Notes under the pieces: model-generated | What the model was told of the DNA's origin: nothing | The model's input: only the letters and a program-made list of their open reading frames with translations | Database searches by the model: none | Made by a program: the position numbers and the translations under genes | Part shown: in pieces, positions 1-64,000 of the stretch | Layout: each line of letters starts with the position of its first letter | How positions within the stretch are numbered: the first letter of the stretch is position 1 | Source: a virus | Reading direction: 5' to 3' (one strand) | Length of the DNA stretch: 64,000 nt | IMG/VR virus record: IMGVR_UViG_3300008111_000005 | Span: 1-64,000 of that record

Positions 1-160
1 CTTCGAAGAGGCGGCGGAGATGACGGAGGAGTTCCGCGCGGAGTACTGCGGTGACGGCGAGCCCGAGGGTTCGTACGACCTGAGCGACGATGCCGAGGCT
101 CTCGCCTCCGCGGGTTTCGGGACGGATGAGGATTACGGATATTACGGAGATGATTTTTAA
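1..160 (+). CDS. Partial small acidic phage protein (5' truncated)
   Basis: Frame 2 is open from the window edge to TAA 158-160: ...EYCGDGEPEGSYDLSDDAEALASAGFGTDEDYGYYGDDF. Confidence 0.6.
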   Translation, partial: FEEAAEMTEEFRAEYCGDGEPEGSYDLSDDAEALASAGFGTDEDYGYYGDDF

Positions 161-168
161 GAAGGGGC

Positions 169-197
169 TTGACACGTAGTACAGACTAGGTTATATT
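169..197 (+). promoter_or_regulatory. sigma70-type promoter
   Basis: TTGACA(169-174)-17 nt-TATATT(192-197); GGAG RBS before ATG 243. Confidence 0.8.
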
Positions 198-242
198 AAA
201 AGACGTTCCCAAAACTTCCCAAAGTAAAACGGAGATTACAAC

Positions 243-1082
243 ATGGCTGGTATCAAGCTCGTGAAGCGCGGTCGTCCCTCTAAGGCGGACATCGCAGCTC
301 GTCAGACTAAGACGGTGAAGAATCGTAGTGACGCAGATATCCTTACCGATCTCACTGAGCGGTTCAAGATTCTGTCTTTGCTCACGCAGGGTACGGTTGC
401 GAAGAATGTTCGTGCAATGGTTGTGACTGGCGCTCCCGGCGTTGGCAAGACGTATACGGTCGAGCAGATTCTTGAAAAGTCTGGCGTTCAGCACGAGATT
501 GTTCGCGGCGCACTCTCCGCGGTGAATCTCTACAAGCTCGCGTATCGGAATCGTAAGGCGGGTAACGTGGTGGTGCTGGATGACGCAGACTCTATCTTCA
601 ATGATGAGGAGGCGCTCAATCTGCTCAAGGCGCTGAGCGATACGTCTAGTGTTCGTCGTGTGTCGTGGATGAAGGAATCGCAGGCGCTGGTGGGTGATGA
701 TGTCCCGCAGCAGTTTGAATTCGAAGGCGCGCTCATCTTTATCAGCAATCTGGATTTCCAGACTTTCGTGGATGAGGGAAAGAATAAGTACGCGCAGCAC
801 TTCGAAGCGCTGATGTCGCGGAGTCTGTATCTTGACCTCCGCCTCCACAATCGAAACGAGCTGGGTGTGTGGGTCGAGCACATCGCTAAGGCTGGAAAGA
901 TTTTCGAGCGAGAGGATATCGCCAAGGATACTGGGGTCGCTATCTTGAATTTCATTCGCGGCAATCGTGAATCGCTTCGAGAGTTGTCAATCCGCACGTT
1001 GCTCAAAACGTGTCAGCTCGCTAAGACGCACCCAGCGAATTGGGAGCGGATGGCAAAGGTTCTCTTGACCAAGGGATACTAA
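243..1082 (+). CDS. AAA+ family P-loop ATPase
   Basis: Walker A GAPGVGKT, Walker B VVVLDDAD, FISN sensor-like motif, SRS arginine-finger-like motif. Confidence 0.85.
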   Translation: MAGIKLVKRGRPSKADIAARQTKTVKNRSDADILTDLTERFKILSLLTQGTVAKNVRAMVVTGAPGVGKTYTVEQILEKSGVQHEIVRGALSAVNLYKLAYRNRKAGNVVVLDDADSIFNDEEALNLLKALSDTSSVRRVSWMKESQALVGDDVPQQFEFEGALIFISNLDFQTFVDEGKNKYAQHFEALMSRSLYLDLRLHNRNELGVWVEHIAKAGKIFEREDIAKDTGVAILNFIRGNRESLRELSIRTLLKTCQLAKTHPANWERMAKVLLTKGY

Positions 1083-1273
1083 TGCAAAACGAAATCCGCG
1101 ACCGCAATGGTCGGCTGTTGGGTACCTTGTATATCGGAAGTGATAACCAAGAACTACGGGACCGAAATGGTACGTATTGTGGGAAATATGAAAATAGAAA
1201 TAACGAAACGCGTGACCGGCATGGGAAGCTAGTTGGTAGTGGGAATCTTTTAATGACCCTCCTACCCAACTAG
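1082..1273 (+). CDS. Small protein with three E-x-RDR-x-G repeats
   Basis: ATG overlaps the upstream stop (TAATG); NEIRDRNG / QELRDRNG / NETRDRHG repeats. Confidence 0.65.
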   Translation: MQNEIRDRNGRLLGTLYIGSDNQELRDRNGTYCGKYENRNNETRDRHGKLVGSGNLLMTLLPN

Positions 1274-1294
1274 AGCCGGACCACGAAGCCGAGG

Positions 1295-1326
1295 CCCCTA
1301 CCCTTTCTCCGTTGGGTAGGGGTTTC
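1295..1326 (+). terminator. Rho-independent terminator-like hairpin
   Basis: CCCCTACCC/GGGTAGGGG stem followed by TTTC. Confidence 0.55.
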
Positions 1327-1362
1327 GCATGCCCACCTGCGGTGATAAAACAATGATAAAAC

Positions 1363-1407
1363 TTATCCACATCACAAATATGTTATCCACAAATGTGATG
1401 TGGATAA
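1363..1407. promoter_or_regulatory. Cluster of three consensus DnaA boxes
   Basis: TTATCCACA at 1363-1371 and 1383-1391, TGTGGATAA at 1399-1407; outer boxes lie in a 14-bp inverted repeat. Confidence 0.75.
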
Positions 1408-1460
1408 CTTGTCAAGCCCTAAAATAACATTGTTACATTGTAACGATTACTTGGGGGCGG

Positions 1461-1490
1461 TTGTGTTTCCCTATTATAAGCGTATATTAC
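1461..1490 (+). promoter_or_regulatory. Promoter class TTGTGT-N16-TATATTAC (copy 1)
   Basis: Same architecture at 3121 (+) and 4414 (-); followed by AGTATAACCAAAACGGAGAA leader. Confidence 0.65.
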
Positions 1491-1519
1491 AGTATAACCA
1501 AAACGGAGAAAGAAACCGC

Positions 1520-2230
1520 ATGTCGATGTTCACCGCAGTCAATCCGAAGCTGAAGAAGGGCGAGTCTTTTGGATATATGTCTTTCGGTATTCATTTCGCC
1601 CCGCATACTCTGAGCGGGTATCAGGTCTGTTCATCGGCATCGGAAGGGTGCAAGGGTGCGTGTCTCTACACTAGTGGGCACGGACGTTTCACGCGGACGC
1701 AGGAAGCGCGTATCGCAAAGACGAAGCGTTTCTTTGAGACGCGCGAGCAGTTTCTCGCTGAGCTGGTGAAAGATATTCACGCGGCGATGCGCAAGGCGGG
1801 TCGGTCGGGCTTTCTTCCCGCTTTCCGTCTCAACCTGACGAGCGATGTTCGCTGGGAGACTATCCCTGTCGGCGGGTTCCGCAACATTATGGAAATGTTT
1901 CCTAATGTGCAGTTTTACGATTACACGAAGCACACGAACCGCAAGAACATTCCGGCGAACTATCACCTTACCTTCAGCCGTAGCGAGAGCAACGATAGCC
2001 AGCTCACGGCGATGTTCGACCGCGGCTTCAATGTCGCCATTGTGTTCGACACGCCGAAGGGTAAGAATCTTCCGACTACCTACATGGGCCGCGAAGTAAT
2101 TGACGGCGACGAGCACGACCTGCGGTTCCTCGACAAGAAGGGCGTGTGGGTTGGCCTCCGCGGCAAGGGTGAAGCAAAGAAGGGAACGCATAACGGGTTC
2201 GTGGTCCTTACTTACAACAAAGGAAACTAA
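1520..2230 (+). CDS. GP88-family phage protein (Cys cluster, radical-SAM-like)
   Basis: CSSASEGCKGAC, RLNLTSD, QFYDYTK, NYHLTFSRSE, DGDEHDLRFLD motifs; start moved to ATG 1520 after GGAG. Confidence 0.75.
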   Translation: MSMFTAVNPKLKKGESFGYMSFGIHFAPHTLSGYQVCSSASEGCKGACLYTSGHGRFTRTQEARIAKTKRFFETREQFLAELVKDIHAAMRKAGRSGFLPAFRLNLTSDVRWETIPVGGFRNIMEMFPNVQFYDYTKHTNRKNIPANYHLTFSRSESNDSQLTAMFDRGFNVAIVFDTPKGKNLPTTYMGREVIDGDEHDLRFLDKKGVWVGLRGKGEAKKGTHNGFVVLTYNKGN

Positions 2231-2232
2231 AA

Positions 2233-2373
2233 ATGAAAACGTTTCAGGTTCCAGTGTGGTTCAACATTCAGGCCGAGACACAAGAGGAGGCTTGGCAGAT
2301 TGTGAATGACATGATGGGCATGCATGTGGACTATGTGGTGGAAGAGCCCGTAGAAATTGGCGAGGATAACTAA
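2233..2373 (+). CDS. Small acidic hypothetical protein (46 aa, not in ORF track)
   Basis: MKTFQVPVWFNIQAETQEEAWQIV...; AGGA RBS; fills the gap between neighbours. Confidence 0.6.
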   Translation: MKTFQVPVWFNIQAETQEEAWQIVNDMMGMHVDYVVEEPVEIGEDN

Positions 2374-2374
2374 T

Positions 2375-2554
2375 ATGCAAAACCGTGACAGTCTCATTTA
2401 CCAATTTGCCGAGTGCATGGTGCATGACATGGATGGCGACTCGCTTATGGTGTATGCACTGGAAAAGCTGCGGGAAGATTACTCGCAATACAGCGATGAG
2501 GTGCTACTCGCAGAAATTTCGGAATACTATCCCGAACTCCTAGAGGAAAACTAA
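2375..2554 (+). CDS. Small acidic hypothetical protein
   Basis: GAGGA RBS before ATG 2375; tight packing. Confidence 0.6.
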   Translation: MQNRDSLIYQFAECMVHDMDGDSLMVYALEKLREDYSQYSDEVLLAEISEYYPELLEEN

Positions 2555-2555
2555 T

Positions 2556-2765
2556 ATGCAAACCTATGTGGTCCTATATTACAGCCCACGTTTGTATAGC
2601 GAAACGTCACCACCAACAATTGGCCCACTGACGTTTAAGTGCGAAGCGGATGATGTTGAGCATGCAAGGGAACAAGTCATAGACGCAGAATTCGATGCGG
2701 ATATTGTATGGGTTGAGCAAACAGATGATGTAGGGATGGCACATAACAATTATTGGGAGAATTAA
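2556..2765 (+). CDS. Small hypothetical protein
   Basis: GAGGA RBS; operon packing. Confidence 0.6.
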   Translation: MQTYVVLYYSPRLYSETSPPTIGPLTFKCEADDVEHAREQVIDAEFDADIVWVEQTDDVGMAHNNYWEN

Positions 2766-2768
2766 CTA

Positions 2769-2987
2769 ATGCCTGCTGACAAGCGTACCTATGTGGGGCA
2801 AGTAACGTTGAAAGGAAAACCTGCTGGTAATGATATTTGGTATAAGGTAGAAGGTACGTCCGGTGCTATTCATCCTGTTTCTGCTATCGGTGCCACCGCA
2901 GCAGTGAAAGCGAAACTTGGCACGCCGTTTAAGCTTTATATTACGTCGAAAGGTATGGTTACCTATTACGAGCTCGAGCGTATTTAA
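2769..2987 (+). CDS. Small basic hypothetical protein
   Basis: GGGAG RBS; operon packing. Confidence 0.6.
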   Translation: MPADKRTYVGQVTLKGKPAGNDIWYKVEGTSGAIHPVSAIGATAAVKAKLGTPFKLYITSKGMVTYYELERI

Positions 2988-3120
2988 GTATTTTTTAAAT
3001 ACGTTCGACCGATGATAAAACTGCCCGAAGAAACCCCGAACCCCGAATCATCATAATCCGACGTTTTATCACGCGGGGCCGGCGCAATTGTAACGGAATT
3101 GTAACGGACAGTATAGGGGC

Positions 3121-3150
3121 TTGTGTTCCCATAATATAGGGGTATATTAC
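3121..3150 (+). promoter_or_regulatory. Promoter class TTGTGT-N16-TATATTAC (copy 2)
   Basis: Leader nearly identical to copy 1 (TATTACAGTATACCCAAAACGGAGAA); TTGTAACGGA tandem repeat upstream. Confidence 0.65.
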
Positions 3151-3178
3151 AGTATACCCAAAACGGAGAACAAAAACG

Positions 3179-3475
3179 ATGAGCAACGAAACGTATAACG
3201 GCTGGACCAACTACGAAACGTGGCGCGTGAATCTGGAAATGCTGGACGGGATGACGCCGGAAGATTTCGGGTTCCAGCTGTATAACACGGATGCCGACAG
3301 CCTTGCCGATATGGTGAACGACCTGAAAATGAACCTAGAGGAGCACGTGTGGGAAATTGTTGGGCAGGACGCCAAGGGGTTCGCGCTGGACCTCGCGGAG
3401 AGTTTCCTCGCTCGTGTGGATTGGGAGGAAATCGCTGAGCATATGGTATCCGACTACGCAGCGGAGGTGGCGTAA
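3179..3475 (+). CDS. Acidic phage protein with YNGWTNYETW N-terminal motif
   Basis: Recurrent phage early-gene motif; GGAG RBS. Confidence 0.7.
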   Translation: MSNETYNGWTNYETWRVNLEMLDGMTPEDFGFQLYNTDADSLADMVNDLKMNLEEHVWEIVGQDAKGFALDLAESFLARVDWEEIAEHMVSDYAAEVA

Positions 3476-3476
3476 T

Positions 3477-3692
3477 ATGACAATGCATCCTAGCATTACC
3501 CTTGACACTATCCTCGCCGCGGTGCAGGATGATTATATCGGCATCTGCATCCGTTGTGGGCAGGAGCAGGAAGGCGTGGAGCCCGACGCCCGAAAGTATG
3601 AGTGCGACAGCTGTGGGGCCAACGCCGTCTATGGGGCGGAGGAACTGCTAATGGCTACCGGCGCTATCCAGTCTGTCGTGGGGGCTCGCTAA
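3477..3692 (+). CDS. Small zinc-ribbon protein
   Basis: CIRC...EPDARKYECDSCG...VYGAEE; GGAGG RBS. Confidence 0.7.
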   Translation: MTMHPSITLDTILAAVQDDYIGICIRCGQEQEGVEPDARKYECDSCGANAVYGAEELLMATGAIQSVVGAR

Positions 3693-3901
3693 TGTTGAAG
3701 CGTCAGCGGACAGTACGTAAGGGCTGTGTCTACCGGTGGGCAGGGTTCTCACCGTATAACCCTAAAATCAAAAAGGATGCCCTGCTTCGCGTGGTGAACA
3801 TTCCCGGCGGGAGCAAGGGTGGCGTCTATCGTAACGTAGAGGATATGCAGGGCAATATTCATTTCGTCCATATCGGCAACCTGAAGCCCCGAAACGCCTA
3901 A
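3692..3901 (+). CDS. Small basic hypothetical protein
   Basis: TAATG overlap with the upstream gene. Confidence 0.55.
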   Translation: MLKRQRTVRKGCVYRWAGFSPYNPKIKKDALLRVVNIPGGSKGGVYRNVEDMQGNIHFVHIGNLKPRNA

Positions 3902-3907
3902 TATAAG

Positions 3908-3943
3908 AAAACCCCACATGAATTTGTGGGGTTTTTTCTTTTT
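3908..3943. terminator. Bidirectional terminator at the +/- convergence point
   Basis: AAAACCCCACA-6 nt-TGTGGGGTTTT followed by T tract. Confidence 0.8.
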
Positions 3944-4006
3944 CTAAAAAATGATAAAACACGGGCACACCTTGCCCTAATATTATATTATATAATAAAA
4001 AACTAC

Positions 4007-4177
4007 TTACCCGAAATCAATTTCGCCCCCCAATTGTTCTAGCTCACGAACTACGTCAAGCCGCTCCGATACGGCTTCGAAGATCCAATCATCTATCTGC
4101 TGCCGCTCATCCTTGAGCCGTTGGATGGTGGCGGTCAGCTCATCCCACTGCTCATTGAGCTCTTGTATCTTTTCCAT
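4007..4177 (-). CDS. Small coiled-coil protein (56 aa, not in ORF track)
   Basis: MEKIQELNEQWDELTATIQRLKDERQQIDDW... Confidence 0.5.
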   Translation of the reverse strand: MEKIQELNEQWDELTATIQRLKDERQQIDDWIFEAVSERLDVVRELEQLGGEIDFG

Positions 4178-4178
4178 A

Positions 4179-4379
4179 TTAGCCATTTTCCATAGGGGAA
4201 AGGGATGACACGCGGATCCAATAGTTTTCCAGTCCTGGAATGTTCGACGGGTTCACCACCGCGGCGTTGTGCACGCACGCCATCTGGACACCATTCCATG
4301 TGTCCAGCGCGAGAAGCGTGACGGGCTTCTGAAAGCCCGTGTCCATGAACTGCTTGCCGATATCGTTCGTAGTAATCAT
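4179..4379 (-). CDS. Small hypothetical protein
   Basis: Immediately downstream of the promoter at 4385-4414. Confidence 0.55.
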   Translation of the reverse strand: MITTNDIGKQFMDTGFQKPVTLLALDTWNGVQMACVHNAAVVNPSNIPGLENYWIRVSSLSPMENG

Positions 4380-4384
4380 ATACC

Positions 4385-4414
4385 GTAATATACCCTAATA
4401 TTATGAAAACACAA
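4385..4414 (-). promoter_or_regulatory. Promoter class TTGTGT-N16-TATATTAC (copy 3)
   Basis: Minus strand reads TTGTGTTTTCATAATATTAGGGTATATTAC. Confidence 0.6.
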
Positions 4415-4419
4415 GGGCG

Positions 4420-5160
4420 GTCACGATTTCGTTACAAACTAAAAAAATGATAAAACACGCGCCTTCTTCACCCTATATGATCATAATACCAAGCCCCCAC
4501 AATATCAAGCCCTTATATACATTGTTACATTTCTTTCGGTGTTTCTTCGGGCAGCGTGCAGGTTTACATAATCTATATTATATGCACCGAACAAACACCG
4601 AAGCTAATGGGGGCAATGTCATAATGACGGGGCGGACTGTCAATATAACATATTATTAGACTTTTCCACATGTCCACATTTAGCTCAGTACTAAGGGAAG
4701 CATGTTATTCGGGATTGCTTTCGGTGTCTATACGGGCATGGGTTTTATCATCGTTTTATCACGGTTTTATCATTTTTCCACAGCAATCAGATTTGTGATA
4801 TCTATTCCCCCGTGGCCCGTACGTGGCGACTTGGGCGTATATGGGGCGTGTATAGTATACGATGTGCGGGCCAGGCCCCTATGGCGCAAGGGGAATGGGG
4901 TGAATTTACAAGGCCTAAAAAAATTTGCTTGCGCGGCGAACACACTAGCGCCTTGCTCGGTTCTAATAATACTATGATATTACTATAATATATTATGTAT
5001 AACAATCTATTACTAAATTATTACCTTTTTATTCATACTTCGCGCTCATATTTCCCCATTATCGAAAAATGATAAAACGAACCACAAAAATGATAAAACG
5101 ATTGTAGAAAATGATAAAACGGACCTTTCCTATATAGGGTACGATATGAGGTACTTTCTG
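4420..5160. other. Non-coding origin- or terminus-like region
   Basis: Phased TGATAAAAC triplets (11-bp and 21-bp periods), TTTTCCACA DnaA-like boxes at 4662 and 4774, AT-rich tract ~4960-5040. Confidence 0.5.
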
Positions 5161-5178
5161 GTATAATATAGGATATAA

Positions 5179-5216
5179 AGACAAAAACATCATGACTATT
5201 ATCATGATGCTTGTCT
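5179..5216 (-). terminator. Terminator-like hairpin
   Basis: CATCATGA/TCATGATG stem followed by TTTTT on the minus strand. Confidence 0.55.
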
Positions 5217-5240
5217 ATACCTCTCTTGTATCTATATTAT

Positions 5241-5717
5241 TTATTGTTGGTGTGACCGATAGCTCTTCCTATACTTTACCGGTAATGCCACACTATATTC
5301 TTTCATACCTAATATAAGTTCTTTTTTAGATATGCCTGCATATTTCTTTAAGAGATAGATGTACTTCCCCACGAACCTACTATCATGATAATCATATCCT
5401 AATGCGTGGACCATTTCATGTATAAGGGTTATCATATCTCGTTGGGTAGGCGCTAGCTCTATGGTTTGACGATCACACCAGGAATAATAAAAGTTTTTCC
5501 CACGTGCTTGTGTATGATATATGCCTTTACCAAATCGTATTTCAGGAATTAAATACTTTCCATTTGACTCATTATCCCAGATGAGTTGACCCAAGGTACG
5601 GAGTCTAGTAATAGGTAATTGTTTAATAAATGGTTTATATTCCGGTTGGTAAAAGAACTCGCCCTCGAACTTATACAATCGTCGGGTATTAATCATTTCA
5701 CGATATTGTTTGTCCAT
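5241..5717 (-). CDS. Zincin (SprT-like) HExxH metalloprotein
   Basis: TLIHEMVHALG..YHDSRF motif. Confidence 0.65.
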   Translation of the reverse strand: MDKQYREMINTRRLYKFEGEFFYQPEYKPFIKQLPITRLRTLGQLIWDNESNGKYLIPEIRFGKGIYHTQARGKNFYYSWCDRQTIELAPTQRDMITLIHEMVHALGYDYHDSRFVGKYIYLLKKYAGISKKELILGMKEYSVALPVKYRKSYRSHQQ

Positions 5718-6126
5718 TCTCTTTTTGCTCCGCTTTCTTACAGAGTTGGTATTGATAGTATACTAACCAATAACCAATTCCTATTGATACTAACCAAGCA
5801 ATTGCCCACATAACATTCTCTATTAATAGGTGTGTTTATATGTATCACCGACCTCTATGATTATATTCATAGATTTCCATCTACATCGTACCATTCAAAC
5901 TTGGTAATCTTTGGCTTCTTATGGGTATACACTTCTTTGTAATCTTTCTGACCTTTCTTATCAGATTTATCGTTTTGCTTCTTTGACCACTTGTTTTTAT
6001 CTTTCCACGTTTTACCCATAATTAATCCTTGTGACGGCGTTTAAACCACTTACCAATACCCATCAGTAACAGACCAAACCCAAATACAAACAGTCCCCAC
6101 AGTTCGTCCATATTGTCATCGTTCAC

Positions 6127-6333
6127 TTAATTATCCTCGTCGAGCATAAGTTCGTCAGCGGTAAACTCCATTTCATACCCATCGTTATCCAATCGAACAT
6201 AGTATACATACTGACCAATATAATCACGATACTCATCCTCAGTGATTACCCCTGTCTTACCCTCATAGAAATCATCCACGGGTTCACTAATAATAACCTG
6301 CTCACCACGGTTAAACACTGGCGCCTTGGGCAT
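6127..6333 (-). CDS. Small acidic SH3/KOW-like protein
   Basis: FNRGEQVII...GKTGVI...YYVRLD...FTADEL pattern; AGGAG RBS. Confidence 0.55.
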   Translation of the reverse strand: MPKAPVFNRGEQVIISEPVDDFYEGKTGVITEDEYRDYIGQYVYYVRLDNDGYEMEFTADELMLDEDN

Positions 6334-6363
6334 TTGTTTCTCCTTACGGTTAGGGTTACCTGA

Positions 6364-6392
6364 AATATACTACATTGTTAAGTCTTTGTCAA
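6364..6392 (-). promoter_or_regulatory. sigma70-type promoter
   Basis: TTGACA-17-TATATT on the minus strand. Confidence 0.75.
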
Positions 6393-6410
6393 GAGAACAT
6401 TAAATATGAT

Positions 6411-6653
6411 TTATTTAGGATATACTTCTTCGTGACAATCTCTACATAGCTGACCAGACCCCTGTATATAATACAATCGTTCTTCTATTGGTGTTGATTT
6501 ATTAATAGCTATTATTGTATTACAAGATATACAGCGTTCTGAATTACTTATTGCTTTTACATATTTGTATTTTTGAATTTCAGTGTCACGAATAATATAT
6601 CCGATAAGGAAAACATATGTGACCGCGGTGGCGGCAATTAGTACGGTTATCAT
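6411..6653 (-). CDS. Small membrane-anchored zinc-finger protein
   Basis: Hydrophobic N-terminus; CISC...GQLCRDC. Confidence 0.55.
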   Translation of the reverse strand: MITVLIAATAVTYVFLIGYIIRDTEIQKYKYVKAISNSERCISCNTIIAINKSTPIEERLYYIQGSGQLCRDCHEEVYPK

Positions 6654-6654
6654 A

Positions 6655-7494
6655 TTACAATAAATGCTTTATTTGTTTTGCATCATAAAAGAAATCAGCA
6701 GTCCACTTACTCACACCCAACATTAATCGCTGACCCTGCGGGGTAAACTTACCCACCTTCCACAATTCATCAAGACACTTATCGAATCGTGACCCCCATA
6801 GTTGAGCTTTGTATCGTGACTCACCATTGTCTGGTTCATATTTTAGATTATGAATATGTGTATGTGCCACCCCGAGAAATGATAGGTAGGCGTGTAGTGA
6901 GGCAGACACAGGACGATTGGTAGGTTTGTTACCCACCGCAGGTTGTGCCGTGTTGGCGTAACTGTTTACAATAGACCAACACAATTCACTTTCGTGATTG
7001 AGGATAAACTCTTCTGTGGTAGGAAAGAATGTGTTTGCTCCCGTACCAAATCCCAACGCAACTAACTTCCAGTGCATCAGTTCGTGCACAAGATTAGCTA
7101 ACGCAGCAACGGGATTGTACTGGTCAATTGAAGTCATAATTGCCCATGCCCCAGGATGACCAAATTCATTACCATCGTGTTGACCACTATAATTCTGACC
7201 CACTTCAAGATTAGGAACGATTACATCTACCAATCCACGGACATTATTATATCCCAACGGCCACACTTGCTGATAAATGTTAGCGAACGATTCAAAGTCT
7301 AAGGTTTTAATCGTCTGATAATCTTGTTCAGAACGAGGAACGATTGCAACCTTTCCATGAAACTTTGTCATAGACGACGGATACTCAACAGGAACATATC
7401 CATTGTTCTTTTTAATCTTCGTGAATACATCTATGTCGTAACCATCTTCTTGTGGTTGTAAGATACGACTGTAATCAATATCGTGAAATAACAT
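6655..7494 (-). CDS. HExxH-domain protein, aKG-HExxH peptide hydroxylase-like (paralogue 1)
   Basis: LANLVHELMHWKL plus downstream RPVSASLHAYLSF. Confidence 0.6.
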   Translation of the reverse strand: MLFHDIDYSRILQPQEDGYDIDVFTKIKKNNGYVPVEYPSSMTKFHGKVAIVPRSEQDYQTIKTLDFESFANIYQQVWPLGYNNVRGLVDVIVPNLEVGQNYSGQHDGNEFGHPGAWAIMTSIDQYNPVAALANLVHELMHWKLVALGFGTGANTFFPTTEEFILNHESELCWSIVNSYANTAQPAVGNKPTNRPVSASLHAYLSFLGVAHTHIHNLKYEPDNGESRYKAQLWGSRFDKCLDELWKVGKFTPQGQRLMLGVSKWTADFFYDAKQIKHLL

Positions 7495-8070
7495 TTATCT
7501 ACCCTCCGGATGCATCCATCCAATTTTCTTTGAAATTTTTTCTTTAACAATATGTTCCGGCACACATGCGCCTAAACTTAATACCACCCTTGGTCGGTTA
7601 CCAACAACAGGGGTAGAACCGTGCAACCATTCCGATGCGTAGTTCATCCAACATTCACCTTCATCAACCCAATATTCTTTTCCATCAATAATTGGATTAC
7701 CACCGATATCTGGTTTCTGTATCATGAAATTAAATCGTAAATGAATATTCCCATTACTGTCACGACTGTCTTGGTGTTCATGCACACTACCACCTGTTAA
7801 GTTGACACCGATAAAATTTCCAAACTGTGGTTCTGGTAAAATATTAGAGACACCGATTTGCTCGTATACAATTTCTCTATACGCGGATACTATTTGTGAC
7901 AGTTCCAGTTCTGGATATTTGGTAAGCATACAAAAGCGTCTGCTACACTTGGCAGCATCCGCTCGGGGGTCCATGTTATATTTAAAATATTCCAATCCAG
8001 AGTGTAATGCAAAATCTAGGATTTTATTTTTTATAAAGGTAGGAATGGTGACATTATACTTTGGATTCAT
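7495..8070 (-). CDS. 2OG-Fe(II) oxygenase
   Basis: HEHQD...LHGSTPV...RVVLS facial triad and Arg pattern; start at ATG 8070 after GAGG. Confidence 0.75.
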   Translation of the reverse strand: MNPKYNVTIPTFIKNKILDFALHSGLEYFKYNMDPRADAAKCSRRFCMLTKYPELELSQIVSAYREIVYEQIGVSNILPEPQFGNFIGVNLTGGSVHEHQDSRDSNGNIHLRFNFMIQKPDIGGNPIIDGKEYWVDEGECWMNYASEWLHGSTPVVGNRPRVVLSLGACVPEHIVKEKISKKIGWMHPEGR

Positions 8071-8120
8071 AATAACCTCATTACATTGTACTTCAATACA
8101 TATACTCAAACGAACGGGAA

Positions 8121-8148
8121 TACGCCCGTTACCGTAGTAACAGGCGTA
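8121..8148 (-). terminator. Stable hairpin with C(UACG)G tetraloop 3' of the MoxR gene
   Basis: Minus strand TACGCCTGTTAC-TACG-GTAACGGGCGTA. Confidence 0.55.
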
Positions 8149-8166
8149 CCCACTATCACGTTTCCC

Positions 8167-9327
8167 TTAAACGTTAGAAACGAAGTCAGCTTGCTCCCAC
8201 GGTACACTAGCGGTAATGTTGGGGTTCACAAAGTACTTCTGCACCACTTGCCGCATGTACGTGCGTTCCGAATCATTACCACCAGCGGGAGAGAAGAAGG
8301 GATAGACACACGCCTCAGCAGCCTCTGCGAGAGTGAACCCATCATTCAACAGACCAGCCATCTCTACCGTCATACGTGATGAGATAGAAGTAGTAACCTT
8401 TGGATCTTCGCTACGAACCTGCGTACGAGTGTGGTCTGCAATCTCTGCGATTGCACGAAGCGCATCGGGATTAACCTCTGGATACGTCATCGTGAGAAGA
8501 GAAAGTTCATCGTCCCTGTTAAGCGGTTCCATCTCGACCACCGAAGCAAATCGGTCCATCATCGCTCGGTCAAGGACACGGGTGGCGGTGTACTCACTAC
8601 CGATATTTGCCGTAGCGATAAACGTTACACCCCTCGCCACCTTAATCGTCGGCGTGTCTGGCATCTCATCAATGCGAAGGTAACGCTGGTTCTCATCAAG
8701 AACCGTCATCAGAATGTTCCAGGCGTCAGCGTGTCCACGCGTCAGCTCGTCAAGAAGAATGATGGCGTTGTCATCCTGAATTGCCTTGACGAACAGAGCC
8801 TCAGCCACGAACGTACCCTTGTCCTTGCTGAAATGGGTATTACCGATAAGCGTGGAGCGGGGATCCTGTGTAGCGCCGAGGTTGAAGTAGTAGAACCGCC
8901 GGCCATCCAGCACGTTTGCGATAGTCTGTGCGGCGAGAGTCTTACCACAACCAGAAGGACCAGTCATCATAATGTTCTTACCACGAAGTACCGAACGCAT
9001 CAGATATCGCCACTTCAACGAATCCATAATCAGATGCGAGGGCTTGAGAGTTTCACAGTTCTTCAAAAACTCTACCACATCATTTTCCAGTTCATTTTTC
9101 ACATTCTCTACCTTCTTGGAGGGAACCGCAGTCTTGCGGAGAGCATCGTAGTCTGCCATATCAGTATCACGCCACTGCGTACGACCAGTCTTGGTGTTCA
9201 ACATACGGAGTGCAGTACCGTTTGCGTTGGCTCGCTTTCGAGCGTGGAGTGGAATATCAACAGTCATGTCATTGCCATGCTGGTCAATTGCCGTGAGATT
9301 ATCCAGAACCTTTACAAGAGTGGTCAT
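8167..9327 (-). CDS. MoxR/CobS-type AAA+ ATPase
   Basis: GPSGCGKT, ILLDELTR, FIATANIG, LDRAMMDRF, SSR motifs. Confidence 0.9.
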   Translation of the reverse strand: MTTLVKVLDNLTAIDQHGNDMTVDIPLHARKRANANGTALRMLNTKTGRTQWRDTDMADYDALRKTAVPSKKVENVKNELENDVVEFLKNCETLKPSHLIMDSLKWRYLMRSVLRGKNIMMTGPSGCGKTLAAQTIANVLDGRRFYYFNLGATQDPRSTLIGNTHFSKDKGTFVAEALFVKAIQDDNAIILLDELTRGHADAWNILMTVLDENQRYLRIDEMPDTPTIKVARGVTFIATANIGSEYTATRVLDRAMMDRFASVVEMEPLNRDDELSLLTMTYPEVNPDALRAIAEIADHTRTQVRSEDPKVTTSISSRMTVEMAGLLNDGFTLAEAAEACVYPFFSPAGGNDSERTYMRQVVQKYFVNPNITASVPWEQADFVSNV

Positions 9328-9370
9328 AATTCCTCAGAGAGTGTAGTTGGTCGTGAACTTCATACTCTGT

Positions 9371-9409
9371 AATATAATACGGGGACTCATCATAAGACAA
9401 GTCCCCGTA
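9371..9409 (-). promoter_or_regulatory. Promoter overlapping a hairpin
   Basis: TTGTCT-18-TATATT with TACGGGGACT/AGTCCCCGTA inverted repeat around the -35. Confidence 0.5.
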
Positions 9410-9453
9410 CATTAGGATTCCATTAATGTTACAATTGTATTAAATAGTATTTA

Positions 9454-10824
9454 TTAATATACTTCTGTCCATGATAAGGTACACCCAACATCGGTACTGG
9501 TTCCTGTCATATTCTTCATAGCGAGTATATAAATTTCGCTATCATTACTAGGAATATTTTGTGAGATGAAATTTACTTTTTGGTTGACCACAGGGGTTTG
9601 TTGTTGACCTGCCACATTGTTTCCACCACCAACACCACCTGCGAAAATAAATCCACCAGAAAGTTCTTGACCACCAGTATAGGCTGTTGCAGTGACATTG
9701 TATTCTACCACCGAGTTAGGATCAAAAGACACCCAACTACCACCTGTTAGTGACGAGGATTGTGGCAGTTTAACTAATTTGTATTGGCAGGTTTGGTCCT
9801 CAGTAAATGCACTCGCGGCGGTAACTCTAACGAATGCACGATTTGGTACACCACTATATGAATTCTTTAAACGGATTGCCATCACTGGTAATGTAGATCC
9901 AGATGATACTGGACGTAACGCAGGGCTACCAAATGCAAAACTGATACCTTGTTCTTCGTATCCACCATCACTCAACACGGTAGAACAAATCTGCTCCATA
10001 CTACCTGTTGCGGCAGGTGCGGATGTATTCACAATTTCACATCGTACTGGAAGGTTTGGATTTGCCATATATACTACGTCTGTTGTGTTTGAGTGGTCAA
10101 AGGTGTGACAGATTACGGTAATACCTTTGTGTACAAATCCACAACGAACACGACCAACACCTAACCATTGAAAGTCGGTGTAGAATAGTTGTGTTTTGGT
10201 AACATCAAACGTAAACGGACCAGATAATAAATTATTAACATTCCAATTTTCTTGTTTAACACGATTTTCTACTATTGACCCAGTTCCATTGGTAGATGAA
10301 CGAATAACAAATTGTAAACTTCCAGTTTGGTCCTGTTCTACGAAAATACCATTAAAATCATCAAAATAACCCGTACGTTTTACTACACCAGGTTCTGCGG
10401 TACCGAATATAAAACTACTGAGAATAGTCTGGCTTTTTCCAGGTAAATAATTGTGATACATTTTTGTTTGATGTATCGCTCGGCTACCGGATGTTAAACT
10501 GGTTTTTAGTGTGACCGATGCTCTGTTCACATTGAAAGTTAAGGACGCTGCACTTGATGTAAAATCTACGAAATTTTTGTCAATGGAATAAATGTGTTTG
10601 TAGTCATTGAGAGTAAATGGGATTGCTACACGTTGACGACCGAATGCATCATACAACGGGTCTACTGAACCACTGCTCAGTGTTCCACCTTGTGAAGATT
10701 TGAACACACCAAGATTATTGTACAAATGTAATAATTCCCATCCATCCTTACCCTTTTCATTCATATTATCCAATGCGTTTGGTAATAATGATGGAAGTTG
10801 GTCTATTTTATATTGTATTGACAT
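9454..10824 (-). CDS. Putative virion structural protein (beta-rich)
   Basis: DAFGRQRV, YLPGKSQ, WLGVGRVRCGF, NLPVRCEI motifs typical of large-phage structural-type proteins; preceded by ACTATTTATA. Confidence 0.55.
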   Translation of the reverse strand: MSIQYKIDQLPSLLPNALDNMNEKGKDGWELLHLYNNLGVFKSSQGGTLSSGSVDPLYDAFGRQRVAIPFTLNDYKHIYSIDKNFVDFTSSAASLTFNVNRASVTLKTSLTSGSRAIHQTKMYHNYLPGKSQTILSSFIFGTAEPGVVKRTGYFDDFNGIFVEQDQTGSLQFVIRSSTNGTGSIVENRVKQENWNVNNLLSGPFTFDVTKTQLFYTDFQWLGVGRVRCGFVHKGITVICHTFDHSNTTDVVYMANPNLPVRCEIVNTSAPAATGSMEQICSTVLSDGGYEEQGISFAFGSPALRPVSSGSTLPVMAIRLKNSYSGVPNRAFVRVTAASAFTEDQTCQYKLVKLPQSSSLTGGSWVSFDPNSVVEYNVTATAYTGGQELSGGFIFAGGVGGGNNVAGQQQTPVVNQKVNFISQNIPSNDSEIYILAMKNMTGTSTDVGCTLSWTEVY

Positions 10825-10850
10825 GTATATTACCCAGAGAAAGTCCAGTA

Positions 10851-10860
10851 TATAAATAGT
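10851..10860 (-). promoter_or_regulatory. Putative late promoter ACTATTTATA
   Basis: Exact 10-mer also at 15688, 19233 and 39468, each 23-33 nt upstream of a start codon. Confidence 0.6.
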
Positions 10861-10872
10861 ACAAATGTAAAG

Positions 10873-10904
10873 AAAATCCCCCGCCAACTCTGACGGGGGA
10901 TTTT
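10873..10904. terminator. Bidirectional terminator
   Basis: AAAATCCCCCG/CGGGGGATTTT stem with A/T tails. Confidence 0.75.
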
Positions 10905-11198
10905 TTATTTTTCTGCCGTTATATTTAAACTATTTTGTACTCTGTCAATCAATCCTTTGGCGAGTTGTTCCAGTTCACCAATACAGTAATTATTCTTTCG
11001 AACTTTCCACGGTTTATTCAAATCGGCATATAACTCACTGACTTCACCGGTTTGTGTGTTGTAATGTAAATACAACCCATACATCATTGCACCCAAATTC
11101 CCTGAATCGTGTTTCCGTTTTCGATACAAATATTTCGAGAAACGATTTAGATGCTCCGCCAATGTCTCATTGCCGTGTGGCCAACTGATATGTGTCAT
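10905..11198 (-). CDS. Hypothetical protein
   Basis: Coupled to the VWA gene by TAATG overlap. Confidence 0.55.
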   Translation of the reverse strand: MTHISWPHGNETLAEHLNRFSKYLYRKRKHDSGNLGAMMYGLYLHYNTQTGEVSELYADLNKPWKVRKNNYCIGELEQLAKGLIDRVQNSLNITAEK

Positions 11199-13450
11199 TA
11201 GGACTTTTTGAGTAGAAGGTTATTCATAGTACGAAGTACCTCAGTTACATTCTGCACATTCACAAACACAGCGTTTTCACCATACATCTTTTTGAAAGCG
11301 ATATGCGAATAGCTGTGGGGTCTGCTAGTTACGTACTCAGAAATGAAATACGACATAACCTTGACACCAGCATCACGCATCGCTTGTACCTGTCGCCGTG
11401 TATGATTGAATGCTTCCTCACCACCATAACTACGATATTCACCACCACGACGAACAGATGTACCAGGTTCACCATCCGAAAAGTTAATGAAGTACGTATC
11501 GTATTCACCAGAGCATTCCGTAATAAGGTCTAGCGTTGCGTTGAAGCACAATCCCTCAGGAGTAGAACCTGTCGGACACAGAGAAGGAAAGAGGTTACGA
11601 ACCTTTTGGAAATTATCAACTCGACTGTCATGCACCACAGCGACCATAGGAATTTCACTATCACCACGAATCGTAACAACAACTTCAATATTACGAATTT
11701 TACTAGCGACATAGGACAATGCAGTAGCCACGGTAATACACTGTTCCCACTTCCTGCCACTCATAGAACCAGACGCGTCCAGAGACAGATGGAGCATCGC
11801 AGGCTTAAAGTTTTCAACCGTGGTTCGCTTGAACACACTCTCAATATCCATACCCAGCTGAGCGAGGATACGGCGGTCAATACGACCGTGATCCTGACGG
11901 GTAAATGTTGTTACAACAGGATCGTTACGAACCTGCAACCTATGCACAAGAACCTGACCCATACGAACACCAGATACCACTGCATTCTTGTTACGTTCAG
12001 TAGAGTACAGAACCTTTTCACCCTTATGATGCGTAACATGCGAAAATGGGAAGAACTCCGACTGCATAATTTGTTTATTAATTTTACGTGTAACAAGACA
12101 CGGGAACATACCGACAATCTTATCACCAGCCTCAACAATCTTCGCATCTGCGGATTCGAGATGCTGAATGTCAGCCCGTTCCTTCGCCTTCAACTTCTTA
12201 CGACGATTCTGACCACGCATTACCTGCTCCATCTTCTTCATCGCATCCAACGCCTTCTTCTCATTGAACTTACCAGGAACAACCGATGACTGCGTGTTGC
12301 CAATATCAAGATTTTCCAAGCCATCCAAATTCATATCAAACTGCACACCATCCATCTGAATCTGCACAGTTTGTGTGGACGTATCCGAGTTAGCCTTTTG
12401 CATCTGCTGTTCATAATCGCCAATGTGCTTCATAATTTCATACAGTACATCATTGGCAACAGTCCACAACGGTGGGAGGGTTTCGTAATCCAACAACGTA
12501 ATATACGAAGGGCCGCCCGAATATGATTTACTACCACCATTGATATACCAGTTTTGCCAAGGAGAATTGGTGAACGAAAAACTCCACTCAGCAAAACGTT
12601 CTGGCATCCGCTTAGTAATATCAAATCGGCGGATATTCTTCAAATCAATCATACCGACCATCTTAGACAGCCCGGGCAGTGCATTGCGGTCAAAGTTCGG
12701 ATGAAAAATATTAATCAACCAGTTCGTGTAATTCTGAAACGTAGGAGTACGCCACGATGGATTGTGCTTCAAGTTTTTGGTAACTTCGGTATTAAAGAAA
12801 TACTTGGTATACATCGCATCGTAATAAGGACGATACCCCGATGCGTTCTTATACACATACGAATCAATACGACGATCTTCGATTACGTTCATAATAACAC
12901 CCAACATCTTCTGCATCGCCAGCACCTGCAAACGAATTTTGTTGAGGCCGATATCGTTACGATTATAATCAATCTGATAATCGGGATGAAGCAGACCACG
13001 GAGTTCAGGACTCAACGCAATGTAGCACTGCTCCCAATTCTTCTCAGTAATCAAATGTTCCAACATATTGAAATCCGAAAGGAGACAATGTGACCCCTCG
13101 TGTAGTGCAAGACCCACCATAGAATCGAAATGTTTCGAATCATCTTCAGCAGCAATTACAACACGCTTACCATCGGTATACGAATCCTTGCCGGAAGAAA
13201 AAGCCACTTCAATCGTTTCATCGTTGGTGAGAATACGAACAAAATTAGCAATAGCTCGACGAACAGAGGCAAGCTTGACAATACGCTCTGGATTTATAAA
13301 GTCATCTTTGATTGTAGATGTGGTGTACTCATCATCATCAAAATCCATCCAATACGAACTGTAATTAGTAGCCTGCTTCTTCTTAACACCTGTCCGCGTG
13401 TTAAGTGTCCACAGAGTTTCTTGTTCATATGTGTCGTAGTATCTTGACAT
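11198..13450 (-). CDS. VWA-domain protein with N-terminal HExxH metallopeptidase-like domain (CobT-like MoxR partner)
   Basis: ALHEGSH, NVIEDRRID; MIDAS DASGSM, TPEG, FSDGEP. Confidence 0.85.
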   Translation of the reverse strand: MSRYYDTYEQETLWTLNTRTGVKKKQATNYSSYWMDFDDDEYTTSTIKDDFINPERIVKLASVRRAIANFVRILTNDETIEVAFSSGKDSYTDGKRVVIAAEDDSKHFDSMVGLALHEGSHCLLSDFNMLEHLITEKNWEQCYIALSPELRGLLHPDYQIDYNRNDIGLNKIRLQVLAMQKMLGVIMNVIEDRRIDSYVYKNASGYRPYYDAMYTKYFFNTEVTKNLKHNPSWRTPTFQNYTNWLINIFHPNFDRNALPGLSKMVGMIDLKNIRRFDITKRMPERFAEWSFSFTNSPWQNWYINGGSKSYSGGPSYITLLDYETLPPLWTVANDVLYEIMKHIGDYEQQMQKANSDTSTQTVQIQMDGVQFDMNLDGLENLDIGNTQSSVVPGKFNEKKALDAMKKMEQVMRGQNRRKKLKAKERADIQHLESADAKIVEAGDKIVGMFPCLVTRKINKQIMQSEFFPFSHVTHHKGEKVLYSTERNKNAVVSGVRMGQVLVHRLQVRNDPVVTTFTRQDHGRIDRRILAQLGMDIESVFKRTTVENFKPAMLHLSLDASGSMSGRKWEQCITVATALSYVASKIRNIEVVVTIRGDSEIPMVAVVHDSRVDNFQKVRNLFPSLCPTGSTPEGLCFNATLDLITECSGEYDTYFINFSDGEPGTSVRRGGEYRSYGGEEAFNHTRRQVQAMRDAGVKVMSYFISEYVTSRPHSYSHIAFKKMYGENAVFVNVQNVTEVLRTMNNLLLKKS

Positions 13451-13547
13451 AATCACCTTTCGTTTAGGGTATACTATAAAGATATATCCCCCTCACCGAA
13501 AAGGAAAGGGGGACATCATTACGTTTTGATTAATATTGTAATAAATA

Positions 13548-14453
13548 CTATTTAACAAATATACATTGTTTATTACCTTTTTTAATTACCTTGTAAGGTG
13601 TTGCCGTTACATCAGTTAACGTATGTATGGTAAATACTGGTGTATCAATTGTGGCTACACCATATTCCGCGGTCCACGTTATTTCCCAATCCAACATCTT
13701 ACATAACATATTATATTCGTATCCATATCCATATTTCGTTGCAATACCAAGATTTTCCAATGCAATTCGTTTAGATTCGGTACAATTAAATGAACACGGT
13801 AAATGTGTAACTAACTTTAACCCAGCCCATCGAAGAAGATTACTAGCCCAGATTGGTGTTGTTTCAGGTAATTCGATAGCATTATATTCACCAAGAATAT
13901 TTTCTGCTTCAACATAATCGGATGTATTGGTAATTGTACAGGCTGCTTGTTGCCACGTTGTATCAATACCACCTCGTCGCATCCACACTTCCGTAAAATG
14001 CTCTGAACAACAATGTGGGTATCCTAATCCACGACCAATGAGATATTCTCCCATAAATACATCACGTTCACGAGTTTTCCAGATGTCATTCCACTTGGAA
14101 ACCAATTCTGGTTTGGTTACAATAGAACGCCATACAAATTGTGCCTGTCCATCCCACGGAAGTGAGTGATTACCGTAGTTACCACTCATATTGTCTGCTT
14201 CTTTGTTTAGTAAAACAATCTCCAATCCATATTTACGAAATTCTGCACGTTTTTGTTCAACATCGGCGGGTCGAATAAACAATAAATGTGCATCACGAGT
14301 TCCTTCAATTACCGAAAGATATTCAATGTGGTTGAATACGCCAACGATATTAGACATTAATTTTCTGTATTTATCCGCGTCTTTTTCATATTCTTGTTTA
14401 AAAGAAATATTAGTAAAGTTTGGACGTTCAATGTCTGTTTTTATAATCTGCAT
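13548..14453 (-). CDS. DUF483-like Cys-rich protein
   Basis: GLGYPHCCSEHF and THLPCSFNCTES motifs. Confidence 0.55.
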   Translation of the reverse strand: MQIIKTDIERPNFTNISFKQEYEKDADKYRKLMSNIVGVFNHIEYLSVIEGTRDAHLLFIRPADVEQKRAEFRKYGLEIVLLNKEADNMSGNYGNHSLPWDGQAQFVWRSIVTKPELVSKWNDIWKTRERDVFMGEYLIGRGLGYPHCCSEHFTEVWMRRGGIDTTWQQAACTITNTSDYVEAENILGEYNAIELPETTPIWASNLLRWAGLKLVTHLPCSFNCTESKRIALENLGIATKYGYGYEYNMLCKMLDWEITWTAEYGVATIDTPVFTIHTLTDVTATPYKVIKKGNKQCIFVK

Positions 14454-14455
14454 AA

Positions 14456-15475
14456 TTACCAATTACCCAACTGTATGAGGTCTATTAATTTCGGAATAAC
14501 TGTCTTTGGCGATGCTTGTTCTAATATTCTACGTTGTCCATTATAAGCAATATTATTTAGTCGCCATTTATTACTAGGTTTAATCCATTCTCTGTGTGCT
14601 TTAATTATCTGGTCGGCTGCTCTCATTGGATTGGAAGCCATACCAATAGACAGCCGTGAACCAACAGGTACGGCAATATAATGATAGTTGGGTATTAAGT
14701 CAATAGCCAGATGATGCGTGTGTTCATATAACATAACGGGAAGTCCCAATGTCCACAATTCATGTTCACGGGAACACCACTGATGTCCTGGTAGTCCTAG
14801 ATTAATTGTATGCGTCGCTGCTTTTCTAAAAAAGTCTTGCATTGGAAGTTTTTTCTCTGTACTACCAACACAAACCTCATCGGGATATTTGTATTCCAGT
14901 GCGGATATTACTTCTCTAATTTTAACCCCATCGTGTAAATAATCATCACGATTATTTCCAAAGAAAAATACTCTATCGTCCAATTGAGATGAATTTCTAA
15001 TATCTTGAATTTCTTCAATCATAGATTCAACAACATTTGGATAATATGGGAAATAAACAAATGGTAGTAATTTCGTAAAATCTAACCACGGATTTTCGTG
15101 ATGATAACGTTCCAGCGAATACTGACCAAGTAACGACATGACATAACCTGGAAGTGTTTGTAGATACCGCGTCACAGATGGAGCGTCTTGTAAATCTACA
15201 ATAACAAAATTTTTTGTTTCGTCGTTAACTATTATAAACCATAGGGAGTCAGGTATATACGGTCCATTTGAACTTACATTAATATCCACTTCTGGAATGT
15301 ATAACACCTTATTGTCTGCACACAAATTAATATAGGTAATATTTGCTTCGTGTCCCATATCAAACAGTACAGTTTTTAATTCATACGCCAGAAGTTCGGT
15401 GAAATATGTGTTGATACCAACTGGACTTGGATTATGTCCCTTATGTGCTGGATGATATATTGTGTAACTCGCCAT
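14456..15475 (-). CDS. Hypothetical protein, possible glycosyltransferase (GT-B-like C-terminus)
   Basis: VFFFGN, LGLPGH..CSREHE..LGLPV, LIPNYHYI, IAYNGQ pattern. Confidence 0.45.
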   Translation of the reverse strand: MASYTIYHPAHKGHNPSPVGINTYFTELLAYELKTVLFDMGHEANITYINLCADNKVLYIPEVDINVSSNGPYIPDSLWFIIVNDETKNFVIVDLQDAPSVTRYLQTLPGYVMSLLGQYSLERYHHENPWLDFTKLLPFVYFPYYPNVVESMIEEIQDIRNSSQLDDRVFFFGNNRDDYLHDGVKIREVISALEYKYPDEVCVGSTEKKLPMQDFFRKAATHTINLGLPGHQWCSREHELWTLGLPVMLYEHTHHLAIDLIPNYHYIAVPVGSRLSIGMASNPMRAADQIIKAHREWIKPSNKWRLNNIAYNGQRRILEQASPKTVIPKLIDLIQLGNW

Positions 15476-15483
15476 AAATACCT

Positions 15484-15654
15484 TTATTGTTTTTCTTCTA
15501 CATAGTCGTCATCATGCCCGAAATCCATTCCCATCGCCTCATAATACATCTGGACATTCCATTCACGGAGGTCATTCCGTGTAGAGTCCCGATGAGAAAC
15601 TTGACGAGGAGTTGATTCTTGCACGAATTCCCGTAACATTTCGTTTTCGGACAT
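15484..15654 (-). CDS. Small hypothetical protein (56 aa, not in ORF track)
   Basis: MSENEMLREFVQES...; GGAG RBS; ACTATTTATA upstream. Confidence 0.55.
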   Translation of the reverse strand: MSENEMLREFVQESTPRQVSHRDSTRNDLREWNVQMYYEAMGMDFGHDDDYVEEKQ

Positions 15655-15715
15655 CGTGTTTCTCCAAGTTTAATTGTGAAAGGGTATTATAAATAGTAAA
15701 ATAAAATTTTAAAAT

Positions 15716-16387
15716 TCATCTCCCCAATTCACGCAATATTTCGTCTTGGAGATTACGGATGTCGGACTGATGTTGGTTGACCGTTTCCTCTATTTCGGCA
15801 TCCTCCACAGGATCCATAGAATCTGTTGGCTTAGGTCCGTCATCCTTTTGTTTCTTGGCGTGTTCTGGGTCAGTTAAACTAGTTTCCACATACTTCTGGT
15901 GGGCCACCCACGGTGCGCCGGTAGTCAAAAACATACAATTATAACATAACAGATGTAGGTTATCTCTTGAAAAATCTCCCATCTTGTCTTTGAAAGTTAA
16001 CATCAACGGGGATTTACCATCTGACAATCGTTTCTCATTAAATCCACACAGACCACATTGTTCATTTAACATATGACGAGCTACCATACGATATTTTAAT
16101 CGTATCATACTATAATCCGTATGCTTGTTGGCAAATATGTCTCGTAGTGGAATACTTTTCGGATTCTTTGCAAATCCCTTGGTGGTACCTAATCCAAGAG
16201 GATTTGAATGCTGGTCATACAAATTATATATCTTGGCGTAACGTCGGTAACGAGGTTCACTGACACCCAACCATTTCGCAGCCTGTCGGTTACTGTTGGT
16301 GTTTCGTTGTGCCTCTTCTATTTCAGATTTCAATAAGGGTATAGACTTTCTACCCGTGTTGGAACTACCTACCTGTTTTTTCGCCAT
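15716..16387 (-). CDS. HTH plus degenerate HNH/zinc-ribbon protein
   Basis: QAAKWLGVS helix; CGLCG...NLHLLCYNC. Confidence 0.55.
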   Translation of the reverse strand: MAKKQVGSSNTGRKSIPLLKSEIEEAQRNTNSNRQAAKWLGVSEPRYRRYAKIYNLYDQHSNPLGLGTTKGFAKNPKSIPLRDIFANKHTDYSMIRLKYRMVARHMLNEQCGLCGFNEKRLSDGKSPLMLTFKDKMGDFSRDNLHLLCYNCMFLTTGAPWVAHQKYVETSLTDPEHAKKQKDDGPKPTDSMDPVEDAEIEETVNQHQSDIRNLQDEILRELGR

Positions 16388-16508
16388 AATTTATATATAA
16401 AACTGGAAATTTCTATTAATATCATTGCGGTCAGACACACCATTAAACAAACTATGGCAACGAAGGTAAATAACGACCAACCAAAAATATTAAAGAGTAA
16501 GGTGAGCA

Positions 16509-17174
16509 TTAGTGTGTAAAATTAGTAATCAATGGAAATAATTTACCAATGGCTTCGGCACATGCTATAGCAATTTCCCGATGTTCTTTCTGCGTTGCTT
16601 CATCACTTCTGATATCAATATAATGAATCCAACTACGAATCGTTCCATTCACATACATACGTGACATTGTAAGTCCTTCCGGAAGAACGGCACGTGCCAC
16701 TTCCTTGGCGATACCTTTATCCAACGCCCATACATAGGCGTCCAACGCTGCATCCCATGCTTCAAGCTGCTTTCGTTGCCACTGTGATTGTAGTGAAGAA
16801 TCCGTGGTTACTATACTTGCCTGACGATTCTTAACGTCTTGTAAACGTGCTTCCCGTAGACATGGTTTCATATCCAATGATTCTACCGAAGCGTATCGTT
16901 GACTGAATTCTTGAAACGTGAAACTACGATGCCTGAGAATCTGTCGGGCAATGTCACGGGTTGTTTCAATTTCAAGTGTAAGATTGGCCATCTCAAATGG
17001 TGACCAATGTTTATGTTTAATCAGATAACTAATAAGTTTATCTGTTGTGTCGGTATTTGTTTGGTTGCTCGGATTACTTACACGAGCACAAAATGCTATT
17101 AAATCAGTAAGGTCACTGTCTGGACCTAACTCTTCGACACACGGAGTTGTGTACGAAACCAATTTGACTTTCAT
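16509..17174 (-). CDS. thyX: FAD-dependent thymidylate synthase
   Basis: HWSPFE, RHRSFTFQEFSQRY signature, AKEVARAVLP. Confidence 0.97.
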   Translation of the reverse strand: MKVKLVSYTTPCVEELGPDSDLTDLIAFCARVSNPSNQTNTDTTDKLISYLIKHKHWSPFEMANLTLEIETTRDIARQILRHRSFTFQEFSQRYASVESLDMKPCLREARLQDVKNRQASIVTTDSSLQSQWQRKQLEAWDAALDAYVWALDKGIAKEVARAVLPEGLTMSRMYVNGTIRSWIHYIDIRSDEATQKEHREIAIACAEAIGKLFPLITNFTH

Positions 17175-17410
17175 TAATGATCACCGTAAATGCTAAATGT
17201 TGGAATTTCTGGTTCGGGGTCTTTCTCTTGTCTGACCATATATATCTTCCCTTCACCCGCATCAAAGAAGTATTGTTTACATTTGGTCTTTTGGAACATA
17301 TATTCTAATGCGGCAGTGAGTGTAGGAAATATACGCGTCCCGTCACCATTAGTTTCACGCCACCTATCACCAGGTGGAACTCTCTTTAAAATTTCTTCTC
17401 GTGTTTCCAT
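17174..17410 (-). CDS. Hypothetical protein
   Basis: Coupled to thyX; RVPPGDRW motif. Confidence 0.6.
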   Translation of the reverse strand: METREEILKRVPPGDRWRETNGDGTRIFPTLTAALEYMFQKTKCKQYFFDAGEGKIYMVRQEKDPEPEIPTFSIYGDH

Positions 17411-17413
17411 AAT

Positions 17414-19207
17414 TTATCGTATCTTTGTATAAAAGTCAATATCCTTTTGCATTTCCATTCTTTCTTGTTTGGTAAGTGAAGGATTTTTTGATTGCAATTC
17501 TAAGAATTTAATAGTACTTTCTGCATGTTTTTTACGTTGCTGTGGTGTCCAATCCGCTGGGTTAGGACTTTTACTTGCCAGTGTATACGTCCAAGATTCA
17601 TGCTGATATAATTCAAATGCCGCGGCAGTACTCAAGCCTCGTGCTCGCAATGCCAACGTTGCAATAGTTGGATAATAATAGTTTGGTGGTGGAGTTTTAT
17701 TGGTGATGCGTAAACGAATCATACCAACACGTTTATCTGATTCTGGATCAATAATGAATCGTGTACGTAATTCTTTCAATGCATCTTCCGAACTCACCGT
17801 TTTACTAATACCGAATGTGTCTCTTAATGATTTGTCGTTGACATACATGGGGATTGGATTCCCGTCACTGTCAATATTTCCTTCACCGTACACAGTCACT
17901 ACCTTATCAACACCTTCGGTTGGCGTATCAGACAACATCTGAGGAATATCCAATGCATCCAACAGATATCTGGTAGTAGCTTCACGTACAGCTCTGTCAG
18001 ATTCTATTGTATTTAAAAATTGTTTTGTGGCTATGTTATCTACATTTCTAATAGAATCCATCACCTTTTTTATTGATGGATAATTCTTTTTTATACCTTC
18101 CAACGATTTTAATAAAGCTTTAAATTCGTTGGAGGCTAATTTCTCACCAGAAGTTGCTCTACTTAAAAACTGTTTATTGAGAGTACCGTTTGGATTAAAA
18201 TAAGCATCATACTTAGGACTACTCAAACTCTTAATACCAGTACGATTAAATGTTGACAACGCACTACGTACTTCCTTTTGATTTGCTTTTAAGAATTTTG
18301 AAAGTGCAACAAACGCCTTGTCAGCTTCTTGTTTGTGTAGTTTTTTCAACGCTTGAATTTTGGTTTTTGCTTTTGTGTCGTCGGTAAATGTTTCAATGGT
18401 ACCGATAATTTTGGCATACCCTTGGTTTGCCAAAAATATATTTCCACTCTTCTTTAACGAAACACCAATCACATCACCAGATACAGTTCGTATATACAAA
18501 TCAGATCGGTCATTCATGTCCTTACCTTTTGGTAATCCCATGTTTGCACGACCTTCTGCATTATCCCAGACTAATGAATCTATACGACCATATTGCTTTT
18601 CTGTTTGTGACAGAGTTGCCACGATTTGGGCTTTGACACTTTTTGTCCAATCTTGTGTAAGTTTCGACCCTTTCATTGATGATAATTGTGATATCATTTC
18701 ATCTATCAATGCATCGTTATTACGTAGATACGCGTCCATGTCACCCTTGAAGGATTTACGTCCCTGCAATAACGTGTTGGAAACTAGTACAACTGATGCT
18801 TCAGCAGCTCGTGACTCAGGTGTTCCGGCACCAGCACTACCCTTATCAGTCACACCAATAATAGCATCATACACACCCTTACCACCAGGTAACTTCCCTA
18901 TGGATTGTGCAACATTGACTGTCCCTTTTCCAGATACTCGTGGTGTAGAAGGTTTTGTTGCTGATACCGATTTCTTTTGTGGGGTGGTTGGTTTGCCAAC
19001 AGGTTCTTGTTTGGGAGCAGATTTTTGTCTACCTCTGGCAAATACATCTGCTGTCTTTTTATCTTTAAAATAATCTGTATTTCCCACTTGATTTTTAGCA
19101 CCAAATCCACCTTTGGTTCTCCAAACATCACCTGGGTTATGAGTTGCGGGAACTGCTTCCGACAACGATAATATATCAGTTATAAATTCTTTTAATAATT
19201 CTTTCAT
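17414..19207 (-). CDS. Basic protein with PD-(D/E)xK-like motif; possible head-packaged protein
   Basis: RSDLYI...GVSLKK; N-terminal LLKE..LSE segment; ACTATTTATA upstream. Confidence 0.45.
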   Translation of the reverse strand: MKELLKEFITDILSLSEAVPATHNPGDVWRTKGGFGAKNQVGNTDYFKDKKTADVFARGRQKSAPKQEPVGKPTTPQKKSVSATKPSTPRVSGKGTVNVAQSIGKLPGGKGVYDAIIGVTDKGSAGAGTPESRAAEASVVLVSNTLLQGRKSFKGDMDAYLRNNDALIDEMISQLSSMKGSKLTQDWTKSVKAQIVATLSQTEKQYGRIDSLVWDNAEGRANMGLPKGKDMNDRSDLYIRTVSGDVIGVSLKKSGNIFLANQGYAKIIGTIETFTDDTKAKTKIQALKKLHKQEADKAFVALSKFLKANQKEVRSALSTFNRTGIKSLSSPKYDAYFNPNGTLNKQFLSRATSGEKLASNEFKALLKSLEGIKKNYPSIKKVMDSIRNVDNIATKQFLNTIESDRAVREATTRYLLDALDIPQMLSDTPTEGVDKVVTVYGEGNIDSDGNPIPMYVNDKSLRDTFGISKTVSSEDALKELRTRFIIDPESDKRVGMIRLRITNKTPPPNYYYPTIATLALRARGLSTAAAFELYQHESWTYTLASKSPNPADWTPQQRKKHAESTIKFLELQSKNPSLTKQERMEMQKDIDFYTKIR

Positions 19208-19256
19208 AATATAACGTGGTTAAATATACTGATATAAATAGTTGATAGGTACGAAG

Positions 19257-19463
19257 TTATTCCTTATCTGGACGTTTCTGATGTTTCAAACTGTTCTTCT
19301 TTTTTCCACCCTTGTGTTCTTCTTCCGAACGTCTGGGGTGACGGATTTTCTCAAACCCCTCGTAGTTATCTTCCAACCCGAACTCTTCCTCATAATAGTC
19401 AAGTTCGTCATCATAGAATTCATCATCGTCATCAAACACAACATCACCTTGCCACTTTGGCAT
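19257..19463 (-). CDS. Small acidic/basic bipartite protein
   Basis: Asp/Glu-rich N-half, Lys-rich C-half; AGGAG RBS. Confidence 0.55.
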   Translation of the reverse strand: MPKWQGDVVFDDDDEFYDDELDYYEEEFGLEDNYEGFEKIRHPRRSEEEHKGGKKKNSLKHQKRPDKE

Positions 19464-19489
19464 CGTACAATCTCCTAAATATTATAAAG

Positions 19490-19876
19490 TTATTTTGCCC
19501 ACTTACCACGCTTGACCAACTGACAGATAACCCCGTAAACCGATAGGTCTTGAAAGGTGTCGTCTATCGCCTCTCCTACATTGTCCTTCTTACCTAATAC
19601 GACCAACTGCTTCAACCGTTGAATCTTATCATTCATACGAAACCACAAACCAGTTAACGACAACTGAACATCATCAGGTGTTGATAACGAAGTCCCAACA
19701 GAAATATTACTTGGTCCATAGTTGGACTGTTTGACACAAAACGTTTCGTATTGCTCCATCATAATATTCCAGTATTCTTTGGTCATCTCTGGATATTCTC
19801 GTTCAATCTGTGCAACTATATCGGGTTTTTTATACACTGTTAAGTTGCCTGTAATACGATGTGACTCAATTTGCAT
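19490..19876 (-). CDS. DUF1599 (nucleotide-modification-associated) protein
   Basis: KQSNYG..NIS, RMNDKIQRL, DTFQDLSVYG. Confidence 0.75.
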   Translation of the reverse strand: MQIESHRITGNLTVYKKPDIVAQIEREYPEMTKEYWNIMMEQYETFCVKQSNYGPSNISVGTSLSTPDDVQLSLTGLWFRMNDKIQRLKQLVVLGKKDNVGEAIDDTFQDLSVYGVICQLVKRGKWAK

Positions 19877-20666
19877 GTAACCCTCTTATAGTAGACGAAT
19901 CCCCGTTTGGGAATTTTGTATTGTTAAGACCATTGTGTGGAGGAACACCCCACTTATAGTAATATTGTTGCATTGCGAATTGTTCTCTTTCTCTGAACTT
20001 CTGTGCTTCCGAATTCTTCTTTGTTGATACAGAACCAAAATGATACGAATGTAAGAAATGTGTACGTGATCTGGTAAGACCAGGTATCAATTCTAACTTT
20101 GCGAAGAAATCCCAATCACAAAGATTTGGAGAATTGTAAAAGGTGTCAAATCCACCAACTGCCATATACCATTTCTTGTTTATCAAGAATGGAAATATAT
20201 TTCCATCTGGTGTTTTCTTATTGGTAGACAATCTCCGTTCTTCATCAATGAACTTTTCCATATCAAATGTTTCAACCGTTTGTCCACAATCCATTACCGG
20301 AAAGTTAAACATTCCAGGACCAGTAGGTTCTATTTGATTGACTGTTAAGATTTCATTTGGGTCGTACTGCGACTCCAATTTCTTATCCCAATTTGGTGCG
20401 AACACATTATCATCGTTGATGATGAATATCTTTTCGTTGTTTGCATTCCACACACCCATGTTTAATGCGTGTTGCATCCCTTTATTTTCGGGAAGAGTGA
20501 TAACGTCAATACCTTTGTGTTTGTTTATTACGTATTCACTTTCTTCTGCATATCCATCCAAGATAACAATTATTTCGTTACCATTATGTTGTCCCCGTAA
20601 CAATGAATGTAAACACAAATCCAAATATTTTGGATTACGATACGAGGGAATAATAACCGAAATCAT
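19866..20666 (-). CDS. Glycosyltransferase family 2
   Basis: ISVIIPSY, IIVILDG, INDD, VGGFD, DWDF. Confidence 0.9.
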   Translation of the reverse strand: MISVIIPSYRNPKYLDLCLHSLLRGQHNGNEIIVILDGYAEESEYVINKHKGIDVITLPENKGMQHALNMGVWNANNEKIFIINDDNVFAPNWDKKLESQYDPNEILTVNQIEPTGPGMFNFPVMDCGQTVETFDMEKFIDEERRLSTNKKTPDGNIFPFLINKKWYMAVGGFDTFYNSPNLCDWDFFAKLELIPGLTRSRTHFLHSYHFGSVSTKKNSEAQKFREREQFAMQQYYYKWGVPPHNGLNNTKFPNGDSSTIRGLHAN

Positions 20667-20667
20667 A

Positions 20668-21711
20668 TTAGTTTTTAAGTTTAGCTGTCTTGGCTTCCTG
20701 CACTAGTACATCGGTTTTCCAGAAGGGATAAATACCTTTTTCTACTTCATACTTACTCCACACTTGTCGTGGACGTTCTGGTTGTACTCGTGCCCATTCC
20801 CACATCTTCTTCAATCCTTCATATAAGTCTGTCTTGTGTTCGAATCCAAGAACATCAACCGATTTCTGCCAAGTAGGATATGCATATTTCACTTCGTGTC
20901 GTGGGGGAAGATGTTTGATTTCACCACCACCCATCACATCAATCAATGTGTCTGCTGCTTCGTTGATACTATATTCCTTGATACCACCCAAGTTAATAAT
21001 TTGCTTGGATGCCTTCGGGTCGGTTCCTGCTCTCCACAAAGGTTCAAGAGAATCATCAATACAGCTAAATGCACGAACCTGATTACCATCACCGAAGATA
21101 GTTAATGGTTGATTGGTTAGCTTCTTATACATCCAGATACCTAACACATTACGATAGCTGTCCCAAATATTCTGGTTCGCACCGAATACGTTGTGTGGTC
21201 GGATAATACACCAATCTAATCCATGCTGGACACCGGCGGTTTCAATATCCATTTCACACGCTGCCTTCGCAATACCATACGAATCAATAGGTGCACGTGC
21301 CATATCTTCGTGGAATGGTGGTTCACCAGCACCAAATCCATACACACCCATCGAAGAAGTGAATACCAATCTCTTTACACTGTGCTTAATACACTGGTTG
21401 ATAACTCCCGCAGTTGCGAGAAGATTATTGGTGTAATTATACTGTCTGATGAATGGGGACAACGCTTCCGCTGCGTATGCTGCAAAGTGATACACGATAT
21501 CAATTTGATGTGCATCGAAAACATATCCACAGTTCTGCGTGCCCAAATCAATATTATAAAACTTTACCTTTGGATTAATATTTTCTTTATACCCACCACT
21601 AAAATCGTCAATACCAATAACGTCTACATCGGGTTGGTTTTCGATAATCCAATCAGCCAATCGTGATCCTAGAAGTCCAGCAACACCAGTGATTAATACA
21701 GTTTGTTTCAT
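20668..21711 (-). CDS. NAD-dependent sugar epimerase/dehydratase (extended SDR)
   Basis: ITGVAGLLG, TSS, YGIAK, RPHNVFG. Confidence 0.92.
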   Translation of the reverse strand: MKQTVLITGVAGLLGSRLADWIIENQPDVDVIGIDDFSGGYKENINPKVKFYNIDLGTQNCGYVFDAHQIDIVYHFAAYAAEALSPFIRQYNYTNNLLATAGVINQCIKHSVKRLVFTSSMGVYGFGAGEPPFHEDMARAPIDSYGIAKAACEMDIETAGVQHGLDWCIIRPHNVFGANQNIWDSYRNVLGIWMYKKLTNQPLTIFGDGNQVRAFSCIDDSLEPLWRAGTDPKASKQIINLGGIKEYSINEAADTLIDVMGGGEIKHLPPRHEVKYAYPTWQKSVDVLGFEHKTDLYEGLKKMWEWARVQPERPRQVWSKYEVEKGIYPFWKTDVLVQEAKTAKLKN

Positions 21712-21741
21712 TGTAAAGTAATTGTTAAAGGTTCATTAATA

Positions 21742-21770
21742 AGTATAACATCGTGACTGCTCTACGTCAA
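21742..21770 (-). promoter_or_regulatory. sigma70-type promoter
   Basis: TTGACG-17-TATACT. Confidence 0.7.
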
Positions 21771-21773
21771 GTA

Positions 21774-22520
21774 TCAAATATCTTCCCACGAGTCAATTGA
21801 AAGACCAACCGTGGGTGCTTCATATCCTTTTAAACAATGTGTTGCTAATGACGGTAGTGGTTGTACTAATGCACGACCTTTTTCACGAAGTTTAAGAAAG
21901 ATTGCAAAATCTTTTGTATTAATTAAATCTTCCGTTCCCCACATCCATACATCCATATCGTTCTTTATGGTACCAACAGTTGTTGCGAACGTATTGGTTG
22001 TAGAATTTGTTATCATCCAAAAATGGTCCTTCGTCTTAATAACTTGCGTAGGTTCCGATACATTTTCCATAGGAGTATACGGATTCCCACCACGAGAGGG
22101 ATCCCAAAACTTATCAGGATGTAAGTATCCAGTTGCGTAGTGTGCATAATTCAATGCCTCAATAATTTTATGTTCGGAACCAGGAAGATATAAATAATCA
22201 TCTTCTTGAAACAAAACAATTTCTTCATCATTTGTAATCTTTTGCACTTCGTCTAACAATACTCGCATAGACTTAGCATCGGACCCAGCCTGTATCTTGA
22301 CGAGATTAACTCGTTCCGTTGCATCCGATAATTCATTTAACCATTTCCACGTTTCATCGGTGATGGAATCCACGAATATCGTAATCTCCGCCGTGGGGAA
22401 ACAATTCAATGTATTCAACAAACACCGTTGTTTAGTGGCGTTTGGTAACTTCACCTGCCACGTTCGTTGTTGTGCATGTTGTGAATTACTGGACTCACTT
22501 ATTCTGTAAAATATTTTCAT
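21774..22520 (-). CDS. Putative GT-A glycosyltransferase
   Basis: LFQEDDYLY, STTNTFA, PSLATH motifs. Confidence 0.7.
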   Translation of the reverse strand: MKIFYRISESSNSQHAQQRTWQVKLPNATKQRCLLNTLNCFPTAEITIFVDSITDETWKWLNELSDATERVNLVKIQAGSDAKSMRVLLDEVQKITNDEEIVLFQEDDYLYLPGSEHKIIEALNYAHYATGYLHPDKFWDPSRGGNPYTPMENVSEPTQVIKTKDHFWMITNSTTNTFATTVGTIKNDMDVWMWGTEDLINTKDFAIFLKLREKGRALVQPLPSLATHCLKGYEAPTVGLSIDSWEDI

Positions 22521-23409
22521 TATAAAACCGTTCTAATTCTTTTGGAAAGTGTTGTGTTGCAATTTGTCTAAACTCATCTTTACGATCAATACTGGACACT
22601 AAATCATTTAGGTATTTGTTGTTTTGTTGATGATTCTCACAAACTAATATACCGTCCAATACATACTGCTGCACAGGAAGTTTTTTGGATTCTCGTAACA
22701 CTTGTGCACAAGTTAATACATAGGTATCTTCCAATCCGTAGTGACCGAATGATTCGGGTATTCCTGTTACTTTCAACAGTTTATTACTGATAACGGTTCC
22801 CCACCCACCAGCAGCTTTAAATGTATTGATTGGTCGAACCGCAACCCCAGTATCTCGTAATCCCAGATCAAATACATTTGCTGTTAGATTATCATTTAAT
22901 TCTCTGGACAATAAATCGTCATGTACCAACACATCCCACGTAGTGTCCCACTGTCGTGTTATCTGTGGAGTTACTACATAGTAATCCACTCCACTATTTT
23001 TTATGGCTTTTACTGCATTACCAAGGTATCCAAGAAATCTGTCACCGAAGAATAAATCATTGTCCATCCACAAAGTAAAATCGTAATCATCTACATATTT
23101 TAATGTATGTCGTCGTTGCGAAACACAGCCAAGTATTTCTGATTTGTATTCTATTCTAAATGTACTATCTGATGATTCCCAGGTACATAACGAACTTACT
23201 ATATCAGAGAATTTATTAGCAAAATAAACTTGTGGTAGTTTTGAAGTTGACCAATCAATCATTTCATCACTTAAACATAATGTGATATCAAATGTGTATT
23301 CCACATCCTCTGGTATCCATTCCGCGTTACGACGAAGATTATATAAAGTTAGATGTAAATTATCAATTTCGTGTGGTAATACAAAAATAGAAATTAAACC
23401 TTTGGTCAT
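22495..23409 (-). CDS. Putative GT-A glycosyltransferase
   Basis: WMDNDL DxD motif, GHYGLEDT. Confidence 0.6.
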   Translation of the reverse strand: MTKGLISIFVLPHEIDNLHLTLYNLRRNAEWIPEDVEYTFDITLCLSDEMIDWSTSKLPQVYFANKFSDIVSSLCTWESSDSTFRIEYKSEILGCVSQRRHTLKYVDDYDFTLWMDNDLFFGDRFLGYLGNAVKAIKNSGVDYYVVTPQITRQWDTTWDVLVHDDLLSRELNDNLTANVFDLGLRDTGVAVRPINTFKAAGGWGTVISNKLLKVTGIPESFGHYGLEDTYVLTCAQVLRESKKLPVQQYVLDGILVCENHQQNNKYLNDLVSSIDRKDEFRQIATQHFPKELERFYNENILQNK

Positions 23410-24065
23410 ACCTTTATTCTCTGAACCACACCCACTCCCCAATCAGCTTCTCCACGACCAAACCATTCAACTGAGAAAATATCTGTGTCAATTGCATCTA
23501 ACAATGCCACTGGACCTGGGTGGTAGTTTGTATCGTGGAATGCCATCACTCCGTTTGGAATCATCTTTTCCCAATACTTCCATTCTTTGATTACTTGATT
23601 GACAGAATGCCATCCATCCACGAACATAAAGTCAATTTGTTCATGACCGTACCATTCCATCAATTGATACAAGCTTTCATAGTTGGCGGAATCACCTTGA
23701 ATTGTAAATATATTATTTTCTATACTATTCAAATATGTTTTGGGTTTAAGATCCATTCCAACATACATGCAGTCTGTTGGTTTGATACTGAGTAATGTGT
23801 TCGTGGAGGAAACACCACCACATTCATCTACACCAATTTCAACTATTAATTTAGGTTGGTGGGGTAATTTATTAAATGCATATTTTAATGCTTCGTGATT
23901 AAGTGACGAAAAATGTACATTGGGTGAAGCATCAAAGTCACCTAACCAATCGGTATCATTGGAAATGCTAGGTTCCAGAGAGGGAAGATATTTTAGTCCA
24001 TAAATATCTGTGGGTAACTTGGTTACCTTTGATAAAATATCATTCGTTCTGTCAAGTAAATTCAT
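23406..24065 (-). CDS. Class I SAM-dependent methyltransferase
   Basis: IVEIGV, IDFMFVDGWHS, GVMAFHD. Confidence 0.85.
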   Translation of the reverse strand: MNLLDRTNDILSKVTKLPTDIYGLKYLPSLEPSISNDTDWLGDFDASPNVHFSSLNHEALKYAFNKLPHQPKLIVEIGVDECGGVSSTNTLLSIKPTDCMYVGMDLKPKTYLNSIENNIFTIQGDSANYESLYQLMEWYGHEQIDFMFVDGWHSVNQVIKEWKYWEKMIPNGVMAFHDTNYHPGPVALLDAIDTDIFSVEWFGRGEADWGVGVVQRIKV

Positions 24066-24074
24066 AGTATTCTC

Positions 24075-25304
24075 TTAGAAAATTCTGTATTGTAAATCAG
24101 CGTTGACTGCTTTGTATCCCCACTTTTTAACAGCTGCGTCATATTCTGCTCCGTGGTTACCATCAATTGCTTGACGCATTGCCAATCCACCGGCGAGTGT
24201 ACCCATTGGATGTCCATGCATTGCACCACCAACATTTGCCATCCAGTTATGACTATCAAGTAATCCGTTAATGTGCTGCACCAATCCAGGATGCATTCCA
24301 CAACTGAGTGCGGGGATAACATTGTAGTTCCACAACACCTTCAAGGCGTCTTGTAGTTCTGTGTCATCCTGATTCATATACCCACCAATCATACCTGCGT
24401 GGATAGAGTCTGCACCAGACCACCCTGCAATCTTACAGATAACGGGCCAGTAGATATGATTCGGAGCACGACGGTCAGTGAAGAATTTATCCCCAGACTT
24501 CTGAAAGTGAATCCACAGATTAGGATTCTGTTTACGGATTGCACGATATGCACCCAACCCACTCCACACATTAATATGAACACCCAATCCACCTTCATCC
24601 GAAACGAATTGTGCTCGTTGTAGTGCGTACGGACTGTCACCATTAATACAGAATGTGTACATTACATTCGGGGCGTTATTCGCCAACCAGTTGGTGATAA
24701 GTGGAACTCTCTTTGTCAACGGACAATGTGCCGGACTACCAAGGAGTTCATCTTCTTTAATAAAGTTTACACCACCATATACCATTTCCTTCACGGCTTC
24801 TAACAATACTTCTGGACTCATTCCAACCTTGGGTTTGATAATACCACCGAAGAATGGTTTGCCCTCGACACCATTAAACTTACGGAATCCATCAATACCA
24901 TATGCTGGTTTCAATGTAAACTGTTGTTCAATATGTGCAGGTAGTGTTACGTCCAATACATGACATTGCTCAATTTCCAGAATGTCTACTTGACCACCGG
25001 CGATGTGGCAGAGGATTTGTGAGATACCATCTTCTTCTAAGTCTAGATTTTCTAGTGGAAATGCGATATCAACTTCACCGGAAAACTTCGACTTTAATTC
25101 ATTTTCATCAGCGAGAACAAAACAACTGTGGTCACGAAACATCTGGTCAGTTTCCCATACACTACGATTGTTTGGATTACCGATGCTTTGACCAATTGCC
25201 AAATTCCACGCGGCATCTCGTAGTGAAGTTTTCCCTGCAAGGAAGTACTTAACTATAAAATATTTGGATAAATCAATATCTCTTGTAAAAATATTTACGC
25301 TCAT
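24075..25304 (-). CDS. RuBisCO-like protein (form IV-like, non-carboxylating)
   Basis: GGIIKPKVG, GGVNFIKEDE (carbamylation motif), IHAG, LSCGMH, NVGGAMHGHPMG; loop-6 Lys replaced (GGYM). Confidence 0.9.
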   Translation of the reverse strand: MSVNIFTRDIDLSKYFIVKYFLAGKTSLRDAAWNLAIGQSIGNPNNRSVWETDQMFRDHSCFVLADENELKSKFSGEVDIAFPLENLDLEEDGISQILCHIAGGQVDILEIEQCHVLDVTLPAHIEQQFTLKPAYGIDGFRKFNGVEGKPFFGGIIKPKVGMSPEVLLEAVKEMVYGGVNFIKEDELLGSPAHCPLTKRVPLITNWLANNAPNVMYTFCINGDSPYALQRAQFVSDEGGLGVHINVWSGLGAYRAIRKQNPNLWIHFQKSGDKFFTDRRAPNHIYWPVICKIAGWSGADSIHAGMIGGYMNQDDTELQDALKVLWNYNVIPALSCGMHPGLVQHINGLLDSHNWMANVGGAMHGHPMGTLAGGLAMRQAIDGNHGAEYDAAVKKWGYKAVNADLQYRIF

Positions 25305-25633
25305 TGTTTGTCTGTGACCTCGTATTTGTCGCCTATGACGGACGGTAATTTAACAACAATTAATTCACAATCTTCTAAAAATTCTGGGTCTGCTATTTCA
25401 TACGGAAATATAGTAAATATATCTCCTGTTGTCAATAGCTGTCCTTGTATTCGCATCTTGCCACGAATTAAATAGTTAATTTCTATAGCCCTCTTGTGAT
25501 AATGCTTACCCCAGATTTCACCTTTTTTATGACGAAGATATCCGACTTCAAAATCACTGGTCATCAATACGGATGGTGTAAAGTTTCCAATAAACCATCC
25601 ACGAGTCATATCTTCAATTCTTTTTATTTCCAT
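25301..25633 (-). CDS. Small cupin protein
   Basis: RGWFIGNF, HYH....EINY...G cupin motif. Confidence 0.75.
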   Translation of the reverse strand: MEIKRIEDMTRGWFIGNFTPSVLMTSDFEVGYLRHKKGEIWGKHYHKRAIEINYLIRGKMRIQGQLLTTGDIFTIFPYEIADPEFLEDCELIVVKLPSVIGDKYEVTDKQ

Positions 25634-26345
25634 ATAATGCTCTGTATCGTTCAATATCTTCCAAGGTTCCTACTGCATAGTGTTCGGACGGAGTTATATC
25701 GTATACTCGTTTAGTTCCGTCCAGATAGTTGTATGAGGGACCAATATAATATTCACCATTAACAGTGTCTTTCACTTGTTTCATAGTATTCACCGAAGAT
25801 GCGAAATCTTTGCCATACTTCCACCAGTGAATACCATTCAGTGAATAGTTACTAATCACTTCCTTTTCTTTTACCATTGTGAATTTTGGATATTTGTGTT
25901 CTACATTAGCCACCAACGCGTAACTATTTTTAGGCGTGTTAGTTTCGTAGGTCACCACCGCACCAATAGCATCGGTGGTTTTGGTAAACTCAATAAACTT
26001 ATCGGCGTCCCAATGCATGATTTGGTCACAGTTGGTAACTAATAAATCAGTTTCTCCAAAAAATAATTGTGGAGCATGTAACGCCGAAATGGCTGGACCA
26101 TCGGTAAGATAATCAATTTCTACTACAACAGCCTGACCAACGGTTTTACGAATCGCATCACGAAGAGCCACATTCCAATCTTGATTGTTGTATCTACGAA
26201 CAATGAAACAATAATGGCCATCTATGTTCAACGATTCCAATGCCATTTCAATCATAACTTTACCTGGTAATACTTCTACCAGTGGTTTGGGGACCGTGCT
26301 TTTTACACGAGTCCCCTCACCAGCCATTGGAATAATAATATTCAT
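25614..26345 (-). CDS. Sugar-phosphate nucleotidyltransferase-like protein (A)
   Basis: IIIPMAGEGTR, PKPLV, TDGPA, NCDQ, EK, NGEYYI. Confidence 0.85.
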   Translation of the reverse strand: MNIIIPMAGEGTRVKSTVPKPLVEVLPGKVMIEMALESLNIDGHYCFIVRRYNNQDWNVALRDAIRKTVGQAVVVEIDYLTDGPAISALHAPQLFFGETDLLVTNCDQIMHWDADKFIEFTKTTDAIGAVVTYETNTPKNSYALVANVEHKYPKFTMVKEKEVISNYSLNGIHWWKYGKDFASSVNTMKQVKDTVNGEYYIGPSYNYLDGTKRVYDITPSEHYAVGTLEDIERYRALYGNKKN

Positions 26346-26349
26346 TTAA

Positions 26350-27243
26350 TCAAGCAACTGTTGAAGTAGTAAACTGTATGTCTGCGTGCTCACCCAATGA
26401 TTCTGCCGACTTGGTACGCATGAATTCTTCATGTAGTGATTGACCCAACTGGTCCATTTGATTGAAGAACTGCTTACTCAAATCAAGATTCTTGTCAGTT
26501 ACTAATGGAGTATAATCTGCTTGTGGGAAGTCAACCACCGAGTATGTATAATTCCAGTATGAAGCAAATTCCTCCCAACGATTTTCTGCATCAATTAAAT
26601 CCCAAACACGACTACCGATTGTTGGTACGGTGTGATAGTAAATAGATCTCTTTAAGCCATCAAGTGTTCTCATACTACCAGCGATAATGTTTTGGTGACG
26701 TTGGATTTGTTGGTTTGCCAAATATTCCAAGTGTGCATCTGCATCAATTCCAACTTCTTCCATACGTCCTGGAATGATACTAGCGAAGAACACACTTTGA
26801 TAACTCAAAGACTTAATGATGGTATTTGCATCAGAAACACCTGTTACATTTAGATATAACTTACGAAGTTCTGGTGCGTCGGCGATTCGAAGTACATAAC
26901 TGAAATGTGGAATCTTCAATGCCATAGCTGCACCATTACCGTTGAACTGGTCAACATATTGTGCCCATCGAATAATATCTTCTTCTTCCATAACTGAATT
27001 AGGGACTTGTACATATACTAATCCTTCTGGACCTTCACCACGAAGTTCTCCAACAAGTGAGGTCATCTGTGGAACAAGTGTTTCAAATTTATCCAATGTA
27101 TCGCAGTTGACCTTTGCCAATGCGTTTGGATTGGTAGTAATACCAATTACGGAACTACCGTCAATATACTTACCCAACTTGTCCCAAATCTTACGGATAT
27201 AGTCGGTGTCTGCTGTGTCAAAAAAGAATGTTGGTTGTGACAT
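26350..27243 (-). CDS. Divergent transaldolase/fructose-6-phosphate aldolase family protein
   Basis: FFDTAD, GITTNP, Schiff-base LKIP, NVT, GRM, GSMR. Confidence 0.8.
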   Translation of the reverse strand: MSQPTFFFDTADTDYIRKIWDKLGKYIDGSSVIGITTNPNALAKVNCDTLDKFETLVPQMTSLVGELRGEGPEGLVYVQVPNSVMEEEDIIRWAQYVDQFNGNGAAMALKIPHFSYVLRIADAPELRKLYLNVTGVSDANTIIKSLSYQSVFFASIIPGRMEEVGIDADAHLEYLANQQIQRHQNIIAGSMRTLDGLKRSIYYHTVPTIGSRVWDLIDAENRWEEFASYWNYTYSVVDFPQADYTPLVTDKNLDLSKQFFNQMDQLGQSLHEEFMRTKSAESLGEHADIQFTTSTVA

Positions 27244-27623
27244 TATGGATTCTCCACGGTTCTTGGTCCTTTGTTTATTCTATCTTTTATTGCTAAGATT
27301 GAGGTTTCCCAATCTGTATGTCTGTGTACCGCATCATCTATTATTAAATCGGCGTGAGGTTTACTCCACCAAATTTCATCATATGGAATATCCCATTTTT
27401 CTAACCAATCAAACAATACTTTACCTTGTAACTTTAATACCCTTCCTTGATTCCCACCACCAGTTTTCATATGTCGTGCCGTATGAAGAATAATGGTGTG
27501 CCCTTCTTCTTTTAACCATCGTAACGTTTCTAATGCTTCTGGAAACGGCTTGACATCTGCGTAGGTCATATCACCAGTTTTATTTTCACAGATAGTATTA
27601 TCTATATCAAAACAAAATATCAT
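27243..27623 (-). CDS. HAD phosphatase, EcbF/BcbF capsule-biosynthesis type
   Basis: FDIDNTIC, HTARHM, WL....IPYDEI..KP, IDD. Confidence 0.85.
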   Translation of the reverse strand: MIFCFDIDNTICENKTGDMTYADVKPFPEALETLRWLKEEGHTIILHTARHMKTGGGNQGRVLKLQGKVLFDWLEKWDIPYDEIWWSKPHADLIIDDAVHRHTDWETSILAIKDRINKGPRTVENP

Positions 27624-28390
27624 AATGTACCCTCAAAGGCTTTTACATCTGCTGGTGTACCAAGAGGTACAACATCAGTAACGGTATGTACATATACTGG
27701 AATCCCTATACTCACATTATACGAGGCCACCATACTCATATAATACTCTGCGTTTCCATTAAACTCAACTGGTTTGTTAAATTCCATAATAAACTTTGCA
27801 TAGTTTGTAAAGAATTGTGTTTGACCAAAGTAGAATATACCAATCATCGTAGGATGGTGAACCCACGAATCATTCTTCTCACGAATACCCACAGCCTTTC
27901 CATCTTCAATTATAACGTTCGACCATTTATTGGGTAGTGATTTGTCTGGATTATCAAAGCATGCTACTGCGACTGCATTACTCTTAAATTTAATACCACG
28001 AATAAAATCATCAACACCATTATGATTATATTTGTTATCGGAATCAAGAACCAATAAGTCATCAGTTTTGTGCCACATACGAGATGCTGCTTGTCTTGCG
28101 GTGTCTAAACTTCCCGAAGTAATTTCTTTAAACGGAATGATTTCTATGTTACGACCGTAAATGGAATATAAAAATTTATCCAATCCAGCATCCAAATGTT
28201 CTTGCAAAACTGCAAAATATAAATGAATGTTACTCGACTGTCCCTTTCCATCGTGACGAATATATGGACATGATTCCGTTGTCCATTGTAAGATTGTCTT
28301 ACCATTTATTTGAATTAATGGTTTGGGGTCTTTGTATCCTTCGTTTACAAAACGTTGACCCCTACCAGCCATTAACACTAAGACGTTCAT
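27620..28390 (-). CDS. Sugar-phosphate nucleotidyltransferase-like protein (B)
   Basis: LMAGRGQRF, PKPLI, DSD, REK, EYYMS, LGTPAD. Confidence 0.85.
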   Translation of the reverse strand: MNVLVLMAGRGQRFVNEGYKDPKPLIQINGKTILQWTTESCPYIRHDGKGQSSNIHLYFAVLQEHLDAGLDKFLYSIYGRNIEIIPFKEITSGSLDTARQAASRMWHKTDDLLVLDSDNKYNHNGVDDFIRGIKFKSNAVAVACFDNPDKSLPNKWSNVIIEDGKAVGIREKNDSWVHHPTMIGIFYFGQTQFFTNYAKFIMEFNKPVEFNGNAEYYMSMVASYNVSIGIPVYVHTVTDVVPLGTPADVKAFEGTL

Positions 28391-29373
28391 AATTCCAATG
28401 CCTCGTTTAATAATCTTATACCTGTGAGGTACATTGCTCGTTGTCTTTCCAGACTATCATAATGACGAGCACACATCCCAATAAAGATGCAGCCTTGGAT
28501 AATTTTTATTTCCTTCTTATTAAACATTGGAAAGAAAATATATTCAAACTCATTCAATGCCCAATCAAGTTCACCGTCATTCTTAATGTCCAATTGATAC
28601 GCATTGCCATTTGCTGTAACCTTAAACTTATCAGTAATAAATGCTTCATACGTTCCATCCAATGAATGATATAGTTTAGCTATATCGTATCGAATATCAC
28701 CGTAATTTCCAAGTTTACCAAATGAACCACGAGGATCTATGAAACGAATAATATTTTTATCTTCACCATATAAAATATTACTAAAACAACAATCACCGTG
28801 TATAAGTGATGGAGTAAAAGTTAACATATTTTGTTCGATGTAATTCTTAATCTGTGGCCAGACTACTTCGAACATGGAGTATTGTTTATTGTTAATGTAT
28901 ACTGAATGTGCACGAACTTGGTCAATAAACAACGAATCAAACTTATCGTGCCACCCAGAATAAAAATTACGGTACTCACGTTCTGTTTTTGTGATGTACA
29001 TATCGTACGCTGCATTACGAATTTCTTCGTCAGTCCACTTAACTCGTGGACTGATGTTAGACCACGACACAAGAATGTTTCGTAAATTAAGGAAAAATTC
29101 AGACCACGACGGCATAATTTTGTCACCAAACAAATAATTACCAACGTTTGGATAACTATACAATTCCAAATCCATCCAAAAGTCTGCTATTAACGGTTCT
29201 ACGTGATCGAGTAATCTTGGAAAAAATACTGCTTGTGATGGATGATACTTTTGTAATTTTACATAATATAATATCTCATCACGGAGTCGTTCGGTGGAAC
29301 TTAATTTCCGAACAACTCCTCGCGTTTCATCTACTTCAAATCTATTGTATGCTCGTGTGACTAATTTTTCCAT
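28387..29373 (-). CDS. Aminoglycoside/choline-kinase-fold sugar kinase
   Basis: HGDCCFSNIL, FIDPRG, GDIRYDIAKL. Confidence 0.8.
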   Translation of the reverse strand: MEKLVTRAYNRFEVDETRGVVRKLSSTERLRDEILYYVKLQKYHPSQAVFFPRLLDHVEPLIADFWMDLELYSYPNVGNYLFGDKIMPSWSEFFLNLRNILVSWSNISPRVKWTDEEIRNAAYDMYITKTEREYRNFYSGWHDKFDSLFIDQVRAHSVYINNKQYSMFEVVWPQIKNYIEQNMLTFTPSLIHGDCCFSNILYGEDKNIIRFIDPRGSFGKLGNYGDIRYDIAKLYHSLDGTYEAFITDKFKVTANGNAYQLDIKNDGELDWALNEFEYIFFPMFNKKEIKIIQGCIFIGMCARHYDSLERQRAMYLTGIRLLNEALEL

Positions 29374-29376
29374 AAA

Positions 29377-30012
29377 TCATCCCACTTGGAATGGTGGTTC
29401 CCATCCTGTTTCGTTACAATATTCAATGACTTCATCAATAGAAATCGTATTCAATGCCCATCGTTCTGCGTAGGGAATGAGGTCTGGGACTCGTGCCATA
29501 CTACCATCATCATTCATAATCTCACAGATGATTGCAACTGGTTTCGTTCCAGCCATCATAGCAAGTTGAACAGATGCTTCGGTATGACCCTGCCGTTCCT
29601 TCAACAAACCAGGACGGGGACGGAGTGGAAACAAGTGACCTGGGTATGCAAGTTGTTCTGGTTTGGTATTTTCATCTAGTACCAATCCAATCGTGACCAT
29701 ACGATCTTCTACACTTACACCAGTAGTGACACCATCACGTGCGTCAATACTGACGGTGAATGGAGTCGAAAACTTATCGTTATTGTTAGATGGACTCATA
29801 GGAATTTCTAAACGATCTAACATAAACTTTGGTGTAGGAATACACATGATACCTCGTGCTTCCTTTGCGATAAAAGCCAGTGTTTCTGGTGTTGCTTTTT
29901 CCGCTGCAATCATCAAGTCACCTTCATTTTCTCTATCGTAACTATCTACGACGATGATTGGTTTTCCGTTGCGGATATCTTCTAATACTGTTTTAATTTT
30001 TTCTGATAACAT
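29377..30012 (-). CDS. ribB: 3,4-dihydroxy-2-butanone-4-phosphate synthase
   Basis: DRENEGD, FTVSID, TTGVS..DR, PGHLFPL, RQGHTE, ICEI; no fused GTP cyclohydrolase. Confidence 0.95.
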   Translation of the reverse strand: MLSEKIKTVLEDIRNGKPIIVVDSYDRENEGDLMIAAEKATPETLAFIAKEARGIMCIPTPKFMLDRLEIPMSPSNNNDKFSTPFTVSIDARDGVTTGVSVEDRMVTIGLVLDENTKPEQLAYPGHLFPLRPRPGLLKERQGHTEASVQLAMMAGTKPVAIICEIMNDDGSMARVPDLIPYAERWALNTISIDEVIEYCNETGWEPPFQVG

Positions 30013-30024
30013 TTACCTTTCCCC

Positions 30025-30894
30025 TTATACGATTTTACAAATGTCGAAGTCTAATGAATTTATGTCTAACCACGGATACCAATCAATCTCTTCTTCGGTT
30101 GGCCCGTTTACGAAGTTTTCAAACGTGTTTGGTGACTGTCCTCTCCACTTTCTATCATTCCAAGTCAGCTTCTCAAACTTTTGTGTTTTTGCTCCGCACT
30201 GCGGAACTACATGCTTACTTGCTCGTGTCCAGTATTTATCCAACCCTACATCATTCCACCTAAGATATGGGAATCCATCTCCATATTCAGCGTGTCCAGT
30301 TTTACAAATCGGACTAACTATTTGACCCTCTACGTTTATTTGTTCGGGCCAATTATGCCATGCGTGATAATCAACCAACGATGCTCTGTTGTGTCCTAAA
30401 TCTCTACGTAATGCTCGTGTACTGAAATCCAGTTCGTGGTTTCCGTTTGTAGCGTATCGTTCATCCCACCATCCGAAAAATCGTAATCCTTCCAATGTCA
30501 TTAAGGTAACTTGGTCACCTTGTGGGGCCATATATAAATCATAATCGGTTTGCTTGATAATGTCAACCCACCCATCCTTAATAATCATATTGTCGTGAGC
30601 AGTTATACAATATTTTTTACCGGAAAGAAAAGTGTGAACATATGCTTGATTGTAGTTTTCAACCATAGGACCGATTGCGTAATCGTGTCTCATCACATTA
30701 TTCCAAATCTTAACACGAGATTTAATATCATCTGCGAAGTCATCAATGGTGACTGATGAATGATTGGTAATGATGTTGACTCGTTCAAAGTCAAAGGTAT
30801 TTAACCACTCACGTGCAAATCCATCCATCAACTCCTTTCTTCGCCAGTTGGAAATCCAAAGTTCAACGTTATCTGGTGTAAAATCTGTTCTCAT
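30025..30894 (-). CDS. Putative GT-A glycosyltransferase
   Basis: AHDN, GWWDERY, HELDF. Confidence 0.55.
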   Translation of the reverse strand: MRTDFTPDNVELWISNWRRKELMDGFAREWLNTFDFERVNIITNHSSVTIDDFADDIKSRVKIWNNVMRHDYAIGPMVENYNQAYVHTFLSGKKYCITAHDNMIIKDGWVDIIKQTDYDLYMAPQGDQVTLMTLEGLRFFGWWDERYATNGNHELDFSTRALRRDLGHNRASLVDYHAWHNWPEQINVEGQIVSPICKTGHAEYGDGFPYLRWNDVGLDKYWTRASKHVVPQCGAKTQKFEKLTWNDRKWRGQSPNTFENFVNGPTEEEIDWYPWLDINSLDFDICKIV

Positions 30895-30895
30895 C

Positions 30896-31678
30896 CTATC
30901 CTCGCGTCAATTCTAAATGATTTATTACTGTATTGTATGGTAGTCCCATATGTTTTACGTAAAAAAATAATAATGTATGTGGATTCAAAAACCTATCTAC
31001 ACCTGGTATCTCTACGTTATTCCCTGCCGAACGTGTTGGTTTTTCTAGTTCTAGTACAGATTCCATCTCTTCTATATGATTATACAAGTTATTGTATACT
31101 TTCATATTATCAAAATTACCCACCGCATAGTAATCGTGTGGTTCTGAGTAGTGTTCCTTTGTTGAGTTATACCACGGCCAATTAATACATTCCAAATCTA
31201 TATCGTCTAAATTAAAACTGTCTTTTAATTTAATATCTGGTCTACATTTTATTACCAAGTCATAATCTGTACTGTGTGACTCTAATAACTCAAAACATTT
31301 TAATGCTTTGTACCACATAGAGTATAGATGCGTTACTCGTCGAGTTGTCCAATCTATACTGTTTTGTGATACACCTGCCTCGTTTCGTAGTTTTCTAACT
31401 CTCTTACTTTTATCTAAAAATTCTTGTAAAGGTTCTTCGTAAGGTTGTATTACTACATCGGTAAGATTATATTTTTGTTTTAACTCTGTTTCTGTATGTA
31501 TTAATTTGTCTCGGTTCTCTACAACATGTACATCATCTGATTTTTTACGATTTCCCATCACATCCCACGTATGTAAAAATACATCACAGTCGTGTTTTGA
31601 GAATAATAATTTATCCCAAGAATCGTAATTATAATCAAAATTTCTATAATGTCCAGATAAACATACTCCTATCTTCAT
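30896..31678 (-). CDS. Putative glycosyltransferase-like protein
   Basis: CLSGHYR, DVFLHTW, SMWY, YDLVIKCRPD; paralogue of next gene. Confidence 0.6.
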   Translation of the reverse strand: MKIGVCLSGHYRNFDYNYDSWDKLLFSKHDCDVFLHTWDVMGNRKKSDDVHVVENRDKLIHTETELKQKYNLTDVVIQPYEEPLQEFLDKSKRVRKLRNEAGVSQNSIDWTTRRVTHLYSMWYKALKCFELLESHSTDYDLVIKCRPDIKLKDSFNLDDIDLECINWPWYNSTKEHYSEPHDYYAVGNFDNMKVYNNLYNHIEEMESVLELEKPTRSAGNNVEIPGVDRFLNPHTLLFFYVKHMGLPYNTVINHLELTRG

Positions 31679-32445
31679 GCGTACTGCTTTTCCAATTCTT
31701 CTATATTGTTGATATTTACTACACGATGCATGATTTCGTAGTTGAACGGAGCACAGTATGCTTCAATTCCACCCATTACTCGTACACGATATCCGATATA
31801 GTTTTCACCATATGGAATCTGAATCTGTGAATGAATAAAGGAAAAGTGTGGATAGGTATCACAGAACACATCCATATTCTTTGATGTGGAGAATGCGAAT
31901 ATATCCGTCATCGTATATCCACCTTGATGAAAGTTTGGGTCATTACGAATCCCCTGAAACTTATCCGCGGTGACGATATGTGTTCGTGATTGTTCCAAAT
32001 AATCCATTACATTGATAGGATTCTCGTACCACAAATCATATCTTGCACGAATCACCAAATCATATTCAAATCCATTTAACAGTTCGTATCGCTTCTTCAA
32101 CATATTCGCTGTATAGATTGAATAGAAGATACTAGCCATACGTTCTTGATTTGCTTCTGGTGGTGATGTGAACCTACGTGCGAATGGAAATTCCTTCTGT
32201 GGTTCAAAGATATAATCTTTTGGATTAAGACTGAGTAACATCTCTTCCGTTTGTGGATGAACCAATCCTACTCTACCTTGTTGATGTGCTTGCGCACTAT
32301 CGTATGGTTGACCAATAGTATTTGGGTCAAACCATGCGTGTAAGAAGATATCCATATCTTCTATACCAACGAGGTTTGCCTTTAACATTTTTAATGACAA
32401 AGGCAATCCACGAGGTTGACCAGATAAACAAAGTGCTATTTTCAT
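31675..32445 (-). CDS. Putative glycosyltransferase-like protein
   Basis: CLSGQPR, DIFLHAW, SIFYS, YDLVIRARYD. Confidence 0.6.
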   Translation of the reverse strand: MKIALCLSGQPRGLPLSLKMLKANLVGIEDMDIFLHAWFDPNTIGQPYDSAQAHQQGRVGLVHPQTEEMLLSLNPKDYIFEPQKEFPFARRFTSPPEANQERMASIFYSIYTANMLKKRYELLNGFEYDLVIRARYDLWYENPINVMDYLEQSRTHIVTADKFQGIRNDPNFHQGGYTMTDIFAFSTSKNMDVFCDTYPHFSFIHSQIQIPYGENYIGYRVRVMGGIEAYCAPFNYEIMHRVVNINNIEELEKQYA

Positions 32446-32446
32446 A

Positions 32447-33046
32447 TTAATTAAAGAACTGTATTATAATCATCACATCATCTGCGAGTCCGTTCGGACG
32501 CATGTGTTGATCTAGTATGGTTACTGCATAGTTACGGTCGGGTATCATATATACACCACGAGTTAAATAATCAAATAGATTTGGTAAGTACATATCCTCA
32601 CAGATATAATATCCACCTGGTTTTACAAGTGCGTGGTATTTTAATATTGCTTTGACTTGGTTATCAATATCATGTGCACCATCTTCAATAAACACATCTT
32701 GCTTCGGTAAGTTCTGTACTAGATAGTTACCATTATCTTCATTGTATGCGTCACCAAATATCATATTAACATTAGGTAACGTTGAAAGATAATCCTTTCG
32801 TACAGGTTCTACAATATCAAGTCCGGTAATTATACCCTTTGTAAAATATTGCGACCACATCAACAGACTTGCACCAGATGCAATACCCAATTCCATCAAT
32901 TGAACAGGTTCGTCTTTCCATGCAGAGAATAATGCATCGTACGTATCAATATAAAAATGCTTATGTAACGGATGCCTATCTCCTTTGTCAGACAAACCAA
33001 TATCAGGAATATCTTCCATTTGGTAGTAAAATTCTTTTAGTCTCAT
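32447..33046 (-). CDS. Class I SAM-dependent (sugar O-)methyltransferase
   Basis: DKG..H, MELGIASGAS, IEDGAH, KPGGYYICED. Confidence 0.85.
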   Translation of the reverse strand: MRLKEFYYQMEDIPDIGLSDKGDRHPLHKHFYIDTYDALFSAWKDEPVQLMELGIASGASLLMWSQYFTKGIITGLDIVEPVRKDYLSTLPNVNMIFGDAYNEDNGNYLVQNLPKQDVFIEDGAHDIDNQVKAILKYHALVKPGGYYICEDMYLPNLFDYLTRGVYMIPDRNYAVTILDQHMRPNGLADDVMIIIQFFN

Positions 33047-33879
33047 ATCCAAAACCATTCACTTGGTAGAAGGTCTATAATACTGTTATGACGAAGGTTT
33101 GGTCCGAACCACTGTGACGGTGCGGTTACAATCTTCTTGGGGTTTGGATTTAACCATGCTCCCCACCAACTAAACGAACTATTTGCAATGATGTGATGGT
33201 CACACATACTCATCATACACATTTCTACATATGAGTTATTGATATCTACAATATATCCACCTTCGAACATTTCCTTACACCATTCTGGATCATCGGAGAA
33301 TACTACAAACCGATAAGGTTCTTTCGAGAAGAACTTGTTGATAGCCTCCGCATAGTATTCCATTCCAGTGACCGTATGGTTTGCAGAGTTTGCCACATAA
33401 TCTCCACGACGAACGTGGATAGATACTCGTGGTGCATCATCCTTTACCTTTGCCAGTTCTAATTCAGCTTGCTGTCGAATTTCTGGACGAAAGGTAAATA
33501 CTTCACGGACTTTTTGTTCTGCATGTTTGAAATATTTTTCACTTTGAAAGAACCCAGCAATATCAATATTATCTGGGATATCTAATGCTGCACCATTAAA
33601 ATGAAAGAATTGTTCTTGATATCGTTGCTTGACAACATCTGAAATTTCTGCCATTGGTGCAAAGTAACTGTCGGGAATAAGAAATGGTCTACGAAGTTCC
33701 ATACCAGTTGGTTCTGCTTGCTGCTTTGCCAAATCATAAAATACGAAGTTATCACCAGTATTTTCTATTGGAATTTTTACATCATATCCGTTCTTTTCTG
33801 CGATACCAATGAGTGCAGCCATTTGAAACATTTGGTTACCAAATCTCCCAGAGTTTCCTATACCGACATGCGTAATCAT
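33043..33879 (-). CDS. Glycosyltransferase family 11 (alpha-1,2-fucosyltransferase-like)
   Basis: GRFGNQMFQ, GFFQSEKYF, HVRRGDY, NSSFSWWGAWL. Confidence 0.93.
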   Translation of the reverse strand: MITHVGIGNSGRFGNQMFQMAALIGIAEKNGYDVKIPIENTGDNFVFYDLAKQQAEPTGMELRRPFLIPDSYFAPMAEISDVVKQRYQEQFFHFNGAALDIPDNIDIAGFFQSEKYFKHAEQKVREVFTFRPEIRQQAELELAKVKDDAPRVSIHVRRGDYVANSANHTVTGMEYYAEAINKFFSKEPYRFVVFSDDPEWCKEMFEGGYIVDINNSYVEMCMMSMCDHHIIANSSFSWWGAWLNPNPKKIVTAPSQWFGPNLRHNSIIDLLPSEWFWI

Positions 33880-34895
33880 ATAGAGGTAACCTGTTCGTTA
33901 ATCCAGTGATATGTTTTGGTAATGCCGTCAACCAATGGAGAATTTGGCTCCCAATTGAGGTGTTGACGAATTAACCGATTGTCAGAGGAACGTCCACGAA
34001 CCCCTAACGGACCTGGAATATGATTAATAGTTAACTTCTTACCAGCGATTCCCATAATCATATAAGCAAAATCGTTAATTGAAATCATTTCTTCCGAACC
34101 GATATTAACAGGACCAGTAAAATCTGAATGGGTTAACCGTAAGATGCCTTCGACACATTCATCTACATAAAGGAATGAACGGGTTTGCTTTCCGTCACCA
34201 AACATATCAATTGAACCACCTTCTGGTGTCTGCGCAATCTTTCTGCACATCGCAGCGGGTGCCTTTTCACGCCCACCTTCCCATGTCCCTTCTACACCAT
34301 ATACATTATGGAAACGAGCAATGCGTGGTTCTATGCCGAAGTTACGCTTGTACGACATATACAATCGTTCACTGAATAATTTTTCCCACCCATATTCACT
34401 ATCTGGGTTTGCTGGATATGCTGAACTTTCTTCACAGTTTGGATTATCTGGGTCTAACTGGTTATGCTCTGGATAGATACACGCCGATGACGAATAGAAT
34501 ACTCGTTTTAATCCCAACGTCACCATTGCTTTCAATGTATTTAAATTGATTAACGCCGAGTTGGTCATTACATTTGCGTCATGCTCACCAGTAAAGATGT
34601 ATGATGCTCCACCCATATCAGCAGCTAATTGATATACTTCGACATCGGTACGGCCCAAACTTAATGCGTTCAAGCATGTTTGATAATCCGATAAATCTCC
34701 GTGTACAACATCGTCTGCAAATGTGTTTACATCACAATGTTCTGGAAGTTTAATATCTGCCACACGAACCCAGTAACCTTCTTTCTGTAATCGTCGTGCG
34801 AGGTGGTGGCCTATAAAACCACAACCACCGAGTACCACAGCGACTTTATCCGCTGTGCTCAGTGGTTTTTTACTAACGTTACCTTCTTCTGTCAT
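33876..34895 (-). CDS. GDP-mannose 3,5-epimerase-like SDR
   Basis: LAADMGG, SSACIYP, DSEYGWEKL, GGREKAPAAMCRK. Confidence 0.88.
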   Translation of the reverse strand: MTEEGNVSKKPLSTADKVAVVLGGCGFIGHHLARRLQKEGYWVRVADIKLPEHCDVNTFADDVVHGDLSDYQTCLNALSLGRTDVEVYQLAADMGGASYIFTGEHDANVMTNSALINLNTLKAMVTLGLKRVFYSSSACIYPEHNQLDPDNPNCEESSAYPANPDSEYGWEKLFSERLYMSYKRNFGIEPRIARFHNVYGVEGTWEGGREKAPAAMCRKIAQTPEGGSIDMFGDGKQTRSFLYVDECVEGILRLTHSDFTGPVNIGSEEMISINDFAYMIMGIAGKKLTINHIPGPLGVRGRSSDNRLIRQHLNWEPNSPLVDGITKTYHWINEQVTSI

Positions 34896-35055
34896 GTAAC
34901 CCTTCCTATTGTATTAGTTTTATTCTTTTGCTACTGCTACGTGCTTACCAGTACAGATGTAGTACCAAACAGTCCACCATTCTTTTTCTGGTATATATCT
35001 TTTTAAGTTTATTCTATCTTGTTTTGATTCCGTTAATGGGTGTTCTGTTATAACA

Positions 35056-35439
35056 TTATTCCCCATACATATTCTCCGTTACTTTTTCTTCTGTCTTTAA
35101 CACAGTTTTCTTAATGAATACTTCACGTAACGTAGATATCTTCGTTAATAAATAGGTTCGATAGGGTCTGTCACCAACGAAATTTGAGTTTTTGAAACGG
35201 TCGTAAATTACCTGAGTATCAGTTTCATCACCAATCAATTTAAATATTTGACCAAGTTTTTCTGGTGTTAGAGAACCCAGTGACAAAGCGTGCATTTTAC
35301 CTTCCCAATTGGGATTGAGTACGAGTGCATATTTCTGCTCATTATCGTAGGTAAACTGCACCACTTTGCCAGTAGTCAAATCTTTTTGAGAAACGAAAGT
35401 ACGAACACCTAATGTACCTTTATACCCTTCTATTGCCAT
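35056..35439 (-). CDS. Hypothetical protein
   Basis: Coupled ORF; YRTY motif. Confidence 0.55.
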   Translation of the reverse strand: MAIEGYKGTLGVRTFVSQKDLTTGKVVQFTYDNEQKYALVLNPNWEGKMHALSLGSLTPEKLGQIFKLIGDETDTQVIYDRFKNSNFVGDRPYRTYLLTKISTLREVFIKKTVLKTEEKVTENMYGE

Positions 35440-36746
35440 TAGTTAATCTTCTTTAATGTTGGAAGAACCAATTTAGTTTCAACGGAAAATTGTGGAACAT
35501 ATTTGTCTAACAACTCAACTGTTCTGTTAAAAATAGTTTGATACGAGAACTTCTTAACATTTTGTTTTGCTAACAACTGTGCCTTCTTTTTAAAATTACT
35601 GTAATTCTTAAATACGGCGTACATTGCGTTTGCTGATTGGTTCATATCAGGAGCGAACCACGTAGACTCCCGAATCAATACACCGTCCCACACAGAACTT
35701 TCGTGGATAGGTTTGAGTTCACCACCAATTAGTAATGAATTGTCTTTATCCAAGAAATCAAGTTGACCACTCCATCCAGATGCGATTACGGGTTTGCCAC
35801 TAATTGATGCTTCAAGTAATGGTCTACCAAACCCTTCACCCTTGGTTAAACTTACGTGTGCTTTTACCTTTGAGTGGTTATATAAAGAATTCATTTCTTT
35901 GTCTGTTAACTCACCATGCAATAAATAAATATTCGGCATGCTCTGTCCAACGTTCAAAGTAACAGATTTCTTGATTTGTTCTATTTTCTTTAATATATCT
36001 TCTCTGTCCAAGATAGAAAATCCAGCACTACTAGTTTTTAAAATAAGCGCAGGCTTTTCTTTTTCTGGAATTTGTCGGAATGTTTCAAGGAATATTTTCA
36101 CCAACAGTGCAACATTCTTACGGTCCTCTCCAAATTCACCACGGAGCCAGTGACCAACGAAAAGATAACAGAACTTCTCTGGGATGCTATCCAATGTTTC
36201 TCGTATTTTTGGCTCTAAATTAAAATCATATTCGATTTTTTTAAATATGTTATTGTCAATACAATTGTGTAATACTTCAATTGGTTTGGTGACTGCTAGT
36301 TCACCAATGATATTACCTTGTTGATTTTGCTGTGAGTACTTTGAGAAATGAAAAACATTCTTTGAGTGTTCGGAAATAGTCAGTACTAAATCCATTTTAT
36401 TACATGCTTGTATCCATTCAGCAGAAGCCACGGTGGTTTCAATGCCGGCGGTTATACCGATATTGTACTTTCCTAACGGTTCAAATTCTGTTGGGATGGT
36501 AATTGTAACATACAATGATGGTTGTGGTAATTGTCCACCACGAATGATTCTATCCAAAATCATTTTGTCCTTTGGATTAGTTTCATCCAGTGCATTCATA
36601 GGAGTATCACCCCACGGTACACTGTGCACCTTCACATCAAACTTATCCCATTCAATGATGTGACGGATAATGTCTCTACTCATATCACCATAACCAGAAC
36701 GAGTCTGGCATGGTGCTCTAACTATACATAACGGTTTGCCTGTCAT
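35439..36746 (-). CDS. Glycosyltransferase family 4 (GT-B)
   Basis: TRSGYG, RKN, KGEGFGRPLLEA, SGWSGQLDF. Confidence 0.85.
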   Translation of the reverse strand: MTGKPLCIVRAPCQTRSGYGDMSRDIIRHIIEWDKFDVKVHSVPWGDTPMNALDETNPKDKMILDRIIRGGQLPQPSLYVTITIPTEFEPLGKYNIGITAGIETTVASAEWIQACNKMDLVLTISEHSKNVFHFSKYSQQNQQGNIIGELAVTKPIEVLHNCIDNNIFKKIEYDFNLEPKIRETLDSIPEKFCYLFVGHWLRGEFGEDRKNVALLVKIFLETFRQIPEKEKPALILKTSSAGFSILDREDILKKIEQIKKSVTLNVGQSMPNIYLLHGELTDKEMNSLYNHSKVKAHVSLTKGEGFGRPLLEASISGKPVIASGWSGQLDFLDKDNSLLIGGELKPIHESSVWDGVLIRESTWFAPDMNQSANAMYAVFKNYSNFKKKAQLLAKQNVKKFSYQTIFNRTVELLDKYVPQFSVETKLVLPTLKKIN

Positions 36747-36747
36747 A

Positions 36748-38148
36748 TTATGCCTTCACCAAAGTAAAACGTTCCCGTGGGGTCCAATTATCCCACGCAT
36801 TTTCCATATGTTCGATAAATAATTCACACATACGTTCTGCCGTAAATTGTCCAGCTCCAAGTGCGTATTGACGACCCAACTCACCACGGCGTTTACGTTC
36901 CTCACGCGACATCTTATACACTTCCATTATCTTCTCCGCTGCTTCTTCCCACGAACAACGGTCATCAAAAATGTACGGGGTCAACGGAGAACCTTGTAAA
37001 GAACGACTTACTGGAAATAATGGGAATGCCCATTCACCGTGATTCTTGAAACGTCCATCGTGATTACTACCCCAATCATAATTGAAATCACGTTCAGGGT
37101 CAAGGTACTCACCTTCATCATTTGTGAATCCACACTGGTCTTGCAATCCACCCGTGACATTAACAATGATTGGTGTACCAGCAACTAGACTTTCACACGT
37201 ACCCAAACCAAAACCTTCATTACTAGACATATTAATGGTAACGTCTGCGATGTTATACAGAATGTTGATATGCTTCGATTCGATGCGTTCGTTTGAGAAA
37301 ATAACATACTTTTCTAATTCTGGCATTACGTCACGAATCACCACAGGTAAGTCAGTACCGTGTTCATCAACGGGTTGTGTATGTAATACAAGACGGCACT
37401 TTGAACGTTCTTCTTCTGGTAGCTTTTTCATAAACGTGTTAAATGCCAACAGAATATCCGATGTCATCTTTCTACGAATATTTCTACTATTGTAGAACAC
37501 TACATATTTAACGTCTTGACCGTTAAACAATCGTTCACGAACTTCCAAGAGTTCTTTGTCATCTTCTGGTAGTGGATGGAACTTCTTTGTATCAATTCCA
37601 TGTGGAATGTAGGATAGTGACCACGGAGCACGTGGTTCCTTTCTTGATACGTGCTTTACGATATTGTAGGTTTGTTTACTAATACATCCAATCCAATCAT
37701 CGGAACGATAATAATTTTCATTATAGAATGGATACGGAAGGTCATCCCAAATAGCGTAGAAGAACATAGGAATCTTTTGACGAATCTCATGCTCAATCTG
37801 ATATAACCAAATCCAATATCTTGGGTCTGTGAAATGGAGAATAGCATCTGGCTTTTCTAATTCTATTAACTGACGAATCAATCTACTGTCACCGTATCCA
37901 TTATAGGGAACAATCTTAACACTAGCGTCAGTCAATCCAACTTCATTATTAATTGCGTCGGACATATCAATCATTTTACCGGCCTCAGGATGAGAAACCG
38001 CTGCACCTACCTGTACCCAATTAAATCTATGCGAAGTTCCTTCAATTATTTCACGGGACATAACACCAACACCTGATGTTACTCGCATATCGTCTGAGAG
38101 GAATAAAATCTTCTTACGTTGTTCTTTTGGAATATAACCGTGTTTCAT
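36748..38148 (-). CDS. Glycosyltransferase family 4 (GT-B)
   Basis: SGVG, IPHGID, RNIRRK, NEGFGL..ES, TGGLQDQ. Confidence 0.88.
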   Translation of the reverse strand: MKHGYIPKEQRKKILFLSDDMRVTSGVGVMSREIIEGTSHRFNWVQVGAAVSHPEAGKMIDMSDAINNEVGLTDASVKIVPYNGYGDSRLIRQLIELEKPDAILHFTDPRYWIWLYQIEHEIRQKIPMFFYAIWDDLPYPFYNENYYRSDDWIGCISKQTYNIVKHVSRKEPRAPWSLSYIPHGIDTKKFHPLPEDDKELLEVRERLFNGQDVKYVVFYNSRNIRRKMTSDILLAFNTFMKKLPEEERSKCRLVLHTQPVDEHGTDLPVVIRDVMPELEKYVIFSNERIESKHINILYNIADVTINMSSNEGFGLGTCESLVAGTPIIVNVTGGLQDQCGFTNDEGEYLDPERDFNYDWGSNHDGRFKNHGEWAFPLFPVSRSLQGSPLTPYIFDDRCSWEEAAEKIMEVYKMSREERKRRGELGRQYALGAGQFTAERMCELFIEHMENAWDNWTPRERFTLVKA

Positions 38149-38172
38149 CTAAACTCCTATAATATTTTTATT

Positions 38173-39270
38173 TTAAAATGCTATAATTTCACTGCCACCA
38201 CCACCTCCACCGCCACCACCACTATCTCCGTGTTGTATGTAGGTATCTGTGTGTGGAATTATTTCCGTATCGGAATGAGGAATGTCTGAGTGTGGTACAT
38301 ATGTGTCATTATGAACTGGTGTATCCGTATGCTGTGTGTCGGTGTGTTGCACCTGTGTATCATTATGCACCGTATCGTTGTGTGATGTATCTGCGTGTGT
38401 TGTGTCGTTGTGTGTGGTATCCGCGTGTTGAACAACAACGGTATCTAAATGCCCAGCTGCTCCATCAGCACCAGGCGTCCCTGCTGCACCGGCAGGTCCT
38501 GGTGGACCTGGTGGACCTGGGGTCATAGCCCTATCCAACGCTGCTTGTGCTGATTGTGCCGCTGCAGCTGCGGAAGCCGCTGCAGCTTGAGCCGTTGCAA
38601 GGGCTTGTTGTGCTAATGCACGTACAGGAGCAACTTGTGATTCTACGTACGCTACAATTCTACGCCAATACGGACCATCAAGATATTCATAAATTGGTGT
38701 ACCGACATCTTCTGCAAATATTCTGTTACCTTTTTTTGCCGTAGAATCTTCACGGGTACGTTGTGCTTGTGGAACGAATTTCGCATTTAAATGCGTTTCA
38801 ATCATATCATTCAATTCGTTATTTGTTCTGAATAATTGACCCGTTGCCTGTGTTAACGTAGGTGTTTGTGGTGGTGTAACCGTTACCGGAGTAGTATCCG
38901 TTACGGGTTGTGGTATTTCTTGTGCAGGTGTAAACGATTGTGGTGGATAGAAATTGGCACCAATACCCTTGTCAGGCAACAATCGTAGGTATACACCACC
39001 TGGAGCGATTTCATCATAATCACCAGTGAACAATCCACTTCTGTATGCATTGAATAGTTCCTCTGCATCAACATAGTCTGGATTAATGAACACCCAACCA
39101 CCCGAAGTTGTTGCGGTACTTAATACGTTGGCTGGTAAATTATTTAATTTACGAGTTTCCTCTGCACGTTCTGGTGTAATTACTATACGGCTGTATTTGC
39201 CAGAATTAAATTCGGCTACATCCCCGGCTCCAGCCGCAAAATATATATCTTGTTTTGTTGGTATAGCCAT
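38173..39270 (-). CDS. Collagen-repeat protein with C-terminal His-x-Asp repeat tail
   Basis: Ala-rich coil, GPPGPPGPAGAAGTPGADGAAG, 13 HxD motifs, poly-Gly end. Confidence 0.8.
   Translation of the reverse strand: MAIPTKQDIYFAAGAGDVAEFNSGKYSRIVITPERAEETRKLNNLPANVLSTATTSGGWVFINPDYVDAEELFNAYRSGLFTGDYDEIAPGGVYLRLLPDKGIGANFYPPQSFTPAQEIPQPVTDTTPVTVTPPQTPTLTQATGQLFRTNNELNDMIETHLNAKFVPQAQRTREDSTAKKGNRIFAEDVGTPIYEYLDGPYWRRIVAYVESQVAPVRALAQQALATAQAAAASAAAAAQSAQAALDRAMTPGPPGPPGPAGAAGTPGADGAAGHLDTVVVQHADTTHNDTTHADTSHNDTVHNDTQVQHTDTQHTDTPVHNDTYVPHSDIPHSDTEIIPHTDTYIQHGDSGGGGGGGGGSEIIAF
38224..38451 (-). repeat. Coding H-x-D repeat array (13 units)
   Basis: HLD, HAD, HND, HAD, HND, HND, HTD, HTD, HND, HSD, HSD, HTD, HGD. 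Confidence 0.9.
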
Positions 39271-39279
39271 ATAATTCTC

Positions 39280-39444
39280 TTATAAAGTGATACTACCGGA
39301 CATACTAGAAGAAATAAAATTAGACCATAACTTTTCTGTAATGGTACTTGCAACAAACCCGTTAAGTTTACAAAACTCACGAATGTGTTGATTTATTTCT
39401 TTCGTAATTTGCACGGTAGTATATGAATATTTATCTTTTCTCAT
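39280..39444 (-). CDS. Small protein, possible ribbon-helix-helix (54 aa, not in ORF track)
   Basis: MRKDKYSYTTVQITKEINQHIREFCKLNG...; ACTATTTATA upstream. Confidence 0.5.
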   Translation of the reverse strand: MRKDKYSYTTVQITKEINQHIREFCKLNGFVASTITEKLWSNFISSSMSGSITL

Positions 39445-39479
39445 GTTTGACCTTTTCTATAACCTTCTATAAATAGTGG

Positions 39480-40157
39480 TCAAACTGCCAAAAGTTCGTT
39501 TATATCCAAAATTCTATATGTCATTCCCTTAACAACCCTATGCATATGTCCTGAATAAACCATAGGTGTTCCCAGTGCATGCCATAAAGTTTCAATCTGC
39601 TTCTGCGTCGGATCTTCCCAATCCAATCCCACATCAAATTGAAGTTTTGCGGAGTTATCAAAATGTTCTTCGATAACACTGTTGGGTGGGCAATGCGTAA
39701 TAAACATATCAATAGTCTTACCCTCTGCATTATTCAGCATACGAGTATATTGTTCATCACTGATAAGTTCGTTTTCATCCCAATGCATTCCGTCCGCCAA
39801 TCTCCACTTTTTGTCAATGGATGCTGCACCACCCATAAATGCGATGGTCCGACCATCCAACTCCATTACTGTTCCACGAGGAATATAATAGAATGGAATG
39901 TCTGGATATACTTGTGAGACTTCCGTGTAACTAATCCAACGGGTGCAATCATCGTGGTTACCATCAATAAAATACACGGGAACTGATGACCTATTCAATA
40001 CATTTTTAAATTGCTCTTCATTATCCATTCCATGTCCACGGAACAAACAAAAATCACCGACTTGAATAATGGCAGCGGCACCGACTTGTCCAGCTAAATC
40101 AATAGCTCTCTCCATTACTTTGTAATCACCGTGAATATCACCTAATAGTAAAATCAT
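39480..40157 (-). CDS. Calcineurin-like metallophosphoesterase
   Basis: GDIHG, VGDF, DGNHD, THCPP, GHMH. Confidence 0.9.
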   Translation of the reverse strand: MILLLGDIHGDYKVMERAIDLAGQVGAAAIIQVGDFCLFRGHGMDNEEQFKNVLNRSSVPVYFIDGNHDDCTRWISYTEVSQVYPDIPFYYIPRGTVMELDGRTIAFMGGAASIDKKWRLADGMHWDENELISDEQYTRMLNNAEGKTIDMFITHCPPNSVIEEHFDNSAKLQFDVGLDWEDPTQKQIETLWHALGTPMVYSGHMHRVVKGMTYRILDINELLAV

Positions 40158-40159
40158 AA

Positions 40160-40519
40160 TTACCGTCCGTATCTGTCTTTTATTCGTACCAAATCATCCA
40201 AATGATTTGTAGATGCTTCTAATACTTGCATATCTTCAAACGCTTCAACGGAATGAACTTGTGTTGGTGGGATATGAATTGAATCTCCTGGATTCATAAC
40301 ATATACTGCTGTCAACACGGGTACGTTTTCTTCCATTGTATAAAATTTAACAATACCTTTACCAGACAACACATACATAGTTTCGTCTTTGTGGTGATGA
40401 TATTGAATACTCAAAGATTCACCACCGCGAATATTTAAAATTTTTCCTACATAATGTTCCGTATGTGCCCAAATGGTTTCACTTCCCCAGGGTTTATTTA
40501 TAAACTTAACTTCATTCAT
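40160..40519 (-). CDS. Cupin (mannose-6-phosphate isomerase type II C-terminal-like)
   Basis: KPWG, SIQYHHHKDET, H, EAST. Confidence 0.8.
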   Translation of the reverse strand: MNEVKFINKPWGSETIWAHTEHYVGKILNIRGGESLSIQYHHHKDETMYVLSGKGIVKFYTMEENVPVLTAVYVMNPGDSIHIPPTQVHSVEAFEDMQVLEASTNHLDDLVRIKDRYGR

Positions 40520-40754
40520 CTTTGTTTAACTCATTTTCATAAAAGTAATTTACTACTGCATCATTAAATGCATCTTCGTCAAATGTCAGTCCCACCATCA
40601 AGGTTTTAAATGCCTCGAACACTTCATTTGAAGTACTATCCATAGGAATTTCAATACTGATTTTTCGATTGTAACTTGATGCCGTCAAAGTCAGTTCATT
40701 GTATTTATATTTTTCATACATCGGATTTAATATCTCCATTTCGGACGAGTTCAC
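40512..40754 (-). CDS. Hypothetical protein
   Basis: Operon packing. Confidence 0.5.
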   Translation of the reverse strand: MNSSEMEILNPMYEKYKYNELTLTASSYNRKISIEIPMDSTSNEVFEAFKTLMVGLTFDEDAFNDAVVNYFYENELNKDE

Positions 40755-40950
40755 TGAACAAATTCATCGTACTATTAAACTTCTGATTATATAGTGTACG
40801 CATCCCAAACAACATATTCAACAACTGGTCTTGATGTACTGGTGAAATATCACTGTCTGCAATATACTCAGAAATCGTATCCATATCATCCGTCACATTC
40901 CAACACTGCATAATTTTCTGTTCCAGTAGAAATCGGTCACGCTTTTCCAT
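40714..40950 (-). CDS. Hypothetical protein
   Basis: DRFLLEQKIMQCW..TDD motif; GGAG RBS. Confidence 0.6.
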   Translation of the reverse strand: MEKRDRFLLEQKIMQCWNVTDDMDTISEYIADSDISPVHQDQLLNMLFGMRTLYNQKFNSTMNLFSELVRNGDIKSDV

Positions 40951-41197
40951 TGTTTTTCTCCTTTGGTAGATACACGGTGCCACCACACTCTTCAATAAAA
41001 GTAATAAACTCTTCAAGACTTGCTCCTGCAAACAACGCTTTGTCAGGCCACTTCGTCAACCACATAATCTTATTCCACTGCCACATCTGCCGAATGAAAT
41101 TGAAACATCCATCGGTATCCTGCCACGGCCAGGTCTTAATCAGTTCCAATGCATGTTCCGTAGGATATCCTTCTTCGTCATCATATTGTATCCGCAA
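40937..41197 (-). CDS. Hypothetical protein
   Basis: DEEGYPTE motif; operon packing. Confidence 0.5.
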   Translation of the reverse strand: MRIQYDDEEGYPTEHALELIKTWPWQDTDGCFNFIRQMWQWNKIMWLTKWPDKALFAGASLEEFITFIEECGGTVYLPKEKNNGKA

Positions 41198-41576
41198 TTA
41201 GTTTTTTAAATTTGGTTGTTGACCAACCGTGGTCACGGTTAATCCAATAGACAGGACAAAATCCCTTACCAGTATAATTCTTGTCTTTATAATCTTCACC
41301 AAGAAATCTAATAGAAGGATTGTATAAAATCAATAGCCTCCACAAATCGTGTTCTGTATTATAAGGTACTATTTCATCAATATATCTAATACCTTGTAAT
41401 ATCTCTGTGCGTTCCTCTACCGATAAAATAGGCTTAATCTTTTCTGGTCGTTCAATAGTAGGGTCTGTATGAAGGAATACCATAAACTTATCACAGTTTG
41501 CCTTACACTCCTTGAACATCTTCATATAACCAGGATGTATGATGTCAAAGTTTCCGGCGATTACTCCCAACCTCAT
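41181..41576 (-). CDS. Cytidylyltransferase (TagD/RfaE-II-like)
   Basis: GNFDIIHPGY, KP, ER, GEDY, STT. Confidence 0.85.
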   Translation of the reverse strand: MRLGVIAGNFDIIHPGYMKMFKECKANCDKFMVFLHTDPTIERPEKIKPILSVEERTEILQGIRYIDEIVPYNTEHDLWRLLILYNPSIRFLGEDYKDKNYTGKGFCPVYWINRDHGWSTTKFKKLIADTI

Positions 41577-42184
41577 AGATACATCTCCTTGACATAATCC
41601 CATACGATAATATTCATTGCGGCACTGACGTTGAACGACCTGAGGACTCCGCGTTGCGGAATACTGACTTTATAAAAATGTTCGTTGTTCACCACTACTT
41701 CTGGAAGTCCGTGACTTTCACTTCCGAACACAAACAACGGACGGTCTACTTCCTCTTTGTAGAGTTGCTTAGTCCGATATGAACCAATCTCTCGACCACC
41801 GTGTTCACAGAGTATCACACTATTCCATTTCAGCAAATACTCCAATCGTTCGTTGATTTCGGTATCCGCGTGTATCGGGTCATCAAACGTATACTGGACG
41901 ATATTAATATATTTCTCAGCCCCTACTGTGGACCGCTTATCGAATTTCTTTCGTCCAAAGATATAGAAGTTCTCTGCACCCAATAGACACGCAGACCGAA
42001 TCATCATTCCGATATTGAGTTCACCCGTAATATTGATACATCCCACGGAGAACCTACGTTGTTCACTAAGCGTTATAGCAACATTCTGTTCATAGGTATT
42101 GGTCTTGTATTCATCTCGAACATTAAAGTGATTACTCGCGGTATCTGCGATAATTTTACTATAATTGACCATTGGATTATCCAT
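41573..42184 (-). CDS. SpoU/TrmH-family RNA methyltransferase
   Basis: NIGMMIRSA, FVFGSESHGLP, SIPQ, SFNVSAA. Confidence 0.88.
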   Translation of the reverse strand: MDNPMVNYSKIIADTASNHFNVRDEYKTNTYEQNVAITLSEQRRFSVGCINITGELNIGMMIRSACLLGAENFYIFGRKKFDKRSTVGAEKYINIVQYTFDDPIHADTEINERLEYLLKWNSVILCEHGGREIGSYRTKQLYKEEVDRPLFVFGSESHGLPEVVVNNEHFYKVSIPQRGVLRSFNVSAAMNIIVWDYVKEMYL

Positions 42185-43085
42185 TCAACACCTTTGCTTT
42201 TTTGATTTTGTAAAATGATTCAGAACAATACGTTTCCTTATCGTTATACACACAATACTTACAACTATCTTTACTTGGTGTCGCGGTAATCAAATCCGTA
42301 CGATAGTTTCCTTCACCATCAAAACACTCATTCAAGAACTTTTCAATATGTCCCCATGCACGGTTAACCGAAGGTTTTCCGTTAGACGGTTCGAAGGTGC
42401 TCACACGAGGAATGGGATATGGACTGTTCTCACTAATAATACGCTTGAGAATAATAAACTCCGTCCCAATCATTTCGAGTGGAGTATTAAACTTTTCAGA
42501 GATGAACTTCTTGTACAACAAAATCTGATTCAGTTTAATATGGTCACTCTTCTGTGCCTGCGTCCATCCAGACCGTGAGGTTTTCAAATCAATAATTGTA
42601 ACCTTGCCCGTCTTTTCATTCTTGGTAATGATATCCACATACCCAATAAAGGTCACACCAGGACGAACTTCCGTTTCAATAGGATATTCAATACCCGCAA
42701 GTACGGTGTCTTTTGACGGGAAAATCTTATTACGATGTTGCTGTACATACGACAGAATCTCACACCCTTGATTGTAAAACTCCATTAGGGTTTTCTTATC
42801 ACACAAGAATACTTTATTCCCGTTTGCATCAACCGTAGTGTTTTCTTGGAACAATGTAATGAACTTTGTTTTGAGGGGTTCACTGAGGTCCACACTCTTT
42901 GCAAGATTGTCCTTACCCGCATATACCGTAGTCTCCAACCATTCTTGGATAACTTCGTGCATGGCAGTACCGAACACGGTGTTAATTGATGCGTCATCAA
43001 ATCGGACACCATCAACGTACTTCAACTTCCACGAGAGTGGACAGTTTGCCCACAACGAATACTGCGAGTAGCTAATCTTATTCAT
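42177..43085 (-). CDS. PD-(D/E)xK RecB-like exonuclease
   Basis: SYSQ..CP, FGTAMHE, GYVD, IIDLKT, Q..Y, CKYC. Confidence 0.85.
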   Translation of the reverse strand: MNKISYSQYSLWANCPLSWKLKYVDGVRFDDASINTVFGTAMHEVIQEWLETTVYAGKDNLAKSVDLSEPLKTKFITLFQENTTVDANGNKVFLCDKKTLMEFYNQGCEILSYVQQHRNKIFPSKDTVLAGIEYPIETEVRPGVTFIGYVDIITKNEKTGKVTIIDLKTSRSGWTQAQKSDHIKLNQILLYKKFISEKFNTPLEMIGTEFIILKRIISENSPYPIPRVSTFEPSNGKPSVNRAWGHIEKFLNECFDGEGNYRTDLITATPSKDSCKYCVYNDKETYCSESFYKIKKAKVLNG

Positions 43086-43324
43086 TCGATACCATCCAAG
43101 AGTTTCTGCATAGTTTTCTGTTCACGTTTATCGTAAGAGTTTACGGGCGTTTTATTGTTTGTGTGGTCTAGTATAACTTGTACAGCATCCTTCACCACTT
43201 GTAAATCATTCACTCGAAATTCAAGTGGTCCATGTCCTTCTAACTCAATAAGGATACTCATTTTACCTGTGAACTTCAAGTTAAGTTCTTTTTCTGATTT
43301 AGTTTTCTTCTTCGGCATCGTCAT
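43082..43324 (-). CDS. Hypothetical protein
   Basis: Start near MTMPKKK; coupled to neighbours. Confidence 0.5.
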   Translation of the reverse strand: MTMPKKKTKSEKELNLKFTGKMSILIELEGHGPLEFRVNDLQVVKDAVQVILDHTNNKTPVNSYDKREQKTMQKLLDGIE

Positions 43325-43652
43325 TTCCGTGTGTAAGGTCACCAGGTTTTGCGTGTTCAACACACGATGTATAATACCAACCTTTACCTCGTACTTCACC
43401 AGGTTTGCCGCAGGTTTCACAAATTTTAACACTTTCATATCCCACTTCACGAATTACTTGATCAAGTTCATCATTACCATAATCTGTGTAGATACGAAGT
43501 CCTCCAAACTTTTCCTTGACCTGTACAATCTTTACCGTACCTTTAATAGATTCCAGTACATCGTATACACGATTAATTAGGCCAGCCCACCCAGCACCAA
43601 CACTTGCAAGTGCATCTTCTCTGGTATATCCTTTATATTTCACAAATGACAT
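43299..43652 (-). CDS. Conserved phage protein with QVKEKFGGLRIY motif and Zn ribbon
   Basis: GW, QVKEKFGGLR, CETCG, C..H. Confidence 0.7.
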   Translation of the reverse strand: MSFVKYKGYTREDALASVGAGWAGLINRVYDVLESIKGTVKIVQVKEKFGGLRIYTDYGNDELDQVIREVGYESVKICETCGKPGEVRGKGWYYTSCVEHAKPGDLTHGNDDAEEEN

Positions 43653-43679
43653 AGTTTCCTCGTGGGTAGATACATTTAA

Positions 43680-43715
43680 AATATAACAAAAAACCCACTC
43701 AAAGTCAAGTGGGTT
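43680..43715 (-). promoter_or_regulatory. sigma70 promoter overlapping a terminator hairpin
   Basis: TTGACT-17-TATATT; AACCCACT/AGTGGGTT stem plus T tract. Confidence 0.7.
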
Positions 43716-43906
43716 ATGCAATAATATCTATTTTTGAACCTATTGGAAATCTATTATATAACTCCTGTTCCAGTAATAATATATTATTATCTAAAAATTC
43801 TATGCTTGGTGGATTTTCAAAACCTTCGTATATTACGAAATCACCTTTACCAACACTTATGTGAAACATATTATTTTCTTGAAGTATAGAATACCAACAT
43901 CCAGTG

Positions 43907-44215
43907 TTAGTCGTTCCCTTTTTCTTCCCGTAATGTGTCATATAATCCCGTTAATTGTGATTCTTTGCTAAGTATGGCCAGTTTCCATCTTGCTTGGTCT
44001 TGGTTCCAATCACCAGTTAACCCAGGAAATAATTCCCAGAATAATCCAGAGGCAAGTAGTTCTGTGTATTCTTTATCAACATCATCATAACTTGCTGTGT
44101 GTGGGAGTCCACTATACTCACAGATGGGTGTACCGAAGGCACGTTCCCAGTTATTTGCGAATGTTTTTTGATCTACACTTAATGGTCTTGGGGAGTCACC
44201 TTTTCCATTACTCAT
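43907..44215 (-). CDS. Hypothetical protein
   Basis: GKGDSPRP..V....F..NWERAF motif. Confidence 0.6.
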   Translation of the reverse strand: MSNGKGDSPRPLSVDQKTFANNWERAFGTPICEYSGLPHTASYDDVDKEYTELLASGLFWELFPGLTGDWNQDQARWKLAILSKESQLTGLYDTLREEKGND

Positions 44216-44690
44216 AATAAAGTACCTCTACACCTGCTTCACTGAACATAATCATACTTCGTTTAATACTTTCTTCCCATATTGGGCCCTTTGCTCCATC
44301 TTGACTAAAATGCTCAATATAAATTTTCTTAATGCCGGCGTTTATAATTCCACGTGCACAATCTGCACACGGCATTCCACACGTAAGATACATTGTACAA
44401 CCTGTTGTAGATACACCAATTCGTGCTGCGTTGTATATCGCATTTCGTTCTGCGTGTTCAAACCAAAAATACTTCTCAGGACGTTCTTGCCGTTCAAGAA
44501 CATCATCGTTAATACCACGAGGAAACGAATTGTATCCAGTAGAAACAATTTCATTATCTTTACCAACAATCACCGCACCGATTTGTGTATACTTGTCTTT
44601 TGACTTTTGTTTTACATGCCCAGCAATTCCACGAAAATATCTGGCCCAACTCAGGTTAACCATTTTTATAATTTCCTCTGTTGTTGTCAT
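44208..44690 (-). CDS. dCMP deaminase
   Basis: TGYN, HAERNAI, PCADC. Confidence 0.92.
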   Translation of the reverse strand: MTTTEEIIKMVNLSWARYFRGIAGHVKQKSKDKYTQIGAVIVGKDNEIVSTGYNSFPRGINDDVLERQERPEKYFWFEHAERNAIYNAARIGVSTTGCTMYLTCGMPCADCARGIINAGIKKIYIEHFSQDGAKGPIWEESIKRSMIMFSEAGVEVLYYE

Positions 44691-45166
44691 AGTTTAGCCT
44701 TCTTGATTACTTTTTCTTCCGTTCCGTACATTTGACACAACTTTCGTAATTCTTCTTTGTTGTGCTTGTAGTAGATTTCGAGGTAGTCTGTAGCTTCTGC
44801 TGCGCTAATGTCATAATGTTTCCTAACCAAGTCAACCATCCACGACTCATATACCGACTCCTTTTTACTCTTAATGTACTTATTAAACTGTCGCCCTTTC
44901 GGAATAACTCGGCTGAAGAAGGCGTAGTGTATATCATTTGGTAATGTGTATTTCTGCATCTCGTTCACGAACGGAGATTGATGCGGATTCATACTCAGAA
45001 ATTTATTGACCATATACACACTGTATGATTTCTTATCAGCATCGGACAATGTATCAAAATAGTCTGGATTCTGCCCAACATAAATTTGCTCTATGTGGTC
45101 AAACAGTCCCTTCGTTTTCGATTGATTCGTTTCCTTCGTCTGTGCTTGTTTCTTCTTCGGTGGCAT
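44687..45166 (-). CDS. Clamp loader small subunit (T4 gp62-like)
   Basis: LFDH, YMVNKFLS, KYIK, Y.IS..EA.DY; near the clamp loader large subunit. Confidence 0.75.
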   Translation of the reverse strand: MPPKKKQAQTKETNQSKTKGLFDHIEQIYVGQNPDYFDTLSDADKKSYSVYMVNKFLSMNPHQSPFVNEMQKYTLPNDIHYAFFSRVIPKGRQFNKYIKSKKESVYESWMVDLVRKHYDISAAEATDYLEIYYKHNKEELRKLCQMYGTEEKVIKKAKL

Positions 45167-45845
45167 TGGTTAGCTCTCGTTTAATTTCTTCTATTACATC
45201 ACGAAGTTTGTGGGCTTCAATGAAGGGTGTATAATCAATATACGTTGGATTTGAAATTTTGTCAACATCTTCTTGTGTAAAATCAATCCCCAAACGTTCA
45301 TTTAACTCTGGTAGATATTCCGTAGATGGTTTCTGCATCATTTCGTGGTCAACCATACTAACGTGTAATCCAGACTTTAATAAATGTGGTTTAATTACAT
45401 CGTAATAATATAGAATAGTTTCCAAAATATACTTTAATAAACTTCTGTCAAGTGGAATATTTTCGGGTGTTTCCAATTGCTCAGTTAAAAACTCTACCAG
45501 TGCTGCGTGTTCACCATTACCATTTTCCTGTGCATACGACAATAGTAACCAACTTGCAGCTTGTTGCGTGATATCCAATCTTTCGGCCAAAACAATTCTA
45601 TCAAATGCATGCCACGGAAATGTCTGGTAATCTAATATATTTTTATAACTTGTCAATGTGGTACTGGTAATCTTAACAGAAAAATCATCCGTGTTCGTCA
45701 TCATGTCTAATTTTTCTTCCACGGATTTTACAATCGGACCTTCGGAAAACAATTCCGAATAATCTGTTAAATTAAACTTTGTAGAGAAAAGTGTTCCCAA
45801 CATACTTGAACACGTACGTGGGGTCGAAACAATAGCTACTCTCAT
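45099..45845 (-). CDS. Stf0-like sulfotransferase-fold protein
   Basis: STPRTCSS P-loop-like motif, ELF, LAERLDITQQAAS. Confidence 0.5.
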   Translation of the reverse strand: MRVAIVSTPRTCSSMLGTLFSTKFNLTDYSELFSEGPIVKSVEEKLDMMTNTDDFSVKITSTTLTSYKNILDYQTFPWHAFDRIVLAERLDITQQAASWLLLSYAQENGNGEHAALVEFLTEQLETPENIPLDRSLLKYILETILYYYDVIKPHLLKSGLHVSMVDHEMMQKPSTEYLPELNERLGIDFTQEDVDKISNPTYIDYTPFIEAHKLRDVIEEIKRELTNATEEETSTDEGNESIENEGTV

Positions 45846-46669
45846 ACATTCTCCTTCAATTCTACTTTCTGAGGTTTCCACCCATTATCTACACCTTGAA
45901 TAACTTCGATGTTTTCCACAACTCCATCGGTAACAGTGACCTTTTGAATCAACTGTACGTATTCTTTAATATCGTTATATGGTATGACTGGAATTTTTAA
46001 GTTTTTCATCATACGCTTCTTTTCCTTCTTGTCACAGAGAAAATAAATATACCGATGTTTGGCTGTTTCCTCTTTTCTCCAAAACGTACGACCAATTCGT
46101 TTTGCTAGATTCTCCACGGATTTATTACCAAACTTTGCCCCCACTGTTCGTGAGTGCATCCACAATCCTCCTTCCTCTAAGAGAAGTGAGAAATCAGGCA
46201 TCAACTTGGAATATCCACATCCCTGATATATCCAATTCGTTGCTCGGTAAATACCACCCGTGTGTGATTGTTCTGGGTCTGCGTAACTGACCAATACTTT
46301 TACTCGTGAATCATTATCTCTCATCCAGTGGAAGGATTGTGCAATAGAATAACTTTCAATATTCTTTCCATACCCATCAAGAATAACCAATCTGGTGAGT
46401 TCTAATACTTCGTCTAGTTCTAATCCGTCTACAATACTATCAACCGTTCTATTACTTACAGGATGCCCATAAGTCATACAACCAATCAACTGTTCGTTTT
46501 CACCGGCAAAGAACATATGTTCAGTTTCCTCACGATAAAAAATCCCTAGGGCATATCGTGTGGAACTGAACTTATGTGTGTAATGATGCTTTTCGATAAA
46601 ATCCCGTGCCACAGCTTTACTAATTTCTCTAACTGAGACACGGGACTTATCAACAAACGTTTGTTCCAT
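45842..46669 (-). CDS. Mom-like GNAT DNA-modification protein (copy 1)
   Basis: HHY, LELTRL, KNIES, VSYADP...HTG.IYRATNW.Y.G. Confidence 0.75.
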   Translation of the reverse strand: MEQTFVDKSRVSVREISKAVARDFIEKHHYTHKFSSTRYALGIFYREETEHMFFAGENEQLIGCMTYGHPVSNRTVDSIVDGLELDEVLELTRLVILDGYGKNIESYSIAQSFHWMRDNDSRVKVLVSYADPEQSHTGGIYRATNWIYQGCGYSKLMPDFSLLLEEGGLWMHSRTVGAKFGNKSVENLAKRIGRTFWRKEETAKHRYIYFLCDKKEKKRMMKNLKIPVIPYNDIKEYVQLIQKVTVTDGVVENIEVIQGVDNGWKPQKVELKENV

Positions 46670-46672
46670 ATA

Positions 46673-47260
46673 TTACTTGATGTCCTGTACCTTATCACAG
46701 ATTTTATATTTCAACGCTTCCTGCGGAGCTAACCACACATCCTGCGGTGGAAGAAGTCGTTCACGAACAACCTTTTCTGCCAATCCAGTACACTTCTTGT
46801 AATGATTAATCATACGAATCGTAGTCAACTCAAACTCACGCATCGTTGCGATGAGTTCGTGCTCCTTACCTACCTGTCCCCACGACCACTGATGTGAGAG
46901 AATACTCGTATTCGGCGTAATGATACGATGTCCCTTCTCACCAGAAATGAATGTTAACAACCCAGCCGATGCGATACATCCAAGACCAATCGTACGAACA
47001 GGGATTGCACTACCTCGCATTACGTCAATAATAGCGAATGCAGCTGACAAGTCACCACCATAACTGGTAATCATCAATGTAAGATGGTCATGCTTCTTAC
47101 TTTTCTGAATGTTTGAATCTAGTATCCACGTAACGACATCTTTTGCTACATTGGTATTAAACTCATCACACAAGTAATAAATTCCAGCATCTCGCATAGT
47201 TGTTACTGGTGCTGCTGGTGCCGATACAATTGGTGCTACTGCGTTAGTAGTTTTTGACAT
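46673..47260 (-). CDS. clpP: ClpP-like protease
   Basis: ITSYGG, GCIASAG (catalytic Ser), SHQ, D.WL...EA. Confidence 0.85.
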   Translation of the reverse strand: MSKTTNAVAPIVSAPAAPVTTMRDAGIYYLCDEFNTNVAKDVVTWILDSNIQKSKKHDHLTLMITSYGGDLSAAFAIIDVMRGSAIPVRTIGLGCIASAGLLTFISGEKGHRIITPNTSILSHQWSWGQVGKEHELIATMREFELTTIRMINHYKKCTGLAEKVVRERLLPPQDVWLAPQEALKYKICDKVQDIK

Positions 47261-47261
47261 A

Positions 47262-47579
47262 TTACTTCTCTAAAATGAGTGAGGGCTTGCTCGGAGCCTT
47301 TTCCACTTCGGTTGCTGCTTCCTCTTCCATTCCCTTGGGAATTACAGGAAGAAATGACTTATTAATATGACCACATGCATTACACGAAAAGGTAGGAATG
47401 GGTACAATTGCTTCCTTACCAGTTGGTGAAATAAGTGCAGACATCCGCTTCATCAACATCACTTGTTCAAAGGTGTAATTACCACAACGTTCACAGGAAA
47501 CATCGTCTGCCTTTGACAAATCCACATTCAACTGCGGCTGTTGCGGTGGTGGTCCACCAAATCGGTTATTCTTTGACAT
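47262..47579 (-). CDS. Zinc-ribbon protein
   Basis: CERCG...SPTGKE...CNACGH. Confidence 0.7.
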   Translation of the reverse strand: MSKNNRFGGPPPQQPQLNVDLSKADDVSCERCGNYTFEQVMLMKRMSALISPTGKEAIVPIPTFSCNACGHINKSFLPVIPKGMEEEAATEVEKAPSKPSLILEK

Positions 47580-47585
47580 AATTCC

Positions 47586-48500
47586 TCAACCATTTAAAAT
47601 GTTATACAACGCTGCTACAAAATTAATTTCCTTATCTACTACAAAACTATCACGATACTGTCCCTCTGCGATTTCTCGGATAGTATGTGGTACTTTTGCC
47701 GGTGCGTAATCAGTTACCTTATCAAAGAGTAATCTATACAGTTCAGCAAAATCCTTTACATTACTATCTGCCACAATCTGTCTTATTTCATTAACCTTAT
47801 CTTTCAATGGAAGATTACTCATCAAGACATCTAACACCTTCAACTTGTAATCCCCAGCGATTACTTCCTCAACGTTGAGTTCCAGTCTACCGCCACTTGT
47901 TTGATTTTGCGAAGTATTAATAATCCGGCGAATGTCTGGGTAATATGCGTTAACCAGGGTTGCGATAACAGACTTATCAAATCCAACATGTTCCTTCTCC
48001 AAAATTTTCATTAAGTGAACTGCCACCTCTTTTTTAGATGGTGGGGTCAACTTGAATACTTGTGCTCTACTAATCAGAGGATCAATAATACGTTCCACAT
48101 AATTACAGGTCAAGATGAAACGAGTATTCTTACTGAACACTTCCATCAAGTTACGAAGTGCTGCCTGTGCCTGTGGGGTAATGTAATCCGCCTCGTCGAG
48201 TACGATAATCTTCAAGGGTTTAAAACTCATTGTTGCTGCGAAGTTCTTAATCTTAGTACGAATCGTATCTACGGAGTTTTCATCCGATGCATTGATAAAC
48301 AAGTAATCACAATCAATATTCTTGACCAGAATCTTTGCTGCGGTAGTCTTACCAGTACCAGCTGTACCGCAGAAGAGTAGATGCGGTACATCTTGCTCTG
48401 CGATAAATTGAGTTAATTTGTTCTTTACGTGTTCGTTACCAATGTAATTCTCCAACGTATCAGGCCGGTAGCGTTCTGCCCAGATTGTATTATCAATCAT
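47586..48500 (-). CDS. Clamp loader large subunit (gp44/RFC)
   Basis: WAERYRP, GTAGTGKTT, NASDE, LDEAD, AQAALR, SRA. Confidence 0.95.
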   Translation of the reverse strand: MIDNTIWAERYRPDTLENYIGNEHVKNKLTQFIAEQDVPHLLFCGTAGTGKTTAAKILVKNIDCDYLFINASDENSVDTIRTKIKNFAATMSFKPLKIIVLDEADYITPQAQAALRNLMEVFSKNTRFILTCNYVERIIDPLISRAQVFKLTPPSKKEVAVHLMKILEKEHVGFDKSVIATLVNAYYPDIRRIINTSQNQTSGGRLELNVEEVIAGDYKLKVLDVLMSNLPLKDKVNEIRQIVADSNVKDFAELYRLLFDKVTDYAPAKVPHTIREIAEGQYRDSFVVDKEINFVAALYNILNG

Positions 48501-49936
48501 TATCTTCCAACCTCATTCAAGTAAGTGTTCTTGGTTTCATCCCAAGTCATCTGAACCATTTTACGATAATATAATGTTTCACCATTTAAACGGTTATTAT
48601 CAAATAGATTCAAATATCTTTTGATTGCTTTATCTCTCCACCATAACATAACACTCTCAACATCATTTGTCAACTTCTGTGATAATATTAGTTTATCTTC
48701 GTTGATTTCTCCACGAAGAAATTCACGAGTATTTTCATAGACAGGTGCGAAGTATACACCACGTTGAAAACCATGCTCATAATCACTTGCTTTAATACCT
48801 AATATCTTAAACAACAATAACATCGTCTGTTGCTTTGGTCCCGTTGGTGGGAATTTGTGTCGTGATTTTTTATCGTATACTTCACCAGATGTATGAACAG
48901 AATAATTGTCTGCTTCTAATTTAGCAATCAATTCTTCTTTGGTGGTTGCAGTGATACGGATAAACTCGTCCGCACATACCCATTCTTCACCTTCTTGTGT
49001 AATATCTGCGACATACGGAATTGTTGCTTTATCAAATCCTTCCGAATGATTAACTTTTAGATAGTTTGCCCACTCTTGGAAAATATCATCGTCTGGTTTC
49101 AATGCAATCTTACCGGCGGTAACTCCTAATTCTTTCCAGAATGGAATTCGTTGGTACATACTGTGTGAACCATACAACGATGTGGTGGTTAATCCCACAA
49201 GGATGTTTCCAAATTTAGAATTCCAGTAATCACGGACAGACTTCGTTGCCAACAACGATGCAACCAATTTACCACCAAGGAAATTATACCCAAACGGTTG
49301 TGTTGGTACGATGGTGGTTCCGATTGATGTTGAGTTGAGTAATCCATCTTCAAATTTATTCTCCTTAGTCCATCCAATCCATTTATCACGAACACCAACA
49401 GAGGCAACATCAGAACCCAATGCACAAACGCCAAGGTACTTACCAGAGTTCTTGTCACGAATAAGAATACGAACAAGACGACCTGGATTTGCCGTAAACT
49501 CAAACGTAGAACACATAACACGAAGATATTTCCAATCACTAAATAACGAAGTATTATCGGGTTCAACAATAACAACTTCTGGATCTAATTTATTGATTTC
49601 TTCAACAGTTAAATCTTTGTTGAGAATATCTGTTGGCCGCCATATTTTGGCTTCAACAATTTGTGCAAGCTGAATATCTTTTGTATTATTAAAATCCGTT
49701 GTTAGTTCTTTCCACTTCTTATACAACGTATTTTCTTGCACCGATTGATTTTTCAACATACCCATATGTTGAACAAACTTATTTTTTTCTACATCAAAAT
49801 CAAACGATGTACCTTCACCACTGAAAAAATCAGTGGCACTGGTGTTCAAGACAACACCACCCTTCGGCGGTTTCTTCGCAGAAGGGGGTGTATACTGTGC
49901 TTGCTTTGGAGTATCGTTGAACTCAAAGAATGACAT
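48500..49936 (-). CDS. DUF4338 / Druantia DruA-like protein
   Basis: NPGR, RDKWIGW, PFGYNFLGGKLVA, TTTSLYG. Confidence 0.7.
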   Translation of the reverse strand: MSFFEFNDTPKQAQYTPPSAKKPPKGGVVLNTSATDFFSGEGTSFDFDVEKNKFVQHMGMLKNQSVQENTLYKKWKELTTDFNNTKDIQLAQIVEAKIWRPTDILNKDLTVEEINKLDPEVVIVEPDNTSLFSDWKYLRVMCSTFEFTANPGRLVRILIRDKNSGKYLGVCALGSDVASVGVRDKWIGWTKENKFEDGLLNSTSIGTTIVPTQPFGYNFLGGKLVASLLATKSVRDYWNSKFGNILVGLTTTSLYGSHSMYQRIPFWKELGVTAGKIALKPDDDIFQEWANYLKVNHSEGFDKATIPYVADITQEGEEWVCADEFIRITATTKEELIAKLEADNYSVHTSGEVYDKKSRHKFPPTGPKQQTMLLLFKILGIKASDYEHGFQRGVYFAPVYENTREFLRGEINEDKLILSQKLTNDVESVMLWWRDKAIKRYLNLFDNNRLNGETLYYRKMVQMTWDETKNTYLNEVGR

Positions 49937-50655
49937 TAGGAAGCTGTCTGAATCTGAACGAGGTAGTAGTCGGTGTTGTAATCAGTGACACCAAACTTGA
50001 CATATGCCAATCCCTTACTACTAACCTTCAAGACACCACTAGCTGCTTCCTTATTGGCAGCGATGATTTCCTTGAAGTATCGTGCAGAGAAATTGATGGG
50101 AGTAATCTTTGCATTCTTTGTAGTTTCTACATCAAGAGTGATACGATTGGTATTCATATCAGAATATCCAAGAACAATCTGTGCAGAATCACCATCACTA
50201 AGGACGGTAAAAGTTTCTACATCGGACAATGCACCACGAGCCTTCAAGAAGGTATTCATCACCTTCTGGTCCAGCTTGATTTCAATATCAAATGCGGGGA
50301 GTTGCTTCAAATCAGGCGCAGCGGGGATAACTGCGGAATCCGCCAATACGTAATCAACCTTTGCGTTACTATCGGTGAGGTGGATAGCAGAAACTCTATC
50401 ACCGACCTTCTTAGTGGTAATCGTAACAGCTTCACCAAGAACTGATAGCATTGATGACAACTGCTTAGTATCAAAGATACCATAGTCACCTTCGTCCAGC
50501 TTGGCGTCCTTAACCGTGACGATACCAAGTACATTCTTGTCGTCGGAAATACACTTTACGGTGATATCATTACCGTCCGACTTCCACAACACACTTTCAC
50601 AAGAACCACCAAGAGAATACTTACTAATGAACTTTTCTAACTTTGTCTTTTCCAT
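49936..50655 (-). CDS. DNA sliding clamp (gp45-like)
   Basis: ~240 aa, GIFDT..L..LSV, C-terminal YYLV; upstream of the clamp loader. Confidence 0.75.
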   Translation of the reverse strand: MEKTKLEKFISKYSLGGSCESVLWKSDGNDITVKCISDDKNVLGIVTVKDAKLDEGDYGIFDTKQLSSMLSVLGEAVTITTKKVGDRVSAIHLTDSNAKVDYVLADSAVIPAAPDLKQLPAFDIEIKLDQKVMNTFLKARGALSDVETFTVLSDGDSAQIVLGYSDMNTNRITLDVETTKNAKITPINFSARYFKEIIAANKEAASGVLKVSSKGLAYVKFGVTDYNTDYYLVQIQTAS

Positions 50656-50674
50656 AACCGTTAACCTCTGTTGT

Positions 50675-51343
50675 TTAATTAAAACCAAACCAATCACCGT
50701 AATGTGATGGGCGTACCGTACCAAAATCTGCACTTATACTTGCTGACAATCGTTTACTTCTTGGAATACACTTATGATACCTTCTGTATGGAATATACAA
50801 CACATCCCCAGGATGTAAAGTGTACACCAAATCTTTTTTTAATAAATCATCATTTAAACAAATAACTTCATTTGGATTTCCGTTCCAAGTTTCTGCGTAT
50901 ACTGTCCAATCGGAAATTCCATCTAATTGTAATATTAACACATATTGGGAATCTGCGTGTGCGTGGAATGACTTGGAAGTATTTTTCAATCCACCGTAAA
51001 TATTTGTACTGACATATCTATTTTGTATCTGTGAAAATATATTTGATGCGTAGAATAGTCCTTTGGTATACCGTTCCATTGCATTTAATATAAATGATTT
51101 ACCATCATAAATTTCAGAAGCTATAGTTTTAGTAGGTGTACTACTTGTTTCTGTACTTCTGTATGTTTCTATTTTTGATTTATTATCACCAATAATAACA
51201 ATATCGGAATTGTGGTAATTATCATTTATATAACTTTCTACATTACTCCACGTAAATATAGATTTGGGTGTACAAGAATTGGTAAGAACAAATGTACGTT
51301 CTTTATCTTCAATAATTTTTTCAAAAACTACATCGTTTACCAT
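50675..51343 (-). CDS. JmjC/cupin-4 2OG oxygenase
   Basis: SFHAHAD, LQLDG..W, LHPGDVLYIP...H, RLSAS. Confidence 0.8.
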   Translation of the reverse strand: MVNDVVFEKIIEDKERTFVLTNSCTPKSIFTWSNVESYINDNYHNSDIVIIGDNKSKIETYRSTETSSTPTKTIASEIYDGKSFILNAMERYTKGLFYASNIFSQIQNRYVSTNIYGGLKNTSKSFHAHADSQYVLILQLDGISDWTVYAETWNGNPNEVICLNDDLLKKDLVYTLHPGDVLYIPYRRYHKCIPRSKRLSASISADFGTVRPSHYGDWFGFN

Positions 51344-51699
51344 CTATCCCACTCCCGCATCCACAATCTGTCAAGTTTACCATAACTAAATCGTGCGAAG
51401 TAATCGTATTTTTTCCCGTCTATCGGAATACCATTGTAAAATCTAATATCACCGTGCAAATCTGTCAAGTAGTCCCTGCGATAAGTACCTTCTACTTTTT
51501 TTAAATATCCTTTTACAATAGGTCGTGTTTCATCGTCTACCCATTCATAATCCCACTTCTCACAATATATCTGACCCTTTGCAGTAATAACATATTGTTC
51601 CATAACATTATCAAATGATTTTGTTTGGAATTCTTCGTTAGTAATAAAGGAATATCCCGGTAATTGTATTTCACATTTTATATAATCAAACATTCCCAT
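51337..51699 (-). CDS. Hypothetical phage protein (MGMFD family)
   Basis: MGMFDYI, FQTKS motifs. Confidence 0.65.
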   Translation of the reverse strand: MGMFDYIKCEIQLPGYSFITNEEFQTKSFDNVMEQYVITAKGQIYCEKWDYEWVDDETRPIVKGYLKKVEGTYRRDYLTDLHGDIRFYNGIPIDGKKYDYFARFSYGKLDRLWMREWDRW

Positions 51700-51702
51700 A
51701 CT

Positions 51703-52308
51703 TTACTCCTTTACAAAAGCAGTTTCTTCTGGATTAATTCCTATACTTTCTACATAATATATTTTGTGATTCACTTTTAATTTTATTGGTAATTTCCAAT
51801 TAGTGAAGCTATCTTCCCACCATCGTACCCGATTGTTTGGCATGGCTGCGAGATACCCCTCTTCCGACACCAACATATTAAAACTTTTATCTTGTTGTGG
51901 TGCGTTGGAATAACCATCATCATAAAATTCGATTGCCCATCCCAATCCACGGCCGGAAAATTTGTTACCGTGCGAATCCACCCACTCAGCACTTAATCCT
52001 TTGGAAAACTTCATATCTATAATACCAAATTCTGCACCGAAGCATCCCCACACTTGATGAGTATGTAAATTTTTTGCAGGAGGTATTTGTTTGGTGGTAT
52101 CTTGTCCAATAACAAGTCCGTGAATGGGTACACCACGATATTGTGCACCATTTTCCAATAACACAGAAAATGTCAACGCTTGGGTGGGTCTAACTGAGAC
52201 TGCATGAATAATACAATTATCTAGTCCAGTGTCCGTTCCATTGGTAATAAATTCACGACGAACTTTACCATATAAGTGATACGGAAGAGATGCGGTCAAC
52301 GAATACAT
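51703..52308 (-). CDS. Hypothetical phage protein
   Basis: VRREF, LENGA, P.H, PNNRV.W motifs. Confidence 0.6.
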   Translation of the reverse strand: MYSLTASLPYHLYGKVRREFITNGTDTGLDNCIIHAVSVRPTQALTFSVLLENGAQYRGVPIHGLVIGQDTTKQIPPAKNLHTHQVWGCFGAEFGIIDMKFSKGLSAEWVDSHGNKFSGRGLGWAIEFYDDGYSNAPQQDKSFNMLVSEEGYLAAMPNNRVRWWEDSFTNWKLPIKLKVNHKIYYVESIGINPEETAFVKE

Positions 52309-53162
52309 TACATTAATTTGGATAATGTTTTAAGTGTGTCTTTATATTCTTCTTGATAATCACGAGTCCATCGGTACAATCCAAGAAGTAATTGTGCTCC
52401 CTTTTCCGTGGTATGTGCCTTTAACATCAAAGCCTCCAAGGATTCGTTCAATCTGTCTCCCCACTTCTTCGCGTAACCCAACCAATGGTAATGTGCTTTA
52501 AAATCGTGTTGTACGAAACGTAGAGATACTTCAGCTTCACCTAAGAATGAGGCATATGCATGAAGTGACGCACTAATGGGACGGCCTGATGCTTTGTGTC
52601 CAACAGCAGCTTGTGCTGTGTCATCATAACTATTCACAATAGAGTGATGTAGTTCTTCAACTGGATTTAAGACAAATTCATTATTGTGATGTAACATATC
52701 GAATACTTCTGGTGTACATCCCTTTCCAAATCCTAGTGCTGTAAATTTCCAATGAATCATTTCGTGATACATGTTTCGAACCGTAACCACTGCATCACCA
52801 GGAAGAGGAGCCATAACAATCCAAGAATTTGGATATTCAACTGCCGCCAACTGACATGAGAATTCGTTCCTATCGGCTGCAAGTTCGATTGGAGTGAATA
52901 CATCCACTAAATTTGTTATGGTATTCCATATAGTAGGTACTGCTCGTGGAGCAATTTGTGCCAATGTATTTAAGTGAGAATCGTTATTGGCAAATGAGGT
53001 GGGTAATGTAGATGGATTAAAAGAATGAACATACATACCAGAAACTTTCTTATATGGAAATTCTTTTTTAACAAATCCCTTTTGCAACTTAATTTGTTTA
53101 AACACCTCTACATCATAACCATCGGGTTGTGCTTGGATAACCCTACTATAATCTATTGTCAT
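52308..53162 (-). CDS. HExxH-domain protein, aKG-HExxH peptide hydroxylase-like (paralogue 2)
   Basis: NMYHEMIHWKF; RPISASLHAYASF; clear paralogue of 6655-7494. Confidence 0.6.
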   Translation of the reverse strand: MTIDYSRVIQAQPDGYDVEVFKQIKLQKGFVKKEFPYKKVSGMYVHSFNPSTLPTSFANNDSHLNTLAQIAPRAVPTIWNTITNLVDVFTPIELAADRNEFSCQLAAVEYPNSWIVMAPLPGDAVVTVRNMYHEMIHWKFTALGFGKGCTPEVFDMLHHNNEFVLNPVEELHHSIVNSYDDTAQAAVGHKASGRPISASLHAYASFLGEAEVSLRFVQHDFKAHYHWLGYAKKWGDRLNESLEALMLKAHTTEKGAQLLLGLYRWTRDYQEEYKDTLKTLSKLM

Positions 53163-53533
53163 AAAACCTCTTCCCATGCATACTGGGCGTTTAATTTAAA
53201 GGTACCGACATATCCACCCCAGAACGCTTGAGCAGGATTTACCAGTGATATAAAAGCAGATCCATTTTGCTTCTTATATAGATAGTAAGTATCCCCAATA
53301 TTCGGCTTAAAACTTATTGAACTTTCATACAACATTTTATTGATAGAATATTCTCGTACCAACTTTTCATAATCCCGTACAACAACATCATACCGTTCTT
53401 TAAAATAATGTTTAAACGTGGGAGACACTTCTGCTTTCCAAGTATCAACATCAACTGGATGAATTGTTGCTGGTGCGTTAGGTGTGATTCCATACGTTAA
53501 TGCGTTTGGATTTTTATTTTCATCATCGTTCAT
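53159..53533 (-). CDS. Hypothetical protein (DUF2452-like)
   Basis: LTYG, FKPNIGDTYYLY, F.SL..P..W. Confidence 0.55.
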   Translation of the reverse strand: MNDDENKNPNALTYGITPNAPATIHPVDVDTWKAEVSPTFKHYFKERYDVVVRDYEKLVREYSINKMLYESSISFKPNIGDTYYLYKKQNGSAFISLVNPAQAFWGGYVGTFKLNAQYAWEEVL

Positions 53534-54114
53534 AATGCGTAGGTATAGATGTGTTTTGGTTTGGTTTTTATTACCTGTACGCCTGGGTCACCACGTTTGT
53601 ATCTGTTATTGATTTCCACCCCGTATGGTCTATCCACCATAGTAAGTGTGCGAACGTGGAACGATTTTCCGTCTACCATCAATGTAGTTCCTGGCGCAGT
53701 CATACCTTCGTATTTAAAGTTTGCTGCTTTATAAATAATACCTTTGTGTCCTTGCTGTTCGTCTGCATAGCTGACTACGAATTTCCACTCACTATTTTTT
53801 CGTAACCATTTTAATGTCCTACCTACAAAAAAACTTTCAGCGTTCTTTGGCGTGTCATCAATTAAACATAATCTACGAAGTTCTAAACATTTGTCAGGAT
53901 TGGTGGGATAATATTTCTGTGCCGCAGAAGCACCTGCTGGACGGGTATAAACGCAAACACCCACCAATTCTGGCAGGAATGTTCCTTCGCGAAATAATCC
54001 AAATGTTTCTTTTTCTTGTATATTCACATAATCCGAATAATGCCAACGACGAAGAAAATTTCTAACTGTTTCCGAAAAACTGATATGCTCTACAAAATAG
54101 TTTTCTAATGCCAT
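53530..54114 (-). CDS. Mom-like GNAT DNA-modification protein (copy 2)
   Basis: WHYS, LELRRL, PKNAES, VSYAD..QGHKG.IYKAANF.Y.G. Confidence 0.75.
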   Translation of the reverse strand: MALENYFVEHISFSETVRNFLRRWHYSDYVNIQEKETFGLFREGTFLPELVGVCVYTRPAGASAAQKYYPTNPDKCLELRRLCLIDDTPKNAESFFVGRTLKWLRKNSEWKFVVSYADEQQGHKGIIYKAANFKYEGMTAPGTTLMVDGKSFHVRTLTMVDRPYGVEINNRYKRGDPGVQVIKTKPKHIYTYAL

Positions 54115-54127
54115 AATCACCTCATAG

Positions 54128-54244
54128 TGGCGGTGGGGGATTCGAACCCCACATAGGTTTCCCTAAGTCCTTGGCTAGCGTAGTAAAAGATATAACGAGT
54201 AGCGAGCCCAATTTACTACCGTCGTCCCGACCGACTGCACCGCC
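54128..54244 (-). ncRNA. Non-canonical tRNA-like RNA (117 nt)
   Basis: GGCGGTG/CACCGCC-A acceptor stem, GTCG/CGAC D-like arm, GGGG-TTCGAAT-CCCC T arm, TAGG-GAAA-CCTA arm; no normal anticodon loop. Confidence 0.7.
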
Positions 54245-54250
54245 TGTATT

Positions 54251-55351
54251 TTAAAAGTCTCCCAATTCTCTAATACCGACTCCCACTGGGAAGATGGGTA
54301 TACCATCTCTGGATAATTCTTGATACCTCACAGTCACATATAAACCAATCAGTTTAGAGCGGTTCTTGTAAAGTTCTCTACGATTTTCTTGTGATCCTTC
54401 CGGACGGCAATTAAAATGCTGTCCATCATCGGTTTCGAGAATAAATATGGCGAGATTCTTATCGCTTCCATCACCGTCAATAATATCAACAATACGATAT
54501 TCAGCATCAATAAAATCCTTTAATTTAAGTAGTGAATATGACCGTTTTCCAATTTCATACTGCATATCTGGATTTCGAATCATCGTTCCTTCAAACCCAT
54601 CACGAGTGAATGACTTATGCCAGACCAACACATCCGCCTCATTGAAAGCTTCCCACGTAGGAACACGAACAACGTTGGGGGGAGCATCGTGGAGAATATC
54701 ATGAATAATCTGCTGACGTTTCGCATAAGGAAGTTCACTATCCACAATATCATATACGTGATATAAAAGATTTGGTGACAATTCTGGACGATATTTCTTG
54801 ATTGCCGTCATACTCTCCTGCAACAGTACGTTGTTCGGCAACATCAGCTCACCATCAAGAATAAACCCGCCTGCATCAAACTTCAAGTGCTGAATCACTT
54901 CGGGAATGACTTCCTTGTTTCCCCGACTCCAACCGTTCTCACCATCGAACAGCATTCGCATCCCGTTCAACTTGGGCTGAACGTAAACAGGAAACTCCAC
55001 CTTTCCCTTGTGGTCGGAGAACTTATGGGCGAGCATCGGCATTGGACGAACATCTTTCCGTTCACCCTTTGCACGGAATCCCTTGTCACGTTGCTTCTTG
55101 ATAACGGCATCATACTCAAAGTCTGCCTGCTCTTGGGAATTTCGTTCATTTGCACGACCAACGTTCGTGGGAGCAGCAAAGTATGGTTCGGAGGTCTGAC
55201 GTTTCGTTTCACGACCAGTCTTACTAATCTGGTACCATTCAGTCTGCGTGTAATAGTCTGCACCGTCCTTGACGATGTGTAAACGCCAGAACTTTTCACC
55301 ACCATTCTTGTTTTCGGAAATTAACCATTCACTTGACTTGACGATTTTCAT
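54251..55351 (-). CDS. ATP-dependent DNA ligase
   Basis: PMLAH, QPKLNGMR, LDGEL, YDI, EGTMIR, LLKLK, FPV. Confidence 0.92.
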   Translation of the reverse strand: MKIVKSSEWLISENKNGGEKFWRLHIVKDGADYYTQTEWYQISKTGRETKRQTSEPYFAAPTNVGRANERNSQEQADFEYDAVIKKQRDKGFRAKGERKDVRPMPMLAHKFSDHKGKVEFPVYVQPKLNGMRMLFDGENGWSRGNKEVIPEVIQHLKFDAGGFILDGELMLPNNVLLQESMTAIKKYRPELSPNLLYHVYDIVDSELPYAKRQQIIHDILHDAPPNVVRVPTWEAFNEADVLVWHKSFTRDGFEGTMIRNPDMQYEIGKRSYSLLKLKDFIDAEYRIVDIIDGDGSDKNLAIFILETDDGQHFNCRPEGSQENRRELYKNRSKLIGLYVTVRYQELSRDGIPIFPVGVGIRELGDF

Positions 55352-55580
55352 TTGATAACCCTGTCGAGGATGAACATAATGATTAAAGAAATCAGAAACA
55401 ACTTTGCACCGAATAACCAGTCCCATGTCATGAAATATCCCTCTCCGAATCCATCTTCATAATAGCATAACTGATATGGGCATATATTGCACTAATCAAC
55501 ACGAAGATTGCGAACAATCCCACAATGATAACACTGGTTTTGAATAGCATGTTAATCTCCAAGGAATAGGGGATGTATGA

Positions 55581-55609
55581 AATATATCACACATCCCACA
55601 AAATGTCAA
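55581..55609 (-). promoter_or_regulatory. sigma70-type promoter
   Basis: TTGACA-17-TATATT; -10 flanked by GGGATGT/ACATCCC inverted repeat. Confidence 0.75.
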
Positions 55610-55624
55610 GTCCTTTATTAAATA

Positions 55625-56887
55625 CTATTTAAGAACTTCTAACTTAGGTTTAGTATTTTCTAATTTATAAGTACCCAAAATTTCTTCACCCAAACTAATA
55701 TCTTTTAATGCTTTTCCTGTGTTGGAATCCACGTTACCATTTTCTTCTGCGGTGTTCATATACACATAGGGATTAGCTAAGTTAAAACAACCGTCTTTAT
55801 GTAACTTGAACCAATAGAAATTTTCTTTGGTATTTTCATACGATTTCAGAATAATATTCTGCACGTATGTTGGCAATGCATTAAATTCTTTTGGGGTTAC
55901 ACCATATGTACCACTTTCACCCGTCCATTTTGGAAATACTTCTTCACCTTTTTTAATATCACAGAGAGCAAACGTCCCGATACCATGAATTGGACTTGGC
56001 GCTGTATCGGTTTTGATACAGTCTCGTACATACTCGTATGCTGTCTTTTTCACTTCATTTACATTGACAAACGTATCGGTGTGATTGTGATTATATTGGG
56101 TGTTAGTTACGATAACAGTGTTGGACACCAATTTTTGATCTTTGGGATCAACCAAGTTTAATTTGATAGCGTGTCTGTCCTCACCGATTTCCGTATTATT
56201 TCCTACTTCCATTCCATTAAAATAATGCCGCTGCCAATCCTTGTTATGCTTTCCAGCTTTTTTATCTGCACTGAATTGCATACGTGAATTATTATACGTA
56301 TGAAATTTTTCATACAACTCAGGATTTTCATCCAAATGTTTGATTTCAAAATCAAACGTTTCCGCATAATTGTGTGGAATTGGTTGAATGAAACAGATGG
56401 GGTCACCCTTTTTAAACTTTACAATTTTATTTATTTCTGTAACACGCCAGTTCATTGTAAATGTGTAGTTTAACCAATCTGTTTCAACTACACCCTCCAA
56501 AGGATGTGCCCCATCAATAAAGAAATTCGGTGCACCACGAACCAACATATTAACTTTTTCGTTTGTTTTAACTAAGAAATCAAATTCAAACGTGATAACT
56601 CCGCCAACAAAATGACACTTCACCCACTGATTTGATACGTTATATTCTGGGTCCAACCAAAAGTGCATAGAACGTTTGTCTTGTCCACCAAACCAAACAG
56701 CACTGATGTCACACGGACATTCAATAACCCATCCGTTTTGATTTGCGATAGTCATTGGAAGGCATCGGTACATATGCTTATACTCGTCCATCCACGTTCT
56801 TTTTGGTGATGCAGAACGAACGTTCCACCCAGGGATTAACTTATTTCTTTGATTTCTATAAAACGTAATCTTGTTTGGTCGTTCCAT
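55625..56887 (-). CDS. DUF6065 domain fused to C-terminal SET-like domain
   Basis: YRCLPMTIANQNGW, GVVETDW..YTFTMNW; SPIHGIGTFA..DIKKGE, YMN, ALKDI..GEEI..Y. Confidence 0.7.
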   Translation of the reverse strand: MERPNKITFYRNQRNKLIPGWNVRSASPKRTWMDEYKHMYRCLPMTIANQNGWVIECPCDISAVWFGGQDKRSMHFWLDPEYNVSNQWVKCHFVGGVITFEFDFLVKTNEKVNMLVRGAPNFFIDGAHPLEGVVETDWLNYTFTMNWRVTEINKIVKFKKGDPICFIQPIPHNYAETFDFEIKHLDENPELYEKFHTYNNSRMQFSADKKAGKHNKDWQRHYFNGMEVGNNTEIGEDRHAIKLNLVDPKDQKLVSNTVIVTNTQYNHNHTDTFVNVNEVKKTAYEYVRDCIKTDTAPSPIHGIGTFALCDIKKGEEVFPKWTGESGTYGVTPKEFNALPTYVQNIILKSYENTKENFYWFKLHKDGCFNLANPYVYMNTAEENGNVDSNTGKALKDISLGEEILGTYKLENTKPKLEVLK

Positions 56888-56896
56888 AATAACCTC

Positions 56897-59419
56897 TTAG
56901 AATGAAAAGAATTCATCTGCTTTTTGATTGACATCAGTAGGAAGAAGTCCCCATCCTAATGCACTGTAAAAATCTTCTAGTTTTGTTTTTAATTCGTTCA
57001 CAAACAATGCCTCGTAATCAATATACTGCGAAGCGATATCCGTAATTTCCTTCGGGTCATTGTATCCCTTTACGGCAATGGTTTCTAGATTCCACGGATT
57101 TGTTTTGAGATACACATACTTAATCTTTTCACCGTCTGAAATTTTTTCATACTTGTTTTGTATGTTAAAATGACGCAACATTCGGTTGTATGTAATACAC
57201 GCCTTTACGTGTGCGGGAGTTCCCTTCTTAAACTCACCCAATTGTTTACCAGCACCCTTTTCATATTCTGAGATGTTTTTAACCGATGTGTTTCTAGCAA
57301 CGTTGATATAGTTCTCATTATCCAACGCGACACGAAAATCTAATACTTTTTTATCCATATCACCCTTGGTGATGCCACCTAGTACGTCCTTCAATACCCC
57401 ATTCATAAACGTACGGAATGCCGGCGGAAATGTTGACCGTACTACATCCAATCCCTTAATCTTGATTTTATTATCAACATCTAGGTTAGATTCCAAATCA
57501 TACACCGCGTTCATAGCGTATCGCTTCTTAGCAATCCACACACCCTTACTGGCGACAGACTCACCCTTAATATAGAACCTGTGCTTATCACAGAAAAACA
57601 ATTCCTTCGACATTACGTTATAGTAGTCGTTCAACTTGTTTTCCACCGCACGAGCCAATTTAATAGTAAAGTCCTTTGGTTCTGCGTTTTCTGGTAGTAG
57701 TGCTTTGGATGAAAAGTATAACGAGTCGGTATCAATATAGATACAATAATCCTTATCGTCTTTCAGTCTGTCGTTATACAAATTATTTGCAAACTCTGCA
57801 CTATTCTTAATAACATCTTGTCCCGTTGCTGTAACGGCCAATGCGTTGTCAATGTCAAAGAAACGGAAGATAGGAAGTCCAAGAACACCATACAAGGAAT
57901 TCAAGAAAATCTTCTGAATGTGTTGACGACGATCGTAATAGTCTGCCAACTCTGCGTTACCTTCGTTCTTATACTTCTTCATCAAATTCTTATATTCTAC
58001 TCGTTCTGCGAACCAACGGTCAAGTACTTCTGGAATAATACCCGTCTTGTTAGCATCATACAATACACCATTAGAACTGATGTACATATTTGCCGTGTTC
58101 ATAAACTTAATAAAGTTTTCACGAGGCAAACGAGTAATCGCGTCCGTGTCCTTATCACGTACCAGATAGATATCAATTTCACCCTTACGGTGCTTCTCAA
58201 CGTCCCAATTCGTCACAAACCCGCGTTTAGTCTCTGGACTAATATTGAGACTCATAATGATACTTGGGTATAGTGATTGCAAGTCGAGTGAATAAATCCA
58301 ATCGTACAAACCTGGTACAGGAGGTTTCACGTATGCACCAGAGAATCCTTCATCATTATTCTCTACACGGTCATTCATCAACTGCCGACCATCGGCAGGC
58401 TTGTTGCTTACCACCAATCCCTTGCGGTGTAGATAGGTAATGATTGTTCCTTCGAGGAACTTGGAGCTGTAACAATAATCTTCGTATTGTACATGACCAA
58501 CGTGACAAATACCACGAACCAACTCAATCAACTTCATTTTCTTGTCAATTTCCACGATGATACGTACGTCTTGCACGTTATAATCAATAAACTTATCAAG
58601 GTCATTTTCAAACAGGTCATCAAGTGACCCTTCGTATTCTACCTTACCCATACCAACTTCAATACGACCAATCGTATCCAGACGGTAGTTTTGCTGTTGT
58701 CCGTAGGTGAACTTCTTATAAAGGTCAAGATAATCCAGTGATGTCACACCGGCAATCATCCACTTCTTTCGAAACTTGGAATACTTCAACTTTCCAATAG
58801 GGGACAGTCGGTTTGCAATACCGTTTCCACACTGTTGCTTTAACCGATTGTAAAGATAAGGTACGTCAAAATAATCACTATTCCATCCCGTAATAATAGT
58901 GGGACCGATAGCTTCATATACATCAATGAACTTGTAAAGTAAGTCTAGTTCGTTATCAAAGAAGTACGTGTCAATATCACCCTTCTTATAGTTTTGTCTA
59001 GACCCTGTTTTGTCTAGTACCAATACCGTATATTCCTTCGTGACATTATCATAAAGGGTAACGGCGGTAACTTCATTGTTCGGGTTTTCAATATTCGGAA
59101 TACCATTTTCCATTGACACCTCAATGTCAAAGAAAATAACTTTGTGACCCTTTGATGGTTCGTCACTATCCAAATATAAATCTGTGATTACACGAGTTTC
59201 ACGGGGAATATCACTTTCAAATAAGGTTGGGTCATCCCACTTATACATCTTGGTTTTACTAACACGAACACCTGTCATACTCAACTTAGACCCATTACGG
59301 TCAGCCTTATATGCATAATCAAACTGTGAAAACGGCAACGTGGTATAGCCTTCCTGGTCATCCCAGAGATGTACTATACCACGACCTTCACCATCTTCAA
59401 TAAAAATATTCTGATACAT
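56897..59419 (-). CDS. Family B DNA polymerase
   Basis: ExoI DIE, ExoII GWNSDYFD, ExoIII YNVQD; DLQSLYPS, KIFLNSLYG, YIDTDS, KKRY. Confidence 0.98.
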   Translation of the reverse strand: MYQNIFIEDGEGRGIVHLWDDQEGYTTLPFSQFDYAYKADRNGSKLSMTGVRVSKTKMYKWDDPTLFESDIPRETRVITDLYLDSDEPSKGHKVIFFDIEVSMENGIPNIENPNNEVTAVTLYDNVTKEYTVLVLDKTGSRQNYKKGDIDTYFFDNELDLLYKFIDVYEAIGPTIITGWNSDYFDVPYLYNRLKQQCGNGIANRLSPIGKLKYSKFRKKWMIAGVTSLDYLDLYKKFTYGQQQNYRLDTIGRIEVGMGKVEYEGSLDDLFENDLDKFIDYNVQDVRIIVEIDKKMKLIELVRGICHVGHVQYEDYCYSSKFLEGTIITYLHRKGLVVSNKPADGRQLMNDRVENNDEGFSGAYVKPPVPGLYDWIYSLDLQSLYPSIIMSLNISPETKRGFVTNWDVEKHRKGEIDIYLVRDKDTDAITRLPRENFIKFMNTANMYISSNGVLYDANKTGIIPEVLDRWFAERVEYKNLMKKYKNEGNAELADYYDRRQHIQKIFLNSLYGVLGLPIFRFFDIDNALAVTATGQDVIKNSAEFANNLYNDRLKDDKDYCIYIDTDSLYFSSKALLPENAEPKDFTIKLARAVENKLNDYYNVMSKELFFCDKHRFYIKGESVASKGVWIAKKRYAMNAVYDLESNLDVDNKIKIKGLDVVRSTFPPAFRTFMNGVLKDVLGGITKGDMDKKVLDFRVALDNENYINVARNTSVKNISEYEKGAGKQLGEFKKGTPAHVKACITYNRMLRHFNIQNKYEKISDGEKIKYVYLKTNPWNLETIAVKGYNDPKEITDIASQYIDYEALFVNELKTKLEDFYSALGWGLLPTDVNQKADEFFSF

Positions 59420-59456
59420 TAACGAGTTCTCCTTGATAGTCTCTCTTAATATATCC

Positions 59457-59675
59457 TTAGTCGGCGTCTTTGTCAACTCCGAATTTTATCCATCTATACC
59501 AAACTCTCTCGTGAATATAATATTGTATTGGTTTCCACAATAATTCTGCTATACCAAACGCAGCACCAACTTTTATAGATCCACTAACAACCCATATAGT
59601 AAAAAATCCAATAGTAGTACTAAGAATTCTATAACTTATTGTTTTTGCTATATGTCGTTTTGGGTGAATCATCAT
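59457..59675 (-). CDS. DUF2061 small membrane protein
   Basis: RHIAKTISYR...YYIHERVW. Confidence 0.8.
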   Translation of the reverse strand: MMIHPKRHIAKTISYRILSTTIGFFTIWVVSGSIKVGAAFGIAELLWKPIQYYIHERVWYRWIKFGVDKDAD

Positions 59676-60400
59676 ATCACATCCTTGTATATAGAACAAT
59701 ATTTGTTCCAGTTTTTATTAAATTCATCTATATTTGTTATTTTAGCTACTAAATTATTATCTATCGTTTTTTGAACTACTTTGGAATAATTATCTAATTC
59801 TGGTAAATCTAAATATTTTAACAATTTTTCTGGATCGTTTACATAATCTTCAATATAAAACACATAATCCGTTAATTGTTTTATTCTGTGTAATCTGCAC
59901 AACCACTCAAACCACATAGTAAACATATCTTCGGAAACATATATGCCCGACATCATCTGTCTTTTTTGGTGTATGATATGTGGATCTCCGTGAAATGTTT
60001 TTGTGTACATAGACAAAATAAAACTTAAAAATTGTTGTCGCAAATCTCGTCTTAGTAGGGTTATAGTCTTGTATCTTTGGTTTTTTATAAATTTATTTAT
60101 TATGTTATACGACTTACCAACTTTTAAATTAATTATTGGGAGTGGTGTAGTGTCAATTATCTGCTCATACAGTACATACGGACTGATTTGTTCATATACC
60201 GAATTTTCTCTATGTAATATATTTTCTACACCAGCTTTATATTCAAATATTTCTATACTTTTTTGAAAAATTTCAGGAGTAGTATTTAATAAATTATCAG
60301 CATATTGTTTGTATTCCGGATACTTTATACTCAAACTTTCTAATATCCACGAATGTATTGCAACACTGCTTGCCCTTGGTAAGCTTATAATGCAGAACAT
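59672..60400 (-). CDS. Stf0-like sulfotransferase-fold protein
   Basis: SLPRASS, PEIF, LLRRDLRQQFLS; resembles 45099-45845. Confidence 0.5.
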   Translation of the reverse strand: MFCIISLPRASSVAIHSWILESLSIKYPEYKQYADNLLNTTPEIFQKSIEIFEYKAGVENILHRENSVYEQISPYVLYEQIIDTTPLPIINLKVGKSYNIINKFIKNQRYKTITLLRRDLRQQFLSFILSMYTKTFHGDPHIIHQKRQMMSGIYVSEDMFTMWFEWLCRLHRIKQLTDYVFYIEDYVNDPEKLLKYLDLPELDNYSKVVQKTIDNNLVAKITNIDEFNKNWNKYCSIYKDVI

Positions 60401-60511
60401 TATAATTGCAGTTGTTTAGGAATATTTATTGCGGAAATAATTTCAATTTTATCATCTAATTTAACATGTACCATTATAAAATATCCTTATGTCGCTTTGG
60501 ATGAACCATAA

Positions 60512-61174
60512 TTAATCAGTTAAATAATTTAATGGGTAATTAAATGTAATAAAATCTTCGTGGAACAAATGCTCCGCCAACTCAATAAATTCAGGGTCAG
60601 TAAAGTCTAGGTTATTCAAAGGATCGGTTTCTATCAAGTCCAATGCTTCAAGTTTACTGATGTCATATGTAAAATTATTTGTTATCCAGTTATTAAATTC
60701 AGATATGTTTTCATATTTAAACACAGTGATTTCCGAACTGCTTGCCCAGAACTTTTGTGTTTTAAAGAATGCACCAATAAACCATTCAGATTGCGTATTA
60801 AATATTTCACTTAATGTGTTTCCTTTTGGTTGACAATTTCTATTGAAATTTTCATAGAAAAAAGTAACCATATTGTGAATAGTATCATGTGGAAGCACAA
60901 AAGAAATTCGCGGGTCTGTTGCTTTACGTTCAAACATATAACGTAAAGAAGAAATAAATCTATCAACAGGATTTCTAACTACTGTGAAGTACTTAACAGA
61001 ACTATCATTGACTGTTGATAATATACTGTATGATGAATGACCCAGTGGATAAAATTTATTAGCTTTCAATTCACTTGCAAATGATTCATCAAATAAACTG
61101 TTATATGCTTTCGTACCAGTTCGTGGTATTTTTACATAGCACCACTGGTTACCGTTCGTATCATTTATAATCAT
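60512..61174 (-). CDS. Sulfotransferase family 2 protein
   Basis: KIPRTGT, VVRNPVDRFIS, KYEN, DF..FNY. Confidence 0.8.
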   Translation of the reverse strand: MIINDTNGNQWCYVKIPRTGTKAYNSLFDESFASELKANKFYPLGHSSYSILSTVNDSSVKYFTVVRNPVDRFISSLRYMFERKATDPRISFVLPHDTIHNMVTFFYENFNRNCQPKGNTLSEIFNTQSEWFIGAFFKTQKFWASSSEITVFKYENISEFNNWITNNFTYDISKLEALDLIETDPLNNLDFTDPEFIELAEHLFHEDFITFNYPLNYLTD

Positions 61175-61533
61175 ATTCCGAGTTCCTTACGAATTTGGGT
61201 TGCACTAATTGATTCAATTTCATCATCCAACTTAATTTGTTCGACTTTATAACCAACATCACGACCATAGTATACACCAGAAATATTTGGCAATTGCCAA
61301 ATGGTATACTTACCTGCGTAATCTTGTTCTAAATCTTCGTGGATTCTAGAAATAACATCTTCGATTGGCAATGGGTCTTTTTCGGTTGTTCCGTGAGTAT
61401 CACGAACGCCGATACATACTTGTCCGGCAATAGACAAAATCTTTTCAAATAGAGCACGATGACCTCTGTGCCAGGGTTGATATCTTCCCACCATAAGTCC
61501 AGTGGGTGCTTTGGGGTTAAACTGCATGTTCAC
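61171..61533 (-). CDS. HxGH nucleotidyltransferase domain associated with APS kinase
   Basis: GRYQPWHRGH, YGRDVGY, ISATQIR. Confidence 0.8.
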   Translation of the reverse strand: MNMQFNPKAPTGLMVGRYQPWHRGHRALFEKILSIAGQVCIGVRDTHGTTEKDPLPIEDVISRIHEDLEQDYAGKYTIWQLPNISGVYYGRDVGYKVEQIKLDDEIESISATQIRKELGI

Positions 61534-62179
61534 CTCTGTGTTTTTTCTTTAAGGTTTCACTAATTTTTCTTTTCGTTTCTTCCGATACATGTTTTGTTTT
61601 TCGTTGCCCACTTTTCCATGCATCTTTTTGTTTTTTTCGCATCATTTCTTTATTTTTTGGATTGCTCCAAAATTCTTTAATTTTTTCTGATCGTTTTTGT
61701 ATGGTTTCATCACTCTGTTTTTTTCCAGTTAAACTATCAGATATTTTATTTTTCCAATCTTCGGTTCTTCGTAAATTTGCTTCTTTTATTTTTTCACGAG
61801 TTTCCAGTGAATGTTTGTAATTTTTACTCAATCTACTTTTAGTCACTTTTTCAATATGCTCTTTTGTTTTGTATTTCATAGCATATGTTAGATTACCAGT
61901 TCCAAAACACCCTTCATTCAGCCAATTTGTGTTATGTATTAAATTACATTTCTTTATTAATTTTTGTTCCCACGCAAATGCTTCTTCTGGGGTATCAAAT
62001 AGTTTTCTAACCTCTGCTATAAAACTATCCTTACCATATGATTTTATTAAATCTTTTACTATTTTAGAACTTGAAAAATAAGTAATCCATAAATTTTCTG
62101 GATGTGAGTTTTTACCGTATTTTACACCATAGTATCGTTTTCCAGTGGGTATGTGAGTTAATAAATAAGTATAAGCCAT
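61517..62179 (-). mobile_element. Free-standing GIY-YIG homing endonuclease with NUMOD3-like repeats
   Basis: YTYLL...KRYYG, YFSSS, E, WLN; HSLETREKI / QSDETIQKRS / VSEETKRKIS repeats. Confidence 0.85.
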
Positions 62180-62254
62180 GTGTATCTCCAAAAATACCAT
62201 ATACTTATACTTATCATTAAGCCTCTCAAAAACACCGATTTTTACAAAAAATCA

Positions 62255-62692
62255 TTAACACTGTTGATGCTTTAGAATTAAATTGCATATTCTCTGTGCC
62301 TCTTCCTCTACGGGATTAAATTGTGTAATACGATCGTTATATTCGTTATCAGTAGGTACTTGCCACACTTTGTTAGTATCTTCAAACCGACCCTCTGTAA
62401 TAGTGTCCATCCATACTGCAAAGTGTGGTTCGTAGATAGCACGGAGTTCTGCGGTTGGGGCCACGAAATCAGATACTACATATTGCACCCGACCCTCTTC
62501 CAAAATATTGTCGGACATGGTTCTCATACGAAGTGCTTGTCGTGCTCGTCCGGCAGGACTAAAATCCCAATCTTCAAATGCTTTACGGATGGCGTCTGCG
62601 TTCAGATGACCTGCGTTTGGAAGTAACTTAACCAACTCTTGTGCTAATGTAGTTTTTCCAGAACCAGGTAAACCAAATAGTAAAATTCTCAT
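62255..62692 (-). CDS. cysC: Adenylylsulfate kinase-like protein
   Basis: GLPGSGKTT, NADAIR, DWDFS..GR..QA.RM, DFVAP. Confidence 0.75.
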   Translation of the reverse strand: MRILLFGLPGSGKTTLAQELVKLLPNAGHLNADAIRKAFEDWDFSPAGRARQALRMRTMSDNILEEGRVQYVVSDFVAPTAELRAIYEPHFAVWMDTITEGRFEDTNKVWQVPTDNEYNDRITQFNPVEEEAQRICNLILKHQQC

Positions 62693-63075
62693 GACCCCTC
62701 ATCTAATTTAATATGTTTCTTTATTTTTGATTGAACAATTTTCGGATTATTTCTAATGTCATTTTCCCATAAACATAAAAATTTAAATCCCATCTGCTCA
62801 AATTTTTTCTTTCGTTCATTATCACGTTGCCAAATTTCTTCGGCTGTCTTTTTCTTACCTTTATTAAAATAGGAAGAAGTATATTGCTGCGGGTTACAGT
62901 GCCAAAAGTCACCATAACATTCCACGATATATTTTTTATTTACCAAAAAATCAACGGTGTATCTATCCACCGAAACTTGTTCTTCAAAAGGAAGATTAAG
63001 TCTTGTTAATATTGTAGAAACCGTTTGTTCAATTTTATTACTTGTACACTTAGTTTCTTTTTTCTTACGACTCAT
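62689..63075 (-). CDS. Vsr/DUF559-like endonuclease
   Basis: VDF, VECYGDFWH, RD..R, G.....WE.DI. Confidence 0.8.
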   Translation of the reverse strand: MSRKKKETKCTSNKIEQTVSTILTRLNLPFEEQVSVDRYTVDFLVNKKYIVECYGDFWHCNPQQYTSSYFNKGKKKTAEEIWQRDNERKKKFEQMGFKFLCLWENDIRNNPKIVQSKIKKHIKLDEGS

Positions 63076-63644
63076 AAGTTATATTGTGTATTGAAACTCA
63101 ACGTAATTCTCATATTGGTTTTATTTGGTGGAACGTAATGTTGAACCCAACTTGGAAATAATACTAACTGTCCTGTTTTCGACTCCACGTTTTCTATATT
63201 AGATGTATACATACCAGGTGCATCTTTTCTTGTATGCTGTACGTCCAACATTCTAAATCCTTCCGTTGCACTTACAAATGTAATTGGTGCGCTTCCTTCG
63301 TCCACATAAGGATAATATGCTCCACTAATTACACTATCATAATGTCTATGAACACCAACAGAACCATTCATACTTAGAATATTCATCCAGCTTTCATAAA
63401 TATAACTGGTGTGAATTCCAATTCTATTTGAGTACTCGTCAATACACTCTTGGAATTTATTGTATAATGGTTTTAGTGCGGGTATCTTACTTGGGTCTGC
63501 GTCACCACGAATTCCATCTACTAAACTATTCGTTGTGTATCCAATATTTTGTAATGCGTGGTTTACATCATCGGTGACGAAATCCGATAAATTAAAAATT
63601 GCTACTGGTGTGGAAAATAACCATAGAGTATTTATTTCTGTCAT
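63072..63644 (-). CDS. Putative 2OG-Fe(II) oxygenase
   Basis: SWMN, HRH..S.ISGAYY, LFPSWVQHYV, RITLSFN. Confidence 0.85.
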   Translation of the reverse strand: MTEINTLWLFSTPVAIFNLSDFVTDDVNHALQNIGYTTNSLVDGIRGDADPSKIPALKPLYNKFQECIDEYSNRIGIHTSYIYESWMNILSMNGSVGVHRHYDSVISGAYYPYVDEGSAPITFVSATEGFRMLDVQHTRKDAPGMYTSNIENVESKTGQLVLFPSWVQHYVPPNKTNMRITLSFNTQYNL

Positions 63645-63653
63645 ATAGATTTC

Positions 63654-64000
63654 TTATGCGGAAAAACTACTTCCACATCCACATTTAGCAGTAGCGTTTG
63701 GATTTTTAAAGGTAAACCCAGATCCCATCATGTCTATGACATAATGAACCAATGTACCATTTAAGTAAGAGCTGGAAAAGGGGTCTATGACAATCTTCAA
63801 TCCATTTTCCTGCTCTACAACAACATCATCCTCTTCTGGATTATCAATGATATTGAAGTTATACTTAAATCCCGAACAACCACCAGGTAATACCGAAATA
63901 CGGAAATATTCACTATTTTCCGCTTCGGAAAACTTTTTCATTTCACCCAATGCCGCGTTGGTGAAGGTAATACTAAAATCAGCCGCCTGTTGAACCGAAT
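63654..64000 (-). CDS. HesB/IscA A-type Fe-S carrier (5' truncated)
   Basis: GGCSGFKY, NPNA..CGCGSSF; frame open to the window edge. Confidence 0.9.
   Translation of the reverse strand, partial: SVQQAADFSITFTNAALGEMKKFSEAENSEYFRISVLPGGCSGFKYNFNIIDNPEEDDVVVEQENGLKIVIDPFSSSYLNGTLVHYVIDMMGSGFTFKNPNATAKCGCGSSFSA

Follow-up and report, generated by a model that had tools for sequence, protein, structure and literature searches.

Gene content and organization of the locus

The window, a stretch of 64,000 nucleotides from the IMG/VR record IMGVR_UViG_3300008111_000005, stems from a large uncultured T4-like phage; the contig examined comprises 104.9 kb and is ~55% complete. Eight intact, co-oriented open reading frames on the minus strand are listed below in the order of transcription, followed by neighbouring genes.

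29377-30012, minus strand: stand-alone RibB (3,4-dihydroxy-2-butanone 4-phosphate synthase; PF00926 E 1.2e-73; TIGR00506)
28387-29373, minus strand: APH-fold sugar-phosphate kinase (Pfam APH E 1.3e-4, slightly short of the cut-off)
27620-28390, minus strand: nucleotidyltransferase B (NTase B; weak NTP_transferase, NTP_transf_3 and archaeal GlmU matches)
27243-27623, minus strand: small BcbF/AfhF-type HAD phosphatase (E 6e-17 with TIGR01689, EcbF-BcbF capsule phosphatase)
26350-27243, minus strand: atypical transaldolase/FSA-fold Schiff-base aldolase, TAL-like (profile search, AF2 model, Foldseek)
25614-26345, minus strand: nucleotidyltransferase A (NTase A; PF00483 NTP_transferase 21.9 bits, about at the cut-off)
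25301-25633, minus strand: small metal-binding cupin (metal motif, profile search; a TTG-started ORF reaches 25654)
24075-25304, minus strand: RuBisCO-like protein (RLP), predicted to be non-carboxylating (PF00016 115.8 bits versus a cut-off of 30.1)
23406-24065, minus strand: methyltransferase (Methyltransf_24 E 2e-7; RMNT_CmcI E 5e-4)
30896-32445, minus strand: pair of DUF7796-like paralogues of GT-A (GT6-like) fold (weak DUF7796 match, AF2, Foldseek)

From RibB to the RLP, successive genes are separated by a gap of 3 nt, two overlaps of 4 nt, an overlap of 1 nt, a gap of 4 nt, an overlap of 20-41 nt and a final overlap of 4 nt, in agreement with the close packing that the initial annotation had described. 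Its family assignments hold. Pfam matches remained below threshold for NTase B, kinase, cupin and aldolase, and these as well as NTase A were confirmed by other means. The whole region from 19490 to 34895 (~21 genes) is tightly packed, with gaps of at most 62 nt throughout. Since such packing is the phage norm and extends beyond the eight genes, their adjacency is no evidence for one pathway.

The same region, ~19490-34895, forms a glycan-building island, with more glycosyltransferases up to 38148. It contains a GT2, a GT11, two GT4 and two GT-A-like glycosyltransferases, sugar O-methyltransferase-like genes and SDR epimerases; the glycosyltransferases and methyltransferases that had been noted around the eight genes are present in the flanks.

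Distribution of the genes among viral loci

The eight genes fall into two groups, cassette B (RibB, kinase, NTase B, HAD phosphatase and aldolase, 30012 down to 26350) and cassette A (NTase A, metal cupin and RLP, 26345 down to 24075). We counted partners within 6 kb of the RLP in 80 viral RLP loci, sampled with a flank of at most 10 kb and corresponding to 55 clusters at 90% identity. An NTase A homologue was found in 77/80 loci and a cupin in 76/80, recognisable NTase and cupin both being absent from three (L007, L008 and L039). The methyltransferase is a frequent fourth member of cassette A, with a homologue directly downstream of the RLP in 22/80 loci. RibB, kinase or aldolase, on the other hand, occurred in only 4/80 (L003-L006), which form 2 clusters of one lineage, the window's own, with at least 88% RLP identity.

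The cassette B census covered 26 loci: 24 viral ones, Synechococcus phage S-SKS1 and one Planctomycetota MAG. RibB, kinase and aldolase were present together and in the same order in all 26, with no match to the HAD in L105 and none to NTase B or a separate transferase in L104. The RLP accompanied them in 4/26, 21 loci were without it and one was cut off at the aldolase. These loci, too, were sampled with at most 10 kb of flank, and a partner cassette lying farther off would escape both censuses. Gene fusions stay within one cassette: giant-virus MAG loci carry NTase A and the cupin as a fusion, and RibB is fused to a nucleotidyltransferase in L099 and S-SKS1, and RibB, nucleotidyltransferase and kinase to one another in L109.

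The initial annotation had placed three skeleton-rearranging enzymes, the RLP, the aldolase and RibB, in one pathway and had proposed a neighbourhood analysis. That analysis recovers the RLP with NTase A and the cupin, whereas the RLP with RibB and the aldolase does not recur beyond one lineage, and the cluster is split. Judged by this co-occurrence, the eight genes are two separately inherited cassettes lying side by side, not one eight-enzyme pathway. The presence of two nucleotidyltransferases, which share only 25% identity, is then explained by the presence of two cassettes. In the window's lineage the cassettes are co-transcribed, with 4 nt between them.

The DUF7796-like proteins are found with both cassettes. 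Their AF2 model (pLDDT 73) matched GT6 glycosyltransferases in Foldseek (E 4e-7, TM 0.4-0.48). A homologue (query h256) accompanies the RLP at a distance of up to 6 kb in 29/80 loci, and h256/h260-type matches occur in 25/26 cassette B loci, the exception being L105. On the basis of the modelled fold and this distribution, they are the best candidates for using the proposed NDP-sugars.

Proteins of cassette A

The RLP belongs to the RuBisCO large-subunit superfamily and, within it, to the RLPs (form IV in the broad sense), its best PDB match being the RLP 3nwr (E 7.5e-32). No NCBIfam equivalog reached its cut-off. Against the characterised subfamilies, among them the MtnW enolase and the OiaX decarboxylase, the scores were 94.5 versus 409 (NF007095), 71.5 versus 513.6 (TIGR03332) and 115.5 versus 700 (NF042437), and against carboxylating RuBisCO (forms I-III) 153 versus 497 (TIGR03326). 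Carboxylation involves K175, K201, D203, E204, H294 and K334 together with N123 and E60, and this set is incomplete in the RLP. Equivalents of the KPK and K-x-D-E motifs and of H327 are retained, and K157/K159, K183-E-D185-E186, H302, S334-x-G336 and G359-G360 are invariant in the 80 viral sequences. Equally fixed across them are the replacements of E60 by Q, of N123 by G and of H294-R295 by Q-K, as well as a K334 loop (loop 6) that reads GGY without a lysine. This pattern leaves the RLP with one phosphate site and the Lys-carbamate/Mg machinery for enolisation, but without the carboxylation residues, and by this reading it cannot fix CO2. The RLPs characterised to date all act, to our knowledge, in salvage or catabolism.

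The IMG/VR contigs hold 119 relatives of the window's RLP, including sequences from giant-virus MAGs. No viral RLP is known to have been characterised. The RuBisCO fold as such has been seen in viruses before: ~80 'form IV-like' sequences from phages were reported in 2019 (Jaffe, Castelle, Dupont & Banfield, Mol Biol Evol, PMC6389311). Those sequences were highly divergent, came from many environments, lacked several catalytic residues and sat on large myovirus-like contigs, and the RLPs of Beckwithbacteria fell into the same group; neither gene context nor function was given for the phage RLPs (PMC6389311).

Comparison of the cupin with its homologues suggests that translation probably begins at the ATG at 25633. 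All 12 homologues compared share the HxH-x4-E metal motif, D88 and D102-K103, and the profile matches quercetinase and a mannose-6-P isomerase at their cupin metal sites. NTase A also gave GlmU, RmlA and AglF-type matches.

Proteins of cassette B

RibB scored 214.6 bits with TIGR00506 (cut-off 177.45) over positions 3-203 of 204, which identifies it as a DHBP synthase. It is an orphan, neither RibA nor RibH being found in the 104.9-kb contig, and we therefore do not regard it as a vitamin gene here.

The aldolase scored 17.7 bits with PF00923, below the gathering score of 27, which some homologues pass (L109, for instance, at 44.6 bits). Its family profile matches the Thermoplasma acidophilum transaldolase TacTal (E 4.5e-8), and a metagenome protein search returned 501 proteins at E <= 0.001. 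The AF2 model (pLDDT 90) is a TIM barrel that matches TAL and FSA in Foldseek with a target-normalised TM of ~0.75; K110 aligns with the catalytic Schiff-base lysine and R160 with the phosphate-binding arginine. D9, N38, Q79, K110, T134 and R160 are invariant. The acid/base pair is neither the Glu and Phe of TAL nor the Gln and Tyr of FSA: Gln79 is present but is combined with Ile157, both invariant in 13 homologues.

The three remaining proteins, a kinase, a phosphatase and a nucleotidyltransferase, fit an established scheme of sugar activation, as the initial annotation had proposed. In phage DLP3, gp82 is an AfhE analogue, and its C-terminal kinase domain shares 37% identity with the kinase over 90 aa (E 4e-12); the HAD phosphatase is 33% identical to DLP3 gp81 (E 9e-14), so that kinase and HAD are both homologous to enzymes of the AfhE/AfhF type. 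The TIGR01689 match of the HAD falls below the curated cut-off; its PDB matches are 1xpj (E 1.8e-12) and 9iqw, a 'capsule biosynthesis protein' (E 4.9e-9). NTase B homologues (37-55%) lie between kinase and HAD in L089-L098.

Proposed routes and alternatives

RibB has an established activity, the conversion of ribulose-5-P to the C4 ketone DHBP. The most likely explanation of the locus, in which we have reasonable confidence, is that the cassettes are two autonomous routes to undescribed NDP-sugars, whose nature we infer, for the neighbouring glycosyltransferases. In cassette B, RibB, which scores as a true RibB, would supply DHBP, and the aldolase may join it to a second carbonyl partner to give a sugar phosphate, probably one that is deoxy or carries a C-methyl branch. 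This aldol step is speculative because the known TAL/FSA enzymes accept DHBP, a ketone, only poorly in the aldol reaction. By homology to the phage route from arabinose-5-P to UDP-arabinose (PMC13326640), the AfhE-like kinase would then phosphorylate the anomeric hydroxyl, the AfhF/BcbF-like HAD would strip the terminal phosphate and NTase B would form the NDP-sugar. In cassette A, the probable role of the RLP is to enolise or isomerise a ketose phosphate and that of the metal cupin to perform a further isomerisation, and NTase A would activate the product. Each NDP-sugar would be used by the adjacent glycosyltransferases.

The same enzymology could serve a different target, one or both sugars glycosylating phage DNA as a base hypermodification. 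The homology of the kinase and HAD to the UDP-arabinose suppliers for DNA arabinosylation in Straboviridae is in line with this, as are a DUF1599 'nucleotide modification associated' gene (19490-19876) that overlaps the GT2 gene at the island end and ThyX at 16509-17174. However, the island has many polysaccharide-type glycosyltransferases along with SDR epimerases and genes resembling sugar O-methyltransferases, a hydroxy- or hydroxymethyl-pyrimidine synthase could not be recognised beside it, and cassette B of the Planctomycetota MAG sits in an rfb-like cluster. We consider DNA an unlikely target.

A single pathway, in which a pentose-phosphate skeleton is remodelled by RibB, aldolase and RLP in turn to give one unusual sugar that is then NDP-activated, would account for the contiguity and translational coupling of the eight genes and for the arrangement kept in the four related contigs, and ketose phosphates derived from Ru5P are plausible RLP substrates given known RLP chemistry. 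It is nonetheless improbable: the combination is confined to one lineage in both censuses, each half has its own nucleotidyltransferase and is fused only within itself, neither the RLP nor the aldolase differs in its residue set from its counterparts in stand-alone cassettes, and the tight packing reaches well past the eight genes. A coupling restricted to the window's lineage, where the RLP would act on a DHBP-derived ketose phosphate from RibB and the aldolase to yield one new branched sugar, is consistent with the co-transcription and 4-nt spacing of the cassettes, and we hold it to be decidedly doubtful. Very improbable, finally, is that these are ordinary auxiliary metabolic genes, with RibB for riboflavin, the aldolase a transaldolase like cyanophage talC and the RLP for methionine/sulfur salvage: the RibB score, the 'transaldolase' annotation of the S-SKS1 homologue and the resemblance of RLP plus cupin to MtnW plus MtnD of methionine salvage fit, but other riboflavin genes were not found in the 104.9-kb contig, relatives have RibB fused to nucleotidyltransferases, the aldolase is under the Pfam cut-off without the TAL Glu/Phe pair or the FSA Tyr, and the RLP is far below the MtnW cut-off (94.5 versus 409) with a nucleotidyltransferase as its constant partner.

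If the roles in the two autonomous routes hold, nucleotide-sugar synthesis would involve a member of the RuBisCO family, and the C4 unit made by RibB would go into a sugar and not into riboflavin; for both textbook enzymes, these would be anabolic functions not described so far. Each of the two cassettes is common in uncultured viruses, and the products could be widespread components of viral or host surface glycans, which could affect adsorption and immunity. Automated 'AMG' annotation would then mislabel RibB, the 'transaldolase' and the 'RuBisCO', and the cluster is best studied as two pathways, not one.

Comparison with known systems

With the NDP-heptose pathway (GmhA, HldE/HddA, GmhB, HddC), which is defined by the SIS isomerase GmhA and a PfkB/GHMP-type heptose kinase, cassette B shares only the logic of kinase, phosphatase and nucleotidyltransferase; its kinase matches APH-type families only, and no SIS domain, as in GmhA or arabinose-5-P isomerase, was found in the 104.9-kb contig (~55% complete). 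The phage UDP-D-arabinofuranose route of HY126, RB69 and DLP3 is closer: it starts at ribulose-5-P and uses an arabinose-5-P isomerase, AfhE (nucleotidyltransferase and anomeric kinase) and AfhF, a small HAD that removes the terminal phosphate (PMC13326640). Cassette B likewise would start from ribulose-5-P, and its kinase and HAD are homologues of the DLP3 proteins, but RibB and a TAL-fold aldolase stand in place of the isomerase, the nucleotidyltransferase is a separate, very divergent protein, and the cassette lies in a glycan island and not in a DNA-modification cluster. As the isomerase is replaced and no SIS domain was found in this contig, the sugar of cassette B cannot be arabinose.

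The aldolase resembles T. acidophilum Tal and E. coli FSA in its TIM barrel and in the conserved Schiff-base Lys, Asp, Asn, Thr and phosphate-binding Arg, and it shares with FSA a Gln in place of the TAL Glu. It differs from both in Ile157, where TAL has Phe and FSA the catalytic Tyr, in an extra C-terminal helix predicted by the model (residues 250-287) and in its constant linkage to RibB.

The pairing of a nucleotidyltransferase with a metal cupin, fused in the giant-virus versions of cassette A, presumably parallels the type II phosphomannose isomerase/GDP-mannose pyrophosphorylases such as AlgA/ManC, and by this analogy suggests a pairing of isomerase and activation. The cassette A cupin is nevertheless much smaller, has no match to PF01050 and a different second metal motif, and is joined by the RLP as third partner. 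The RLP itself matches the 'form IV-like' sequences of Jaffe et al. in its properties, being phage-borne, divergent and widespread in IMG/VR; what goes beyond that report is its linkage to nucleotidyltransferase and metal cupin, together with the fixed set of active-site residues.

Genomic setting and gene layout

The source contig, an IMG/VR virus contig of which the window covers the first 64 kb, has a length of 104,871 bp, with a completeness of about 55% as estimated by CheckV, and belongs to a large uncultured T4-like phage. Its PolB-type DNA polymerase (window 56897-59476) is closest to that of Microcystis phage Mel-JY01 (43%), with 33% to T4-like cyanophages. The phage may not be a relative of Llyrvirus; the comparison with Synechococcus phage S-SKS1 covered the sugar cassette and the regions flanking it. 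GC content is about 50% in window 1-4000 versus 36-41% over most of the remaining window, and long ORFs overlap on both strands in those first 4000 nucleotides.

The genes under study, in transcription order and grouped into cassettes A and B on the evidence below, are:

29377-30012, minus strand: RibB (cassette B)
28387-29373, minus strand: kinase (cassette B)
27620-28390, minus strand: nucleotidyltransferase (NTase) B (cassette B)
27243-27623, minus strand: HAD phosphatase (cassette B)
26350-27243, minus strand: aldolase, an atypical transaldolase (TAL)/FSA-fold protein (cassette B)
25614-26345, minus strand: NTase A (cassette A)
25301-25633, minus strand: cupin (cassette A)
24075-25304, minus strand: RuBisCO-like protein, RLP (cassette A)
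23406-24065: methyltransferase, often part of cassette A

The eight ORFs named in the initial annotation were all found on the minus strand at the coordinates given there, and neighbours either overlap or are separated by no more than 4 nt; homologues place the probable start of the cupin at the ATG at 25633. Since equally tight packing continues from 19490 to 34895, over about 21 genes, spacing does not set these eight apart. The flanks contain a GT2, a GT11, two GT4 glycosyltransferases, two SDR epimerases and methyltransferases. The description as a glycan island holds. Hypothetical genes at 21774-23442 and 30025-30894 had no match in Pfam and PHROGs.

Co-occurrence separates two cassettes

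With the RLP as query, a locus search of IMG/VR contigs returned 119 relatives, the best 80 of which (51-100% identity, giant-virus MAGs among them) were kept. Window proteins were then used as tblastn queries within 6 kb of the RLP. Among these best 80 of 119 loci, 77 have NTase A and 76 the cupin, whereas RibB, kinase and aldolase accompanied the RLP in only 4. Clustered at 90% identity, the loci fall into 55 groups, 53 with NTase A and 52 with the cupin. The four loci with RibB, kinase and aldolase (L003-L006) form two clusters, 88% identical to each other, and represent the window's own lineage. Three RLP loci (L007, L008 and L039) lack a recognisable NTase or cupin, and in L007 the genes next to the RLP had no match in Pfam or PHROGs.

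For the reciprocal view an alignment query of the aldolase was required, a single sequence recovering near-identical contigs only. It yielded 24 viral loci and one Planctomycetota MAG from groundwater. RibB, kinase and aldolase recur in all of these and in S-SKS1, in the order RibB-kinase-(NTase)-HAD-aldolase; no match was obtained for the HAD in L105 or for NTase B in L104. Among the cassette-B loci, an RLP was present in L003-L006 only. Of two scans of cellular genomes for cassette B, the first gave none and the second the one Planctomycetota MAG, and no link emerged to any organism with a chemically known glycan. The two loci outside the uncultured viral contigs are:

NC_020851, 35008-39493: S-SKS1 cassette, with GenBank annotations that look misleading
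JACQVS010000240.1, 489-9810: cellular cassette B of the Planctomycetota MAG (L109)

Gene fusions keep within the cassette boundaries. NTase and cupin form one ORF of 346-370 aa in the giant-virus MAG loci L065-L072 and in a further viral contig, L081, the ORF in L072 reaching 881 aa. An NTase-RibB fusion occurs in the viral locus L099 and, by analogy with it, apparently in S-SKS1, and a RibB-NTase-kinase fusion of 817 aa is encoded in the Planctomycetota MAG. From the co-occurrence split and the fusions we conclude that the eight genes are two cassettes, with one NTase each, joined once in the window's lineage. The proposal that all eight serve a single pathway is therefore not supported.

In S-SKS1, SWZG_00040, annotated as a phosphoheptose isomerase, shares 47% identity with the BcbF/AfhF-type HAD phosphatase of the window, and SWZG_00039, labelled 'transaldolase', corresponds to the atypical aldolase. 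Part of SWZG_00042, a 'DHBP synthase' of 475 aa, also matches the window's NTases, hence its appearance as an NTase-RibB fusion. Upstream of the Planctomycetota cassette lies a transketolase-like protein that has no N-terminal TPP-binding domain, along with a methyltransferase, a Zn-dependent dehydrogenase and an RmlD-like reductase; these enzymes might give a hint of how the sugar is tailored further.

Cassette A: a putatively enolising RLP

The RLP scored above the cut-off for PF00016 (115.8 bits), and its best PDB match was 3nwr, an uncharacterised RLP. All scores against curated equivalogs fell below their cut-offs, including OiaX (115.5 versus 700). Invariant in 80 of 80 viral sequences are K157, K159, K183-E-D185-E186, H302, S334-C-G336 and G359-G360. 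Based on HMMER alignments and known RuBisCO motifs, we take K157/K159 to be RuBisCO K175/K177, K183, D185 and E186 to be K201/D203/E204, and H302 to be H327, with S334-C-G336 and G359-G360 presumably forming the P1 phosphate site. Also fixed across the 80 sequences are Q39, G104 and Q268-K269, which we assume to stand at E60, N123 and H294-R295, as well as a loop 6 of GGY that contains no Lys. This residue pattern fits a Mg/carbamate enolising enzyme acting on a phosphorylated ketose and unable to carboxylate. A carboxylase is rejected by the replaced carboxylation residues and the form III score (153 versus 497), and MtnW by its score of 94.5 versus 409.

The HxH-x4-E metal motif of the cupin is invariant, and there is weak similarity to metal sites in quercetinase and in a mannose-6-P isomerase. 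Both NTases are very divergent (25% identical to each other), with GlmU, RmlA and AglF types as best families and chance-level matches only in PDB sequence searches.

No RLP was found by tblastn among 50,697 GenBank phage records, so the RLP cassette is so far restricted to uncultured contigs. Such phage RLPs were reported as 'form IV-like', without context or function, by Jaffe et al. 2019 (PMC6389311).

Cassette B: an orphan RibB, an atypical aldolase and an activation trio

With 214.6 bits against a TIGR00506 cut-off of 177.45, RibB is by sequence a bona fide DHBP synthase. Neither RibA nor RibH was found in the 104.9-kb contig; RibB is an orphan there, and we reject a role as riboflavin AMG.

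With 17.7 against a Pfam cut-off of 27 the aldolase falls short, but a profile of 13 homologues matches Thermoplasma acidophilum transaldolase (E 4.5e-8), and its AF2 model (pLDDT 90) matches TAL/FSA structures with a target-normalised TM of about 0.75. Invariant residues include the Schiff-base Lys110, Asp9, Asn38, Thr134 and Arg160, which binds phosphate. Where transaldolase has Glu the aldolase has Gln79, and Ile157 occupies the position of the TAL Phe or FSA catalytic Tyr. The label 'atypical transaldolase' holds; talC is rejected on the Pfam score and both substitutions. No canonical transaldolase was found in the contig.

The HAD falls into the EcbF/BcbF group of capsule phosphatases (E 6e-17, short of the model's cut-off) and matches PDB entries 1xpj and 9iqw; the kinase had no match in the PDB sequence search. 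Both proteins have homologues in Acinetobacter phage DLP3: the kinase shares 37% identity over 90 aa with the C-terminal kinase domain of gp82 (E 4e-12), and the HAD shares 33% with gp81 (E 9e-14). These homologies sustain the proposed kinase-phosphatase-NTase activation trio. DLP3 gp82 and gp81 are analogues of AfhE and AfhF (PMC13326640).

Candidate sugar users and glycan target

Homologues of two paralogous genes adjoin both cassettes:

30896-31678: DUF7796-like protein
31675-32445: DUF7796-like protein

In 29 of the best 80 of 119 RLP loci, a homologue of one of them (query h256) is encoded no more than 6 kb from the RLP, and h256/h260-type matches occur in 25 of 26 cassette-B loci. The AF2 model (pLDDT 73) resembles GT-A/GT6 glycosyltransferases (E 4e-7, TM 0.4-0.48), which makes these proteins, with moderate confidence, candidate transferases for the cassette products. 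A DUF1599 gene ('nucleotide modification associated domain 1', 19490-19876) overlaps the GT2 at the downstream end of the island, and ThyX (16509-17174) lies 2.3 kb beyond it. The Afh homology of cassette B traces to a DNA-glycosylation system, and DNA hypermodification might be the task of part of the island; the glycan may end up on the host envelope, on virion proteins or on DNA.

In summary, the observation of the eight genes was confirmed and their initial interpretation partly supported: the glycan island, orphan RibB, activation trio and non-carboxylating RLP stand, the single-pathway core does not. No paper was found on the function of either cassette. RLPs in viruses being already known, what is new are the putative anabolic roles of RLP and RibB.

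Proposed routes and comparison with known systems

In cassette A, RLP and cupin would isomerise a ketose phosphate, and NTase A would then activate the product. Type II PMI-GMP enzymes pair an isomerase with a pyrophosphorylase; the constant RLP-NTase pairing and the fusion of the NTase to a metal cupin may represent an analogous arrangement.

In cassette B, the aldolase could condense DHBP into a ring-forming sugar phosphate, which would then be activated in the manner of the Afh route; a candidate product is a C-methyl-branched sugar arising by addition to the C2 ketone. This scheme is speculative in its aldol step and in its product. In the Afh route, an isomerase provides arabinose-5-P from ribulose-5-P (Ru5P); phosphorylation at C1 and removal of the 5-phosphate follow, and the route leads to UDP-arabinose (PMC13326640). 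No SIS isomerase was found in the contig. Both routes begin with Ru5P, but where the Afh route has an isomerase, cassette B has RibB and the aldolase.

Follow-up and report, generated by a model that had tools for sequence, protein, structure and literature searches.

The window analysed here comprises 64,000 nucleotides of the IMG/VR record of a large uncultured phage; the record is 104,871 bases long and estimated to be 55% complete. The family-B DNA polymerase encoded in the record is most similar to that of Microcystis phage Mel-JY01 (43%), followed by those of T4-like cyanophages (33%). The minus strand of the window contains a single, intact open reading frame for a RuBisCO-like protein (RLP), which starts with an ATG at position 25304 and ends with a stop codon at position 24075. 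Two further genes of the same strand, encoding a small cupin and a sugar-phosphate nucleotidyltransferase, adjoin it (Table 1). The start of the RLP gene and the stop of the cupin gene overlap in the sequence ATGA, and the start of the cupin gene overlaps the 3′ end of the nucleotidyltransferase gene by 20 nucleotides. The genes around this cassette encode glycosyltransferases of the GT2, GT11 and GT4-like types, an SDR epimerase and a methyltransferase, and an insert of five genes stands between the cassette and the glycosyltransferases. A scan of the window against Rfam gave no matches.

Table 1 Genes in and around the RLP cassette of the window.
Feature	Position	Strand	Basis of assignment
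Methyltransferase, 219 residues, directly downstream of the RLP gene	23406..24065	-	Pfam Methyltransf_24, CmcI-like
RuBisCO-like protein (RLP), 409 residues	24075..25304	-	Pfam RuBisCO_large, residue table, clade support
Small cupin, ~110 residues from ATG	25301..25633	-	Metal motif, PDB profile, model
Sugar-phosphate nucleotidyltransferase, 243 residues	25614..26345	-	Pfam NTP_transferase/NTP_transf_3
Lineage-specific insert, five genes	26350..30012	-	Pfam and NCBIfam; only in the 4–7 closest loci of 80
Transaldolase-like gene (insert)	26350-27243	-	Weak, Pfam E 0.0024
HAD phosphatase (insert)	27243-27623	-	Pfam/NCBIfam
Second nucleotidyltransferase (insert)	27620-28390	-	Pfam/NCBIfam
APH-fold kinase (insert)	28387-29373	-	Pfam/NCBIfam
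RibB DHBP synthase (insert)	29377-30012	-	Pfam/NCBIfam
Two tandem DUF7796-like paralogues, 260 and 256 residues	30896..32445	-	Weak Pfam DUF7796

The RLP is a member of the RuBisCO large-subunit superfamily. It matches Pfam RuBisCO_large (PF00016) with 115.8 bits, above the cut-off of 30.1, and the superfamily motifs K-x-K and K-D/E-D-E are present as KPK and KEDE, aligned to those of form I and form III. However, none of the NCBIfam equivalog cut-offs is reached: the scores for bona fide RuBisCO are 153 for form III (cut-off 497), 135 for form I (438), and 97 for form II (489), those for MtnW/YkrW are 94 (409) and 71 (514), and that for OiaX is 115 bits (700). The form III score is the highest that the protein obtains in NCBIfam. 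The solved structure that it matches best is that of an uncharacterised RLP (3nwr, E 7e-32), and its best matches in the PDB and in plasmids are ~28–31% identical. A tblastn search of 50,697 deposited phage genomes found no match. More than 100 clusters at 75–88% identity were retrieved in a whole-database search, and an exhaustive search of representatives returned 870 matches. Within the clade of the window RLP their scores range from 451 down to ~160 bits, and beyond it they reach a plateau at no more than 142 bits. The automatic names given to the relatives in their sources read ‘ribulose-bisphosphate carboxylase large chain’.

The active site was compared in a MAFFT L-INS-i alignment with four references: the annotated form I large subunit of Sinorhizobium, a form III protein (P0175) with an NCBIfam score above the form III threshold, the annotated MtnW of Bacillus, and the annotated OiaX of Rhizobium. 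The alignment of residues was trusted because the form I motifs have constant offsets from the spinach numbering, and the known lysine of MtnW falls at the position of N123. In form I numbering, with the residue of the window RLP after the slash, the retained residues are K175/K157, K177/K159, K201/K183, D203/D185, and E204/E186, together with H327/H302, S379/S334, G381, and G403 and G404/G359 and G360. The replaced residues are E60 (G38), N123 (G104), H294 (Q268), R295 (K269), K334 (Y309), and G380 (C335), and further changes, which the initial annotation had not named, affect T65 (N43), W66 (P44), D202 (E184), and H298 (D272). An invariant glutamine accompanies each of the lost acid/base residues, in the pairs G38-Q39 and G104-Q105 and as Q268 itself. 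The alignment reproduced every retained and replaced residue that had been named in the initial annotation.

All these positions are invariant in 14 aligned viral copies of the RLP, down to 51% identity. Among 44 members of the clade with identities down to ~35%, the residues corresponding to K175, K177, K201, D203, and E204 are each present in all 44, as are G60, Q294, and Y334, while N65, G123, and C380 are each present in 43. Since the set is essentially invariant over this range, it has been selected and is not the outcome of decay. The combination of glutamine at position 294 with the retained K177 is specific to the clade among the sequences compared; the other RLPs in the comparison all have H294 and lack K177.

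Mutagenesis has established that E60, N123, H294, and K334 are needed for carboxylation. The window RLP and 43–44 of the 44 clade members have G, G, Q, and Y instead, which supports the reading of the protein as non-carboxylating, with an intact Mg/carbamate core for enolisation. The initial annotation had regarded the P1 phosphate site as seemingly intact alongside this core. The core is indeed retained, but the P1 site has not been left untouched: T65 and W66, its ligands from the N domain, have become N and P, and the binding mode of the RLP is consequently uncertain. The carboxylation and P2-site residues had likewise been described as gone; this applies to the former, whereas the P2 site is remodelled, with R295 replaced by K, H298 replaced by D, and H327 retained. 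The remodelling makes a monophosphate substrate plausible, but not more than that.

These observations bear on the idea that the protein is a true CO2-fixing RuBisCO, or else a decayed, non-catalytic relic. The automatic names of the relatives and the rank of form III among the NCBIfam scores speak for a carboxylase, but all four carboxylation residues are replaced and the form III score remains far from its cut-off. A relic is at odds with substitutions that are invariant over 44 sequences and with open reading frames that are intact in more than 100 clusters. Both readings are highly improbable.

The position of the RLP in the superfamily was examined in maximum-likelihood trees of 123 sequences, among which there was no labelled DeepYkr or Photo RLP. 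Deep relations between clades are unresolved in these trees because they were obtained by quick LG+G4 searches with SH-aLRT support only. The phage-type RLPs form a single monophyletic branch (SH-aLRT 99), which falls outside a 36-member clade (support 97) containing both MtnW and OiaX. MtnW itself falls in a clade of 12 members to which the window RLP does not belong, and the window RLP is also in a separate clade from OiaX. The form III sequences make up a grade towards the form I outgroup. The alignment and tree, which had been proposed as a check on the initial annotation, thus place the RLP within no characterised clade, in agreement with its NCBIfam scores.

The clade itself is not new. 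Jaffe, Castelle, Dupont and Banfield (2019, Mol Biol Evol) described ‘form IV-like’ RuBisCO-related proteins of phages and Beckwithbacteria, in which ~80 IMG/VR phage sequences, some of them from myoviruses, group with those of Beckwithbacteria; the set is an outgroup to the other RLPs, apart from canonical form IV, and its function was left open (PMC6389311). The branch studied here agrees with that description: the window comes from an IMG/VR phage contig, related genes occur in 80 viral loci, a copy from a Beckwithbacteria metagenome-assembled genome (MAG) with 48% identity lies inside the branch, and the branch is separate from the MtnW/OiaX clade. By these features, the window RLP is a new member of a published, functionally uncharacterised clade, and the new form IV subclade that had been suspected from the sequence is real but was already published. 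The linkage to nucleotidyltransferase, cupin, and GDPD-like genes and the gene fusions reported below are not described in the available portion of that paper (PMC6389311). Searches of the literature turned up no functional study of the phage RLP clade later than 2019.

The open reading frame of the cupin was listed from a TTG at position 25654, with a length of 117 residues; its homologues begin at the ATG at position 25633. The protein has the textbook cupin metal motif G-x5-H-x-H-x4-E-x6-G, and its profile matches cupins in the PDB; comparison with Pfam Cupin_2 gave no specific similarity. The folds closest to its structural model (pLDDT 84) are those of small mono-cupins, among them KdgF and phosphomannose isomerases of archaea. 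The best PDB profile match of the nucleotidyltransferase is an uncharacterised NDP-sugar pyrophosphorylase (4evw, E 7e-26), followed by mannose-1-phosphate guanylyltransferases, HddC, and RmlA. Related loci share a further conserved protein of 146–148 residues with HRG, EN, ExD, and HD motifs and a weak sequence match to GDPD. The top structural matches of its model (pLDDT 92) are nearly all GDPD barrels (probability 0.97–0.99, TM ~0.5), and the protein can be read as a putative miniature GDPD-like phosphodiesterase. Its family is an orphan one and mostly viral. No GDPD-like gene was found anywhere in the 105-kb record from which the window derives.

The linkage of these genes was assessed in 80 related viral loci, in which the neighbours from the window were sought by tblastn (E ≤ 1e-5, coverage of at least 50%) and further families were obtained by de novo clustering. 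The nucleotidyltransferase and the cupin, the latter searched as the 117-residue frame, were each matched in 76 loci. Clustering placed the 146–148-residue protein in 62 loci, the DUF7796-like proteins (260 residues) in 44, and the methyltransferase in 22. After dereplication to 55 RLPs with less than 90% identity, the corresponding numbers are 50 for the nucleotidyltransferase, 44 for the GDPD-like protein, 42 for the cupin, which is an undercount due to the calling of open reading frames, 28 for the DUF7796-like proteins, and 14 for the methyltransferase. The conserved partners of the RLP are thus the nucleotidyltransferase, the ~110-residue cupin, and usually the miniature GDPD-like phosphodiesterase. 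The order and orientation of the genes differ among loci; however, the linkage persists. The methyltransferase, which lies downstream of the RLP gene where it is present, is a facultative member of the module. The DUF7796-like paralogues, which often accompany the cassette, are candidate transferases; their neighbours in the atlas are viral, one of them being automatically named as a capsular polysaccharide biosynthesis protein, and a PDB profile search with the family gave no match.

The cassette is not restricted to viruses. The same set occurs in loci of Patescibacteria, Saccharibacteria, Beckwithbacteria, and other MAGs, and a complete Verrucomicrobiae chromosome of 2.28 Mb carries the RLP, nucleotidyltransferase, and cupin genes amid ordinary cellular genes, with a transposase ~7 kb upstream. 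In the one cellular order that was sampled, an alphaproteobacterial one, the RLP gene is present in 1 of 187 genomes, and its occurrence in cells is therefore sporadic.

Two natural fusions join members of the cassette. A 667-residue protein (P0126) is a fusion of an RLP, 47% identical to that of the window and with its signature motifs, to a C-terminal domain that aligns with the nucleotidyltransferase family of the cassette (hhalign probability 100%, E 6e-54). On contig L064, which carries the label of a giant-virus MAG, the nucleotidyltransferase frame has a C-terminal cupin (hhalign probability 99.5%, E 9e-23). The fusions therefore tie the RLP, the nucleotidyltransferase, and the cupin to one pathway, and, like the linkage, they indicate that a pathway is shared rather than which chemistry it performs. 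The second fusion has the architecture of type II PMI/GMP enzymes of the AlgA/XanB type, bifunctional phosphomannose isomerases/GDP-mannose pyrophosphorylases with an N-terminal nucleotidyltransferase and a C-terminal cupin. In addition, the fold of the window cupin is near those of small phosphomannose isomerases, and the PDB matches of the transferase include mannose-1-phosphate guanylyltransferases. However, type II PMI/GMP has no RLP or GDPD partner, and the sequence likeness is at the level of superfamilies only.

An RLP gene beside a cupin gene has a characterised precedent. In the MTA-isoprenoid shunt of Rhodospirillum rubrum and Rhodopseudomonas palustris, the DeepYkr RLP, a 5-methylthioribulose-1-P 1,3-isomerase that acts on a RuBP-like monophosphate by enolisation, is encoded next to a cupin methylsulfurylase (PMC5893883). 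The phage-type pair could accordingly belong to a salvage route for MTA or 5′-deoxyadenosine, in which a 5-substituted ribulose-1-phosphate would be isomerised by the RLP and then processed by the cupin, with DXP or a deoxy-pentulose phosphate as conceivable products. The residue pattern would suit a RuBP-like monophosphate bound through P1 only, and the Bacillus mtn operon combines the same four folds as the window, namely an RLP, an APH-type kinase, a HAD phosphatase, and a cupin, with the kinase and phosphatase of the window sharing the folds of MtnK and MtnX. The partner proteins of the two systems, however, have no specific homology. When the cupin, HAD phosphatase, and kinase of the window were considered as homologues of the Bacillus proteins MtnD, MtnX, and MtnK, the resemblance was limited to the fold: the hhalign probability for the cupin and MtnD is 1.4%, no similarity was found between the HAD phosphatase and MtnX, and the kinase has the catalytic loop alone in common with MtnK.

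The phage clade lies outside the clade of MtnW and DeepYkr-like neighbours, and glutamine at position 294 with a retained K177 is found only in the phage type. The DeepYkr shunt has no nucleotidyltransferase or phosphodiesterase partner, whereas MtnA and MtnP were not found in the phages; a search of five RLP phage records, including one that is 92% complete, yielded no gene of the MtnA/e2b2 family (PF01008). A salvage route would also leave the fusion to the nucleotidyltransferase unexplained, and it is unlikely. The residues themselves separate the window RLP from the enzymes that it resembles. MtnW (YkrW), the 2,3-diketo-5-methylthiopentyl-1-phosphate enolase, shares glycine in place of E60 but has a lysine at the position of N123, where the window RLP has glycine. 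OiaX, the 3-oxo-isoapionate-4-phosphate decarboxylase, shares glycine in place of N123; however, it has H294, R295, and K334 and lacks K177. OiaX is catabolic and, unlike the window RLP, is encoded beside four-carbon acid-sugar kinases; OiaX and related acid-sugar RLPs, which include 3nwr, supply the PDB and plasmid matches at ~28–31% identity.

The five-gene insert is a peculiarity of the lineage of the window. In the 80 loci, tblastn detected RibB, the transaldolase-like protein, and the kinase in four each, all of them relatives with 88–100% identical RLPs, and the HAD phosphatase in seven. PDB sequence searches with the kinase and the transaldolase-like protein gave nothing useful. The lineage has no GDPD-like gene near the RLP gene, and the HAD phosphatase may take the place of the GDPD-like phosphodiesterase.

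RibB may hint at the substrate of the RLP. The initial annotation had favoured the enolisation or isomerisation of a monophosphorylated short ketose, and the RibB product, 3,4-dihydroxy-2-butanone 4-phosphate, or its 1-phospho isomer, would be such a compound, the supply of which would be boosted by the phage enzyme. RibB is intact and stands alone (247 bits) in the same operon, no other riboflavin genes were seen in the island, and a carbonyl shift in a four-carbon keto-phosphate would suit a site that forms an enediolate. However, with a presence in no more than 4 of the 80 loci, RibB is not a general partner of the RLP, and the cassettes of Verrucomicrobiae, CPR, and giant-virus-like genomes have no adjacent RibB. 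Because RibB of the host could supply the compound, these findings do no more than weaken the idea, which is quite unlikely to be correct; of the original proposal, the enolisation core holds, while the link to the RibB product is weak.

To our knowledge, every characterised member of the superfamily begins its reaction by enolising a keto-phosphate at a site with a carbamylated lysine and Mg2+. On the basis of the conserved residue pattern, the placement of the clade, the linkage, and the two fusions, we infer that, by a modest balance of probability, the RLP is a non-carboxylating enzyme of a pathway for nucleotide-activated sugars, in which it isomerises or epimerises a phospho-ketose through Mg/carbamate-dependent enolisation. 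K183, D185, and E186, together with K157 and K159, would provide the carbamylated-lysine/Mg2+ machinery that enolises a 2-keto-3-hydroxy phosphoester in RuBisCO and characterised RLPs. The glycine-rich phosphate cradle, which is retained, would most likely hold the phospho-ketose while the RLP abstracts the alpha proton of this substrate to form an enediolate. The residues for CO2 addition and hydrolysis have given way to three glutamines and a tyrosine, while the enolisation site is intact, which is why enolisation is proposed to be followed by reprotonation, giving an isomer or epimer.

The loss of the CO2-handling residues, together with the linkage and fusion to the nucleotidyltransferase and cupin, suggests that a keto-sugar phosphate is probably reshaped for an unusual activated sugar. 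The RLP product would pass to the cupin, possibly a metal-dependent enzyme of isomerase-like activity, and to a phosphoesterase step, and from there to the nucleotidyltransferase. The phosphoesterase would be the miniature GDPD-like protein in most genomes and the HAD phosphatase in the window. The output would be a sugar, or a unit resembling one, of an unusual kind and activated by a nucleotide, and it would be used by the glycosyltransferases and methyltransferases that the glycan island around the cassette encodes. Two features of the cassette fit this pathway poorly. Nucleotidyltransferases of this family normally require a sugar-1-phosphate, yet neither a mutase nor a kinase is evident in the cassette; furthermore, the phosphodiesterase has no explained role in such a pathway.

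Only the neighbouring genes point to a glycan as the destination, and they vary among loci. It is conceivable that the same chemistry serves instead to supply an activated sugar for phage DNA, comparable to the glucosyl-hmC of T4 and the arabinosyl-hmC of RB69, rather than for a surface or virion glycan. The cassette stands beside gp32 in one locus (L018), and a DUF1599 gene (‘nucleotide modification associated’) marks the end of the island in the window. By contrast, a gene of the thymidylate-synthase family (hydroxymethylase type) is present in only two of five RLP phage records, which are incomplete, the cassette occurs in cellular chromosomes as well, and its neighbours are classic GT2, GT11, and GT4 glycosyltransferases of glycan synthesis. 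DNA is an improbable destination.

Since 2019 it has been an open question what this large viral branch of the RuBisCO superfamily does, and unplaced RuBisCO homologues were reportedly already present in the GOS data of 2007. The invariant signature, the conserved four-gene cassette, and the two natural fusions turn it into an experimentally defined question. It is close to an even possibility that the RLP branch acts on a keto-sugar phosphate in an as yet undescribed reaction of biosynthesis and that, together with the cupin, the miniature phosphodiesterase, and the nucleotidyltransferase, it makes a new nucleotide-activated sugar, which would be used for glycans or possibly for DNA by phages, by giant-virus-like genomes, and by some few bacteria. 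The roles of the superfamily comprise carboxylation, sulfur salvage, and sugar-acid catabolism, and we know of no RLP with a biosynthetic, glycan-building role. If the proposal is correct, a biosynthetic reaction would be added to the RuBisCO superfamily, and metagenomic surveys would no longer list such genes under viral carbon fixation.

The gene for the mini-GDPD-like phosphodiesterase was found in 62 of the 80 viral loci compared, whereas the lineage of the window lacks it and carries instead a HAD family "capsule biosynthesis phosphatase". The presence of the HAD phosphatase in place of the mini-GDPD-like protein may represent a non-orthologous displacement of a phosphoesterase step. The sugar operon of the window also includes a stand-alone RibB, the gene for which is separated by 3 nucleotides from that of an APH-fold kinase; a scan of neighbouring genes in the window showed no further riboflavin genes. 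The first 4000 nucleotides of the window have a GC content of approximately 0.50, against approximately 0.38 in the remainder, and the sign of their GC skew is opposite to that of the rest of the window.

Positions of cassette regions and phosphoesterase and RibB genes
Feature	Sequence	Positions	Remarks
HAD phosphatase	Window	27243-27623	EcbF/BcbF type
RibB (DHBP synthase)	Window	29377-30012	247 bits
Mini-GDPD-like gene	Viral locus L018	11230-11670	Example
Cassette region	Contig L064	11987-20237	
Cassette and surroundings	Chromosome L092	224-1315 and 8001-10227	

The cassette occurs in contig L064, which is 187 kb long and bears the label of a giant-virus metagenome-assembled genome. Its neighbours there encode a TPP-dependent enzyme, a sugar-phosphate cyclase resembling 3-dehydroquinate synthase, a homologue of the RPE65 carotenoid oxygenase, and an ABC1 kinase, with a DUF5767 protein encoded nearby. 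The complete 2.28-Mb chromosome of a member of Verrucomicrobiae (L092) contains genes for the RLP, nucleotidyltransferase, and cupin, in this order, surrounded by cellular genes for an EamA transporter, a lactonase, and a fatty-acid desaturase. A DDE transposase gene positioned approximately 7 kb upstream of this cassette hints that the cassette is mobile. The whole cassette, with an RLP identity of 73%, is also present in a 64-kb contig binned into a Saprospirales (Bacteroidota) metagenome-assembled genome. The neighbours of the cassette in this contig are 96–99% identical to their counterparts in members of the viral locus set, and the contig is probably that of a phage inside the Saprospirales bin, which provides a weak hint that Saprospirales are the host.

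The homologues of the window RLP include fusion proteins. Two of them, P0161 and P0165, are 726 and 742 residues long and combine an IF-2B-family domain, of the ribose-1,5-bisphosphate or MTR-1-P isomerase type, with a RuBisCO part that has high catalytic-domain scores. Each looks like the isomerase–RuBisCO step of the AMP pathway in one polypeptide. The 583-residue-long P0224 is a full RuBisCO-like protein with a TIR domain at its N-terminus (Pfam TIR_2, RuBisCO_large_N, and RuBisCO_large). This fusion suggests that a branch of RLPs other than that of the window belongs in a context of defence or signalling.

Follow-up and report, generated by a model that had tools for sequence, protein, structure and literature searches.

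Radical SAM (rSAM) enzymes are known to link His C2 to a beta-carbon (C-beta) on HAA, HNR and HTK motifs (PMC11499958), with the YhhB/YhhC pair as a further rSAM precedent (PMC12186529), and an aKG-HEXXH enzyme acts on a cyclophane that is already in place, hydroxylating Asp and His there (PMC12636437). In the HXS antiphage system (HxsA-D), the substrate matured by rSAM enzymes is a whole protein that bears His-x-Ser repeats (Nat Commun 2026, PMC13128918), and these repeats are essential as an array (PMC13128918). For the Thermus phages Cumys and phiMa, an 'rSAM module' has been reported for which DNA modification was proposed, the repeats going unmentioned (Viruses 2024, PMC11437467). Iron-binding HxH motifs occur in phage and pyocin fibres and in the P2 spike (PMC11705849, PMC6116203, bioRxiv 10.1101/2023.02.25.529910). 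Maturation of His-x-X motifs by rSAM enzymes is documented in small peptides, the triceptides, and in a single defence protein of bacteria, HxsA; no account of it is known for structural-type proteins of phages. Here we compare these systems with a gene, from a large uncultured phage, whose product ends in a ladder of His-x-Asp motifs, hereafter the target, located in the stretch of 64,000 nucleotides that we analysed (the window).

Layout, ladder and relatives of the target protein

The collagen-fibre layout with 13 HxD motifs that the earlier note had read here was confirmed on an intact open reading frame (ORF) of 365 aa, with an ATG start and no internal stops, composed of the following parts:

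38173..39270, minus strand, whole ORF, a ladder-tipped coiled-coil/collagen protein (365 aa)
38941..39270, minus strand, globular N-terminal domain (residues 1-~110)
38836..38940, minus strand, Pro/Thr-rich linker, as read from the sequence (residues ~111-145)
38521..38835, minus strand, conserved head of ~70 aa (YLD..YW.RIV core) that continues as a long, Ala-rich helix (residues ~146-250)
38452..38520, minus strand, 7-8 collagen-type Gly-X-Y triplets (residues 251-273)
38224..38451, minus strand, ladder of 13 H-x-D-[T/I/S] motifs with a spacing of 5-8 (residues 274-349)
38173..38223, minus strand, Gly9, short hydrophobic C-end SEIIAF and stop codon

The N-terminal domain was confined to the closest homologues (P0001, P0002 and L005) and returned no match in Pfam and PHROG searches. 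The collagen segment reads GPP GPP GPA GAA GTP GAD GAA, and its GPPGPPGP is identical in all compared homologues; the Pfam Collagen family (PF01391) gave no match to the target at E ≤ 1, because a run of 7-8 triplets is too short. At the C-end, the homologues terminate in TFF or TFI versus SEIIAF in the target. AF2 modelling based on a 15-sequence alignment placed the long helix at pLDDT >90, and the head-domain model was likewise confident, with no Foldseek hit in the PDB at E <2. The AF2 model of the whole target, built from a 6-sequence alignment, reached a pLDDT of 40 with an unstructured tail and was unusable. Taken together, the parts describe a modular protein that is probably trimeric and of fibre type, and that would be located in the virion.

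Searches at larger scale were negative within their respective scopes: megablast of 4 kb around the target and tblastn of the target against 50,697 phage records produced no match, Pfam, PHROGs, NCBIfam and PDB sequence searches on the target returned low-complexity noise only, the ESM Atlas gave a best score of 0.85 to viral clusters and no lead, and a metagenome scan with the target-family alignment recovered near-identical copies only.

The ladder itself is far from a chance composition. Twelve motifs were counted in the 73-residue tail, versus a mean of 1.95 and a maximum of 8 in 100,000 shuffles, none of which (0/100,000) reached 12, and every tail His belongs to an H-x-D motif. Among five homologues of 57-95% identity, H and D were each 98% conserved and the +3 position 86%, versus 40% for x and 48% for the spacers, while codons within the ladder are mixed (His CAT/CAC, Asp GAT/GAC, Thr ACA/ACC/ACG). 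The 94%-identical copy L005 carries a five-residue deletion that amounts to the loss of one motif unit. Given the irregular codons and spacers, we rejected repeat slippage as the origin of the ladder, and the contrast between 98% and 40-48% conservation, together with mixed codons and irregular spacing, indicates selection on the motif. H, D and T of the target ladder are under selection; the earlier proposal of selection on an HxD tripeptide stands as regards H and D and the varying codons and spacers, but the unit is H-x-D-T, the Thr having been missed.

By sequence comparison, the family core is a head, a coil and a tail, with the head-coil as the family-defining module. This head module has 15 relatives among 1.8 billion representatives, with tips that are absent, Ser/Thr-rich or a ladder, and in related phages a tail-less 85-aa version occupies the position of the target. 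The genes flanking the target are:

39280..39444, minus strand, 54-aa ORF, 9 nt upstream of the target
36748..38148, minus strand, GT4 glycosyltransferase, 24 nt downstream of the target (PF00534, 36.7 bits)
35439..36746, minus strand, second GT4 glycosyltransferase of the target operon (PF00534, 30.9 bits)

The 54-aa ORF, which found no match in family searches, is kept in the same place in L037 and L038, and the order of head-domain gene then GT4 is conserved in L036, L037 and L038. The operon with its two GT4s and the conserved Thr had been overlooked in the earlier note. The T4-type late promoter TATAAATA has two coding-strand matches, both of which lie inside genes and so provide no evidence on expression timing.

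The rSAM cassette and ladder pairing in other phages

An rSAM/SPASM gene had been predicted elsewhere in the genome, and we found it at C1:90116-91429 of the 104.9-kb record, 52 kb from the target; the accompanying search for further HxD ORFs retrieved three beside it, which together hold 87 H-x-D/N motifs. The rSAM gene, a gene for a DUF483-methyltransferase and those for the three H-x-D/N proteins adjoin one another in a cassette. The rSAM protein matches PF04055 (62 bits) and contains CX3CX2C at residues 12-19 as well as eight C-terminal Cys (248, 253, 273, 307, 310, 316, 320 and 336), including CX2CX5CX3C. Family and structure searches matched it best to anSME, DynA, YhhB, AmcB, GrrM/OscB, FxsB and the ChlB rSAM domain. 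Among these, anSME is both the top NCBIfam match (76 bits versus a cut-off of 349) and the best full-length structural relative (rSAM residues 3-320, E 6e-11). Scores against the curated cyclophane-synthase families (YhhB, AmcB, GrrM/OscB, FxsB, XyeB) were below cut-off (39-68 versus 310-450 bits), with family alignments covering the N-terminal core only, and HxsB and HxsC were not among the best 25 NCBIfam matches listed. The protein is a predicted enzyme of anSME/cyclophane-synthase-like type.

Among the putative substrates encoded in the cassettes, GSxW repeats, FFP at the N-terminus or an end of the form ...QP.FV are found. We saw no leader/docking or N-terminal element common to the target and the cassette proteins, and the similarity between the collagen-to-ladder junction of the target and the cassette collagen-ladder proteins is weak (33% over 135 aa; E 9e-6, from a small database).

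The cultured Thermus phage Cumys and some 20 loci of IMG/VR, with rSAM identities of 39-100%, showed the pairing of rSAM and ladder, which makes more than 20 phage loci other than the one described here, and ladder ORFs adjoin the rSAM gene in all but one locus with upstream DNA (enzyme identity 42-100%). An independent pattern scan pointed the same way: the three variable-spacer ladders that it detected outside the family of the target (L049, L053 and L056) each adjoin an rSAM homologue. In G013, an 870-aa protein encoded immediately behind the tape-measure-size gene has the ladder fused to it, and in Cumys, gp13 with its 54 H-x-D motifs follows baseplate and tail-collar genes and adjoins the rSAM gp12 and the DUF483 protein gp11. 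Adjacency of rSAM, DUF483 and H-x-D/N ladder was found in the cassette of the target's genome (not at the target gene), in other loci and in Cumys. In one 205-kb virus, whose genome is complete, the linkers are perfect (TAHTD)n repeats and no homologue of the rSAM is present. The pairing of rSAM and H-x-D/N ladder is family-wide.

One rule runs through these ladders, namely that within the repeat region each His belongs to H-x-[D/N], as seen in the target family (81/81), the cassette of its genome (87/87), other cassettes (398/398 and 45/45) and Cumys gp13 (54/54). The dialect of the target (Asp only, variable x, Thr commonest at +3) is that of Cumys gp13 and differs from that of its own genome's cassette, where Asn takes the +2 position in 43% of the motifs and +3 is Ile or Asn. 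In the low-GC cassette ladders with a relation to the target phage, the most frequent residue at +3 is likewise not Thr.

HExxH and DUF483-like genes lie within the window:

6655..7494, minus strand, HExxH paralogue 1, aKG-HExxH-like candidate tailoring enzyme (TIGR04267, 35.9 bits)
52308..53177, minus strand, HExxH paralogue 2 (TIGR04267, 23.9 bits)
13548..14453, minus strand, stand-alone DUF483-like paralogue of the cassette DUF483-methyltransferase (PF04467, 18.6 bits, below cut-off)

Both HExxH paralogues score below the cut-off of 40 for TIGR04267 (aKG-HExxH peptide beta-hydroxylase; IPR026337), which is nonetheless the sole match for them and for the in-cassette HExxH protein of L021 (31.7 bits). 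Paralogue 1 shares 22% identity (E 1.7e-5) with the in-cassette HExxH proteins of L021/L022, and we infer a link of the paralogues to the ladder. HExxH genes are present in the target's phage clade and in L021/L022. We rejected HExxH as an obligatory part of the module, since G013 and G014 lack it, as does every cultured phage, the Thermus phages among them. The stand-alone DUF483-like protein carries GYPHCC and HLPCSFNC. Of the gene list previously drawn up for the window, the two HExxH genes, the DUF483-like gene and IscA were confirmed, together with two 2OG-type oxygenases.

The tailed form and the rSAM gene occur together in the genome of the target, the sole informative one for co-occurrence; no rSAM was found in G001 (30% complete) or G006 (16% complete), both of which are fragments. 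In G002, the rSAM is present and the target gene and GT4 are both missing; the tail therefore goes with the sugar island and not with the cassette. One related phage apparently has, besides the rSAM cassette, the tail-less version of 85 aa where the target would lie, as judged from a 117-nt, 100%-identity overlap of two contigs of the same sample.

Explanations for the ladder

The explanation that we favour, although tentatively, is that of a fibre-type protein whose ladder is modified in trans by the rSAM enzyme encoded 52 kb away. Since the ladder rule is common to the target and the rSAM-adjacent ladders, the target is, by analogy, probably an extra, distantly encoded rSAM substrate for a putative chemistry. 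The conserved helical head would lead into the Ala-rich coiled coil and the collagen segment, bringing three chains into register, and the chains would then enter the 13-rung H-x-D-T ladder, a Gly9 hinge and the short hydrophobic end. If it acts like anSME and the three-residue cyclophane synthases, the rSAM enzyme would remove a hydrogen at the beta-carbon of residue +2 and join this carbon to the His ring, each rung becoming a small covalent ring and the tip stiff and chemically robust. Later tailoring may follow, through beta-hydroxylation by the HExxH paralogues and the action of the DUF483-methyltransferase. The earlier idea of a dispersed cross-linking system acting on a fibre tip thus gains from the presence of the rSAM in the genome and the recurrent ladder pairing, and loses from the distance of the target.

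Several observations count against the substrate reading. The target is situated in a two-glycosyltransferase operon far from the enzyme, it showed no leader or docking element in common with the cassette proteins, its dialect is unlike that of its own genome's cassette, a phage with the rSAM cassette apparently has the tail-less version, G002 has the rSAM but not the target gene, and the (TAHTD)n virus is rSAM-free.

An unmodified ladder that binds metal is a less probable account, though one to be taken seriously. His and Asp at i and i+2 face the same side of an extended strand, so that in a trimer nucleated by the coil and the collagen segment three His and three Asp per rung could form an octahedral site, like the HxH motifs of iron-loaded phage fibres and spikes; a rigid metal-stapled tip would result. 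H and D, 98% conserved at i/i+2 while the spacers vary freely, the trimerising elements directly upstream of the ladder and the HxH iron sites documented for the fibres of phages and pyocins and for the P2 spike all agree with it, and the (TAHTD)n protein in a complete rSAM-free genome shows that such repeats can exist without the enzyme. However, metal binding leaves the variable-spacer ladders beside rSAM in nearly every examined locus unexplained, and likewise the G000 cassette, that of the target's genome, where 43% of the rungs have Asn in place of Asp although Asn coordinates metals poorly. It is also compatible with modification of the ladder. Should it hold, this tail would add a new variant, built on His and Asp, to the iron-binding fibre motifs.

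We consider it fairly improbable that the tail is an O-glycosylation array, in which the two downstream GT4s would glycosylate the +3 Thr with sugars from a ~19-kb island to yield a glycan-coated, BclA-like fibre; BclA of Bacillus is a glycosylated collagen-like protein. The 86% conservation of the +3 Thr in the target family would fit, given that Thr is not the commonest residue there in related low-GC cassette ladders, as would the single operon with GT4, the gene order conserved in L036, L037 and L038, and the joint lack of target gene and GT4 in G002. But the tail-less 85-aa versions, devoid of the Thr array, keep the GT4 adjacency, which argues that this adjacency is not about the tail, and because the phages are close kin, synteny may be plain inheritance. 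Glycosylation would moreover leave the invariant His and Asp unexplained, and it is compatible with, not opposed to, a role of the tail as rSAM substrate. Least probable by far is a low-complexity spacer or hinge without specific chemistry, the head and coil doing the work: these are indeed the only parts common to the whole family, with tips absent, Ser/Thr-rich or ladder-like, and tail-less versions are found at the same position, yet H/D conservation of 98% versus 40-48% elsewhere, mixed codons and irregular spacing mark the motif as selected.

Returning to modification in trans by the rSAM enzyme, the target gene shows the ladder to be a portable module, graftable onto different fibre scaffolds, that can also be encoded far from the enzyme; what the enzyme would recognise is then the motif as such, not a leader nearby. 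With its short length, its 13 sites and natural trimerising elements upstream, the target tail would be convenient as a test substrate. More speculatively, and in our view doubtfully, one trans-acting rSAM would form His-Asp rings in series on several of the phage's own fibre proteins, with the target then hydroxylated by HExxH enzymes and glycosylated on Thr; were multi-fibre cross-linking true, peptide-antibiotic chemistry would be building a virion appendage.

Comparison with known systems

The HxH fibres and spikes (T4 gp37-type, R-pyocin, P2 gpV apex) share with the target i/i+2 His motifs in trimeric fibrous proteins, whereas the second ligand of the ladder is Asp (Asn in cassette proteins) and the target has 13 rungs; no sequence or fold relation of the target to them was found. 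With anSME (PDB 4K36-4K39), the likeness is that of an rSAM/SPASM enzyme oxidising C-beta in a full-size protein, although the ladder proteins have no C/S-x-P-x-R sulfatase motif. The HXS system provides a whole repeat-bearing protein as rSAM substrate, as proposed here for the ladders; it differs in that it is a bacterial defence system acting in the periplasm, its repeats number five and have Ser instead of Asp at +2, HxsD accompanies two rSAM enzymes, and the mass change is +8 Da at a single site.

The triceptides (HaaB, YhhB, HtkB, ChlB) resemble the present case in several respects: a SPASM rSAM enzyme, also encoded in the target's genome; serial aromatic-x-x motifs with His at position 1 and a +2 residue that supplies C-beta; and hydroxylation of Asp/His by HEXXH or YhhC-type enzymes, with HExxH genes present here. 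Unlike triceptide precursors, the phage ladder substrates would be structural-type proteins of 200-870 aa and not leader-core peptides. Triceptide precursors lie next to their maturase and carry a leader, whereas the target is 52 kb off with no leader seen; the family matches are far below cut-offs and mainly to the rSAM core, and the phage chemistry is putative.

The Cumys/phiMa module has an enzyme homologous to the rSAM described here (46% identity) and likewise joins rSAM, a DUF483 protein and a third gene, gp13, encoding an H-x-D ladder protein. The target, unlike gp13, lies outside such a module, 52 kb away, and its scaffold is coiled-coil/collagen and not a GSxW-repeat domain. Thermus phage Cumys offers a culturable system for the same putative chemistry in virions.

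The fibre-type protein and its repeat unit

The gene at 38173-39270(-), our target, is an intact ORF of 365 aa, whose sequence matches the architecture given in the earlier note (N-domain, Pro/Thr linker, Ala coil, triplets, 13 HxD motifs, poly-Gly). From the N-terminus it reads:

Residues 1-~110: N-terminal domain
Pro/Thr linker
Conserved segment continuing into an Ala-rich helix
Collagen-type triplets, 7-8 (GPP GPP GPA GAA GTP GAD GAA)
Ladder of 13 H-x-D motifs (rungs), spaced 5-8 residues
Gly9 and C-terminal SEIIAF

All His of the tail lie within H-x-D motifs, and 12 motifs fall in its 73 residues, versus a mean of 1.95 and a maximum of 8 in 100,000 shuffles of the tail. The codons used for His, Asp and Thr vary, in line with the codon variation claimed before. 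Homologues are few: a set of 5.8 billion clustered proteins yielded only five, and IMG/VR one copy more. Their alignment shows 98% conservation of His and Asp and 86% of the residue after Asp, mostly Thr, versus 40% for the x position and 48% for the spacers. In addition, a version 94% identical to the target (L005) has a five-residue deletion that amounts to the loss of one motif unit. Judging from these alignments, the unit under selection is H-x-D-T; the proposed selection on the H-x-D tripeptide thus holds for the constant His and Asp amid varying spacers, but overlooked the Thr.

With target residues 140-232 as query, HMMER picked out 15 of 1.84 billion representatives, all sharing a ~70-residue head (YLD..YW.RIV core) that leads into a coiled coil. 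At the tip they vary: some have none, others a Ser/Thr-rich stretch, a different domain, or collagen with a ladder. The large N-domain is confined to the target's closest relatives. AF2, run on the 15-sequence alignment, predicted the head module as a short helix ahead of a single long one (pLDDT >90); a PDB fold search with the predicted head domain gave no match. Phage fibres are typically built this way, with a base that is conserved, a stalk that oligomerises and a tip that varies; the target is a putative virion protein.

The window covers the initial 64 kb of a 104,871-bp record (G000; CheckV completeness 55%) with nearly all genes on the minus strand. The DNA polymerase shares 43% identity with the Microcystis phage Mel-JY01 enzyme and ~33% with those of T4-like cyanophages, which points to a large myovirus-type phage without a close cultured relative. 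Positions 1-4000 have a GC content of 0.49-0.52 and plus-strand ORFs, versus ~0.38 and minus-strand genes elsewhere; two of these ORFs (243-1082 and 1520-2230) match PHROGs of unknown function (phrog_1250 and phrog_1617), and the stretch may represent an end of the genome, a mobile insert or a join in the assembly.

A radical SAM cassette and its counterparts in other phages

The radical SAM (rSAM)/SPASM gene predicted to lie elsewhere in the genome is present at C1:90116-91429(-) (PF04055, 62 bits) and is the only radical SAM gene of the record. In its product, CX3CX2C (residues 12-19) is joined by eight more Cys, CX2CX5CX3C among them, which is the SPASM pattern. The best NCBIfam matches (anSME, DynA, YhhB, AmcB, GrrM/OscB and FxsB) are all far below cut-offs and cover mainly the core; among solved structures, anSME (residues 3-320, E 6e-11) and the rSAM domain of ChlB, a triceptide synthase, come nearest. 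More HxD ORFs, which the earlier note had advised looking for, lie directly beside this gene, in a cassette comprising:

Three ladder proteins, together 87 H-x-D/N motifs, one fused to collagen
Two additional collagen-like proteins
A 118-aa protein in which a motif-bearing part of the rSAM C-terminus recurs
A DUF483-methyltransferase fusion

Scanning IMG/VR with this enzyme yielded 22 loci (42-100% identity), and ladder ORFs adjoin the rSAM gene in all but one of those that include its upstream DNA, the exception (L022) having only ~3.4 kb of it. Loci in the 52-56% identity group are arranged as giant fibre gene, ~195-aa ladder protein, DUF483-methyltransferase, 180-210-aa ORF and rSAM, with an extra HExxH gene ahead of the 180-210-aa ORF in L021 and L022. 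When the DNA was independently searched for a pattern of three period-5 HxDT units, 12 loci matched; variable-spacer ladders outside the target's family occur at three of them (L049, L053 and L056), each with an adjacent rSAM homologue (39-46% identity). At L056 (G013:C1:34052-36664(-), a 65% GC phage), an 870-aa tail-type protein encoded directly after a tape-measure-size gene ends in a ladder of ~65 H-x-D motifs, where Phe or Tyr stand in for His in register, and is followed by the rSAM gene and a further ORF. The cultured Thermus phage Cumys encodes an rSAM homologue 46% identical to ours (gp12), a DUF483 protein (gp11), and gp13, whose gene comes after those for baseplate and tail collar and whose sequence combines three GSxW repeats with 54 H-x-D motifs. 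The paper naming this Thermus-phage 'rSAM module' leaves the repeats unmentioned and suggests DNA modification (PMC11437467).

One rule spans these proteins: repeat-region His has Asp or Asn at +2 in 81/81 cases in the target family, 87/87 in the G000 cassette, 398/398 and 45/45 in other cassettes and 54/54 in Cumys gp13; the single ladder protein of L026 departs from it (17/18). This distant cassette (L026 10001-16751) has H-S-N in place of H-x-D, two rSAM paralogues, two stand-alone DUF483 genes, and uncharacterised 229- and 396-aa ORFs with a common N-terminal motif.

Other candidate tailoring genes

Most companion genes listed in the earlier note were recovered in the window, namely two HExxH paralogues, a DUF483-like gene, IscA (PF01521) and two 2OG-type proteins (JmjC and 2OG-FeII_Oxy_5), whereas a third 2OG enzyme was not confirmed there. 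Any tie of these genes to the ladder is putative.

6655-7494: HExxH paralogue 1; sole match TIGR04267, 35.9 bits (cut-off 40)
52308-53177: HExxH paralogue 2; sole match TIGR04267, 23.9 bits (cut-off 40)
13548-14453: stand-alone second DUF483-like gene

The in-cassette HExxH protein of L021 scores 31.7 bits to TIGR04267 and is weakly similar to paralogue 1. HExxH homologues occur in 6/10 related or rSAM-bearing records, all six within the target's phage clade, and were not found in G013, G014 or any of 50,697 cultured phage records, which rules them out as an obligatory part of the module and makes them a feature of the clade. The region 6655-15475(-), which includes paralogue 1 and the DUF483-like gene, is a possible second tailoring cluster; its other members are an ATPase of AAA_5/MoxR type (8167-9327), an ORF of 191 aa that shows, by eye, a 2OG-like HxD...H pattern, and a 750-aa ORF with HExxH-like and vWA-like features by eye and no Pfam match.

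The target and the enzyme

Several observations count for a link between the two: target and rSAM share a genome, the target obeys the motif rule of the cassette ladders, its collagen-to-ladder junction is weakly similar to the cassette collagen-ladder proteins, and, the target apart, every close-spaced Asp ladder in the searched relatives of this phage belongs to a cassette. Against it, or neutral, are the 52 kb between them and the target's place in a tight operon at the head of a sugar island, in this order:

Metallophosphoesterase
39280-39444(-): 54-aa ORF
38173-39270(-): target, after a 9-nt gap
GT4 glycosyltransferase, after a 24-nt gap
Second GT4

The 54-aa ORF, which keeps its position in L037 and L038, has no family match and by eye looks like a small DNA-binding, ribbon-helix-helix-like protein. 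The target's position is itself conserved, with a 260-aa tailed version in L036 and an 85-aa version, head and short coil only, in L037 and L038. The L037 record (131-kb G007) starts inside a gene flanking the cassette and overlaps the end of an rSAM-bearing contig from the same sample (L008) by 117 nt at 100% identity; this phage therefore very probably combines the cassette with a tail-less version, the assembly seeming to break at the repeat-rich cassette. Neither the target gene nor GT4 was found in the rSAM-positive G002 (148 kb), and the other records with tailed versions are fragments (16-30% complete), so that co-occurrence of tailed form and rSAM rests on one genome.

Published chemistry fits together into a model for the enzyme. 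anSME, the closest solved relative of our rSAM, performs C-beta oxidation in a full-size protein. On HAA, HNR and HTK motifs, triceptide synthases connect C2 of His with the C-beta at position +2 (PMC11499958). After cyclophane formation, Asp and His can be beta-hydroxylated by an aKG-HEXXH enzyme fused to an rSAM (PMC12636437), YhhB is partnered with the Asp hydroxylase YhhC (PMC12186529), and a whole protein with His-x-Ser repeats is matured by HxsB and HxsC (PMC13128918). By analogy with these chemistries we tentatively rate as likeliest that the target is an additional trans substrate of the rSAM, which would place one small covalent ring on each rung.

HxDT strings are possible without the enzyme, since a complete virus record (L048/G010, IMGVR_UViG_3300046170_000519, 205,857 bp, rated 100% complete) lacks any rSAM homologue and encodes a protein of >2,300 aa in which Thr/Pro-rich runs and perfect linkers of (TAHTD)n and (TVHTD)n connect many Cys-rich modules; this case, however, is one of perfect tandem repetition. 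An unmodified ladder binding metal through 3His/3Asp in a trimer, akin to the metal-binding tip already raised as an alternative, ranks second and seems unlikely. Less probable again is an O-glycosylation array on the conserved Thr, in a gene followed by two GT4s; it is compatible with either the ring or the metal ladder. That a tail with such invariant His and Asp is a functionless spacer is very improbable.

The earlier observation stands, and its interpretation does in part: the rSAM gene and ladders are in the genome, and the link to the target is putative. The target would be an instance of rSAM-associated His-x-X repeats used as a portable tip on a fibre-type scaffold and encoded away from the enzyme. 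This analysis contributes the anatomy of the family, H-x-D-T as the repeat unit, the operon with glycosyltransferases and the tail-less syntenic versions, together with Cumys gp13 as a culturable counterpart of the ladder. The target uses Asp only, with variable x and Thr as the commonest +3 residue, whereas in the ladders of its own genome's cassette Asn takes 43% of the +2 positions and Ile or Asn follows at +3; in this dialect it is closer to Cumys gp13 than to them.
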